From positions 353,896,001-353,960,000 of the forward strand of contig OZ024743.1 in the NCBI GenBank assembly GCA_964016885.1: a stretch of DNA of 64,000 bases, given 5' to 3'. Position 1 is the first letter of the stretch. The number at the start of each line of letters is the position of its first letter. The notes beneath the pieces are model-generated. The model was not told the origin of the DNA. It ran no database searches and saw only the letters and a program-made list of their open reading frames with translations. The position numbers and the translations under genes were made by a program. This DNA comes from Eledone cirrhosa (Eukaryota). Of this stretch, positions 1 to 64,000 are shown piece by piece.

Positions 1-6
1 TAAATA

Positions 7-48
<42 letters not shown>

Positions 49-153
49 AGCCTTTATGGTAAATAAAGAAATATATATATATATATATATATATACGTAT
101 ATGGTTATTATTATTGATATTATTATTATATTATTATTATTATTATTAGTCGC

Positions 154-223
<70 letters not shown>

Positions 224-225
224 TG
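1..225. repeat. Compound microsatellite (TA)n/(TTA)n/(TAG)n
   Basis: Directly visible simple repeats. Confidence 0.95.
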
Positions 226-517
226 ATAATGATGAGTATTAATGAAGATAAGGATAACATTGATGACGATGGTTAAGATGAAGAGGGCAAGATGTTTCGT
301 TACTTTTCTTATTTGATATACACAGAAATTGGTTTTCCAATTCCACTTGAATGCGAGATCACTTATAAAATTTCATCTCATCAAAATTTCTAATATATAC
401 ATCACATATCGTCAGTTTCCAGTGACTTCAGTATTAACAGTTAAACATGCATCCATGCAAAAACATGACGACACCATGTATACATGGTATTTGTACAATT
501 TATATATTTGTAGAATT

Positions 518-601
<84 letters not shown>

Positions 602-769
602 GCATACAAATCTATAATTCATACATGATTCAAAATAAAGCCACCACAAAGAGAACAACACCGAAATATGTTTATGTGTATATATGTATGATTGTATGTA
701 TGAATGTATGTATGTATCTATGTATGTATGTATGTAGGTGCGCATGAATACACACACACACCCACACAT

Positions 770-811
<42 letters not shown>

Positions 812-819
812 GTGTATGT

Positions 820-972
820 ATGGTTTTATAATTTCACAAATGTTTGCCAATAGAGATAGAGTCGATTTCTAACATAGATACAAGACTCTCTCATTGGAAT
901 TTACACATCAACTAGGTAGATATGTCTGCATGTCTGCATGCATGTGTGTGCAGGTATGGATGTTATTGTATG
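820..972 (+). repeat. Unclassified dispersed repeat associated with (TATG)n, partial copy
   Basis: caagactctctcattggaattt...catcaactaggtagatatgtctgcatg also occurs at about 1695-1850 (+) and, inverted, at about 23670-23820. Confidence 0.7.
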
Positions 973-1001
973 TATGTATGTATGTATGCATGTATGTATG
1001 T

Positions 1002-1680
1002 CAGGTCGCCAGTTGGTGCTACTGGTAACATGTATCCCAGTACAAACTGTCTCATGGTCGGGTCGTTGGCGACTAAACTGGCAACCACACCAAGGTTTCT
1101 TGGTGAGGAGGGTGACTTTGGACATCCTGCAGGACTAAAAACAAAACTTGTCAAAGAGCAAAGGAGTTCTTAAGAGTCAATGGCCATCCAAAATCACCGG
1201 GAGAGATGACCCCTTAGCCTTTGTCAAGGCAGAATTCTAGGAGAAGGAAAACTCTGATATAACACCTGTAACCCTGGTGGTTACCAATGATGTTGACTTG
1301 TTCTTCTTTTTGGTAAATATCATCTTGGGTAAGAGAGTGGGGACTGGCTTTGTGCAGTGCCTTTGCTCACTATAAAAGCTTCACGGCACAGGCATTGCTT
1401 TATATCTGGAGATCTCTCTGCACTTGTCGTCACATGGTGCCATGGGCCCAGCACTATGTGTCAATAATTGTCACAAGTGTAGTGTTTGTACCAGAGTTTT
1501 CAAGTCGCTGGCTGGACTAAAAAGTCACACTCGTTCAGCGCATCGGTAGGGTTCTCCTACATGGATATAAAGTAGTGGCCGTACTCGAAAACGAGTTGGC
1601 AGCCACCATGTATGTATGTATGTATGTATGTATGTATGTATGTATGTATGTATGTATGTATGTATGTATGTATGTATATA
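1002..1680 (+). mobile_element. Non-autonomous bipartite RTE-derived retroelement (5' UTR-like part plus 3' end, (TATG)n tail)
   Basis: RTE-type 5' UTR motif ctaggagaaggaaaactctga (about 1237-1257). 1469-1549 translates CHKCSVCTRVFKSLAGLKSHTRSAHR*, resembling the C-terminal C2H2 finger of RTE ORFs. Short 3' UTR with ctcgaaaacgag hairpin, then (TATG)n. No RT or endonuclease coding sequence in between. Confidence 0.7.
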
Positions 1681-1689
1681 TGCATGTAT

Positions 1690-1988
1690 GTTCTTTTGGT
1701 TTGATAATTTTATGAAATTTTACCAATGGGGAGAGAGTCGGTTTCTAACAGTTACAAGACTCTCTCATTGGAATTTATACATCAACTAGGTAGATATGTC
1801 TGCATGTCTGCATGCGTGCGTGTATGTGCAGGTATGGACGTTATTGTATGTGTAGATGTGGATGTTTTGTGGTATATGTGTGAGTGTGCATATACCTTGT
1901 ATATGTACATGTGCAGTTATTACATGTAGAATCTTTGGAATGTTTTACAGATTTCCATTAATGGATTGTACTTGTAATTTCCAATCTA
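1690..1988 (+). repeat. Unclassified ~300-bp dispersed repeat
   Basis: Homologous to 820-972 and to the reverse complement of 23521-23825. Confidence 0.7.
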
Positions 1989-2115
1989 GTCGTGTTCTTT
2001 CTGGTTCTAATTTACGTATGTATGTAGGTAGGTACATACGAACGTATGTATGCATGTATTTATGTCCGTCTGTCTGTATGTCTATTTGTATGTATGTATT
2101 TGTATGTATGTATCC

Positions 2116-2343
2116 AATTGCTAATACTATCTATCGGTCGCAACTCCAGGTAGAAGGAGCAACGTGAAATAAAGTGTCTTGCTCAAGGACATAACGCATC
2201 GCCTGGTCCAGGAATCGAACTCACAATATATATATATATATAGTGAAGGCGTGTGGGTGAGTGGTTAGAGAATTGGATTCGCAATCGTAAGGTTGTGAGT
2301 TCGATTCCTGGACCAGGCGATGCGTTATGTCCTTGAGCAAGAC

Positions 2344-2350
<7 letters not shown>
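2116..2350. mobile_element. tRNA-derived SINE (second family), rearranged: minus-strand body plus plus-strand head
   Basis: Head 2243-2350 has A-box-like gtgagtggttaga, B-box gagttcgattcc and the gtccttgagcaagacactt motif. 2169-2226 is its perfect reverse complement. Confidence 0.75.
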
Positions 2351-2410
<60 letters not shown>

Positions 2411-2509
2411 ATAATAAGCGCATTTGTCCAGGTATATTGACATAGCTGTAGATCTGTATACAAGTAAACGTTTCTCAAAGTGTTATATACACATATATAA
2501 ATACAGACA

Positions 2510-2572
<63 letters not shown>

Positions 2573-2729
2573 ATATATATATATATATATGCATATATAC
2601 ATATATATATATATATGTATATATGCATATATATATATACATAAATATATAACATTCATGTATATAAGCATTTTTTCTACATATATGAGTGTAATTTCAA
2701 AAGAAAATATTTGCCACATGCAGATGCAT

Positions 2730-2795
<66 letters not shown>

Positions 2796-3639
2796 GTATA
2801 TATATATATATATGTAACTCACATACTCTAAAATAGAGAAACGCAAGCACACATAGGCACAACACGCATCTATAAACACACCTTTTAACCATCACATACA
2901 CACACAATCAAACATTCACACCTACATATTCACATATAGACACACATAGCCACACACCTATACATATTAATTTCTGTTCATTTCCTTTACTGTAAATTGT
3001 TACTTTTCATTTTGTCAAACTTATCAAAACAAAACGATAGAAAAAAATAAAAATATAAAATATAATACAAAAATATAATAAAGAAATATTAAACACAATA
3101 AAATAATGTAAATTAAGTAAATAAATAGATAAATGCGTTTTCATCATCTCTTACCTCCCCTTCCTCTCATCTCCCCTGAAAGACTATTCTATATTTTATT
3201 TCTTTACAAATATACAAACAGTCACTAAACCACCAGAGATTCGTGTCAACGGCGATATCTTGTCAATACGATGGATTTATTCACGAAATACAATAACATT
3301 TGACGCAAAATAGATAACTTTAATTCCCTTTCTATACGAATTGCTTTTCTCACTCGTTCTTTATCTCTCATTTTTCTTTTTCGGTTTTATTTTTTTCCTC
3401 TTTCTTTCCCCTGATTTCTCTTTTTATTCTCCTCTCTTTCATTCTCCTTCCCACTTATTTTTCTCTCCGTGTCAGCCCAGGTTTCTCCAACAATCCTAAC
3501 ATCCCATCTACCTATACCATCATCCTATACCATCATCCCAACCATTCCATCATCCGCCTCTTTCACTAATATTTTCTCTGTTTTCTCGTCCAAATCATGT
3601 ATTCTTTTATTTTAATTTGAAGTATGTTTGTTTTAAAAC

Positions 3640-3894
3640 ATAAATATATTCATTCTTTTTTTTCTTTCTAATTACGTTTCTCTCTTTCACTTTGCATATC
3701 TTTCTGTCACTCTTTCCTTGTTTCTTTCCTATTTCCTTACCCTTTTCTTCTTTTCTTTATTTTTCTTTATTTGTTTATTTATTTACTTATTTATTTTCTT
3801 TCGTTCTTTTATTCAACTTCTTTTCTTCCATTTTTCCTTCCACCTTTCTGTCTTTTTTTCCTTGATTACTTTCTTCCTTACTCTTTTCTCTTCA

Positions 3895-3926
<32 letters not shown>

Positions 3927-5090
3927 ACTTTCTTTCTTTCTTTTCTACTTTCTTTCTTTCTTTTCTACTTTCTTTCTTTTTTACTTCTTTTTTCTTTCTT
4001 TCTTTCTTTCTTTCTTCCTTTCTTTATTCAGTTAATTCTTTATATAATTCCATATTTTGTTTCTTCCTTTTCCCTTTTCGCTTGTTCTTTCTTTTTTTTG
4101 TTCATATTTGTTTCTTTGTAAATTTCGATTTTTTGCTTTTTCATCAGCAATTTTTCTTTTCATATTTCTTCCCTTTTCCCTACATTCCTTCCTCTCATCC
4201 TTCTTTCTTCCTTCTCCCTTCCTTCCTGCTTTCTTTTCGTTCGTTCGTTCGTTCCTTCGTTCCTTCCTTCCTTCCTTCCTTCCTTCCTTCCTTCCTGCCT
4301 TCCTTCCTTCCTTCCTTCCTTCCTTCCTTCCTTCCTTCCTTCCTTCCTTCCTTCCTTCCTTCCTTCCTCCATTCCTTCCTTCCTTCCATCCTTCCTACTT
4401 TCTTCCTTCCTTCCTTATTTCTCCCTTCCTTCCTGCTTTCTGTCGTTCGTTTGTTTCTTCCTTTCTTTCTCCCTTCCTGCCTTCCGTTCTTTGTTTGTTC
4501 GTTCCTTCGTTCCTTTCTCCTGTCTTTCGTTCATTCGTTCGTTCGTTCCTTCCTTCCTTCCCCCCATCCTTCCTTTCTGTCTTCCTTCCTTCCCCCTTCC
4601 TCCCTTTCTATCTTCCTTCTTTCTTTCCTTCTTTCATTGGTTCTTTCTTTTTTCTATTCGTTTCTCTATTATTCTTTTTCCATTAATTCTCTCTCAGTTT
4701 TGATCTTTTCGTTCGTCGTTTTCGTCATTTCTTTATTTTCTAATTTCATTCTTCATTAATTAATTAATTAATTAATTAATTCTTTTTTCCTTGATTATTT
4801 TCTTTATTTTGTTATTCATTTTCTCTACTTATTGTATTTTTCTTTTTTGTTTCTTTCCATTCATTCTTGCTTTCTTCATTTCTTTCTACATTTAATTCTT
4901 TCCTTCATACTTTTTTCCTTTATCCTTTTTCGTTCACTTATTCTTTTCATTTTTTTTCTTTCTCTCTCCCTGTTTATCTCTTTTTCTTTACTATTTTCTT
5001 ATATTCCATCTCTCATCCTTCTTTCTCTATTGATTTCATTCTGTGTTTTGTTCATGTCTCCGTTTTCTTTTCTTTCTTCCTTCATTTTAT
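3640..5090. repeat. Pyrimidine-rich low-complexity tract (TTTC/CCTT/TTCG)n
   Basis: Visible (CCTT)n and (TTTC)n arrays. The F/L/S-rich ORFs here are artefacts. Confidence 0.9.
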
Positions 5091-5246
5091 AGCGAAATGG
5101 TACAGTCGTTAGAACGTCGTATAGAATGATTTGCAGTATTCGTTCCGACTCTCTGCTCTCTGAGTTCAAATCCCATCGTGGCCAAATTTGCCTTTCAAAC
5201 TATTAGGGTCGATAAAATAAGTATCAGCCCAGTACTGGGGTCGATT
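5091..5246 (+). mobile_element. Nin/Deu-domain tRNA SINE, diverged
   Basis: gagttcaaatcc B-box and tttgcctttca...gggtcgataaaataagta core. Confidence 0.7.
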
Positions 5247-5296
5247 CTTCCTCTATATCATTTTCTTACTTCCTGTCTATCACTCATTATTTCTTT

Positions 5297-5473
5297 GGCA
5301 GTATTAGTAGAGGGTCGGACGCCATGCTTTGCAGCATAGAGTTACGTCCCTTTACGAGTTCAAATCCTGTCGAGGTTACCTTTGCTTTTCATCCTTACTG
5401 GGTCGATAAAATAAAGTACCAGTAATGCACTGGGATAATTGCTGGCTTTGTGCTAAAAGTAGAAACAATGATT
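5297..5473 (+). mobile_element. Nin/Deu-domain tRNA SINE
   Basis: Close match to 17156-17338, including the tail tgctggctttgtgctaaaagtagaaacaatgatt. Confidence 0.85.
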
Positions 5474-6776
5474 TTTTACCTTGGAAGAAATTGACATGGA
5501 GAGGAAATGGGCTCCGCCTTGTTTAAAATGCTACGGTGACCCTCAGACTCCACCAGGAGTTTCGGGTCCATACATATATACTTCATTTCTCTCTTTGTTT
5601 CTTATTTATTTCCATTCTTTTCTCTTTCTTCTTGTCTTTCTTTCGTTCTTTCTGTTTTTTTTCTTTGTTTAATAGTTTTGCTTTCTTTCTTTTTCTTTCT
5701 TTCTTTCTTTCTTTCTTTCTTAATGACATATTTTGGAAAAAAGTCTTCACCAATGCTATTTATTTGTTGGGGCTTATTCTGCAGAGGAAATACCCTTGCA
5801 GGTCATTCGAAACTGGGAGAGAGAAAGGAAGGAAAAACTATGGAAATTTGGTCCAAATGTTTTCAACGGAATGGCTTGTGTTAAAATTATCCAGGAGTTG
5901 GGTCTGTTTCCTGGGTCCGATTGGACGAGGTCCACCCCACTCGGCAAGCGATTGGGATCTGGGAACTTGTCGATCGATCCGAGTGAGCAAAAATTATCCA
6001 AGATCTAGATGGTGGTGTTATATAAACAGTGCCATGGGTTATTTCTACCACTCTCCATTTCTCTGATCGTTTGAGGCAGTTAAGATTTCTCACATACAAT
6101 ATCATTTTCTTTATATTCTCACATACCGTCCCTTTTGATTTTAATCCAGCCACAACCGGCTCTGGTTCTATGAAACCAAACCACCTATTCTAACGAGTTG
6201 ATATTTAAATTAAACCCTAACATAATTTTATATTATAACCCTTTGATAATATCTTAATAACGAAACAATTAATCATTTATTAATTAATTGAAATGCAGTG
6301 TATATCATTAGAAATATGGCAATGAAATGGTAAAAACGTATCTTCTTTGATTGAAACGCATTTCTCAGGTTCTATTTACGTGACACAATATGAGAAGAAT
6401 GGATTTTTGAATTACAGATACAATACAGTCATAGTAAGCATGTGTGTGTGCGCGTACACGTGTGTGTGAGAAAGAAGAGAGGTACCGACCCTATTACTTG
6501 ACTGGTATTTTATTTATTGATCAGGAATCGTTGTAATGCAGAGTCTATTGAATATATATAGTGGAAACTACTTATTACAATCGCACAGAATGTTATCAAC
6601 TAGTTATTGTTATCAAAATTACTGGGTCCCAAATTATTTTTTAAATGTTTTTAGCTGATTTTTGTAATTGAAAGAACTTCATTCCAAACTGACGACAATA
6701 AGCGGCTTCTACTGTCAAACCATTGTATAGAATGAAACAGGTGGGCATACAATTTCCTGGCAACATGGTGCTGAGA

Positions 6777-6826
<50 letters not shown>

Positions 6827-6829
<3 letters not shown>

Positions 6830-6994
6830 AAAAGGGTTAGGACCCCGACGGCTGAGCACTGGTCGTTTCGACAGCTAGATCCGAACTAAATTCGGATCTA
6901 GCTGTCGAAACGGCTTGACTCTTTTCCTATTGCCCTATGTATTGAGTACTCTGGTGCGTTATGGTCCACCTGGTATCTTACCAAATCCTCTTTG

Positions 6995-6997
<3 letters not shown>
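6827..6997. mobile_element. Small palindromic (TA)n-bounded element, family A (PLE-terminus-like)
   Basis: Perfect 22-bp inverted repeat 6864-6885/6891-6912. The end ttgagtactctggtgcgttatggtcca is shared, inverted, with 44356-44430 and 45693-45762. Confidence 0.6.
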
Positions 6998-7053
<56 letters not shown>

Positions 7054-7058
<5 letters not shown>

Positions 7059-8192
7059 TAAATTAACCGATATAAAAGACACAGAAGCGAAAACCAACCA
7101 AACAGTGAGCATGTTCTGTTATTAATTCTGGCAATATTATTACACAAATATGACCCTCCCCAAGTATAACAATTTGTTTCGACACACGGTTTCATATCAA
7201 AAACCTCGCAAAACTAATTCATCGCCGTTATGGCATTAGCTTGTGCCAAACTGAAAGGTTATTGAAAGACACTGTTTTCTGTTATATAAAAACTACAATA
7301 ACAACAGAACAAATCCGCTTCTTAAAACACTGTGTTTCCTCCAAAACATACACAACAAACATTTCAAAACAAGTAAATAATTTATTATTAAACAAAACAC
7401 AAGCTGAACGACTAAAACACACATTAACAGTCAATATGAAAAGAACAACGTACACAAAAGTTAACGAACTTTACAAACAGAAACGCATTAACGGTAAGGA
7501 AGTTCGAAATCTCACCACACCAAACGAGAGGGATGAACTCATGAGCATCATTCGACGTGAAACGAAACACGCCCGAAACGAATGCAATAGGCATTTCAAT
7601 AAGAAATTAGAATGGATGAATAAGAAAAAACTAGAAGAAAGGAAAATAGAATATTCTCAAAAATACCCAGATAACATCAACATTATCCGTATGACTGATG
7701 TAGAACTACCGGAAGAATTTACCAATGACCACACAGTAAATATTTATGGGAACACTTTAATCAGTGAACAAGAACAACAAATCCTGCAGCTACCACCAAA
7801 ATTTGCCATTTACAAAAAGATTAACCCTATTGAGTGCAAAACGGGGCTGGAAAAGTGTTTCACAAAAATACGCTGGAATGCGAAAGTAAACAACAACAAC
7901 AACAATAATAACGATAGTAGTAATATAAACAATAACTCTGAGTATAGAAATAACAGCTATAATAGTAATAGTCATAACAATAACAATAGCAGGTGAGTGA
8001 GAAATAGTAATAATGGTAGTAATATTAACGATAGACAGAACAACAACAACCACAATAATAATAATAGAAACATTAACGACAGACACAGCAGCAGCGACCA
8101 CAGTAGTAATAATGGTAATAATACGAGTAACAACAACAACAACCACAGTGGTAATAATAGAAATAGTACATGTAGCAACATTAATGATAGAC

Positions 8193-8232
<40 letters not shown>

Positions 8233-11200
8233 AAACAAGAAACATAATAAAAGTAACAACCACAATGGTAGAAATAACAGTAACAACAACAATACATCTA
8301 ACAATCACAGCAACAATAATTCTAGCAATCATAACAATAATAATAATGTTAATGATAGGAACAACAACAACCACCATAATAACAATAATAGCAACACACA
8401 CAACTATGACGATAGATATAATGACAACTCCTTAGAGAAACTATTCTTCAATCCAGCTGACAAAACATATAAGATGGGTAATATCTATCCTACGAGGTTA
8501 CCCTTTAATAAAAGGGTTTGTATACTACAACAAATAGATTACGAGACAGAGGCACAGTTCAGCATAGCTAGAAATAAGATTAGACAAATGGTATACTAAG
8601 AGACAAAGCAGACCAGAGGTCCAACAACTTGGGAGGAAACTTGTAGAAGGCTTGGTTAGCCTCAAGCAGCGCACAAGGGATGGTGAGGTAGTATGTCTAC
8701 CCACGGATAAGTCTGGTAGGATTTCAATAGACAGCATGCCGAAATACATCAAGGCTATGCAACCCCTCATCACCAACACGAGCGAAATTGCACAGCAAAT
8801 ACATGATGGGAGAGAGAAAATCCTCAACGCTCACATGATGATGTGAACCGACATCCTAAAGCCAAGCAGACGCACTGCCAACAACTTCCAGCCGTCTAAC
8901 AATGGCATACCACCCTTGTAAGGGCTCCGCAAAGACCATAAGACAGTCGACGACCCGACAACAGGACCACCAACAAAACCTGTATGCGGAGCAAATATAG
9001 CTAGCAACTACAGGATCTCCTACTTCCTCTCAATGGTTATACGCCCCATAATCAAGATGTCCCCAGATGTATGTGACAGTACAGAGGACCTCCTCAGCAG
9101 AATCAGTGAGTGCAACAAAAACAAAAACCTATCCAACTGCATAATAGGCAGTATGGATGTGGTATCACTGTACCCATCCATTAACATTGGTTTTGCTGTG
9201 GAAAAATGTGTGGAGTTGATCATTGAGAGTGAGGTGGAGTTCTGCGACGTCGACACAGACGAACTGGGCCTCCTACTTAGACTTACCTATGACACTGACT
9301 ACCTAGACAGCCATGACCTTAGACGTTTCTGCCCCAGTAGACCCATAAGAGGTAGACCCCCCACCATAACCTCAATGGCAAAAAAGACTCCCATGGGAAG
9401 GTGGATTGGGTGGACCAAAGCTATACGGACCCCCCAAAACAATGATCAGGTAAGAAAAATGGTCGCACATGCAATAGGGGCTAGTATCAAAACTACCCTA
9501 AAGGGCCACATATTCAAATTCAACGAGAAGTTCTACACTCAAATGAGGGACCAGCCATTGGCTTCAGCATAGCTGGTGACGTTGCCAACCTTTTTACGGT
9601 ATGGTGGGAAAGGAGACTCAAAGATCTTGATGAGAGCTCCATAGACCTCATCATGTACTCTCGTTACGTAGACGACATCAATATAGTAATAAGGACATCC
9701 CCACTAGAGGGTACTAACAAGTTTGATTTAGAACGTAGCACAATGGAAAGCTTCCAGCAGATGGCTAATTCCATACACCAGAGTATAACTGTAACTATCG
9801 ACTACCCTTCCAAACACCCTTACAATAGACTACCTGTATTAGACACGGAACTCTGGATTAACACTATAGACGAGAGAGCCCAAATTCTCCACTCACACTA
9901 CGCTAAACCCATGGCCTCCAAATACCTGATACTCAAAAACTCAGCAATGTCCAGTAGTGATAAGTTTAATATTCTGATCCCAGACTTGGTACGAGTGATG
10001 AAGAACGTGTTCCGCATGTGCGACCCAACAGAAATGGAAAGATACATCCAACACTTCATCAACCGCATACAGTTCTCTGGCTACAACGAAAGAGACAGGA
10101 TCAGAGTATATGAAGGAGCCACGGAGAAGTATAAGACCCTCATAGAACTGGACATGAAAGGAATTTGCCCATTATACAGGATCAAATCATGGAATAGCTT
10201 AGATACGACTAGACATAATATAGGGAGAGCCACCTCATGGTACGACAACCAGAGATACCAGAGTGTCATGTTTGTGGACGCTACCTCTGGAGGGAAATTA
10301 GCTAACCAGTGTAGAAAGGCCATGAGAAAGACCCACTTAAAGATTAAGGTGGTAGAAAAGCCAGGAACCACCATAAAATCCCTGATCAGCAAAACCTACT
10401 CTTTTAAGAAAACCCACTGTACTAATAGGACATGTATTATATGTAAAGTAAACCCCCGGATAAACTGTAAAACTTGAAACGTAGTCTATAGCATAAGATG
10501 TACAGAGGGTACTTGCAGAAACATGACAACAACATACATAGGCGAGACAGCTCGTAGCATAGGTGAAAGGATGGACACACACTGGGGGGAACTAAAAGGA
10601 CGAAAAACGGTTCAGTACTATACGAACATGCCAGACAACAACACGACGGTAACATAGACAACATAGATATTAGAATAATATCTAAACATAGAAATGACCC
10701 AGCAGATAGGCAAATCAGAGAGGCCAGCGAAATAGAACTTAGAAGGCCTAGGCCAAACAGAAATAATGAGTGGATAACAACAACACCCAAACAAACAATA
10801 CTGACCTAAGAGAAGTATAAATAAATAAATACATACACAAGCCCAATAACAACAAACACGTATAAACACACACTACTAAACTAAGATAGAACACAATAAC
10901 CAATACACAATCACCCAAACACGAACACACATCAAACACTATACACACACGCAAACGCATGCGCAGAAAAAAAAAAAAAATAAACAGACTAAATAAAGCT
11001 GGTGTAGGCATACAATACAACAGGAGGAAACAATAGCACCACTGACGATGTTGCAGAACTTTGTTAGACTATATATATGTGTTTGTGTCTATATTGTATC
11101 TGTATTTTTGACCGTTGGTCAGTCAATGGCAACATTGAGGACCGAATAAATTAAATTAACCGATATAAAAGACACAGAAGCGAAAACCAACCAAACAATG

Positions 11201-11257
11201 AGTGTGTTCTGTTATTAATTCTGGCAATATTATTACACAAATATGACCCTCCCCAAG

Positions 11258-11262
<5 letters not shown>
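7054..11262 (+). mobile_element. Penelope-like retroelement (RT plus C-terminal GIY-YIG), near full-length, decayed
   Basis: 116-bp direct terminal repeats 7054-7169 and 11147-11262 (3 mismatches), flanked by (TA)n on both sides. Coding motifs are listed under the ORF feature. Confidence 0.9.
7150..10780 (+). pseudogene. PLE polyprotein (RT, Cys finger, GIY-YIG endonuclease) with stops and frameshifts
   Basis: Motifs LPPKFAI, PTDKSG, KDHK...GPPTKPVCGA, SMDVVSLYPSI, YSRYVDDI, LPVLDTEL, CTNRTCIIC..NCKT, then from 10478 NVVYSIRC..C...TYIGETARSIGERMDTH. An Asn-rich (AAC/AAT) tract spans about 7890-8420. Confidence 0.85.
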
Positions 11263-11299
<37 letters not shown>

Positions 11300-11389
11300 T
11301 GACTTCGTAAGAAATCATCATGTCTCTCCAGATAATTTCTTACGAATGAAACAGTCCTAGTGCTGTAGAAGCCATTTCTATAATTTAAT

Positions 11390-11575
11390 AATTGTTTCTA
11401 CTTTTGGCACACGGCCAGCAATTACCCAGTACATTACTGGTAATTTATTTTATCGACCCCGTAAGGATGAAAGGCAAAGTTAACCTCGGCGAGATTTGAA
11501 CTTAGACCGTAAAGGAACGTAACTATGCTGGAAAGCATCGCGTCCGACTCTCTACCGATACTGCCAATCCACCGC
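11390..11575 (-). mobile_element. Nin/Deu-domain tRNA SINE
   Basis: Reverse complement of the 17156-17338 family, with aataat on both sides (possible short TSD). Confidence 0.9.
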
Positions 11576-11697
11576 AATAATATCATAAAATAAGTATTCC
11601 TATACTTTTCTAACGTAGTGAGTACCTTTGTAACAACAGTTGCCTCCCGATTTGCATCGGGATTCTACATGTCATATACAGTATATATGTATATACA

Positions 11698-11767
<70 letters not shown>

Positions 11768-12294
11768 ATATATATATATATATACACACATATATATAAA
11801 CTTTATGTATGTAAATGTGTGTTGCGTGTCAGTATGCACACATATACACACATATACACACATACCCCCCCCCCCAAATACACACACACACATCCACACA
11901 CACACACACATACAAACACACATATATATATGTGTGTGTATATAAGTATACATATACCTCAAAGAAGTTCTTAGCTTCTATAGTTCTTTAGATTGTTTAA
12001 GGCAACAAACCCACCACCATACTGGTGCCTCTCTTACAGTAAAGATTCTAGCAAATCCCTTGTGTAGCTTCTTCTATACCTTTTGTAGTTTGGTGATTGT
12101 TCAGTCATGGATCAACAAGTTCATAGTTACAACACAGTCTTACACCATCTTGACTACAACATCTTGAAGATGGCTGAGTTATAATACTGTAATATACTGT
12201 TCATAGACGCCAGGCGTCCTTCAAATATTTTCTTCGTTTACTTATTTAAGCTAATGTTTCTACGTCTAATATTACTCAGATTTTTACGCACATT

Positions 12295-13119
<825 letters not shown>

Positions 13120-13275
13120 CCTTTTATGGCTTTGTGGCTAAGAAGATCGTTTAACAACTGCAGGGTTTTGGGTCCAGTTATATTGACACAGGGAAAGTGT
13201 TTCAATATAGCCTTATGTTGACCATTCTCTTATTTAAAATTTAGTAGATGGAAACTATGCGGAAGCCTGTCATAC
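13120..13275 (+). mobile_element. Highly diverged tRNA-derived SINE (third family)
   Basis: tggctttgtggctaagaag A-box-like start, gggtccagtt B-box-like motif, 3' tagatggaaactatgcggaagcctgtc followed by (CA)n. Confidence 0.4.
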
Positions 13276-13510
13276 ACACACGCGTGCGCGCACACACACA
13301 CACACACACAAACACAGAGAGTTAAAGGTATATCATTTCTCTATTTAAAATCACAGCTACAACAGAATGATATTCAATCAAATGCGAGTGCTCAATTATT
13401 ATTAATGATGTGTGTGTATATATATACATATTTATATATGTGTATATACAATTGCCTCCTATGTTTTGTTCGCTCATTTCAACTATATATATATATATAT
13501 ATATATATAA

Positions 13511-14010
13511 ATATAAATTAGCGAGAATCGTATTTCGGCTTAGGAATTAACGAAAAACAACTTCCGAGATGTGTGGCAAGCGCTCAATGATTCAGATGAA
13601 TCAGAGCTACAACATATGTTAAAGGCCAAACACACTGAGACGATGGTTAAACAAACATCCGCACAGCCAAAGAAACGACCAAGTAATTCGTGTCAAACAA
13701 TAAAACTATATGTGATTGAAAATTTACCCGGACCCCTGGAAGGTTGGTAAAATCCAGTATTTGGGTTTCTGCGACTCCTAAATCAAGTACTGACCGCTTA
13801 CATATAAAAAGTTAGGCTTCTGGTAAGATGATTGAACAAGGAAGCCACTTTATCAACAGGTTTTTGTTCAACTGCTAATTCAAAGTGTGATTATTACTGA
13901 CCCCACGTGGAGTTCAGCAAGGGAGGCAACACTTATTTTAGGCGAATGAATTCAGTTGTGTATAATATTGCAAGAATGCAAAACATCACAAATCGAATAA
14001 AGCTCTCGAC

Positions 14011-14012
<2 letters not shown>
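13511..14012 (+). mobile_element. Unclassified (TA)n-bounded element, family B
   Basis: Shares attcagatgaatcagagcta, tacccggaccc, ttgggtttctg and gcaagggag, in the same order, with the reverse complement of 44571-45060. Confidence 0.6.
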
Positions 14013-14083
<71 letters not shown>

Positions 14084-14111
14084 ATGTATAAAAATCAATA
14101 CAATATAATTA

Positions 14112-14181
14112 CCTCATTACCAGAGGTTTCCCGAATGAGGCGAATACGAAAGAAACGTCTTCATTCGTTCGTCAGACGAGG
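14112..14181 (-). ncRNA. Type I hammerhead ribozyme motif (inverted copy)
   Basis: Exact reverse complement of 14511-14580. Confidence 0.7.
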
Positions 14182-14510
14182 CAATATAAAACATGGGTAA
14201 ATACTTGGAAAGTCTCATCAAGAAAAGCAAAAAAAAATATATAGACAAATGAATTACAATATGAAATATATAAAAATCTAGTTTACAGACACACAGATAC
14301 ATTTGCCCTAAAATATATATTTACGCACACTTTTTCACTATACGTATATATTTTTGCATACACATATATACACATCTGTGAGCGTATATACATACATATA
14401 CACACACCTAACTATATTTCTTGAAAGATTTTCATATTGTAATTCATTTGTCTATATATTTTTTTTGCTTTTCTTGAGACTTTCCAAGTATTTACCCATG
14501 TTTTATATTG

Positions 14511-14580
14511 CCTCGTCTGACGAACGAATGAAGACGTTTCTTTCGTATTCGCCTCATTCGGGAAACCTCTGGTAATGAGG
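14511..14580 (+). ncRNA. Type I hammerhead ribozyme motif
   Basis: Stem I cctcgt/atgagg, core CTGACGA, stem II cgaatga...tcattcg, GAAA, stem III cc-tct-gg, GTA cleavage triplet. The 10.1-11.1 pair is an A-G mismatch. Confidence 0.75.
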
Positions 14581-14684
14581 TAATTATATTGTATTGATTT
14601 TTATACATTAAATTTTGCTCTGGTACCTACATAGAGCACTCTTCACTTCTATGACCTTTTCTGTTTTCAACGGAAATTTCAATA

Positions 14685-14774
<90 letters not shown>

Positions 14775-14899
14775 GATCCGTGCATGCAAAAATTCATTGT
14801 GCAACAATAGGTTTTTGTGGTCTGACAGCGTTACACAAGTGCCACCAGTGTTTGCCATATATTTTATCAGGTGAAATGTATTACATATGGTTGAGACAC

Positions 14900-15110
14900 T
14901 TACAATTACTAAAGGCTATATAGTTGGCTAAATTACGTGACGTAGAGAATGATATTTTAATAGTGTTTTTAATTTAAGATATGTTACCTTTTCCCGGTGG
15001 AACGTTTCTTTCTATGATGTTGAAAAATAACTTCGGTATATTTGAGGCTTCGTTTATTCTGAATGGAGGCTAGAATGACGGCATATCTCTGCCTGCGATT
15101 TTTATGTTTA
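14900..15110 (-). pseudogene. Degraded PLE ORF fragment (RT-endonuclease linker)
   Basis: Minus strand reads PPFRINEASNIPKLFFNIIERNVPPGK...KNTIKISFSTSRNLANYIA, resembling the PLE motif NPPFS.NV.TNIG..F......FP...NTVKxSYS..N. Confidence 0.5.
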
Positions 15111-15665
15111 TTGTATGATATTTTACCAGTGTAATGTAATGGTCCAGATAAACTATAGGTATTATATTCTCTGTTATGTAATATCAACCTTTTCAACTAC
15201 GTGGGATTTGTTATTTACTATATGTGAGGTATTATAACATTGTTTCAGATAATTAGGTTCTAATTGGTCAAGAGATTGGGGCTAAGGACCATTATCTATT
15301 TTACTTTTCCTAGTGTTAACTATATTAGGTTCTGAGTGTGCAAAGGATAGAGGGTGAAGAAGCGGACTAGTAACCCCTTTAATTTTCTTAGATTTATCAT
15401 TGTGAAGATCTGAGTGTGTAAAGAACTGAAGGTATGGAAGCAGACCATTATCTTCTTTAATTTTCCTAGGACTGTGAATACCAGTATTAAGGATTATTTT
15501 TCTTGTTATAAGGATAGTAAGATTTTCGAGATTTACAAATATTCTTTTGGTTTCTAACCTTGTTACATTCATCCCATTTCTCTTTAGAGAGCTACAAGTA
15601 ATCACATTAAAATGCGTACGAGGTTTATCGTAGCTATTGTTAGGGATATGACATACTTTCTCCTT

Positions 15666-15850
15666 AGAGACGGCCACCAGTCTAAAGGCACCACATTTGC
15701 TATTGTTTACGTTCAGGACCACCAGATTACCGCCCGGCTTCTGGACGATCTACCTTTCCTTGAGATCAAGGTCTTTCCTAAACAGCACAGCCACCCACCC
15801 TCCCATTCCCGGTGGACTAACAGGTGCGAAGATACGATAGTCATCGAAAA
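15666..15850 (-). pseudogene. Diverged fragment of the Tx1-like ORF2 endonuclease
   Basis: Nucleotide homology to 31143-31327 (gacggccaccagtctaaaggcacca...ttcctaaacagcacagccac...ctcccattcccgg). Encodes GAFRLVAV. Confidence 0.85.
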
Positions 15851-15852
15851 TG

Positions 15853-17943
15853 GGATCAATTGTTGATTGATAAGGCGATCTTTAAAGATTGTAAAAGGAG
15901 ACACAGAAATCTTACTATGGCTTGGACCGATCACCGCAAGGCTTACGACATGGTGCCACATAGTTGGATAGTAGAATATTTGGAAATGTTTGGTATTACA
16001 GCTAACGTTAGACAGTTACTGGTGAGCAGAATGGATTGATGGAAGACTGAACTGACATCATGTAGAGAGACATTGGGTGTTGTGAAGCTCAAGAGAGGAA
16101 TATTTCAGGGAGAAAGTGTTTCACCTTTGCTGTTTGTACTGTGTATGGTTCCACTTTCATTGGTGTTGAGAAGGTCAATGGCTAATTATGAATGGGGAGG
16201 ACGTGTGTTTAAGATAAGCCACCTGTTGTTCATGGATGACCTAAAATTCTTTGGGAAATCCTATGAACATATTGATTTCCTTAATCAGACAGTTCATATA
16301 TTCAGTACGGACATAGAAATTAGAAATGGAATTTGGCATACTGAAATGTGGGGTGCTATTACTGAAGCGACGTAGAATTAATAAGATAGAAGGAATTGTA
16401 TTAGCAGACGAACAATTTATTAAGGATATTGACGATAACGAGTTTAAGTATTTAAGCATCCTAGAAACAGACCAAATGAAAGAGAAGGAAATGAAAGCGC
16501 TGTTATCAAAGGAATATAAACGGAGACTGAATTTGGTGTTAAAGACAAACTTAAGAGGTAGAAATAAGATACCGGCTATCAACACATAGACTGTTGCAGT
16601 GCTAAGGTATAGTGCTGGTGTGATAGAATGGAGATGTGATGAACTTATGGAGCTTGATAGGAAAACGAAGAAAGCGATGACACTACAAGGGGTTCTACAC
16701 CCCAAAATGACGGGGACAGGTTGTATGTATCACGACAGTGAGGAGGAAGAGGTCTTATCAGCTGTGAAATGTGTGTGAAGTCTGAAGAAAATAATCTGGC
16801 ATGATATGTAAAGAATTCAAAGGGGAAATTGATGGCAGGAGTAAGAAAGATAAAGGTACTAAACAGCAAAGGAAGAGGGAGAATTTAAACAAGACAGACA
16901 GAATGATACATTGAATAGATGGAAAGAGAAAAAGATGTATGGTCAATTCCTGCGTGAAAAGCCTGAGACAGTTGACAAAGATAAAAACTGGAAAGGGACT
17001 AGGAAAGGTGACTTTAAAGGGACTAGGAAAGGTGAAACTGGGGTCCTTATTTTCGCAGACCAGAAACCGGCATTGAGAACAAACTATATAAAGTTCAATA
17101 TTGACAAGTCAGTGAGAAAGGGGAAACAATAAACCACATTATTAGTGAATGTAAGGCGGTGGATTAGCAGTATCGGTAGAGGGTCGGATGCCATGCTTTC
17201 CAGCATAGTTACGTCCCTTTACGGTCTGAGTTCAAATCCCGCCGAGGTTTACTTTGCCTTTCATCCTTACGGGGTCGATAAAATAAAGTACCAGTAATGC
17301 ACTGGGTAATTGCTGGCCTTGTGCCTAAAGTAGAAACAATTATTAGTGAATGTAAGATTCTTGCTCAGAAAGAGTAGAAGTGAAAGCATGACAACATTGC
17401 CAGATTAGTTCATTGGAAGCTTTGTCATATGTATGGCATGAGCAGCAGTGAGAAATGTTATTAGAACCAAACGGAAAGGGTGGCTGAAAATGAACAGTAT
17501 AAGATCTTGTGGGACATCACCATCCAGTGGGATCATTTTATCATGGCTAGAAAGCCTGGCATTGTTGTAGAAAAGAAGAATAACAAGGCAAGTATTGTGA
17601 ATATTGCTTCACTGTGGGACCACAGGGTGAATGTGAAGGAAAGTGAGAAAGTTGAGAAATACCAGCAGCTGAACAGAGAAATAAAAAAAAAAAACTATGG
17701 GGAATCAGACACGTAGAAGTGTTACCGATTGAGATTGGCGCACTGGGAGCAGTTAGTAAAAGGTTTGATGCATAGCTTGTGGAACTAGGAAATACCACCC
17801 TAACGGGAATTTTGCAGTGAGCAGCCTTGCTAGGAACAGCTACGATTCTAATGCCCTTTGGCCATTGGCTATGGCTCGCTCCTTTAGTATAGTGTTGTTA
17901 TAACATCTTCCAGAGCAAAAGTGTTACAAATGATGATAATAAT
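15853..17943 (+). mobile_element. 5'-truncated, decayed R4/Dong-like RLE non-LTR retrotransposon
   Basis: [45 protein letters not shown]...KPGIV, AALLGTA and a short (GAT/AAT) tail. Homologous to 40204-43618. Confidence 0.9.
17156..17338 (+). mobile_element. Nin/Deu-domain tRNA SINE, full-length, with 18-bp TSD
   Basis: TSD attattagtgaatgtaag at 17138-17155 and 17339-17356. B-box gagttcaaatccc. Deu/Nin-like core gcctttcatccttacggggtcgataaaataaagtaccag. Inserted in the R4-like LINE. Confidence 0.95.
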
Positions 17944-18149
17944 GGTTTCAGATTTAGGCACAAGGCCTTTGGGAGAGAAAAGTCGATTAAATCGACCCTA
18001 GTGCATTACCGGTACGTTATTTTATCGACTACGTAAGGATGAAAGGTTAAGATAACCTTGGCGGGATTTGAAACCAGACCGTAGAGGGTCGTAATTCTAT
18101 GTCACGGAGCAGGGTGTCCGACACTCTACCGATGCTGCCAATCTACCGT
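17943..18149 (-). mobile_element. Nin/Deu-domain tRNA SINE
   Basis: Same family, inserted at the AAT-rich tail of the R4-like LINE. Confidence 0.85.
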
Positions 18150-18194
18150 CCTACGGTAGATTGGCAGCATCGGTACGAATGATGATAGTAAGTA

Positions 18195-18395
18195 TGGTTT
18201 CTACTATATGCACAATTCCAACAATTTTTGGAGAAAGAGAAACTCGATTAAATTGATTCCATTGTGTTACTGGTGCTTTATTTTATCAACCCCATAAGGA
18301 TGAAAGGCAAAGTTAACCTCGGCGGGATTTGAACTCAGATCATAAAGGGCAAAGCATGTCGTCCAACGCTCTACCGATACTGCCAATTCACCGCC
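18195..18395 (-). mobile_element. Nin/Deu-domain tRNA SINE
   Basis: Same family (ggatgaaaggcaaagttaacctcggcgggatttgaactcaga). Confidence 0.85.
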
Positions 18396-18705
18396 TTGCG
18401 AATGATGATAATTATAATAAGTAGAATAAACAATTGATGATGTACTTAAAATGTTGTACTCGTATGTACATGTGTATTTATAGTATACAAAGAAAAGAAA
18501 TTTGTTCATACAAAATAAATTATGCATTTTTTCTAAAAAAAAATATTTAATTTGCATAAAAAATCATGGCTATCCCAATTGATGTTGTACTGATCATTTT
18601 CAGCTGTCCATGATATTCTCAGCGTGTAGGTTTCACGGTCGCTATGTGTCGTTAACGTTTTATCGAGTCCTCTCTGGATGTTTGCCTTTATATTTATTAT
18701 TACTG

Positions 18706-18736
<31 letters not shown>

Positions 18737-18737
18737 G

Positions 18738-18809
<72 letters not shown>

Positions 18810-19261
18810 TTACTACTACTATATATATGTATATATATGTATATATATGTATATGTATATATGTATATATACACATATATATGCATGTGCGTGTAAATAT
18901 ATGTATCATTATCTATAAAAGGCAGATTGTTGTTGTGTGTGTGTGTGTGTGTGTGTGTTTGTGTGTTTGTGTGTGTGTGTGTGCATGTTCCATGTTTATA
19001 CATTTGTACAATTTCAAACCGATTCGACTCAAAGTCTGTAAGAATGTTGTAAATGGTCTAACTTAGATCAACGATTATTTATTTATTTCAAAATCACCCA
19101 CAATTACGGAAATAATCGATAAAACTAAATACATGACGCTTTACCCCTGTAATACAATCTGATATCCTCTCTCTACTCTCCTTAAAAAATCGAAAAAAAA
19201 AAATACATGCTGCAACCTCCTCTTATATACGCTTATAAACCCACTCCTTACTAATTTCCTT

Positions 19262-19362
<101 letters not shown>

Positions 19363-19393
19363 TAAAGGAGTGAGCCAGAGAGTGAGAGACAGA

Positions 19394-22048
19394 ACTGTAC
19401 AGACGAAGGCGGCCTGAGAACGGTGGATTCACTATGACGTTACGGGGTCATCAAGTTGATAATAGGTGGGTGGTCCCGTACTATCCATTTCTGATGAAAC
19501 TTTCAACGCTCATATAAATGTGGAGTTCTGTCATTCAGTGAAGTCGATAAAGTACATATGTAAATATGTTAACAAGGGTTCCGACGCTGCCATGTTCGGC
19601 CTTCAAAACGACAATAGCAGGGACGAGGTCTCGGAGTACTTGGCAGGTCGATATATCAGCAGTGGTGAAGCTTTTTGGCGGATATTCGGGTTTCCACTTC
19701 ACCAAAGGCACCCCGCCATCATACAACTAGCGGTTCATTTGTAAAACGGCCAGCGGGCTTACTTTACTGAACAGACTGCTGCTCATTTGGCGGCCAATCC
19801 AAAAGAAACAACTTTGACTGTTTTTTTTACGCTTTGCCAACTTGAGACATTTGCAAAAACACTTTCATATCCTCAGGTTCCGTCCTACTACGTGTGGTCA
19901 AACAACACTTGGGTGCGTAGGAAGTCAGGTCAGGATGTTGAAGGACATCCTGGTGTCAAGTTTGACAGTTGTCTAGGAAGAGTGTACACTGTACCTCCCA
20001 ACCAGCATGAGTGTTTTCACCTGCGCCTTCTCCTCCATGAGGTTTTTGGCCCACAAAGCTTTCGAGACATAAGAACTGTTGACGGTGAATTATGTGATAC
20101 TTTCCGGGAAGCCTGCTTTAGGCGTGGCCTTGTGGAGGATGATTCACAATGGGGCGCCACTATGGCAGAGGGCGTTTTGTTGAAATCTCCTAAAAGACTA
20201 AAATCGCTTTTCGCTATTCTACTCCTATGGTGCGATTTGGGTGATCCGGCCTCTTTATGGCTTGGCTACAAAGATTACATGTCTGAAGGTTTCCTGCGTC
20301 ACGCTCAGTTGCTAAACCCATCGATGGAGGTCGGGTACAGTGACCTCATTTACAACAGGGTGCTGCTTGAAATCGAAGATACTGTTCTCGATATGGGCGG
20401 TAGTGCGTTGGCGGTGTATGGCCTACCTTCAATAAACCGGTAAGGCGCAAACACCTTTGGATTTGCTGCGTGAGACATCTTATAATATTGACGAGCTTGC
20501 CCAGTACATAGCGGAGAATGAGCCAAGCTCCTTCCAGAACAGAAATTCCCTTAAAACTCCGTTGTTAATTCTGTCCGGGGAAAATCTGGGGGGATTTTTT
20601 TCCTGGACGCTCCTGGGCGGACTGGGAAAACTTTTGTCACCAAATTAATTGTTTCTACTTTAGGCACAAGGCCAGCAATTACCCAGTGCATTACTGGTAC
20701 TTTATTTTATCGACCCCGTAAGGATGAAAGGCAAAGTCAACCTCGGCGGGATTTGAACTCAGATCGTAAAGGGACGTAACTATGCTGGAAAGCATGGCGT
20801 CCGACCCTCTACCTATACTGCCAATCCACCGCCCTAATATTAGCTGAGATTAGGCGAACAGAAGGCATTGCTTTAGCTGTGGCATTATCTGGAATTGCGG
20901 CTACTTTGTTGCCGGGCGGCAGTACAGCTCACTCCTATTTCAAGCTCCCGCTTGACTTAGCGAAGACTGAGACACCCACTTGCAACATCAGTAAGAGCTC
21001 CGATCAGGCAGAAGTGTTCAGACGATGCAAGCTTATCGTTTGGGACGAATGCAGGATGGCCCACAGAGGTGCTCTTGAGGCGCTAGATAGAACTCTGAGA
21101 GACATCAAAGACTCTACGGCTCCAATGGGAGGCATAACACTTCTTCTTTCAGGGGACTTCAGGCAAACGCTTCCCGTTATTCCCAAGGGGACTAGAGCTG
21201 ATGCAGTGCGTGCGTGTCTTAAGTCATCCGCATTGTGGCCCCTGGTGAAGACTCTGAAACTTCACACTAACATGCGTGCTCATATGCGAGGTGATATCGC
21301 ATCAGCATCATTTTCTCACACCCTCCTTGCACTTGGCGAAGGCAAAACACCCGGGGATGAAAAGGGTAATATTGCCATCGACTCACTTTGTACCGTTGTT
21401 AGTACGCCTTCTGATCTCAGGGATGCAGTGTTACCAGATCTCCAAGCAAATTATCAGAATATGGATTGGCTTGCCCAAAGGGCTATTCTGGCCCCGAGGA
21501 ATAAAACTGTTAACCATATTAATGATCAAATGCTAAAACTCATTCCTGGGGATGGCTACGTATATAAGTCTATCGATAGAACTCCTGACCCTGATGACGT
21601 CATCAACTATCCAACAGAAGTATAAATTCCTTTGAGCCCCCCGGATTACCCCCATACAGTTTGAAACTTAAAGTTGGTGCACCTACAATGCAATGGCACA
21701 CGTTTGGTCGTTAAGTCCTTAGCTCCCAATCTGATTGAGGCCACGATAATCACAGGGTGCGGTCGAGGCAAGGTTGTGCTCATACCGAGGATGCATCTTT
21801 TCCCATCAGGAGCAGACCTACCTTTCACATTTTGGAGGTCCCAGTTCCCGGTCAGGCCATGCTTCGCAATGTCAATTAACAAAGCGCAGGGGCAAACACT
21901 GTCTGTCGCGGGAATACATTTGGGAGAGCCATTTTTCTCTCATGGTCAGCTTTACGTTGGCTGCTCGTGTGTGGGCAGCAAGAGTGATGATTTCGCGTTC
22001 GTTCCGCAAGGAAAAACAAAAAACATTGTGTATAAGGAGGTTTTATAG
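19394..22048 (+). pseudogene. Helitron RepHel (HUH Rep C-terminus plus PIF1-family helicase), frameshifted
   Basis: DNRWVVPY, FNAHINVEFC.SVKSIKYICKYVNKG, Walker A DAPGRTGKT, SGIAATLL, IVWDE, GDFRQTLPV, NGTRL, QFPVRPCFAMSINKAQGQTL, FSHGQLYV, NIVYKEVL*. Confidence 0.92.
20649..20833 (-). mobile_element. Nin/Deu-domain tRNA SINE inserted in the Helitron helicase
   Basis: Near-identical to the 17156-17338 copy. It splits GKTFVTK/LILAEIR and is flanked by taat on both sides. Confidence 0.95.
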
Positions 22049-22975
22049 GATTACCTCGATTCCTAATTTTATAACTTTTTTATTATTTTATTTTTTGCCT
22101 TTTCGTGAGTACTTTCTAAGTAGGTTAACCTTCACTGCAGTGCACTGGACACTCCCCACCATCGACCGTACAAAGGCTGATTCTCGCGGCGTTACAAAGC
22201 TTCATTGCAACTCCGACCCTACTCAAATATCAGCTGTTGCTCCTCACCAACCCCCGTTTGGTGAGCCTCGGAGGACCGTGAACAGGTTAGTATTTCACCT
22301 CCGTACGATTCTCAAAGGGTGAACAATGCTTTAATGACGGGATTTACATTTTTAGGCGGTTCCCTGCAATTACTTCACACTTCACCAACACCTGGACTCC
22401 GCTCAGCTCTATTTCCTTCCCTCCGTCGGCACAGCAGCAGGCTCATCTTCTACGCCCGACGTACATGATGCACAAACCATACAATGACCCCTCTTCCTCT
22501 TTTTTGGTTGTCATAATTCGACAATGTTTTCAGGCTCCTGTTTGCGGTTCTCTCATCCCCCCCCCCATTAAAACATGTCATGCAGAACAACTCCATCGCA
22601 GCTCTATTATTCGGCTGGCATCGTCTACGCGCGTGTTGCGCAAGTACTGTGAAACAATATATTTCAACACTTCTTTGCACAGAGATAATACCAATAGGCG
22701 AAACTACAATTGTCACTGCTGGCGCAGCTCCTGCTTCGGCAGTCCAGGTCTGCAATTCATTCAACCAGTGCCTGGTAGACAAAAAAGTGCTGCCATAAAA
22801 TGGGTGGTGCAACCTAACTTTGGTAACTTACTGATCTCGAGCAACGTCGGGCTTTAATGCTAGTGTATGATATATGTATATATATATATATAGATATCTC
22901 TCCCCCCTCTCTCTCTCTCTATCTCTCTATCTCTGTATATATATATGTTTATGTAAATATATATATATATATACA

Positions 22976-23036
<61 letters not shown>

Positions 23037-23520
23037 CATAAACATACACGTATAAAACATGTATATAGCTGTACATAAAAATGTATATACACACAACTAC
23101 AATTATATGAATGTATAAAGATGTGCATTTGACAATTACACTTCGCTTACATTTATGAATTTATGAACAAGGGAACACAAAATACACGTGAGTAATTCGG
23201 TATAAGACATACATATATACTTATATAGACATATATTCAGAATTAAAAACATATACATGCATACATGCAATCACACATACATACACACATACATACATAC
23301 ATACATGCATACATACATACATGCATGCATACATATATACATACATGTATATATACATACATGCATACATTCATACATACATACATGCATGCATACATAC
23401 ATACATACATGCAAGCATGCATACATACATATATACGTACCTACATATATGCATTCATGCATGCATACATACATGCATATATACTTGCATACATACATAC
23501 ATGCATGCATGCATACATAG

Positions 23521-24517
23521 TTAGGAAATTACAAGTACAATCCATTAATGGAACAGTAAAAATATGTAAAACATTCCAAAAATGTTGCATCTAATAACTG
23601 CATATACACATGCACAGATACAAAGCATATACACATGCACACATACAACTCAAAGCATACACATCCACACATACAATAACATCCATATCTACACATACAT
23701 GAATACATGCATACATAATCTACCTAGTTGATGTTGTGTAAATTCCAATGAGAGAGTCTTGTGTCTATGTTAGAAACAGACTCTCTCTCTATTGGTAAAA
23801 AGTTGTGAAATTATAAAACCGGAAAAGCATTCATCCATGCATGCATAGATACATATACACTTACATACATACAGACGTTCATAAATATATACTTACATAC
23901 ATACACACACACATACATACGTACATACATGCATGCATGCATACATACATACATACATACATACACACATACATACATACGACGTATATACATATATACT
24001 TACATACATATATGCATACATACATACATACATACATACATACATACATACATACATACATACATACATACATGGTGGCTGCCAACTCGTTTTCGAGTAC
24101 GGCCACTACTTTATATCCATGAAGGAGAACCCCTACCGATGCGTTGAACGAGTGTGAGTTTTTAGTCCAGCCAGCGACTTGAAAACTCTGGTACAAACAC
24201 TACACTTGTGACAATTATTGACACATAGTGCTGGGCCCATGGTACCATGTGATGACAAGTGCAGAGAGATCTCCAGATATAAAGCAATGCCTGTGCCGTG
24301 AAGCTTTTATAGTGAGCAAAGGCACTGCACAAAGCCAGTCCCACTCTCTTAACCAAGATGATATTTACCAAAAAGAAGAACAAGTCAACATCATTGGATA
24401 CCATCAGGGTTGCAGGTGTTATATCAGAGTTTTCCTTCTCCTAGAATTCTGCATTGACAAAGGCTAAGGGGTCATCTCTCCCAGTGACAAAGGCTAAGGG
24501 GTCATCTCTCCCAGATG
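23521..24517 (-). mobile_element. Second (5'-truncated) copy of the RTE-derived element plus the same downstream ~300-bp repeat
   Basis: 24071-24480 is the reverse complement of about 1200-1610, and 23521-23825 is the reverse complement of about 1690-1988. A 30-bp tandem duplication lies at the truncation point (24455-24514). Confidence 0.8.
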
Positions 24518-24542
24518 ATACATACATACATACATACATACA

Positions 24543-24574
<32 letters not shown>

Positions 24575-25324
24575 CAACCTTGCCACCAGGAAGGTGGCCC
24601 GTCAAAAAAATATACTCGAAATTAAGAGACAGAGATAATACACATACATACACTACACATACATACACTACACATACATTCACACATACATACTTACATA
24701 AATACATTCATACATACACACACACACATAGATACATAAATACATACATACATACACACACACACATACATAATTCATACTTAGATAAATACATACATAC
24801 ATAAATACATACACGTGCATACCCATAGATACATAAATACATACATAGATACATACATACACACATACATAATTCATACTTAGATAAATACATACATACA
24901 TACATAAATACATACACGTGCTTATACATATCTTTTAAGATATTTTTTACACACATTTCATTCGTTATCTCTGTTTTTGTCAAACGCTGTCATCTTTACC
25001 TCATCACTACGCCCTTACATTCCTTTATCCTCACCATAAATATAAGCACATATACACCGGAAGACATTTACACATGAATACGTACCATATATACATACAT
25101 TCATATATATATATTGCGTGGTCAAGTATGAAATTTGTAGAAATTTGTTTTTTTTCTACAAATTTCATACTTGACGGCCCAATACATACGTTCATATTTA
25201 CATATATACATACACGTATATATGTATACATATATATTTATATACACACATGCACTAACTCTCATACATAAAAACACAAAACTGAAATTATTAACTGTTT
25301 ATCGTACGTATTTGCCTTTATTTA

Positions 25325-26272
<948 letters not shown>

Positions 26273-26303
26273 CAGTTGAACAGATCACGTACTTACATAT
26301 ATG

Positions 26304-26334
<31 letters not shown>

Positions 26335-26355
26335 GTATATATATATATATAAATA

Positions 26356-26407
<52 letters not shown>

Positions 26408-26525
26408 TATATGTATATATATATATTTATATATATATATATATATATATAACAGTTGAACAGATCACGTACTTACATACATATACACATACATATACAC
26501 ATACATATATGTATGTATATATCTA

Positions 26526-26578
<53 letters not shown>

Positions 26579-26996
26579 ATGTGTATATGTATGTAAGTAC
26601 GTGATCTGTTCAGCTGTTCACATGTTACAGCTTACCAGTTAATGCTTCTGCGATGCGATCGAATCACATTTGATTAGCGGTCAAGTCGTAATTTTTATTG
26701 GTCAACACACATAACAAATTTGATGAGATTGAATTTGACAGAGAATTGCAATCTTATATTTCCCTCTTCCACGCTACCTCCGTTTCCCTTCCTGCCCCTC
26801 TATTTCTCACCACCTTCAGCTAGTTCCCTGTCTAGCTCTTTCACTCTTCTTTATCACGTATGCCAGCATATAGCTTTTCTTTTTTTTCTTGTTACATATT
26901 TCTCTCTCTATATATATATTGGTGTGCATTTCTTTCTAATTATTTTGCTTGTAGTCATTCCTTCTTTCCGAATCATTTCTCTGTGAAACATATACA

Positions 26997-27055
<59 letters not shown>

Positions 27056-27502
27056 CATCTATCTATCTACCTGTCTCTCTGACCCCCCCTCTCTATCTAT
27101 CTATCTATTTGTCTGTCTATCCGTCTGTCTCTGTCTATCTATCCCTCTATCTATCTGTCTATCTATATATCTATTGATTTATCTTTCTGTCTGTCTGTCT
27201 CTCTGTTTGTCTGTCTATCTATCTATCTATTTATCTATCTATCCGATTTCTTTTGTAACTCTTCTTGTTTTTAACTCTTCTACATCTACAACTCCTTACC
27301 ATACTTCTCTTCTTAGCTTCACAATTTTTATCCCTCTCCTTATCTCACATCCTGCCATCATCTTCTCCATTCTCCTTCTAATAACGCACACTACACCTCT
27401 TTACCCAACACCCAACACCTATGTGTTGTTACCTTTTAATGATCGCTTTACACAGTTTTATGTGTTCAGCGAGCTTCTGCAATGAACCGTTAAACACACA
27501 AA

Positions 27503-27591
<89 letters not shown>

Positions 27592-27755
27592 GGGGGGGAG
27601 TGAGAGGAAGGGGATAAGGACAGGGTAAAGATGGCGAGGGAAGGAGTGATATGCAGGGAAACAGATGGTTAGAGTATGAGAAAAGAATATGTCGGAATAT
27701 GGAAGAAGAAAAAGAGGAGGTAAAAGACGGAAGGAAATAAAAAATAAAGAAGAGA

Positions 27756-27802
<47 letters not shown>

Positions 27803-28054
27803 TTTCATTTATTGGCCACAAGGGCCGACATATAGGGGACAACACAATAGACAGGGACAGTGGGGGTTTACATAGAGATCGAGTAAGTATAAATAACAAA
27901 AAAAACAAAATAACAATAAAAATACAACAATGAAAGTTCCCCAATAAGAGGGATCACCACCCAGGGTTGACTCAAGCACCCCACCAGTCCTGAGCCACCC
28001 GACGCTCCTAGGGCACCCGGGAAGGGCACCCCTCTCCTTCTCGAATTCACCAGC

Positions 28055-31000
28055 CTACAGGCGCATGATCAGAGTAGGCCCACTCACGCGGGCCATTCTC
28101 GCCACATTCACCCACCTTTCAGTAAATGTACTGGGGGGCAGCACTTCTCTCTCCACCCTCACCTTCCTTTCCAAGTGAAACTTGAAGAAGTTGATGAGGG
28201 ATTGGCCGAAGAGAAAAGTGTCTGTCTTCAGTCCTTTCAACCTGGTCCACCATGCAACCTCTTTCGCTACTGCCACCAGGCAGAGGAAAATTGCCTGCCC
28301 TTCCTGACCAAAAGAAGGCGGCGGGTCAATCTTCACTATGGACTCGGACGATAGCCGGATCCGTTCTACACGCGACAATAGCTGTTCGACATAACCCCAC
28401 AAGTCAGCAATGCACGGACACTGGACGAGTGCGTGCAGAACGGTTTCGTCGCTCTGCGCGCATCTCGGGCAGGTTCGTCTGACAGCACTTCCGTGCCTGT
28501 AGAGTTTATCCCGAACCGGCAGCGCCCCCCGGTAGCACTGCCAAGCGAGGGATTTCTGGAAGTTATCCATCGTCCCCGGCTCGAAAGTCCTCCGGAACAT
28601 ACTGGTCAGTTCTACTTCGTTGACGCCCAGAGCCTCTCCTAGTACGTCATCGCACTTGCCCTCCACTAATCCTCTATAGAAATCTTGAGTGGAAGTTCCA
28701 CTGACCGCATTGCCCACCTTGCAGAGTGCAGTGAGCGCCTGGCAACATTCCAGATGCCAGTCGCCCAGTCTCGGTCTCTTCTTGACCCAGGACTGCAGCT
28801 CAGTCAAAGAGATGAGCTGCGGAAAGGCCCGTCTAACAAACGGCGACCACACCTGTTCACCGTTTAGGCAAAATATCTGGAGATGTCGCAGCCTCAGCGC
28901 ATGTCTGCGCATCATTAGCCACGGCATGCCCAGCCCTCCACGAAGAGGGTGCTGGCAGCAGATGGACCGCCTCACCAACGGGACCCGTCCCCTCCACAAA
29001 AATTTGAAAAGGAGCCGTTCCAAATTGGCGAGGCGTGGACGGGGGCAAGGCACGACGGTCAGGCGGTAGTAGATGACGGACGCGATGTACGCGCTCGCCA
29101 CCTCCGCCCGCCCTTTCAGTGATAGCTTTCTCTCAGCCCATTTCTGGGTGAGGTTGGCTATCCTGCTCGTCACCTCGTCCCAATTCTTATCCACCTGGAG
29201 GTCTGGTCCGAACCAAACCCCGAGCAACTTTACCGGTCCGTCTGTCCAGCGCCCAACGACGCTGTTGGACGGCATGGACTTGCCTCTCCAGGTGCCGAGC
29301 TGCAAGCCCACCGACTTTTCCGGGTTAAGTTTTGCTCCCGTCAACCTTTCATATTCCTCCAAATGGGTGCGGATCACCTCGATTTCCGAGGTGTCCGACA
29401 CCATCACGGTGATGTCGTCCGCATAAGCGGACGCAGCCTTTCTACGTCCCGGTTCGAGCGGGATGCCCTGCAACAACTCCAGCTTCCGCAGTAGAGGCTC
29501 AAGAGTCAATACGTACAGAAGTGAGGAGAGAGGGCACCCTTGACGGACCGATCGAGAGATCTGAAACGGTTCCGAGAGGTGGCCATTAACTTTGACCACC
29601 GAGCGGATGCCGCTGTACATTGCAGCGATCCAGCTTCTGAAGACGGGGCCGAAGCCAGCCGCCTCGAGGACAGCCTCCAAGTACCGATGGTCGACCCTAT
29701 CGAATGCTTTCGATTGATCTAAATTGATCAGAGCCCCACCGAAGCCAGGTTTGCACCCAACCCTCTCTATGATGTATCGCATGAGGTGGAGGTTGTCGTG
29801 TATGGACCTGGTCGGGATTGCGCAAGTTTGCGCCTCCCCAACCAAATCTTTGACGACAAGCGCCAACCTTTTCGCTAACACCTTGGCCAAAATCTTAAAC
29901 TCTGTGTTGAGCAGGGTTATGGGCCTGAAATTATCTAGTGTGTCCCTCTTGTTCTCGTCTTTCCTTATCAGCGTCACTACGCCACGGCTCACAGAACTGG
30001 GAATGCTCCCGTTCTGCTGCCAGTTGCAGTAGAGCGCTTCGAGGAGATCGGAGAACAAGTCTGGCATATTTACGTAAAGCTCGTAGGGCAGACCATCCAA
30101 ACCGGGTGACTTGCGACTCGAGCAGCCGACAAGGGCGTCCTGAATTTCGGCTGATGTTATCGGCTCTTCGCAGCGCTCAGCGTCGGCCGTCGAGAGGCGT
30201 GGCAAGCCGTCGAGGTAGGGACTGAAGTCCGCCGCCGTCTCCGACTCACCCATCCTCCCGAACAATCGAGCAAAGTGCTGGCGAAAGGCCTCACACATCT
30301 GCTTGGAATCGCTCAGTTCGTGTCCATCTCGATCCGTCAAAGACCGAATTGTGGTTTTATTTCCACGCTGCGTCTCTGCAAAGCGAGCCCATCGGGCAGC
30401 TTTGGTTCCCTCGTTCCTCAGAGCACGCGCCTTAGCTCTGACAATGCAACCTTCGTGTTTCGCATTGAAGAAATGGTCTAGTGCCATTCTCGCCGCTAGC
30501 ACGTCTGTTGCAATGCCACTACAAATAGCCTCGTCTAACTTAGCTATCAGCCCCTCCTCCTTTCTATTTTTCTCTATTGCTACTTCTTTGCTAAATCCTA
30601 TCGAGGTTGCTCTAATCTCTCTTTTGAGTGCCCCCCACCACCTGTTGTTGACAACCCCCCCTGTCAACTTTTGCTTAACTAAGTTGTTGACCCGGTCCCT
30701 GTAAGCTTTACGTGCCGGAAACGACATGTTTAGCTTCCAGTAGCTAGGTCCTAACCTACGTGTCTTATCTAGGTCGACCATACAGATCACAAGCTTGTGA
30801 TCTGAATAGGCAACCGTTTTAAAATGTGGACATCCTACACTATTTCTATCTCTTTTCCTAATGAAAATCCTATCTATGTACGATCTAGATGACCCTATGC
30901 GATTGGTCCAGGTCCATACTGGCGCATTAGGGAAATCTAGTCGGTACCTGTCAGACAGTTGAAACTGGCTGATCAGGTACTTGAGGCTTTTGCACCCCCC

Positions 31001-31474
31001 GCTCCTATCAGATACTCCCACACAATCCCAGCGTGCTTCTAAGATGCCATTCCAATCCCCTATTAACAGTAAAGGGCGAGACGTAAGCAGAAAGTTTTCC
31101 AGGCGCCTAAAGAAGTCCGGCCGACCGGCCCCAGTAGGGGCGTAGACGGCCACCAGTCTAAAGGCACCACCTTCGCTATTGCTCACGTCCAGGACCACCA
31201 ACTTTCCGTCAGGATCCCGGAAGATTGACCTTACCTCGAGATCCAGACATTTCCTAAACAGCACAGCCACTCCACCTCCCATTCCCGGCCGACTAACAGA
31301 TGCAAAGATCTGATAATCGTCGAAAATCGGCGCTAGTGCGCGTGTGTCGGAAATTCTGGTCTCGCTGATGGCAATTACATCCATTCCTAGTGACCTGAGG
31401 TCGTTGAGCAAGTGACCTTGCTTCCAGGGCGACCCCAGGCCACGAACATTTAAACTTCCTACTCTTATGGCCAT
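28055..31474 (-). CDS. LINE ORF2: APE endonuclease, reverse transcriptase, C-terminal zinc finger (1139 aa)
   Basis: SLNVRGL, ISETR, VYAP, GDWN, IDRIF, SDHK; KSPGLDGL, RPITLLN, DQSKAFDRVDH, RQGCPLS, YADD; CPRC...ETVLHALVQC. Uninterrupted. Confidence 0.97.
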   Translation of the reverse strand: MAIRVGSLNVRGLGSPWKQGHLLNDLRSLGMDVIAISETRISDTRALAPIFDDYQIFASVSRPGMGGGVAVLFRKCLDLEVRSIFRDPDGKLVVLDVSNSEGGAFRLVAVYAPTGAGRPDFFRRLENFLLTSRPLLLIGDWNGILEARWDCVGVSDRSGGCKSLKYLISQFQLSDRYRLDFPNAPVWTWTNRIGSSRSYIDRIFIRKRDRNSVGCPHFKTVAYSDHKLVICMVDLDKTRRLGPSYWKLNMSFPARKAYRDRVNNLVKQKLTGGVVNNRWWGALKREIRATSIGFSKEVAIEKNRKEEGLIAKLDEAICSGIATDVLAARMALDHFFNAKHEGCIVRAKARALRNEGTKAARWARFAETQRGNKTTIRSLTDRDGHELSDSKQMCEAFRQHFARLFGRMGESETAADFSPYLDGLPRLSTADAERCEEPITSAEIQDALVGCSSRKSPGLDGLPYELYVNMPDLFSDLLEALYCNWQQNGSIPSSVSRGVVTLIRKDENKRDTLDNFRPITLLNTEFKILAKVLAKRLALVVKDLVGEAQTCAIPTRSIHDNLHLMRYIIERVGCKPGFGGALINLDQSKAFDRVDHRYLEAVLEAAGFGPVFRSWIAAMYSGIRSVVKVNGHLSEPFQISRSVRQGCPLSSLLYVLTLEPLLRKLELLQGIPLEPGRRKAASAYADDITVMVSDTSEIEVIRTHLEEYERLTGAKLNPEKSVGLQLGTWRGKSMPSNSVVGRWTDGPVKLLGVWFGPDLQVDKNWDEVTSRIANLTQKWAERKLSLKGRAEVASAYIASVIYYRLTVVPCPRPRLANLERLLFKFLWRGRVPLVRRSICCQHPLRGGLGMPWLMMRRHALRLRHLQIFCLNGEQVWSPFVRRAFPQLISLTELQSWVKKRPRLGDWHLECCQALTALCKVGNAVSGTSTQDFYRGLVEGKCDDVLGEALGVNEVELTSMFRRTFEPGTMDNFQKSLAWQCYRGALPVRDKLYRHGSAVRRTCPRCAQSDETVLHALVQCPCIADLWGYVEQLLSRVERIRLSSESIVKIDPPPSFGQEGQAIFLCLVAVAKEVAWWTRLKGLKTDTFLFGQSLINFFKFHLERKVRVEREVLPPSTFTERWVNVARMARVSGPTLIMRL

Positions 31475-31503
31475 GCTGGCAGGATGAATGGGAGAGGAAA
31501 GGT

Positions 31504-33408
31504 TTACTTACCTTCCGGGGTCTTGTGAAGGTCGGGTGGTTCGACCTCCATGGTTTGTGGGGTTTCTTTTGGGAACCCCTTTAATAGTCTTGACGTGGGT
31601 TTTACGTTCGGGGTTCCCACATCCCGAGGAAAGCTCTTTCGAATTTCTTTGTATGAAGCGAGCGACATTCGCATCAGAAGCAAATTATCTGGTACGCGAA
31701 ATGTGCTCGCTTCAAATGTTTCCCCGTCTTTTTCGATGTTTGTGCTTCGTGCTACATGGGCCATCAATTCCTTGTTGGCCCTTCTGGCAAGCACGAAGTT
31801 TTTAATGTTTTGTTGCTCGGGTTTTATTTGTTCGTGTGATTGTGGTGGTGATAGCTTTGTTAGTGTTGTTTCTATTGTGTCTGCGTTTGTTGTGGGTGGG
31901 GTGTCTGTAGTTTCTGATGTTTGTGTGTCTATTTGTTCTTGTGTCTGTTTAGCTTGTTTGCGTTTGGGGGATTTTGGTGGTTGTGTTGGTGATGCTGTGG
32001 GGAAAATGTTTGTGTGGGTGGTGTGTGTATTTTTTTTTGTGGGGGTGTTTGTGCTTTGTGGATTTCTTTTTTTTTTGTGTTTTGTTTTTTGTATTTTGGG
32101 GGACTTTGGTTTTCCCTCATCTTCACTGCTGGAGGATGAGGGGTCTGTGGCTGTGAGCGTGTTTGTGTCTGAGTGAGTGTTTATGTTCTTGTTCGTGTGT
32201 GTATTTTGGGGGGGAGGGGGAATGGGAGAGCTTTCCTCGTTTCCCCCCTGGGTGTGCAATTTTGGTGGTTCCATTGTTGACGGTGTTGCTGGTGGTCCTT
32301 GTCCCGGCGTCGCCAGCAGTGGAATCTTTCGACCCCTTGCGCTTTTCGGCAGTTGAGGGCAGAAGGCTCGCAAGTGTGTCGTTTCCCCACAAAGGAAACA
32401 ATGCGGCCTTTTGCCCTCAGTCATTATATGCAACACCCTCCCGTTTTGGAGGCGGATGTGGTCCGGGATTGCTTTTACGTTTTCGGGTCTGATTTGGAGC
32501 AGTATCTCCAGATCAACCCCGGACCAATCGTCCCTGGCAGTTCTCGTTGCCTCTACCGGGACTGTATCCGTTCCTTCCACGATTACGCAACCCAGGAGCC
32601 ACCACATATCAAGTCCTGGTGGAATCCTGGGAATGCGCACACGTGCTATTCGTTTTCCCATGTGGGAGGGGTACATTATAACCTTGCTGGTTTTGCAAGG
32701 GGTCATTGAATGCTTCACAGCGAGGGCTTCAGACTTGAACAGCACCGAAACGGTGCCGTATTGCCTGCCCCTCTCTATGAAGTCTGTGTCCTCTCTGATG
32801 TATTTCAGTGCGGCTTCTATATCAGCTTGGGCGATTATCGCTGCCCTCTTTGTCTCTACTGAGATGCATCTGAAATGCACCGTTCTTTTTTCCACTGCCT
32901 CAATGGCTTCTGCCGGGACAGTTAAGTTTGCCCAGGTCTGCTCTTGATTTATGATTTTCCAGGCCTGGGCCAACTTTTCCTCTCTGTAGGTTAAGTCGAT
33001 GCTGTAGCATGGTCTCCTTTTAGCCGCTGCCACAGCAGCGAAGGTGTTCTTGTTGGTGTTGTCACTGTTGTTGTTCTTGTTGGTGTTGCTGCTGCTATTG
33101 CTGTTGTTGTTCTCCCCTGTGTCGTGGTTACCCTCTGTGCTGTTGGCCTTGTTGGTGCTGTTGCTGTCGCTACTATTACTCTCTGTGCTGTTCGTTTTGT
33201 TGGTGCTCTCGCTATTACCACCTTCTGCGCTGTTCGGCTTGTTGGTGTTGTCGCTGTTACCACCTTCCGCGCCGCTCGGCCCGTTGGTGCTGGCACTGTC
33301 GCTGCTCACATTCGTGCTGGTGGCGCTCCTCGCCTCACCTCTCCTCTCAACACTCAAGTCGCCGTTGCACGACAGCAGACCCGCCTCTAGGGGGCGTGGC
33401 TCCGCCAT
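31504..33408 (-). CDS. LINE ORF1 gag-like nucleic-acid-binding protein (634 aa)
   Basis: CCHC knuckle CFLCGETTHLRAFC, N/S/T-rich N-terminus, basic low-complexity C-terminal region, 29 nt upstream of ORF2. Confidence 0.9.
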   Translation of the reverse strand: MAEPRPLEAGLLSCNGDLSVERRGEARSATSTNVSSDSASTNGPSGAEGGNSDNTNKPNSAEGGNSESTNKTNSTESNSSDSNSTNKANSTEGNHDTGENNNSNSSSNTNKNNNSDNTNKNTFAAVAAAKRRPCYSIDLTYREEKLAQAWKIINQEQTWANLTVPAEAIEAVEKRTVHFRCISVETKRAAIIAQADIEAALKYIREDTDFIERGRQYGTVSVLFKSEALAVKHSMTPCKTSKVIMYPSHMGKRIARVRIPRIPPGLDMWWLLGCVIVEGTDTVPVEATRTARDDWSGVDLEILLQIRPENVKAIPDHIRLQNGRVLHIMTEGKRPHCFLCGETTHLRAFCPQLPKSARGRKIPLLATPGQGPPATPSTMEPPKLHTQGGNEESSPIPPPPQNTHTNKNINTHSDTNTLTATDPSSSSSEDEGKPKSPKIQKTKHKKKRNPQSTNTPTKKNTHTTHTNIFPTASPTQPPKSPKRKQAKQTQEQIDTQTSETTDTPPTTNADTIETTLTKLSPPQSHEQIKPEQQNIKNFVLARRANKELMAHVARSTNIEKDGETFEASTFRVPDNLLLMRMSLASYKEIRKSFPRDVGTPNVKPTSRLLKGFPKETPQTMEVEPPDLHKTPEGK

Positions 33409-33889
33409 GTTTTTTTGAGAAAAAAATTATTATTTTTTTTCAAAATAAAGTTCAAATATTTGGGCCAAAAGGCCCAAATATTATGAGTTATTCCTTCACA
33501 GGATACAAATTAATGTCTTATAATGCTTCAGCGGTACAAAAAAAAAACAATTCTCTACAATTAATCCTCAAAAATTGCTTACTCACGGAGCTTCAAAAAA
33601 CGTACATCCACTTTCGTCAATAATAATAATAATAATGATTTCATTTATTGGCCACAAGGGCCGACATATAGGGGACAACACAATAGACAGGGACAGTGGG
33701 GGTTTACATAGAGATCGAGTAAGTATAAATAACAAAAAAACAAAATAACAATAAAAATACAACAATGAAAGTTCCCCAATAAGAGGGATCACCACCCAGG
33801 GTTGACTCAAGCACCCCACCAGTCCTGAGCCACCCGACGCTCCTAGGGCACCCGGGAAGGGCACCCCTCTCCTTCTCGAATTCACCAGC

Positions 33890-36800
33890 CTACAGGCGCA
33901 TGATCAGAGTAGGCCCACTCACGCGGGCCATTCTCGCCACATTCACCCACCTTTCAGTAAATGTACTGGGGGGCAGCACTTCTCTCTCCACCCTCACCTT
34001 CCTTTCCAAGTGAAACTTGAAGAAGTTGATGAGGGATTGGCCGAAGAGAAAAGTGTCTGTCTTCAGTCCTTTCAACCTGGTCCACCATGCAACCTCTTTC
34101 GCTACTGCCACCAGGCAGAGGAAAATTGCCTGCCCTTCCTGACCAAAAGAAGGTGGCGGGTCAATCTTCACTATGGACTCGGACGATAGCCGGATCCGTT
34201 CTACACGCGACAATAGCTGTTCGACATAACCCCACAAGTCAGCAATGCACGGACACTGGACGAGTGCGTGCAGAACGGTTTCGTCGCTCTGCGCGCATCT
34301 CGGGCAGGTTCGTCTGACAGCACTTCCGTGCCTGTAGAGTTTATCCCGAACCGGCAGCGCCCCCCGGTAGCACTGCCAAGCGAGGGATTTCTGGAAGTTA
34401 TCCATCGTCCCCGGCTCGAAAGTCCTCCGGAACATACTGGTCAGTTCTACTTCGTTGACGCCCAGAGCCTCTCCTAGTACGTCATCGCACTTGCCCTCCA
34501 CTAATCCTCTATAGAAATCTTGAGTGGAAGTTCCACTGACCGCATTGCCCACCTTGCAGAGTGCAGTGAGCGCCTGGCAACATTCCAGATGCCAGTCGCC
34601 CAGTCTCGGTCTCTTCTTGACCCAGGACTGCAGCTCAGTCAAAGAGATGAGCTGCGGAAAGGCCCGTCTAACAAACGGCGACCACACCTGTTCACCGTTT
34701 AGGCAAAATATCTGGAGATGTCGCAGCCTCAGCGCATGTCTGCGCATCATTAGCCACGGCATGCCCAGCCCTCCACGAAGAGGGTGCTGGCAGCAGATGG
34801 ACCGCCTCACCAACGGGACCCGTCCCCTCCACAAAAATTTGAAAAGGAGCCGTTCCAAATTGGCGAGGCGTGGACGGGGGCAAGGCACGACGGTCAGGCG
34901 GTAGTAGATGACGGACGCGATGTACGCGTTCGCCACCTCCGCCCGCCCTTTCAGTGATAGCTTTCTCTCAGCCCATTTCTGGGTGAGGTTGGCTATCCTG
35001 CTCGTCACCTCGTCCCAATTCTTATCCACCTGGAGGTCTGGTCCGAACCAAACCCCGAGCAACTTTACCGGTCCGTCTGTCCAGCGCCCAACGACGCTGT
35101 TGGACGGCATGGACTTGCCTCTCCAGGTGCCGAGCTGCAAGCCCACCGACTTTTCCGGGTTAAGTTTTGCTCCCGTCAACCTTTCATATTCCTCCAAATG
35201 GGTGCGGATCACCTCGATTTCCGAGGTGTCCGACACCATCACGGTGATGTCGTCCGCATAAGCGGACGCAGCCTTTCTACGTCCCGGTTCGAGCGGGATG
35301 CCCTGCAACAACTCCAGCTTCCGCAGTAGAGGCTCAAGAGTCAATACGTACAGAAGTGAGGAGAGAGGGCACCCTTGACGGACCGATCGAGAGATCTGAA
35401 ACGGTTCCGAGAGGTGGCCATTAACTTTGACCACCGAGCGGATGCCGCTGTACATTGCAGCGATCCAGCTTCTGAAGACGGGGCCGAAGCCAGCCGCCTC
35501 GAGGACAGCCTCCAAGTACCGATGGTCGACCCTATCGAATGCTTTCGATTGATCTAAATTGATCAGAGCCCCACCGAAGCCAGGTTTGCACCCAACCCTC
35601 TCTATGATGTATCGCATGAGGTGGAGGTTGTCGTGTATGGACCTGGTCGGGATTGCGCAAGTTTGCGCCTCCCCAACCAAATCTTTGACGACAAGCGCCA
35701 ACCTTTTCGCTAACACCTTGGCCAAAATCTTAAACTCTGTGTTGAGCAGGGTTATGGGCCTGAAATTATCTAGTGTGTCCCTCTTGTTCTCGTCTTTCCT
35801 TATCAGCGTCACTACGCCACGGCTCACAGAACTGGGAATGCTCCCGTTCTGCTGCCAGTTGCAGTAGAGCGCTTCGAGGAGATCGGAGAACAAGTCTGGC
35901 ATATTTACGTAAAGCTCGTAGGGCAGACCATCCAAACCGGGTGACTTGCGACTCGAGCAGCCGACAAGGGCGTCCTGAATTTCGGCTGATGTTATCGGCT
36001 CTTCGCAGCGCTCAGCGTCGGCCGTCGAGAGGCGTGGCAAGCCGTCGAGGTAGGGACTGAAGTCCGCCGCCGTCTCCGACTCACCCATCCTCCCGAACAA
36101 TCGAGCAAAGTGCTGGCGAAAGGCCTCACACATCTGCTTGGAATCGCTCAGTTCGTGTCCATCTCGATCCGTCAAAGACCGAATTGTGGTTTTATTTCCA
36201 CGCTGCGTCTCTGCAAAGCGAGCCCATCGGGCAGCTTTGCTTCCCTCGTTCCTCAGAGCACGCGCCTTAGCTCTGACAATGCAACCTTCGTGTTTCGCAT
36301 TGAAGAAATGGTCTAGTGCCATTCTCGCCGCTAGCACGTCTGTTGCAATGCCACTACAAATAGCCTCGTCTAACTTAGCTATCAGCCCCTCCTCCTTTCT
36401 ATTTTTCTCTATTGCTACTTCTTTGCTAAATCCTATCGAGGTTGCTCTAATCTCTCTTTTGAGTGCCCCCCACCACCTGTTGTTGACAACCCCCCCTGTC
36501 AACTTTTGCTTAACTAAGTTGTTGACCCGGTCCCTGTAAGCTTTACGTGCCGGAAACGACATGTTTAGCTTCCAGTAGCTAGGTCCTAACCTACGTGTCT
36601 TATCTAGGTCGACCATACAGATCACAAGCTTGTGATCTGAATAGGCAACCGTTTTAAAATGTGGACATCCTACACTATTTCTATCTCTTTTCCTAATGAA
36701 AATCCTATCTATGTACGATCTAGATGACCCTATGCGATTGGTCCAGGTCCATACTGGCGCATTAGGGAAATCTAGTCGGTACCTGTCAGACAGTTGAAAC

Positions 36801-37309
36801 TGGCTGATCAGGTACTTGAGGCTTTTGCACCCCCCGCTCCTATCAGATACTCCCACACAATCCCAGCGTGCTTCTAAGATGCCATTCCAATCCCCTATTA
36901 ACAGTAAAGGGCGAGACGTAAGCAGAAAGTTTTCCAGGCGCCTAAAGAAGTCCGGTCAACCGGCCCCAGTAGGGGCGTAGACGGCCACCAGTCTAAAGGC
37001 ACCACCTTCGCTATTGCTCACGTCCAGGACCACCAACTTTCCGTCAGGATCCCGGAAGATTGACCTTACCTCGAGACCCAGACATTTCCTAAACAGCACA
37101 GCCACTCCACCTCCCATTCCCGGCCGACTAACAGATGCAAAGATCTGATAATCGTCGAAAATCGGCGCCAGTGCGCGTGTGTCGGAAATTCTGGTCTCGC
37201 TGATGGCAATTACATCCATTCCTAGTGACCTGAGGTCGTTGAGCAAGTGACCTTGCTTCCAGGGCGACCCCAGGCCACGAACATTTAAACTTCCTACTCT
37301 TATGGCCAT
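33890..37309 (-). pseudogene. LINE ORF2 copy 2 with a premature stop in the endonuclease
   Basis: Codon CGG (R118 in copy 1) is TGA at 36956-36958. The rest of the frame is intact. Confidence 0.9.
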
Positions 37310-37338
37310 GCTGGCAGGATGAATGGGAGAGGAAAGGT

Positions 37339-39249
37339 TTACTTACCTTCCGGGGTCTTGTGAAGGTCGGGTGGTTCGACCTCCATGGTTTGTGGGGTTT
37401 CTTTTGGGAACCCCTTTAATAGTCTTGACGTGGGTTTTACGTTCGGGGTTCCCACATCCCGAGGAAAGCTCTTTCGAATTTCTTTGTATGAAGCGAGCGA
37501 CATTCGCATCAGAAGCAAATTATCTGGTACGCGAAATGTGCTCGCTTCAAATGTTTCCCCGTCTTTTTCGATGTTTGTGCTTCGTGCTACATGGGCCATC
37601 AATTCCTTGTTGGCCCTTCTGGCAAGCACGAAGTTTTTAATGTTTTGTTGCTCGGGTTTTATTTGTTCGTGTGATTGTGGTGGTGATAGCTTTGTTAGTG
37701 TTGTTTCTATTGTGTCTGCGTTTGTTGTGGGTGGGGTGTCTGTAGTTTCTGATGTTTGTGTGTCTATTTGTTCTTGTGTCTGTTTAGCTTGTTTGCGTTT
37801 GGGGGATTTTGGTGGTTGTGTTGGTGATGCTGTGGGGAAAATGTTTGTGTGGGTGGTGTGTGTATTTTTTTTTGTGGGGGTGTTTGTGCTTTGTGGATTT
37901 CTTTTTTTTTTGTGTTTTGTTTTTTGTATTTTGGGGGACTTTGGTTTTCCCTCATCTTCACTGCTGGAGGATGAGGGGTCTGTGGCTGTGAGCGTGTTTG
38001 TGTCTGAGTGAGTGTTTATGTTCTTGTTCGTGTGTGTATTTTGGGGGGGAGGGGGAATGGGAGAGCTTTCCTCGTTTCCCCCCTGGGTGTGCAATTTTGG
38101 TGGTTCCATTGTTGACGGTGTTGCTGGTGGTCCTTGTCCCGGCGTCGCCAGCAGTGGAATCTTTCGACCCCTTGCGCTTTTCGGCAGTTGAGGGCAGAAG
38201 GCTCGCAAGTGTGTCGTTTCCCCACAAAGGAAACAATGCGGCCTTTTGCCCTCAGTCATTATATGCAACACCCTCCCGTTTTGGAGGCGGATGTGGTCCG
38301 GGATTGCTTTTACGTTTTCGGGTCTGATTTGGAGCAGTATCTCCAGATCAACCCCGGACCAGTCGTCCCTGGCAGTTCTCGTTGCCTCTACCGGGACTGT
38401 ATCCGTTCCTTCCACGATTACGCAACCCAGGAGCCACCACATATCAAGTCCTGGTGGAATCCTGGGAATGCGCACACGTGCTATTCGTTTTCCCATGTGG
38501 GAGGGGTACATTATAACCTTGCTGGTTTTGCAAGGGGTCATTGAATGCTTCACAGCGAGGGCTTCAGACTTGAACAGCACCGAAACGGTGCCGTATTGCC
38601 TGCCCCTCTCTATGAAGTCTGTGTCCTCTCTGATGTATTTCAGTGCGGCTTCTATATCAGCTTGGGCGATTATCGCTGCCCTCTTTGTCTCTACTGAGAT
38701 GCATCTGAAATGCACCGTTCTTTTTTCCACTGCCTCAATGGCTTCTGCCGGGACAGTTAAGTTTGCCCAGGTCTGCTCTTGATTTATGATTTTCCAGGCC
38801 TGGGCCAACTTTTCCTCTCTGTAGGTTAAGTCGATGCTGTAGCATGGTCTCCTTTTAGCCGCTGCCACAGCAGCGAAGGTGTTCTTGTTGGTGTTGTCAC
38901 TGTTGTTGTTCTTGTTGGTGTTGCTGCTGCTATTGCTGTTGTTGTTCTCCCCTGTGTCGTGGTTACCCTCTGTGCTGTTGGCCTTGTTGGTGCTGTTGCT
39001 GTCGCTACTATTACTCTCTGTGCTGTTCGTTTTGTTGGTGCTCTCGCTATTACCACCTTCTGCGCTGTTCGGCTTGTTGGTGTTGGTGTTGTCGCTGTTA
39101 CCACCTTCCGCGCCGCTCGGCCCGTTGGTGCTGGCACTGTCGCTGCTCACATTCGTGCTGGTGGCGCTCCTCGCCTCACCTCTCCTCTCAACACTCAAGT
39201 CGCCGTTGCACGACAGCAGACCCGCCTCTAGGGGGCGTGGCTCCGCCAT
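37339..39249 (-). CDS. LINE ORF1 copy 2 (636 aa)
   Basis: Same protein as copy 1 except for a TN insertion in the N-terminal repeat. Confidence 0.9.
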   Translation of the reverse strand: MAEPRPLEAGLLSCNGDLSVERRGEARSATSTNVSSDSASTNGPSGAEGGNSDNTNTNKPNSAEGGNSESTNKTNSTESNSSDSNSTNKANSTEGNHDTGENNNSNSSSNTNKNNNSDNTNKNTFAAVAAAKRRPCYSIDLTYREEKLAQAWKIINQEQTWANLTVPAEAIEAVEKRTVHFRCISVETKRAAIIAQADIEAALKYIREDTDFIERGRQYGTVSVLFKSEALAVKHSMTPCKTSKVIMYPSHMGKRIARVRIPRIPPGLDMWWLLGCVIVEGTDTVPVEATRTARDDWSGVDLEILLQIRPENVKAIPDHIRLQNGRVLHIMTEGKRPHCFLCGETTHLRAFCPQLPKSARGRKIPLLATPGQGPPATPSTMEPPKLHTQGGNEESSPIPPPPQNTHTNKNINTHSDTNTLTATDPSSSSSEDEGKPKSPKIQKTKHKKKRNPQSTNTPTKKNTHTTHTNIFPTASPTQPPKSPKRKQAKQTQEQIDTQTSETTDTPPTTNADTIETTLTKLSPPQSHEQIKPEQQNIKNFVLARRANKELMAHVARSTNIEKDGETFEASTFRVPDNLLLMRMSLASYKEIRKSFPRDVGTPNVKPTSRLLKGFPKETPQTMEVEPPDLHKTPEGK

Positions 39250-40099
39250 GTTTTTTTGAGAAAAAAATTATTATTTTTTTTCAAAATAAAGTTCAAATAT
39301 TTGGGCCAAAAGGCCCAAATATTATGAGTTATTCCTTCACAGGATACAAATTAATGTCTTATAATGCTTCAGCGGTACAAAAAAAAAACAATTCTCTACA
39401 ATTAATCCTCAAAAATTGCTTACTCACGGAGCTTCAAAAAACGTACATCCACTTTCGTCAATAATAATAATAATAATAACAAGATTAATATTTAATTTTG
39501 GATCAGGAATGTTAGAGTCGAAAAGGAAGAAAATGACAAAATGACTAAATAACTAAAGATAATTTCACCACCAACACCACCACCACTACCACGATGAAAA
39601 CTCTGGTCAAGTCGACTCAACCGCTATTTCTACTCCAACTTCAACACCATCACTACAGTACTACGATCATATCACCACCACCACTGCCTCATTATCGCTA
39701 CCGCCGCTATTCGCTATTCTCTCCCACTACCTCCTGCTAGTTGCTGTTAGCACAGCACTGCCACCACCACCACCACCACTGCCTCATTATCACTACCGCC
39801 ACTATTCTCTCCCGCTAACCCCTGATATATTGTAGAATCCCCACTAAAAGAGGAAGGCATCAAAATATATAAATAGACTGAATTGATGACCCGGTCAAAA
39901 TCAAAGCAGCACAGCAACAACGAAAAACGTAAAGAAAAGGAAAATGAAGAGAAGAACAAACAGACGGACAGAGAAGAGAAGGGAAAAACTAAGTCAGACA
40001 TTCAAACACTACATTACAATGAAACTTATGCTTATTCATTTTTGGGTTTTTTTTTGCCTGTTTGTTTGTTTGTTTATTTATGTTCGTCTACAGCGTGAT

Positions 40100-43000
40100 A
40101 ATGCCACACAAAAATCACGTGGAGTGACGAAACCAGCGGAGGTGATGAAATCACCGGTGGTTATGTAACCATACATTCGCCAATCCTCGATAAGAGTGTT
40201 TAAATGTCGAACCTAAACAGTTCGAATAACGGTGAAATGGACACTAGAATGTCATGTGACAGACTCTCACCCAACAGGTGCTCCCTGGCTCAGCAGCAGG
40301 AACCTGGCTGTCAACCAAATACTGCTGGTGTCGGAGGAAGATGAAGAAGGAAAGGGACCAGAACCAACTGGACGAAAGAATTGAATATGCAATGTTACCT
40401 GAAGAGTAACCCCAAGGAGAAAGGCTATAGGAAACGGATGCATAACATCTGGAACGAGATTGGTCTATTTAAATGAGATGAACAAAAATTGGCCGGGCAG
40501 ACTCGGGTAATAAGAACTAATGAGTGGATAAGCGAGCTGGAACTGGAGGAACTGAGCAGAGAGATTAGCTTGGAGATGGAGAGTGGAGTATGCCAGTCAA
40601 ACGAGCCAGTGGGAAATGAAGGTGAAGAGGTCGAGAGAACGGAGAAATCACCCGAAGCAGACAATGATCTGAATGCTGAGATAAATAATACCTGGAACAG
40701 AGATACGGCCACTGAGGAGATGAATGCTGACGGGCTAGGACAAGATTTGGTTGATATCCTAAACTTAGTGGTAGATGAATTGAACAATGATAGTGGGAGA
40801 CCTATGAACCTAAGATTTGTAGACAGGAAAAAGTTAAAAGAAACAACAGCTAAGGTAAACAAAGTCATCCCATACCTTGAGGCGAGGAGCCTTCACCAGT
40901 GCAACAATATCCTCAAAGCAACAGCAAATACGGTGAGGAAACTACTTGGTATAAAAGCGAGAGGAAACAACAGACAAGAAAGATCAGAGCCTTGGTGGAA
41001 GAAACGACTGAGTGGTCAAATCAGGGAAATGAGAAATGACATTGGAAAGCTTGAGTCCCTACTGAATGGGACACTAAAAAACATATACACTAGAGATAGA
41101 CTGGAAATAAAGTACAAAACTAGGAGGAAAAAGCTAAATTTTATCATAGAGGAACTGAAGCAACGCATTGTAGCAAAAAGTGCAAAAATCAGGCGATACG
41201 AGAACAGAGTCAGCCAGTATAGACAGAACCGCATGTTCGACAACAACCAGAAGATGCTGTTTGGACAGCTTGAAGGGAAAGAAAGAGGCAACGACTTGAT
41301 CCCTGAGGCGGAACAAACTAAAACATTCTGGAGAGGAATATGGGAGCAGGATGTTAAACATAATGACCAGGCAGTGTGGATTGAGACAGTACAGAAGGAG
41401 ATTAGTGAACAGGCACACCAACAAACTGATTTGAGTATCACAGTTGAAACTCTTAAGGGGCAGGCCAGAAAACTAACCAACTGGAAACCACCAGGCCCAG
41501 ATGGTGTGCAGGGGTATTGGATTAAAAATATAACATCCCTCTACCCGAAACTGACAACCATGTTCAATGACTGCTTGACGTCAGGTGAGGTACCAGAGTG
41601 GTTGACAAAAGGTACCACAGTTCTGATAATGAAAGACCGAATCAAGGGTAATGATGTTACCAACTATAGACCTATCACATGTCTGTCCGTAATGTGGAAA
41701 CTGTTGACAAGCATTATGTCTGAGGAAATCTACCATCACCTCCACACAAACAACTTGTTACCGGACGAACAGAAAGGATGCCGAAAGAAGTCACGTGGTA
41801 CAAAGGACCAGTTACTTATTGATAAGATGGTAATGAGGAATTGCAAGAGGAGACACACTGGTCTTGCCATGGGATGGATAGACTACAAAAAGGCATTTGA
41901 CATGGTGCCTCATTCTTGGATCACCAAAAGCCTGGAGATCTTCAAGGTGGCAGATAACATCAGACAGTTGTTGGGCAAAAGTATGAAGTCCTGGGAAACA
42001 GAGTTAACATCAACTGGAGAATGCTTGGGAAGCGTGAAGATCAAGAGAGGTATCTTCCAGGGAGATAGTGTGTCCCCTCTGTTGTTTGTCCTTGCCCTGA
42101 TGCCCCTGACCAGTGTACTGCGAAAAGTGAGAGCAGGATGCAGGTTGGGAAAGGGAGGGCTTACCATCAATCACCTCCTCTTCATGGACGATCTTAAGCT
42201 CTTCGGGAAGAGTGAGAAGGAGTTGGATGTGTTGTTGACACTGTCCGTATTTTCAGCAATGATATATGTATGCAATTTGGTATTAGTAAGTGTGGAGTCA
42301 TTGTGATGAAGAGGGGTAAATTGAGCAGAAGTAACGGAATCCAGGTACCAACAGGTGAGATGATAAAGGAAATTGACTCTGAAGAAGGATACAAGTATTT
42401 GGGTATTCTGGAGGCTGATGACATCAAGAACAAAAAAATGAAGGAATTGATAAGAACTGAAATCATTCGGAGAGTAAGGAGCGTATTAAAGTCACATCTG
42501 AACAGTAGGAATGCCATAAGTGCAGTAAATTCCCGAGCTGTGTCTATTATTAGGTACAGTGCGGGAATTCTGAGATGGAATGTTGCTGAACAAAAAGAAA
42601 TGGATAGGAAGACTAGGAAGCTATTGACTATCTACAACATGTTCCACAAGAGGAGTGATGTCGATAGACTCTACTTAAAGAGATCTGAAAGTGGAAGAGG
42701 TCTTATCAGCATAGAGGACTGTGTTCAGATGGAGAAAAACAACCTACACAAATACGTGACTGATAGTAAGGAGCCAATGCTCAGAACTGTACTGAAGGAG
42801 GGGACAATAGACCAGGGGATGTCCAAGGAGGAAATAACATCAAGGAGAAAGAGCAACCTTCGGGAAAAATCCCTTCATAGTACCTTCTTTGAGAAATTTG
42901 ATTTTAGAGATCCACAGACATCGAACTGGTTGAAAAGAGGAGACCTTAAAAAGGCTAAGAAGGAATGTTAATGGCTGCGCAGGAGCAGTCCCTCAAAACG

Positions 43001-43706
43001 AAGTGGTTGAAACACCATATTTACAAGGAGGAGGCTAGCCCACTGTGCAGGATCTGTGGAGAGAGAGAGGAGACTGTGGCTCACATTGTATCCGAGTGTA
43101 AACACATAGTCCAGACTCACTATAAGGGCTGGAGACATGATGTGATGGGCAGGGTGATCCACTGGCACCTATGCAAAGTAAACAATTTACCACATTCTGA
43201 GAAGTGGTATGAGCATAAGCCAGAGTCGGTGATAGAAAACGATCAGGTGAAGGTGCTGTGGGATTTTAGGATACAGACGGACAAGAAACTGGAACACAAT
43301 AGACCTGACCTGGTGGTTGTGGACAAAGAAAAAAGATCGTGCCTGATTGTGGATGTGGCCTGCCCATTCGACACGTGAGTGCAAGAGAAGGAGAGGGAGA
43401 AAATTAACCGATAGCAGGACTTAAAGTGGGAGGTAAAAAGGATTTGGAACTGCCATGAAGTCAAAGTGATCCCGATTGTCATAGGCGCATTAGGGACTAC
43501 CTCAAAAAGTTTCCAGGGATGGTTAAAGAAAATTGGCCCCTTCACGCTTTTTGGAACGCTTCAAAAGGCATGCTTGCTGGGAACAGCAAGAACCCTCCGA
43601 TACGTCCTGAATATCTGAGGCTGCAGGTAGTGGCTTGATATTCATTTCAACAAACTTTCCAGTTAACTAACATTAATGACTGAGACTCAAATAATAATAA
43701 TAATAA

Positions 43707-43737
<31 letters not shown>

Positions 43738-43740
43738 AAT
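40100..43740 (+). mobile_element. Near full-length R4/Dong-like RLE non-LTR retrotransposon with (AAT)n tail
   Basis: Single ORF remnant 40204-43618, short 3' UTR, (AAT)n at 43690-43740. 5' boundary approximate. Confidence 0.9.
40204..43618 (+). pseudogene. R4-like ORF: N-terminal domain, RT, CCHC, PD-(D/E)XK restriction-like endonuclease
   Basis: WTKELN..CY...GYRKRM..IW...EQKLAGQ, NWKPPGPDGVQGYW, NYRPITCL, DYKKAFDMVPH, GIFQGDSVSPLLF, FMDDLK, CRICGEREETVAHIVSEC, RHD, RPDLVVVD..IVDVACP, LQKACLLGTA. Several stops and two frameshifts. Confidence 0.92.
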
Positions 43741-43912
43741 AAGAAGAAACATGGAGTAAATTTCTTACTGCCAATATATCTGTAATATATGTATTATACC
43801 GTTCTCCCTAAATGTAAGGCTTGTGCCTGTGGTAGAATTCCTTATTTTTGATTTTGGGCGCATGCGTGTGCACATAGTTTAATTGTACACGCCTATTTAT
43901 ATGAATTTACAA

Positions 43913-44102
43913 GGCAGTGGACTGGCAGAATCGTTTGAAAGTTGAACAAATTTCTTTGGTGTATTTGATCAGGCCTTTTATATTTTGATCTCAAATCGTT
44001 CCGAGCATAACCTTTCGAGTCGATAAAATAAAGTACCAGTCAAGTACTGGAATTGAGTTCCCCTTGCCCTAAAATTGCTGGACTTTTCCTTAAATTAGAA
44101 TC
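43913..44102 (+). mobile_element. Diverged Nin/Deu-domain SINE
   Basis: ggcagtggactggcagaatcgtt head, gtcgataaaataaagtaccagt core, aaattgctggac...ttagaa tail. Confidence 0.65.
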
Positions 44103-44314
44103 AACTTATAAAAACCTTCTTTTCATACACACATATCACATATTTGCTGCTATCACAACAGGATGGTTGTAAATGGCCAGCAGCATTTCCTAATGATTGC
44201 ATAACTGTACCTATGATTGCGTAAGAATCTGATGAAGTCACATGCATAACCATGTAACAGAAATCTTTATCATAGCAATTATGATGAAATAATCCCGTCC
44301 TACCTACTGTTATT

Positions 44315-44355
<41 letters not shown>

Positions 44356-44358
<3 letters not shown>

Positions 44359-44551
44359 CGACGAAGGAAGTGTGGTAAGGAACCAGATGGACCATAACGC
44401 ACCAGAGTACTCAATACTTAGGGTAGTAGAGTGGGTAATAGGAAAATGTTTAATCCCGACGGCAGAGCTAAAGCCTTTTCGACGGCTATTTCTGGACCAG
44501 AATAGCCGTCGAAACGGCTTGAGCTCTGCCGTCGGGGTTAAACATTTTCCA
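44356..44551. mobile_element. Palindromic (TA)n-bounded element, family A
   Basis: Imperfect inverted repeat with arms of about 53 bp spanning 44441-44550. Homologous to 6827-6997. Confidence 0.65.
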
Positions 44552-44570
44552 TATATATATATATATATAC

Positions 44571-45676
44571 ATTTCCACATTTCCTCGAATAGTTTTCGCG
44601 GATGTAGAGGTTATCTCCCTTGCCGGATTCCATGTGCGTATTTTGCTTGTAGTTAGCCTCTTATCCGCTAGGACGAAACTCGTTGAAGACGTAAACTTCC
44701 AGTCCGCTTGCTCTAGAAGTCTTATATATTTATATGTGAGCTGATAGAGTACAGTCTAAGGATTTACAGAAACCCAAGAAGCTAGATTTTACATCTTTCT
44801 AGTGGGTCCGGGTATGATTTTACATTCATTTAAATTATTGATGTATTGTTTTATTGATATTTTTTATCTGATTGTCCCGAATCTTCTATTATCGATTTTT
44901 TATCGTATGGTTGATTTTAGACTTGTTCTATGTGTGACGGTATTTTACCGATAGTTATAGCTCTGATTCATCTGAATTATTGAGCCCTCTGCCGCTCATT
45001 TCGAATTTTGTTTATCGTGAACTCGTGCGCCGATTTTTCGATACTCGATCATTCTAATATTTTTAGCTCTGGACCTAGCTATCCACCAGTTAATTTTATT
45101 GCTCATTTTTTGTCGATTCTATTGAGTGATGAATAGCTCCTGTTTTATTTTAACATGTCTATTGAGCACTTTTATTCGATATGTGTATTTCCACATTTCC
45201 TCGAATAGTTTTCGCGGATGTAGAGGTTATTTCCCTTGCCGGATTCCATGTGCGTATTTTGCTTGTAGTCAGCCTCTTATCCGCTAGGACGAAACTCGTT
45301 GAAGACGTAAACTTCCAGTCCGCTTGCTCTAGAAGTCTTATATATTTATATGTGAGCTGATAGAGTACAGTCTAAGGATTTACAGAAACCCAAGAAGCTA
45401 GATTTTACATCTTTCTAGTGGGTCCGGGTATGATTTTACATTCATTTAAATTATTGATGTATTGTTTTATTGATATTTTTTATCTGATTGTCCCGAATCT
45501 TCTATTATCGATTTTTTATCGTATGGTTGATTTTAGACTTGTTCTATGTGTGACGGTATTTTAACGATAGTTATAGCTCTGATTCATCTGAATTATTGAG
45601 CCCTCTGCCGCTCATTTCGAATTTTGTTTATCGTGAACTCGTGCGCCGATTTTTCGATACTCGATCATTCTAATAT
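44571..45676 (-). mobile_element. Family B element as a partial tandem (616-bp unit, 490 bp repeated)
   Basis: 44571-45060 and 45187-45676 differ at only a few positions, bounded by (TA)n. Inverted homologue at 13511-14012. Strand is given relative to that copy. Confidence 0.75.
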
Positions 45677-45692
45677 ATATATATATATATAT

Positions 45693-45760
45693 ATAACGAA
45701 GGAATTGTGGTAAGGAACCAGATGGACCATAACGCACCAAAGTACTCAATACTTAGGGTA

Positions 45761-45762
<2 letters not shown>
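45693..45762. repeat. Isolated terminal fragment of family A
   Basis: Direct near-copy of 44356-44428 between two (TA)n tracts. Confidence 0.75.
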
Positions 45763-45799
<37 letters not shown>

Positions 45800-46525
45800 A
45801 CTTCCCTCCTCACTCTCGTTTTTTTTCTCTCTCCCCCTCTCTCTATCGATCCGTTCGGTTTTGATTGTTGACATGTTTACACGTGCCGTGGTGGCCTCTC
45901 TGACCGCAATCTCTGCGGCACGTTTTTACCAACCCCGTAAAAAAAAAACATTCTGGATTATCTCCCTTTCCCTTCTCCTCCTCACTTTTGGTTGCCCGTG
46001 TCTCTCTCTCACATTCTCCTGTCTATGTGAGAGGCAGCACGATTATACCAGCTCTGAGTCAGCTGACCACCAGGCTAAAGTCTCCCAGGTTGGCCACAAC
46101 TTACTTTCCCTATTTTTCCACTGTTACTTTTTTGCATGTTTCTTTCACCTGTGTCCTCCCACGATGGGACCTGTACACTTTTTTCTCCTATTTCTTTCCT
46201 ATTTTTTCCCTTCCCCCTTTCTTCCTCTCTTCTCACCCCCCCCGTTCTTCCCCCTTTCCTTCTCTTTCCTTTTCTCTCTCCTTTTTCTCCCCTTTATTTA
46301 TCTCTTTCTCTCTCCTTTTCCACCTGGCCTTTTGATTAATAAAAGGCCTCGGGCGCACCCGAACTACACCGATGTCCTGTAATTCAGCGCCGTAACATCG
46401 GTTCGGGAAACTTTTACAGCTGACGATGGAAACTCCTTTCTTCTTTTCTCCTCCTGTTCCGTCCTAACCACCATCCTAAACCTTGTATTTAGTAACCACA
46501 CAGCTTCTTTCGTTTCATAAATTTT

Positions 46526-46569
<44 letters not shown>

Positions 46570-46570
46570 T

Positions 46571-46731
<161 letters not shown>

Positions 46732-47439
46732 CGTGTGTGTGTGTATGTGTGTGCGTGCGTGCGTGTGTAAGTGAGTGTGTGAGTTTTCGTCTATGAGTGT
46801 ATGAGTGTGTGCATATATCTATAATTTTACTTGTGTCATACATTGGATCAGCTAAGAATATAATTGTTTTCTTTGCTTATTTTCCATCACCTAAACAATT
46901 CTAAAAGGGATTTCGGTTTTGAAAATGTAAGAATAACCTCGGTTGATTGACGTGTTTTCCCTTCTCGCCATATTCAGACAGTGAGACTCTACATGTGTAT
47001 ATACTCTTTATGTAGAGCTTTCTCCTCTGGTATTTCCTTTTCCCCTTTTTTGACACATACAATCACCGCATTATTGTTTTCTCTTTTCCTATATCTGTTC
47101 GACAGTTCTTAGTCTAGCTAATTTTCTTAGTGATTATGCTTCACCATGGAGATAGCAGTATGCTCGCTGCTTTCATACATCCTTCGGCTTATAAAGGTGT
47201 CCTCACATGGTAAAGTCCTCCATTGTTCCAAATAACTTAGTTAAGCCAACGTTATAGTAGTTTTCTCCTTATTAGCTATATATTACCTGAACACCCCGAA
47301 TAGGTGTTTCGGTTTTGAAAATGCGAAGACAGACTCGTTTGATTGAAGATTGTTTCCCACTTAGCATTTTCAGACAACGAGAGCATATGTATATATCGTT
47401 TACAAAACGGTATATACATATGGTGTAGGATAGAACAAA

Positions 47440-47628
47440 GGAGAGACACAAAATAAAAACCCAGTCACTGAAGAGGTCACAGAATGTGTGATGAAAGAGC
47501 TTTGACAATATATAAACAACCTTCCAGTTATCGAACCAACCAACCAACCGGAAATTTATAATAGATTGAAGTGAAAAACAACAGGTTCGTGTGTTTTTAT
47601 TGGCAACATGACCCTCCCAAAGTATAAA
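47440..47628 (+). mobile_element. PLE 3' terminus (pseudo-LTR remnant) related to the 7054-11262 element
   Basis: Ends atgaccctcccaaagtataa followed by (TA)n, matching the PLE terminal repeat end atgaccctccccaagtataa. Also shares aaccaacca. Confidence 0.65.
47464..47506 (+). ncRNA. Minimal type I hammerhead motif, slightly degenerate
   Basis: Stem I gtca/tgac, CTGAAGA, stem II gtcaca/tgtgat, GAAA, very short stem III (g-ag-c), CTT triplet. Confidence 0.55.
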
Positions 47629-48112
47629 AATATATATATATATATATATGATATGTTCACAACTGTGGCATACGCATTCACTAGAGTTTCGTTGGATTTA
47701 ATACCAACTCATTCAGTCTTTCTCTATATATAACTATTATAAATGTGAAGAGAAAATAGACAAATATACTTATTTCTTTCTTCAAAGTCTCGACTGTAAA
47801 GTATCGCCGAGAGGTATGCAGCCAGAGTGCAACTAAAGTGCACCAGGGTCGTGAAGCTATCGGGTTTTCAAGAGACCCCTCAATGAAAGGTCGAAATCTT
47901 GAACTGACCGCTACCAGTGAAACTTTCTCGAGAGGGACAATTATCACGTGATATAACAGTCACAGAAGGGTGGTAAAGGCTGGACGTTTGGAGAGTAATA
48001 TATTTGCTAGAAGAAGCAGCCAATAGCCGTTTGATTTTACTCGACCGTAAGAGAGTTGGGACAAAAGAACAAGATACACATACATATAGATACATAGGTG
48101 TAAACACGCACG

Positions 48113-48284
<172 letters not shown>

Positions 48285-48584
48285 GTGTCCCACCATTACC
48301 AGTTTTGCTCAATGACCGAGAGAATTAAAAATAAGTAATCAATTAATCAGAGCTATATAACAATTATATAATACAAGTGGAAGCTTAGTAAAATCGAAGC
48401 TTTGGCTGTGGCTAAGCAAAGTCGACCTACAATAAGGAATGGGTTAGCAAAGCACTCAATAAGGGTAGGTCCTTAGAGTGAGTAATAACATACGTTTAAA
48501 TAGCTTGACAAATTGAACTTTGCGGTAGGAAAAACCCAACCATACAATACCAAAGTAACGAAAGAACTAATCAGGTTAAAAAAC

Positions 48585-48624
<40 letters not shown>

Positions 48625-48771
48625 TAAAATAACAGATTAAAGTTTAAGCAAAGAATCGCTGCTTTCACCCTTAACGGGATCGTCTGAAACTAACAAAGTC
48701 AATCTTTGGATTTTAGTCTTCAAATTTATTGTTATTACTATATATATATATATATATATATATGCAAAAAT

Positions 48772-48858
<87 letters not shown>

Positions 48859-49279
48859 GACCGTTAGTACGACTCTAGTAGTCAGATGACTAGTATTTGC
48901 CTCCCTCATCCCGCAGATTCACATAACTACATAGTGTTCTATGACCACATTGGTGAAGACTAAACATCTAGTCCTATCGGGTTTGCTCGTTGAAAAGGTT
49001 CAAGGGAGTCCATCAATGGTGAAAACAACCATTGTTGAAGCAATGCCCCAAATTCTTATCCTCCTTCGATACTGTAAATATCTATCGGTCAATATCTATC
49101 CTCCCCAACTCCATTGTCGCTGGTTCAAGCTCCAGTTACCAGTTGCCTTCAGATATGTCAATGTAGTATTGGTCAAATGGATTTCCCGTTGAGTTCCGTA
49201 AAAAGCTAGGTTTTCATAAAATACAGAAAGATGTAGAAATGAAACAAGAACAGTAGCATAGTTGCAATTACAAACACTG

Positions 49280-49775
49280 CCATTTCAACAAATACCACCA
49301 TTACAACACCTACCATCATCACCATTATTATCATAACCACTAACATACAACCCCACTCAACCAGCAATACTACAATCATCACTACCACCACCATCGCCGC
49401 CACCGAAACAACAATATCAACCCTCCCATCCTACCACTACCACCACTACCACCGCACCACAACCATCATCACTAATAGCAAAGACAGTGTCTACACCGAG
49501 ATCATTCCCAGCTAAACCACCAATACCGCAGCCATAATAACTAGCACGACCACGACGGCGACGAAGATCAGTCCCTCATCACCACCTCCACCATCACCAC
49601 CACCACCGACACCACTATCACCATCATCACCGCCACCACCACCACCACCACCGACACCACCATCACCATCATCATCACCACCACCACCACCACCATCGCC
49701 GCCGCCGCCATCACCACCATCACCAACACTACCACCACCATCGCCACCGCCGCCACCACCACCAATAACAACAAC
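49280..49775. repeat. (CAC/CAT/CGC)n degenerate trinucleotide tract
   Basis: Directly visible. It grades into the minisatellite. Confidence 0.85.
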
Positions 49776-52700
49776 AGCAGACCACCATTAGACAACGACC
49801 ACCACTAACAGACCACCATTACAACAACTAACAACACCAACAAACAATCCATTACAACCACCACCATCACCAACAACAGACCACCATTACAACAACTAAC
49901 AATACCAACAGACCAGCAATGCAACCATTAACAACACCAACAGACCAAAATTACGTAACCACACCACCAACAGACCACAATTACAAGGACCACCACCACC
50001 AACAGATCACCAATACAACCACTAACAAAACCAACAGACCACCATTACTACCACTAACAACACCAACAGACCACCAATACAACAATCAATACAATCACTA
50101 ACAACACCAACAGACCAGCATTAAAACAACTAAAATCACCAACAAACCACCAATACAACCTCTAACAATAGCAACAGACCACCAATACAACCACTAACAA
50201 TACCAATAGACCACCATTACAAGCACAAAAAACACCAACAGACAACCATTACAATCACTAACAAAACCAACAGACCACCAATACAACCAGTAACAACACT
50301 AACAGACCACCAAAAACCAATAACGACACCAACAGACCATCATTACAACCAGTAACACCTCCAACAGACCACTAATACAACCATAAACAACACCAACAGA
50401 CCACCAATACAACCATTAACAACACCAATAGACCACCATTACAACAACTAACAACACCAACAGGCGACCAATACAGCCACTAATAACACAAACCGACCAC
50501 CAATACAACATCTAACAGGACCAGCAGACCACCACTACAACCACTAACACTCCCAACAGACCACCATTACAACCACTAACAACACCAACAGACCACCATT
50601 ACAACCACTAACAACACAAATAGACTACCAATACAACCACTAACAACACCAAAAGACCACCATTACAACAATTAACAACACCAACAGACCACCATTACAA
50701 CCACGAACAACACAAATAGACTACCAATACAACCACTAACAAAACAAACAGACCACCAATACAACCACCATTAAAACCACTAACAATACCAACAGACCAC
50801 CAATACAACCAATAACAACACAAACAGACCATCAATACAATCACTAACAACACTAACAGACCACCAATACAACCACCAACAACCCCAACAGACATCCATT
50901 ACAACCACTAACAACACCAATAGACCACCATTACAACGACTTACAACACAAACAGACCACCAAAACAACTACTAACACCACAAATAGACCACCAATACAA
51001 CTACTAACAACACCAACAGACCATCAATACAACCACTAACAACACTAACAGACCACCAATACAACCACTAACAACACAAATAGACCACCATTAAAACGAC
51101 GACCACCACCATCAGTCCACCATTACAACCACTAACAACACCAACAGACCACCATTACAACCACTAACAACACCAACAGACGAACAATACAATCACTAAC
51201 AATACCAACAGACCACCAATACAACCACTAACAACACTAACAGACCCCCAATACAATCACTAACAACACGAATAGACCACCATTACAACCACTAACAACA
51301 CCAACAGACCACCAGTAGTCCACCACCACCACCACATACAGACCATAAATACAACCACTAACAACACCAACAGACCACCATTACAACCACTAATAACACC
51401 AACAGACCACCAATACAACCCTCAATAAAACCACTAACAACACCAACAGACCACCAATACAACAACTAACAACACCAACAGACCACCAATACGACCACTA
51501 CAACAGCAACAGACCACCAATACAACGATCATTACAACCACTAACAACACAACAGACCACCAATGCAACCACAAACAACACCAACAGACCGCCATTACAA
51601 CCACTAACAACACCAGCAGACCACCAATACAACCACTAACAACACCAACAGACGACCAACACAACCACTAACAACACCAATAGACCATCATTACAACCAT
51701 TAACAACACTAACAGACCACCAACACAACCACTAACAAGACCAACAGACGACCAACACAACCACTAACAACACCAGTAGACCACCATTACAACGACTTAC
51801 AACACAAACAGACCACCAAAACAACTACTAACAACACAAATAGACCACCAATACAACTACTAACAATACCAACAGACCATCAATACAACCACTAACAACA
51901 CTAACAGACCACCAATACAACCACTAACAACACAAATAGACCACCATTAAAACGACGACCACCACCATCAGTCCACCATTACAACCACTAACAACACCAA
52001 CAGACCACCATTACAACCACTAACAACACCAACAGACGAACAATACAATCACTAACAATACCAACAGACCACCAATACAACCACTAACAACACTAACAGA
52101 CCCCCAATACAATCACTAACAACACGAATAGACCACCATTACAACCACTAACAAAACGAACATACCACCATTACAATCACTAACAACACCAACAGACAAC
52201 CAATACAACCACTAACAACACCAATAGACCACCATTACAAGCACAACCACACACCAACAGACCACCAACCCAAGCACTAACAACACCAAGAGACCACTAA
52301 CAACATCAATAGACCACCATTACAATCACACAACCACACACGAACAGACCACCAATACAACCACTAACAACACCAACAGACCACCATTAGTCAACCACCA
52401 CCACATACAGACCATAAATACAACCACTAACAACACCAACAGACCACCATTACAACCACTAATAACACCAACAGACCACCAATACAACCCTCAATAAAAC
52501 CACTAACAACACCAACAGACCACCAATACAACAACTAACAACACCAACAGACCACCAATACTACCACTACAACAGCAACAGACCACCAATACAACGATCA
52601 CTACAACCACTAACAACACAACAGACCACCAATGCAACCACAAACAACACCAACAGACCACCATTACAACCACTAACAACACCAGCAGACCACCAATACA

Positions 52701-55700
52701 ACGACTAACAACACCAACAGACGACCAACACAACCACTAACAACACCAATAGACCATCATTACAACCATTAACAACACTAACAGACCACCAACACAACCA
52801 CTAACAAGACCAACAGACGACCAACACAACCACTAACAACACCAATAGACCATCAATACAACCACTAACAACACTAACAGACCACCGATACAACCACTAA
52901 CATTACCAATAGACCAACATTACAACCACTAACAATACCTACAGACCACCAATTCAACCACTAACAACACCAACAGACCCGCAATACAACCATTAACAAC
53001 ACGAACAGACCATCAATACAACCACTTACAACACAAATAGATCACCATTAAAACGACGACCACCACCAACAGACCACCATTAGAATCACTAACAACACCA
53101 ACAGACAACCAATACAACCACTAACAACACCAATAGACCACCATTACAAGCACAACCACACACCAACAGACCACCAACACAAGCACTAACAACACCAAGA
53201 GACCACCAATACAACCACTAATAACACCAACAGACGACCAACACAACCACTAACAACACCAATAGACCACCAACACAAGCACTAACAACACCAAGAGACC
53301 ACCAATACAACCACTAATAATACCAACAGACGACCAACACAACAACTAACAGCACCAGAAGACCACCATTACCACCACTAACAACACCATGAGACCACAA
53401 TTATACCACTAACAACACCAACAGAGTACCATTACTACCACTACAACACCAACAGACCACCAATACAACCATCAATACAACCACTAACAACACCAACAGA
53501 CCACCATTACAATCGCTACCAACACCAACAGACCACCAATACAACCAGTACCAACACTAACAGACCACCAACACAACCACTAACAACACCAACAGACCAC
53601 CATTACTACCACTAACAACACCAACAGACCACCGATACAATCTCTAACAATACGAACAGACCACCATTACAACCACTAACAACACCAACAGACCACCATT
53701 ACAACCACTAACACCCCCAACAGACCACCAAAACAAACACTAACAACACCGACAGACCAGCAATACTACCACTAACAACACCAACAGACCACCAATATAA
53801 CCTCTAACAATAACAACAGACCACCATTACAACCACTAACAACACCAAAAGACCACCATTACAACAAATAACAACACCAACAGACCACCAATACAACCAC
53901 TAACAACACCAACAGACCACCATTACAACCACTAACAACACCAAAAGACCACCATTACAACAACTAACAACACCAACAGACCACCAATACAACCACCATT
54001 ACAACCACTAACAACACCAAGAGACCACCAATACAACCACTAACAACCCAAACAGACCACCATTACAACCACTAACAACAGCAAGAGACGAACAATACAA
54101 TCACTAACAACACCAACAGACCACCATTACAACCACTAACGACACCAATAGACCACCATTACTCCACCACCACCATCAACAGACCATCATTACAAACACA
54201 AACAACACCAACAAACCATCAAACAACCACTAACAACACCAACAGATCACACTTACACCACCACCACCACCACCACCAACAGACCACCATTACCACCACT
54301 AAGAACACCAATAGACCACCATTACAACCACTAACAACACCAACAGACCACCATTACCACCACTAACAACTCAAAAAGACCAACAATACAACTACTAACA
54401 ACACCAAAAGACCATCAATACAACAACTAACAACACCAACAGACCACCAATAGAACCACTTACAACAGCAACAGACCACCAATACAACCACTTACAACAC
54501 CAACAGACGAACAATACAACCATCAATACAACCACTAACAACACCAACAGACCACCAATACAACCATCAATACAACCACTAACAACACAAACAGACTACC
54601 AATGCAACCACTAACAACACCAACAGACCACCAATACAACCATCAATACAACCACTAACAACACAAACAGACCACCATTACAACCACTAACAACACCAGC
54701 AGACCACCAATACAATCATTAACAACATTAATAGACCACCATTACAAGCACAACCACACACAAACAGACCACCAACACAACCAATACCAAACACCAACAG
54801 ACCACCATTACAACCACTAACAATACAAACAGACCACCAACACAACCAATAACAACACCAACAGACCACAGTTACAACCACTAACAACACTAACAGACCA
54901 CCAATACAACCACTAACAACACCAATAGACCACAATTACAACCACTAACAAAACGCACAGACTACCATGACAATCGCTAACAACATCGACAGACAACCAA
55001 TACAACCACTAACAACACCAATAGACCACCATTACAACCACAACCACACACAAACAGACCACCAACACAACCACGAACAACACCAACAGACCACCATTAC
55101 AACCACTAATAACTAATAACACCAACAGCCACCAATACAACCATCAATACAACCACTATCAAACCCAACAGACCACCAATACAACCACTAACTACACCAA
55201 CAGAACACCATTACTACCACAACAACACCAACAGACCACCAATACAACCATCAATACAACCACTAAGAACACCAACAGACCACCAATAAAACTACTAACA
55301 ACACCAACAGACCACCATTAGTCCACCACCACCACATACAGACCATCAATACCACCACTAACAACACCAACAGACCACCATTACAACCACTAACAACACC
55401 AGCAGACCATCAATACAACCACTAACAACACCAACAGACGACCAACACAACCACTAACAACACCAATAGACCATCATTACAACCACTAACAACACAAACC
55501 GACTACCAATACAACCATTAACAGCACCAGTAGACCACCATTACCACCACTAACAACACCGTGACACCACCATTATAGCACAAACATCACCAACAGAACA
55601 CCATTACTACCACTACAACACCAACAGACCATCAATACAACCTCTAACAACACCAACATACCCCCATTACTACCACTACAACACCAACAGACCACCAATA

Positions 55701-58700
55701 CAACCATCAATTCAACCACTAATAACACCAATAGACCACCATTACAAGCACTAACTACACCAACAGACCTCCATTACAACCACTAACAACACCAACAGAC
55801 CGCCAATACAACGACTAACAACACCAACAGACCACCAATACAACCACTAACAACACCAACAGACCACCATTACAACAACTACCAACACCAACAGACCACC
55901 ATTACAATCCCTAAAAGCACCAACAGACCACCTATAAAACAACTAACAACACCAACAGACCACCATTGCAACCACTAACACCACCAACAGACCACCATTA
56001 CAACCACTACCAACACCAACAGACCACCATTTCAACCACTAACAATACCAACAGACCACCATTACAACCACTAACAACACTAACAGTCCACCAATAGAAC
56101 CACTACCAACACCAACAGACCACCAATACAACCACTAACAACACCAACAGACCAACATTGCCACCACTAACAACACCCAACAGACCACCATTACAACCAC
56201 TAACAACACCAACAGACCACCATTACAACCACCAACACCACCAACAGACCACCAATAGAACCACTAACAACACAAACAGACCACCATTACAACCACTAAC
56301 AACACCAACAGACCACCATTACAACCACTAACAACACCAACAGACCACCATTACAACCACTACCAACACCAACACACCACCATTACAACCACTAACAACA
56401 CCAACAGGCCACCATAACAACCACTACCGTCACTAACAGACGACCATTACAACACTAACAACACCAACATACCACCAATACAACCAATAACAACACCAAC
56501 AAACCACCATTACAACCACTAACAACACCAACAGGCCACCATAACAACCACTACCGTCACTAAAAGACCACCATTACAACCACTAACAACAGCAACAGAC
56601 CACCATTACTACCACTACCAACACCAACAGACCACCATTACAAACACCACCACCACCAACAGACCAAAAATAGAACCACTAACAACACCAACAGACCACC
56701 AATAGAACCACTAACAACACCAATCGAACCACCATTACAATCACCACTACCACCACCACCACCACCACCACCACCACCACCACCACCACCACCACCACCA
56801 ACAGACCACCAATAGAACCATTACCAACACCAATAGTCTACCATTACAACCACTAACAACACCCAATAGACCACCATTACATCCTCTACCAACACCAACA
56901 GACCACCATTACAACCACTACCAACACCAACAGACCACCAATACAACCACTAACAACACCAACAGACTACCATTACAAACACTAACAACACCCAACACAC
57001 CACCAATACAACCACTAACAACACTAACAGACCACCATTACAACAACTAACAACACCAACAGACCACCATTACAACCACTACCAACACCAACAGACCACC
57101 ATTACAACCAATAACAACATTAACAGACCACCAATACAACCACCACCACCACCAACAAACCACCAATACAACCACCACCACCACCAACAGACCACCAATA
57201 GAACCACTAACAACACCACCAGACCAACATTACAACCACTAACAACACGAACAGACCACTATTACAACCACTAAGAACACCAACAGACCACCAATACAAC
57301 TACTAACAACACCAACAGACCACCATTATTCCACCACCACCACATACAGACCATCAATACAACCACTAACAACACCAACAGACCACCATTACAACCACTA
57401 ACAACACCAGCAGACCACCAATACAACCACTAACAACACCAACAGACGACCACCACAACCACTAACAACACCAATAGACCTTCATTACAACCACTAACAA
57501 CACAAACCAACTACCAATAAAACCATTAACAGCACCAGTAGACCACCATTACCACCACTAACAACACCTTGACACCACCATTATAGCACTAACAACACCA
57601 ACAGACCCCCATTACTAGCACTAACCACACCAACAGACCACCATTACTACCACTGCAACACGAACAGACCACCAATACAACCATCAATTCAACCACTAAC
57701 AATACCAATAGGCCACCATTACAAGCACTAACTACACCAACAGACCACCATTACAACCACTAACAACACCAACAGACCACCAATACAACCACTAACAACA
57801 CCAACAGACCACCATTACAACAACTACCAACACCAACAGACCACCATTACAATCCCTAATAGCACCAACAGACCACCTATAAAACAACTAACAACACCAA
57901 CTGACCACCATTGCAACCACTAACACCACCAACAGACCACCATTACAACCACTACCAACACCAACAGACCACCATTTCAACCACTAACAACACCAACAGA
58001 CCACCATTACAACCACTAGCAACACCAACAGACCACCATTTCAACCACTAACAACACAAACAGACCACCATTACAACCACTAACAACACCAACAGACCAG
58101 CATTACAACACTAACAACACCAACAGACCACCATTACAACCACTAACAACACCAACAGACCACCATTACAACCACTAACAACACCAATAGACCACCAATA
58201 CCAGCACTAACAACACCAACAGACCACCATTACAACCACTAACATCACTAACAGACCACCATTACAACCACTACCAACACCTACAGACCACCATTACAAC
58301 CTCTAACAACACCAACAGACCACCATTACAACCACTAACAACACCAAAAGACCATCAATACAACAACTAACAACACCAACAGACCACCAATAGAACCACT
58401 TACAACAGCAACAGACCACCAATACAACCACTTACATCACCAACAGACGAACAATACAACCATCAATACAACCACTAACAACACCAACAGACCACCAATA
58501 CAACCATCAATACAACCACTAACGACACAAACAGACTACCAATGCAACCACTAACAACACCAACAGACCAACTTTACAACCACTAACAACACCAGCAGAC
58601 CACCAATACAATCATTAACAACATTAATAGACCACCATTACAAGCACAACCACACACAAACAGACCACCAACACAACCAATACCAAACACCAACAGACCA

Positions 58701-61700
58701 CCATTACAACCACTAACAATACAAACAGACCACCAACACAACCAATAACAACACCAACAGACCACAGTTACAACCACTAACAACACTAACAGACCACCAA
58801 TACAACCACTAACAACACCAATAGACCACAATTACAACCACAACCACACACAAACAGACCACCAACACAACCACGAACAACACCAACAGACCACCATTAC
58901 AACCACTAATAACACCAACAGCCACCAATACAACCATCAATACAACCACTATCAAACCCAACAGACCACCAATACAACCACCAACAACACCAACAGAACA
59001 CCATTACTACCACAACAACACCAACAGACCACCAATACAACCATCAATACAACCACTAAGAACACCAACAGACCACCAATAAAACTACTAACAACACCAA
59101 CAGACCACCATTAGTCCACCACCACCACATACAGACCATCAATACCACCACTAACAACACAAACCGACTACCAATACAACCATTAACAGCACCAGTAGAC
59201 CACCATTACCACCACTAACAACACCGTGACACCACCATTATAGCACAAACATCACCAACAGAACACCATTACTACCACTACAACACCAACAGACCACCAA
59301 TACAACCATCAATTCAACCACTAATAACACCAATAGACCACCATTACAAGCACTAACTACACCAACAGACCTCCATTACAACCACTAACAACACCAACAG
59401 ACCGCCAATACAACGACTAACAACACCAACAGACCACCATTACAACAACTACCAACACCAACAGACCACCATTACAATCCCTAATAGCACCAACAGACCA
59501 CCTATAAAACAACTAACAACACCAACAGACCACCATTGCAAACACTAACACCACCAACAGACCACCATTACAACCACTACCAACACCAACAGACCACCAT
59601 TTCAACCACTAACAATACCAACAGACCACCATTACAACCACTAACAACACTAACAGTCCACCAATAGAACCACTACCAACACCAACAGACCACCAACACA
59701 ACCACTAACAACACCAACAGACCAACATTGCCACCACTAACAACACCCAACAGACCACCATTACAACCACTAACAACACCAACAGACCACCATTACAACC
59801 ATCAACACCACCAACAGACCACCAATAGAACCACTAACAACACCAACAGACCACCATTACAACCACTAACAACACCAACAGACCAGCATTACAACACTCA
59901 CAACACCAACAGACGACCATTACAACCACTAACAACACCAACAGACCACCATTACAACCACTAACAACACCAATAGACCACCATTACCAGCACTAACAAC
60001 ACCAACAGACCACCAATACAACCACTAACAACACCAACAGACCACCATTACAACCACAACCAACACCAACAGACCACCATTACAACCACTATCAACACCA
60101 AGAGACCACCATTACAACCACCACCGCCATCAACAGACCACCAATAGAACCACTAACAACACCAACAGACCACCATTACAACCACTAACAACACCAACAG
60201 ACCACCATTACAACCACTACCAACACCAACACACCACCATTACAACCACTAACAACACCAACAGGCCACCATAACAACCACTACCGTCACTAACAGACGA
60301 CCATTACAACACTAACAACACCAACATACCACCAATACAACCAATAACAACACCAACAAACCACCATTACAACCACTAACAACACCAACAGGCCACCATA
60401 ACAACCACTACCGTCACTAAAAGACCACCATTACAACCACTAACAACAGCAACAGACCACCATTACAACCACTACCAACACCAACAGACCACCATTACAA
60501 ACACCACCACCACCAACAGACCAAAAATAGAACCACTAACAACACCAACAGACCACCAATAGAACCACTAACAACACCAATCGAACCACCATTACAATCA
60601 CCACTACCACCACCACCACCACCACCACCACCACCACCAGACCACCAATAGAACCATTACCAACACCAACAGTCTACCATTACAACCACTAACAACACCC
60701 AATAGACCACCATTACATCCTCTACCAACACCAACAAACCACCATTACAACCACTACCAACACCAACAGACCACCAATACAACCACTAACAACACCAACA
60801 GACTACCATTACAAACACTAACAACACCCAACACACCACCAATACAACCACTAACAACACTAACAGACCACCATTACAACAACTAACAACACCAACAGAC
60901 CAACATTACAACCACTACCAACACCAACAGACCACCATTACAACCAATAACAACATTAACAGACCACCAATACAACCACCACCACCACCAACAAACCACC
61001 AATACAACCACCACCACCACCAACAGACCACCAATAGAACCACTAACAACACCACCAGACCAACATTACAACCACTAACAACACGAACAGACCACTATTA
61101 CAACCACTAAGAACACCAACAGACCACCAATACAACTACTAACAACACCAACAGACCACCATTAGTCCACCACCACCACATACAGACCATCAATACAACC
61201 ACTAACAACACCAACAGACCACCATTACAACCACTAACAACACCAGCAGACCACCAATACAACCACTAACAACACCAACATACGACCACCACAACCACTA
61301 ACAACACCAATAGACCTTCATTACAACCACTAACAACACCAATAGACCTTCATTACAACCACTAACAACACAAACCAACTACCAATAAAACCATTAACAG
61401 CACCAGTAGACCACCATTACCACCACTAACAACACCGTGACACCACCATTATAGCACTAACAACACCAAAAGACCCCCATTACTAGCACTAACAACACCA
61501 ACAGACCCCCATTACTACCACTGCAACACGAACGGACCACCAATACAACCATCAATTCAACCACTAACAATACCAATAGACCACCATTACAACCACTAAC
61601 AACACCAACAGACCACCAATACAACCACTAACAACACCAACAGACCACCATTACAACAACTACCAACACCAACAGACCACCATTACAATCCCTAATAGCA

Positions 61701-64000
61701 CCAACAGACCACCTATAAAACAACTAACAACACCAACTGACCACCATTGCAACCACTAACACCACCAACAGACCACCATTACAACCACTACCAACACCAA
61801 CAGACAACCATTTCAACCACTAACAACACCAACAGACCACCATTACAACCACTACCAACACCAACAGACCACCATTTCAACCACTAACAACACCAACAGA
61901 CCACCATTACAACCACTAACAACACCAACAGACCAGCATTACAACACTAACAACACCAACAGACCACCATTACAACCACTAACAACACCAACAGACCACC
62001 ATTACAACCACTAACAACACCATTAGACCACCAATACCAGCACTAACAACACCAACAGACCACCATTACAACCACTAACATCACTAACAGACCACCATTA
62101 CAACCACTACCAACACTTACAGACCACCATTACAACCACTAACAACACCAACAGACCACCATTACAACCACTAACAACACCAACAGACCAGCATTACAAC
62201 ACTCACAACACCAACAGACCACCATTACAACCACTAACAACACCAACAGACCACCATTACAACCACTAACAACACCAATAGACCACCATTACCAGCACTA
62301 ACAACACCAACAGACCACCAATACAACCACTAACAACACCAACAGACCACCATTACAACCACAACCAACACCAACAGACCACCATTACAACCACTATCAA
62401 CACCAAGAGACCACCACTACAACCACCACCGCCATCAACAGACCACCAATAGAACCACTAACAACACCAACAGACCACCATTACAACCACTAACAACACC
62501 AACAGACCACCATTACAACCACTACCAACACCAACACACCACCATTACAACCACTAACAACACCAACAGGCCACCATAACAACCACTACCGTCACTAACA
62601 GACGACCATTACAACACTAACAACACCAACATACCACCAATACAACCAATAACAACACCAACAAACCACCATTACAACCACTAACAACACCAACAGGCCA
62701 CCATAACAACCACTACCGTCACTAAAAGACCACCATTACAACCACTAACAACAGCAACAGACCACCATTACAACCACTACCAACACCAACAGACCACCAT
62801 TACAAACACCACCACCACCAACAGACCAAAAATAGAACCACTAACAACACCAACAGACCACCAATAGAACCACTAACAACACCAATCGAACCACCATTAC
62901 AATCACCACTATCACCACCACCACCACCACCACCAGACCACCAATAGAACCATTACCAACACCAACAGTCTACCATTACAACCACTAACAACACCCAATA
63001 GACCACCATTACATCCTCTACCAACACCAACAGACCACCATTAGAACCACTACCAACACCAACAGACCACCAATACAACCACTAACAACACCAACAGACC
63101 ACCATTACAAACACTAACAACACCCAACACACCACCAATACAACCACTAACAACACTAACAGACCACCATTACAACAACTAACAACACCAACAGACCACC
63201 ATTACAACCACTACCAACACCAACAGACCACCATTACAACCAATAACAACATTAACAGACCACCAATACAACCACCACCACCACCAACAAACCACCAATA
63301 CAACCACCACCACCACCAACAGACCACCAATAGAACCACTAACAACACCACCAGACCAACATTACAACCACTAACAACACCAACAGACCACTATTACAAC
63401 CACTAAGAACACCAGCAGACCACCAATACAACTACTAACAACACCAACAGACCACCATTAGTCCACCACCACCACATACAGACCATCAATACAACCACAA
63501 ACAACACCAACAGACCACCAATACAACCACTAACAACACCAACAGACGACCACCACAACCACTAACAACACCAATAGACCTTCATTACAACCACTAACAA
63601 CACCAATAGACCTTCATTACAACCACTAACAACACAAACCAACTACCAATAAAACCATTAACAGCACCAGTAGACCACCATTACCACCACTAACAACACC
63701 GTGACACCACCATTATAGCACTAACAACACCAAAAGACCCTCATTACTAGCACTAACAACACCAACAGACCCCAATTACTACCACTGCAACACGAACGGA
63801 CCACCAATACAACCATCAATTCAACCACTAACAATACCAATAGACCACCATTACAAGCACTAACTACACCAACAGACCACCATTACAACCACTAACAACA
63901 CCAACAGACCACCAATACAACCACTAACAACACCAACAGACCACCATTACAACAACTACCAACACCAACAGACCACCATTACAATCCCTAATAGCACCAA
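49775..64000. repeat. Large 32-bp minisatellite array (consensus ccactaacaacaccaacagaccacca(t/a)tacaa), running off the window end
   Basis: Period of 32 measured at 58141/58173. Very C/A-rich on the plus strand, with kb-scale higher-order duplications. Confidence 0.95.

Follow-up and report, generated by a model that had tools for sequence, protein, structure and literature searches.

A head-to-tail pair of L1/Tx1-group LINEs in an (ATT)n repeat and its possible origin by two insertions at one site

Described systems and the ATT locus

Several Tx1 families of LINEs reside in microsatellites: Kibi in (TC)n and Koshi in (TTC)n, precedents rightly cited in a preliminary description of the DNA analysed here, and crocodilian families in (TTCC)n or (TTTC)n (PMC4494074). 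Tandem SINEU-3 copies sandwich a target-site duplication, or TSD (PMC4494074), and double-insertion dimers with a TSD in the junction are known (PMC5932611). For R1Bm and SART1Bm, a target-like 3' end of the RNA aids accurate priming (PMC7265360), and the hairpin loop of the endonuclease (EN) has been tied to target specificity (PMC1950540). An ORF1 with RRMs and a CCHC knuckle is consistent with Tx1 (PMC5203782). For Octopus vulgaris, Table 1 of PMC13282606 names 13 L1-Tx1 families with recent activity; the accessible part of that paper does not analyse their targets. The 'Tx1' in the accessible part of PMC4176376 names mutants, not the clade.

The locus described here lies in a 64-kb window (the whole stretch of 64,000 nucleotides that was analysed) and comprises two LINEs arranged head-to-tail. 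Read along the minus strand, the locus runs from one flank through TT+(ATT)6, copy B, (ATT)6, copy A and (ATT)15 to the other flank. The outer 5' tract (39460-39479) has 20 nt of AAT periodicity, and an 18-nt TSD likely has its upstream copy within it. It is followed by copy B (33637-39459), a full-length LINE of 5,823 nt whose ORF2 is disabled; by a junction linker of exactly 18 nt (33619-33636), a perfect (AAT)6 = (ATT)6 and likely a TSD; by copy A (27801-33618), an intact full-length LINE of 5,818 nt; and by a perfect (AAT)15 = (ATT)15 (27756-27800), which may comprise the TSD and the rest of the target and/or a tail. The preliminary description, which read the locus as (AAT)n-element-(AAT)6-element-(AAT)n with both elements on the minus strand, was accurate, the tracts being (AAT)15, (AAT)6 and 20 nt, and alignment confirms its statement that both 5' ends are full-length at the same base. 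Both copies start with GACGAAAGTGG directly after TTATT and end with AATAAATGAAATC directly before ATT.

Exactly (ATT)6, in phase, stands upstream of each copy, and (ATT)6 is also contained in the 3' tract, so that a TSD-length copy of the target is present at the junction and at both edges. A repeat of at least 18 nt in ATT phase precedes only 21 of 104,652 strand-positions in the window outside the locus, which argues that the outer 5' tract is not there by chance. We infer the TSD status of (ATT)6, since the site is itself a repeat, in which a TSD is indistinguishable from a tail or from slippage. The window contains no other full copy of this LINE and a single endonuclease fragment (15668-15854; 187 nt, 82% identical, without ends). 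Both copies (2/2) reside in a microsatellite, at one and the same site; a target preference in Tx1 has been taken to require more than 20% of flanks (PMC4494074, accessible text), and this family is seen at one locus.

Copy A consists of a 210-nt 5' UTR (33409-33618; no Rfam family), ORF1, a 29-nt spacer, ORF2 and a 254-nt 3' UTR, all on the minus strand. ORF1 (31504-33408, 634 aa) has low-complexity ends, a predicted tandem RRM core and one CX2CX4HX4C knuckle; ORF2 (28055-31474, 1139 aa) encodes an APE endonuclease, a reverse transcriptase (RT; YADD at 684) and a zf-RVT. The 3' end (27801-27826) is made up of a hairpin (27814-27826), AATAAA (27808-27813) and TGAAATC. Copy B, on the same strand, has a 5' UTR of 210 nt (39250-39459), an open ORF1 of 636 aa with a 2-aa insertion (37339-39249), an ORF2 (33890-37309) whose endonuclease is interrupted by an early stop at codon 118 (36956-36958), and a 3' end (33637-33662) with a GGCC-CTTGT-GGCC hairpin (33650-33662), AATAAA (33644-33649) and TGAAATC. 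ORF2 matches Exo_endo_phos (1.7e-14), RVT_1 (1.3e-29) and zf-RVT (1.1e-8) in Pfam, and its best PDB matches are to LINE-1 ORF2p (8sxt, E 3e-57), above R2 (3e-22). Full-length ORF1 has no Pfam match; zf-CCHC is found in 14 of 15 aligned ORF1 cores, the core of the window LINE itself reaching only E 0.22. A model of the ORF1 core folded with 14 relatives (pLDDT 78) matches tandem RRMs at E 1e-5. The nearest sequence-atlas clusters for ORF1 are mostly molluscan, a hint only.

An ORF2 with N-terminal APE, RT and C-terminal zinc finger, together with a separate ORF1, places the element in the L1 group. Its ORF1, with a knuckle and predicted RRMs, is of the Tx1 type, which is not exclusive to Tx1, and membership of Tx1 is likely on this ground. 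The Tx1-like LINE of the preliminary description is thus supported as to its L1/Tx1-group anatomy. Homologue searches and cluster look-ups returned no named Tx1 family. Identity with R4/Dong, which have a single ORF and a C-terminal restriction-like endonuclease, is rejected, as the window LINE has two ORFs and an N-terminal APE. Nor is it an RNA-gene-targeting Tx1 of the Keno type: there is no snRNA, tRNA or 5S gene at the flanks. At gathering score, Rfam matches nothing within 27000-40500 and nothing at 7 of the relatives' array loci, and no tRNA gene is present at 20 relatives' loci; one relative, 28% identical, interrupts a U1 gene.

Differences between the copies and the origin of the dimer

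Copies A and B are 99.74% identical over 5,825 columns and differ by 8 substitutions and 2 indels. Seven of the 8 substitutions are transitions, 2 are at CpG, and substitution divergence is 0.14%. One indel is of 1 nt in an A-run at 27898, the other a 6-nt in-frame insertion in ORF1 of copy B (39075-39080). By effect, 4 differences are silent, 3 missense and 1 nonsense; as a test of insertion versus duplication, the silent/missense mix has too few sites to separate the two. The stop at codon 118 of copy B ORF2, overlooked in the preliminary description, falls where arginine is nearly invariant. With P0003 (78% identical to the window LINE), alignment A1 and the old fragment at 15668-15854 as references, private derived changes are assigned to B at codons 78, 118 and 357 and to A at codon 794, the other four substitutions being unpolarised. 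Copy A is intact and probably young.

Private changes in both copies, and the same layout in relatives and in a SINE dimer (see below), support two separate target-primed insertions of L1/Tx1-group LINEs at one site, with (ATT)6 as a likely 18-nt TSD that would regenerate the target. We regard this origin as the probable one, with some reserve. The APE would nick the (AAT) strand at the first ATT unit, and the RNA, recognised via its 3' hairpin and ending in AUU units, would pair with the freed DNA end and prime reverse transcription. A second nick 18 nt on would leave (ATT)6 on both sides of each insertion, with little or no added tail. The second insertion would then re-use the regenerated site, and at least (ATT)6 would have been present before the first. 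Either order of insertion fits, because the TT+(ATT)6 outside and the (ATT)6 at the junction follow from one rule. In the preliminary description, the element's own ATT tail was held to recreate the target; however, the junction measures exactly 18 nt, as do TSDs in relatives and in the SINE, and has no extra tail, so that the duplicated target is more likely to do so. Against a double insertion, both window copies are full-length, whereas the non-LTR dimers in the accessible text of PMC5932611 mostly have one truncated member. The evidence at the dimer itself comprises one locus, two copies and assembly sequence.

The near-identity of A and B and their common start would also follow from a single insertion into (ATT)n and its subsequent duplication, whether through unequal crossover or through annealing between the 5' and 3' ATT tracts, which offer 18-45 nt of homology. 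Duplication does occur in the lineage, as a tandem of two identical truncated units on contig 8 of the relatives indicates. Such an origin is unlikely here: the junction would have to be the shortest in-register product, by our reckoning one of about ten registers that a 45-nt tract allows, the two members of the SINE dimer are far from identical, and different 5' UTR types occur side by side on one contig in the arrays of the relatives. The first insertion would in any case need an ATT target. The 0.14% divergence is also within the allelic range, as expected if the assembly, or the merging of haplotypes, had falsely duplicated a single-copy insertion. However, the duplicated unit ends exactly at the element ends, with no flank repeated, the substitutions are mostly transitions (7/8, with 2 at CpG), and the same layout recurs in an independent assembly (locus L016) and in a diverged SINE pair, which makes this the least probable of the explanations considered.

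Arrays of relatives and the SINE of the window

A scan of a genome collection for relatives gave 45 loci, of which 41 lie on 16 contigs of CAXXMW01, an assembly labelled bacterium; its animal-like microsatellite flanks indicate that it is likely host DNA. The ORF2 of the CAXXMW01 relatives are 40-42% identical to that of the window LINE over the full length, and their ORF1 are homologous at ~22-27% identity (tblastn); a word search for ORF1 homologues found 0 among 709 candidates. In an RT tree of 38 rows, unlabelled and without named Tx1 references, the window LINE and P0003 are sister to the CAXXMW01 array clade with support 91/97, the branch to the array clade missing the 95 bootstrap mark.

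The CAXXMW01 contigs carry head-to-tail LINE arrays with a period of ~6.4-6.85 kb, in which ORF2 is open in 54 of the 55 distinct copies seen as one full-span match, a count that left out frameshift-split and truncated copies. The relatives' 3' ends (65) have a GGCCTYGTGCC hairpin and AATAAA, then a linker of 17-18 nt. The linker is followed by a full 5' UTR in 58 of 65 cases (57 matched, 1 assigned), by a 5'-truncated copy in 3 and by non-element DNA in 4. ATT repeats or poly(A) follow none of the 65 ends, and no telomeric or ATT repeats were detected in the arrays at the 41 loci. The (ATT)6 junction of the window has the linker length of the lineage; as the linkers of the relatives are not microsatellites, stacking does not need one, and head-to-tail arrangement looks like a trait of the lineage. 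The L016 dimer, with 4 differences in 3,400 nt, has related 18-mers at its 5' edge, junction and 3' edge, and its layout of linker-copy-linker-copy-linker is that of the window dimer. Tandem stacking through re-use of a regenerated site, as the preliminary description proposed, gains support from this shared architecture and from the SINE dimer.

Where arrays mix 5' UTR types, the second half of the linker goes with the type of the downstream 5' UTR, as if transcripts spanned the junctions. This pattern, and the fact that relatives are mostly in arrays, would suit insertion of the dimer as one event, in which the RT either left a first RNA at its 5' end for the (AUU)6 tail of a second or copied a read-through tandem transcript, and a single event would account for two full-length copies. 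It is nonetheless quite unlikely in the window. Under a template jump, a junction of exactly 18 nt, the TSD length, would be a coincidence. Moreover, contig 8 has a 17-mer that stands before two truncated copies and again after the last copy, in the manner of a TSD, so that the linkers before truncated copies equal array-edge sequence.

The linkers of the arrays fall into nine classes by our own grouping (13-17 of 18 positions identical within a class, 0-8 of 18 between classes). One genome thus holds about nine unrelated classes, eight of them with endonucleases that are 90-96% identical. Identity among endonuclease domains is 90-100% for all contigs but contig 12 (15 of 16; 44-47% for contig 12), and the EN hairpin loop is identical on 13 of 16, changed by one residue on 2 and different on contig 12. 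Nor do linkers track ORF1 type, as cores that are 63% alike share a class and cores that are 82-92% alike do not. At the four 3' edges of arrays, agreement with the class linker is 16/17, 15/18, 15/18 and 14/17, where the edge could be target or RNA read-through. Three clear 5' edges carry a full linker (contig 16), 16 nt (contig 5) and a weak match (contig 18), in a tally that left out two uncovered 5' stretches (L022, L023). In L016, the linkers at the 5' edge and in the middle resemble mosaics, with parts of its 3'-edge site and parts of the contig 13 linker.

Near-constant EN loops across nine linker classes, linkers that do not track ORF1 and the L016 mosaics suggest, rather speculatively, that the lineage writes its target into its RNA. 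Transcripts of stacked copies would carry at both ends the ~18-nt duplication left by the preceding insertion, and pairing with it would select new sites. Subfamilies with nearly the same endonuclease would thereby home to unrelated 18-mers and build arrays of intact LINEs over tens of kb. The window LINE would be the (ATT)n-tag branch, and it or a sister family would drive the abundant ATT-tailed SINE. This proposal, on which we would not yet rely, is based on one assembly and a handful of array edges; small protein differences outside the EN loop could explain the switching of linkers instead.

The 64-kb window contains eight copies of a SINE and one weak fragment, and seven copies have the 3' end. 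The SINE head has tRNA-type boxes, and we take the element to look like an octopus SINE. The copy at 17138-17356 (plus strand), which carries the 3' hairpin of the lineage, lies inside a coding remnant (ETINHIISEC) and has a perfect 18-nt TSD (17138-17155/17339-17356; 18/18, starting ATTATT, null fraction 1/3,000). The 18395 copy has a TSD of 13/14 (5/3,000) and the 11576 copy one of 6/6, ATTATT (42/3,000), while 4 of the 7 copies have no significant TSD, one of these with a 21-nt inverted 5' piece left in the test. The coding frames into which the 17155 and 20833 copies are inserted can still be read, and they show that the empty site starts with ATTA. Two diverged copies (18179-18413 and 17927-18168), only 69-80% alike, form a head-to-tail dimer on the minus strand (17923-18413), whose 5' edge, junction and 3' edge all carry related ATT/ATC-rich linkers. 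None of the seven copies with a 3' end lies in a long (ATT)n.

These SINE sites bear on whether the window LINE needs an ATT target at all. The upstream (ATT)6 could belong to the 5' end of the element itself, as a tag acquired from a neighbour upstream, in which case no such target is required. Its same length and phase before both copies, the 16 nt of class linker at the 5' array edge of contig 5 and the lack of any TSD seen outside the ATT tract at the dimer locus are in keeping with this. However, the flank extends the ATT periodicity by TT, and the SINE TSDs with a readable empty site (17155 and 20833 copies) start with ATTA, so that a captured tag is very improbable. An ATT preference of the window LINE is plausible, and it is likely one for sites beginning ATT(A/T), best provided by (ATT)n, rather than for long microsatellites as such. 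Of the (ATT)n target put forward in the preliminary description, the non-chance 5' tract stands, but strict specificity is not supported, given one locus, 0/65 ends of relatives and 0/7 SINE copies; the same counts lend no support to its suggestion that the element seeds microsatellites.

The SINE tail consists of a CUUGU-type loop, common to the LINE, on a 4-bp stem, then GAAAC(A/C) and AT(T). Over 16 distinct LINE and SINE ends, this hairpin, defined only after the sequences were seen, is paired in 89% of 64 cells; 2 of its 4 pairs are changed on both sides, and a control slid by +1 shows similar covariation (0.221 vs 0.237). Neither the 3' nor the 5' RNA fold is unusually stable (3' hairpin against shuffles, z 0.15-1.24). 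The SINE tail aligns significantly with the relative L003 in 4/4 comparisons (p 0.0005-0.008) and falls below p 0.05 with the relative L034 in 2/4, but with the window LINE in 0/4 (p 0.055-0.57). The partner of the SINE may thus be a sister family. The last 60 nt of the window LINE show no significant match to relatives' ends (0/3, p 0.09-0.94). An R4-like copy that ends in an (AAT)n tail is located 1 kb from the LINE dimer; as a SINE partner it was rejected, its 3' end matching the SINE tail in 0/4. If a family like the window LINE moves the SINE, its target is a short motif starting with ATT. The comparison points to a lineage that may be the partner of this common SINE.

Significance and comparison with known systems

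The locus alone is a modest addition, since microsatellite-targeting Tx1 elements and double-insertion dimers were already known; what it adds is an ATT-site family with an intact copy. The arrays of the sister clade consist mostly of intact LINEs, separated by linkers of TSD length that change without a matching change in the endonuclease loop. They make the question of target switching by sequence-specific LINEs testable, and offer a route from a LINE to a satellite-like array. If true, an RNA-carried target would explain frequent target switching of the Tx1 type, and a LINE could be retargeted by changing ~18 nt of its RNA. Tail-swap tests are straightforward, since copy A is intact, the SINE is a natural substrate and there are several linker classes to draw on. 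A literature search outside Repbase and subscription journals turned up neither a Tx1 family that targets ATT, nor arrays of Tx1 in which the linkers switch, nor a SINE pair of this kind; the family of the window LINE may already be named, and the supplements of PMC4494074 may list an ATT-targeting family.

Among known systems, the closest parallel is a Tx1 element with a target preference that has produced a dimer by double insertion. Like Kibi and Koshi, the window LINE is a two-ORF APE-RT LINE with an RRM/CCHC ORF1 that sits in a simple repeat. However, its repeat unit, ATT, is not listed in the accessible text of PMC4494074, and its nearest relatives with DNA use unique 17-18-mers rather than microsatellites. 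The arrays and double-insertion dimers of Drosophila R1 (PMC5932611, accessible text) are similar in that TSD-separated copies stand head-to-tail, some then followed by 5'-truncated copies, and can expand; the target of R1 is a single fixed site in rDNA, and its TSD is 33 nt long (same source), whereas the CAXXMW01 relatives have about nine unrelated linker classes. In crocodilian SINEU/Tx1-Mar (PMC4494074, accessible text), as here, a SINE shares target habits with a Tx1-like LINE, and tandem SINEs sandwich a TSD; in contrast, the window SINE has a tRNA-type head, it is linked to the LINE through a 3' hairpin common to both, and its target is a short motif starting with ATT, not Mariner. In R1Bm and SART1Bm, annealing refines a target set by protein, whereas in the RNA-carried reading of the array lineage it would both set and switch the target. 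The window LINE resembles human LINE-1 ORF2p (8sxt) in APE-RT order and catalytic motifs, and its EN hairpin loop is equally long; the Tx1L graft in 2v0r is longer by 2 aa. Unlike human LINE-1, it has no poly(A) tail, a CCHC knuckle in ORF1 and a shorter ORF2 (1139 aa). Dong/R4 elements target (TAA)n. The window LINE is associated with the same double-stranded AAT/ATT repeat, but Dong/R4 have a single ORF, a restriction-like endonuclease and the opposite strand sense.

Motifs in and beside the paired LINEs

Motifs resembling splice donors (GTRAGT) are found repeatedly within the 5' UTR and where ORF1 stops, both in the element, an L1/Tx1-group LINE present as a head-to-tail dimer, and in its relatives. 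In the window they lie at 33586 and 31511 on the minus strand, and in L003, an array locus of a sister clade, near 5783, 7990 and 11484; the relatives carry a further such motif directly past ORF2. The flank preceding the outer 5' ATT tract of the dimer reads AATCTTG (39480-39487, minus strand) and echoes the AAATC end of the element, so the target may resemble the element's 3' end beyond the repeat itself, a sequence likeness of only four bases that possibly arose by chance.

Neighboring repeats and remnants

An old endonuclease fragment of 187 nt (15668-15854, minus strand) is 82% identical to the element and lacks the element's ends. The dimer lies about 1 kb from a decayed R4/Dong-like LINE of opposite orientation (about 40150-43742, plus strand), which retains RT, CCHC and restriction-like endonuclease motifs and has an (AAT)n tail at 43690-43742; AAT is absent from the 5' side of this LINE. 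At 7154-10477 (plus strand), the text of broken reading frames resembles RT (GDVANLF, YSRYVDD); these frames gave no Pfam match, and we take them to be probably a Penelope-like element. An asparagine-rich repeat occupies 8000-8350.

The SINE that shares the LINE lineage's 3' hairpin has tRNA-type A and B boxes and is present in eight copies (5088-5247, 5278-5485, 11380-11589, 17139-17353, 17927-18168, 18179-18413, 20637-20851 and 43896-44118). The copy headed at 18150 has its own 5' end duplicated in inverted form over 21 nt, and a SINE breaks the GKT..LILAEIR frame of a Helitron-like remnant (19745-21625, plus strand; PIF1 helicase domain, E 6.5e-52). A satellite with a 32-nt ACCACTAACAAC-type unit (49761-64000; about 438 copies, 80% matches) continues past the window end.

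Relatives in other genome records

One genome record, labelled Arenicella (CAXXMW01), holds head-to-tail LINE arrays on 16 contigs (2-14 and 16-18; loci L001-L039, L042 and L043), including a single array spanning about 70 kb on contig 8. The ORF2s are for the most part intact, and ORF1/5' UTR modules have been swapped. These contigs are likely animal DNA placed in a bacterial bin. Another relative, 28% identical to the element (L040, 3036-10166), carries a short poly(A) and sits between a full U1 snRNA gene on one side and a 5'-broken U1 on the other. Read by eye, a direct repeat of ~157 nt (3072-3228 and 10010-10166) is present at this locus; the relative is apparently a U1-targeting element with a very long target-site duplication.
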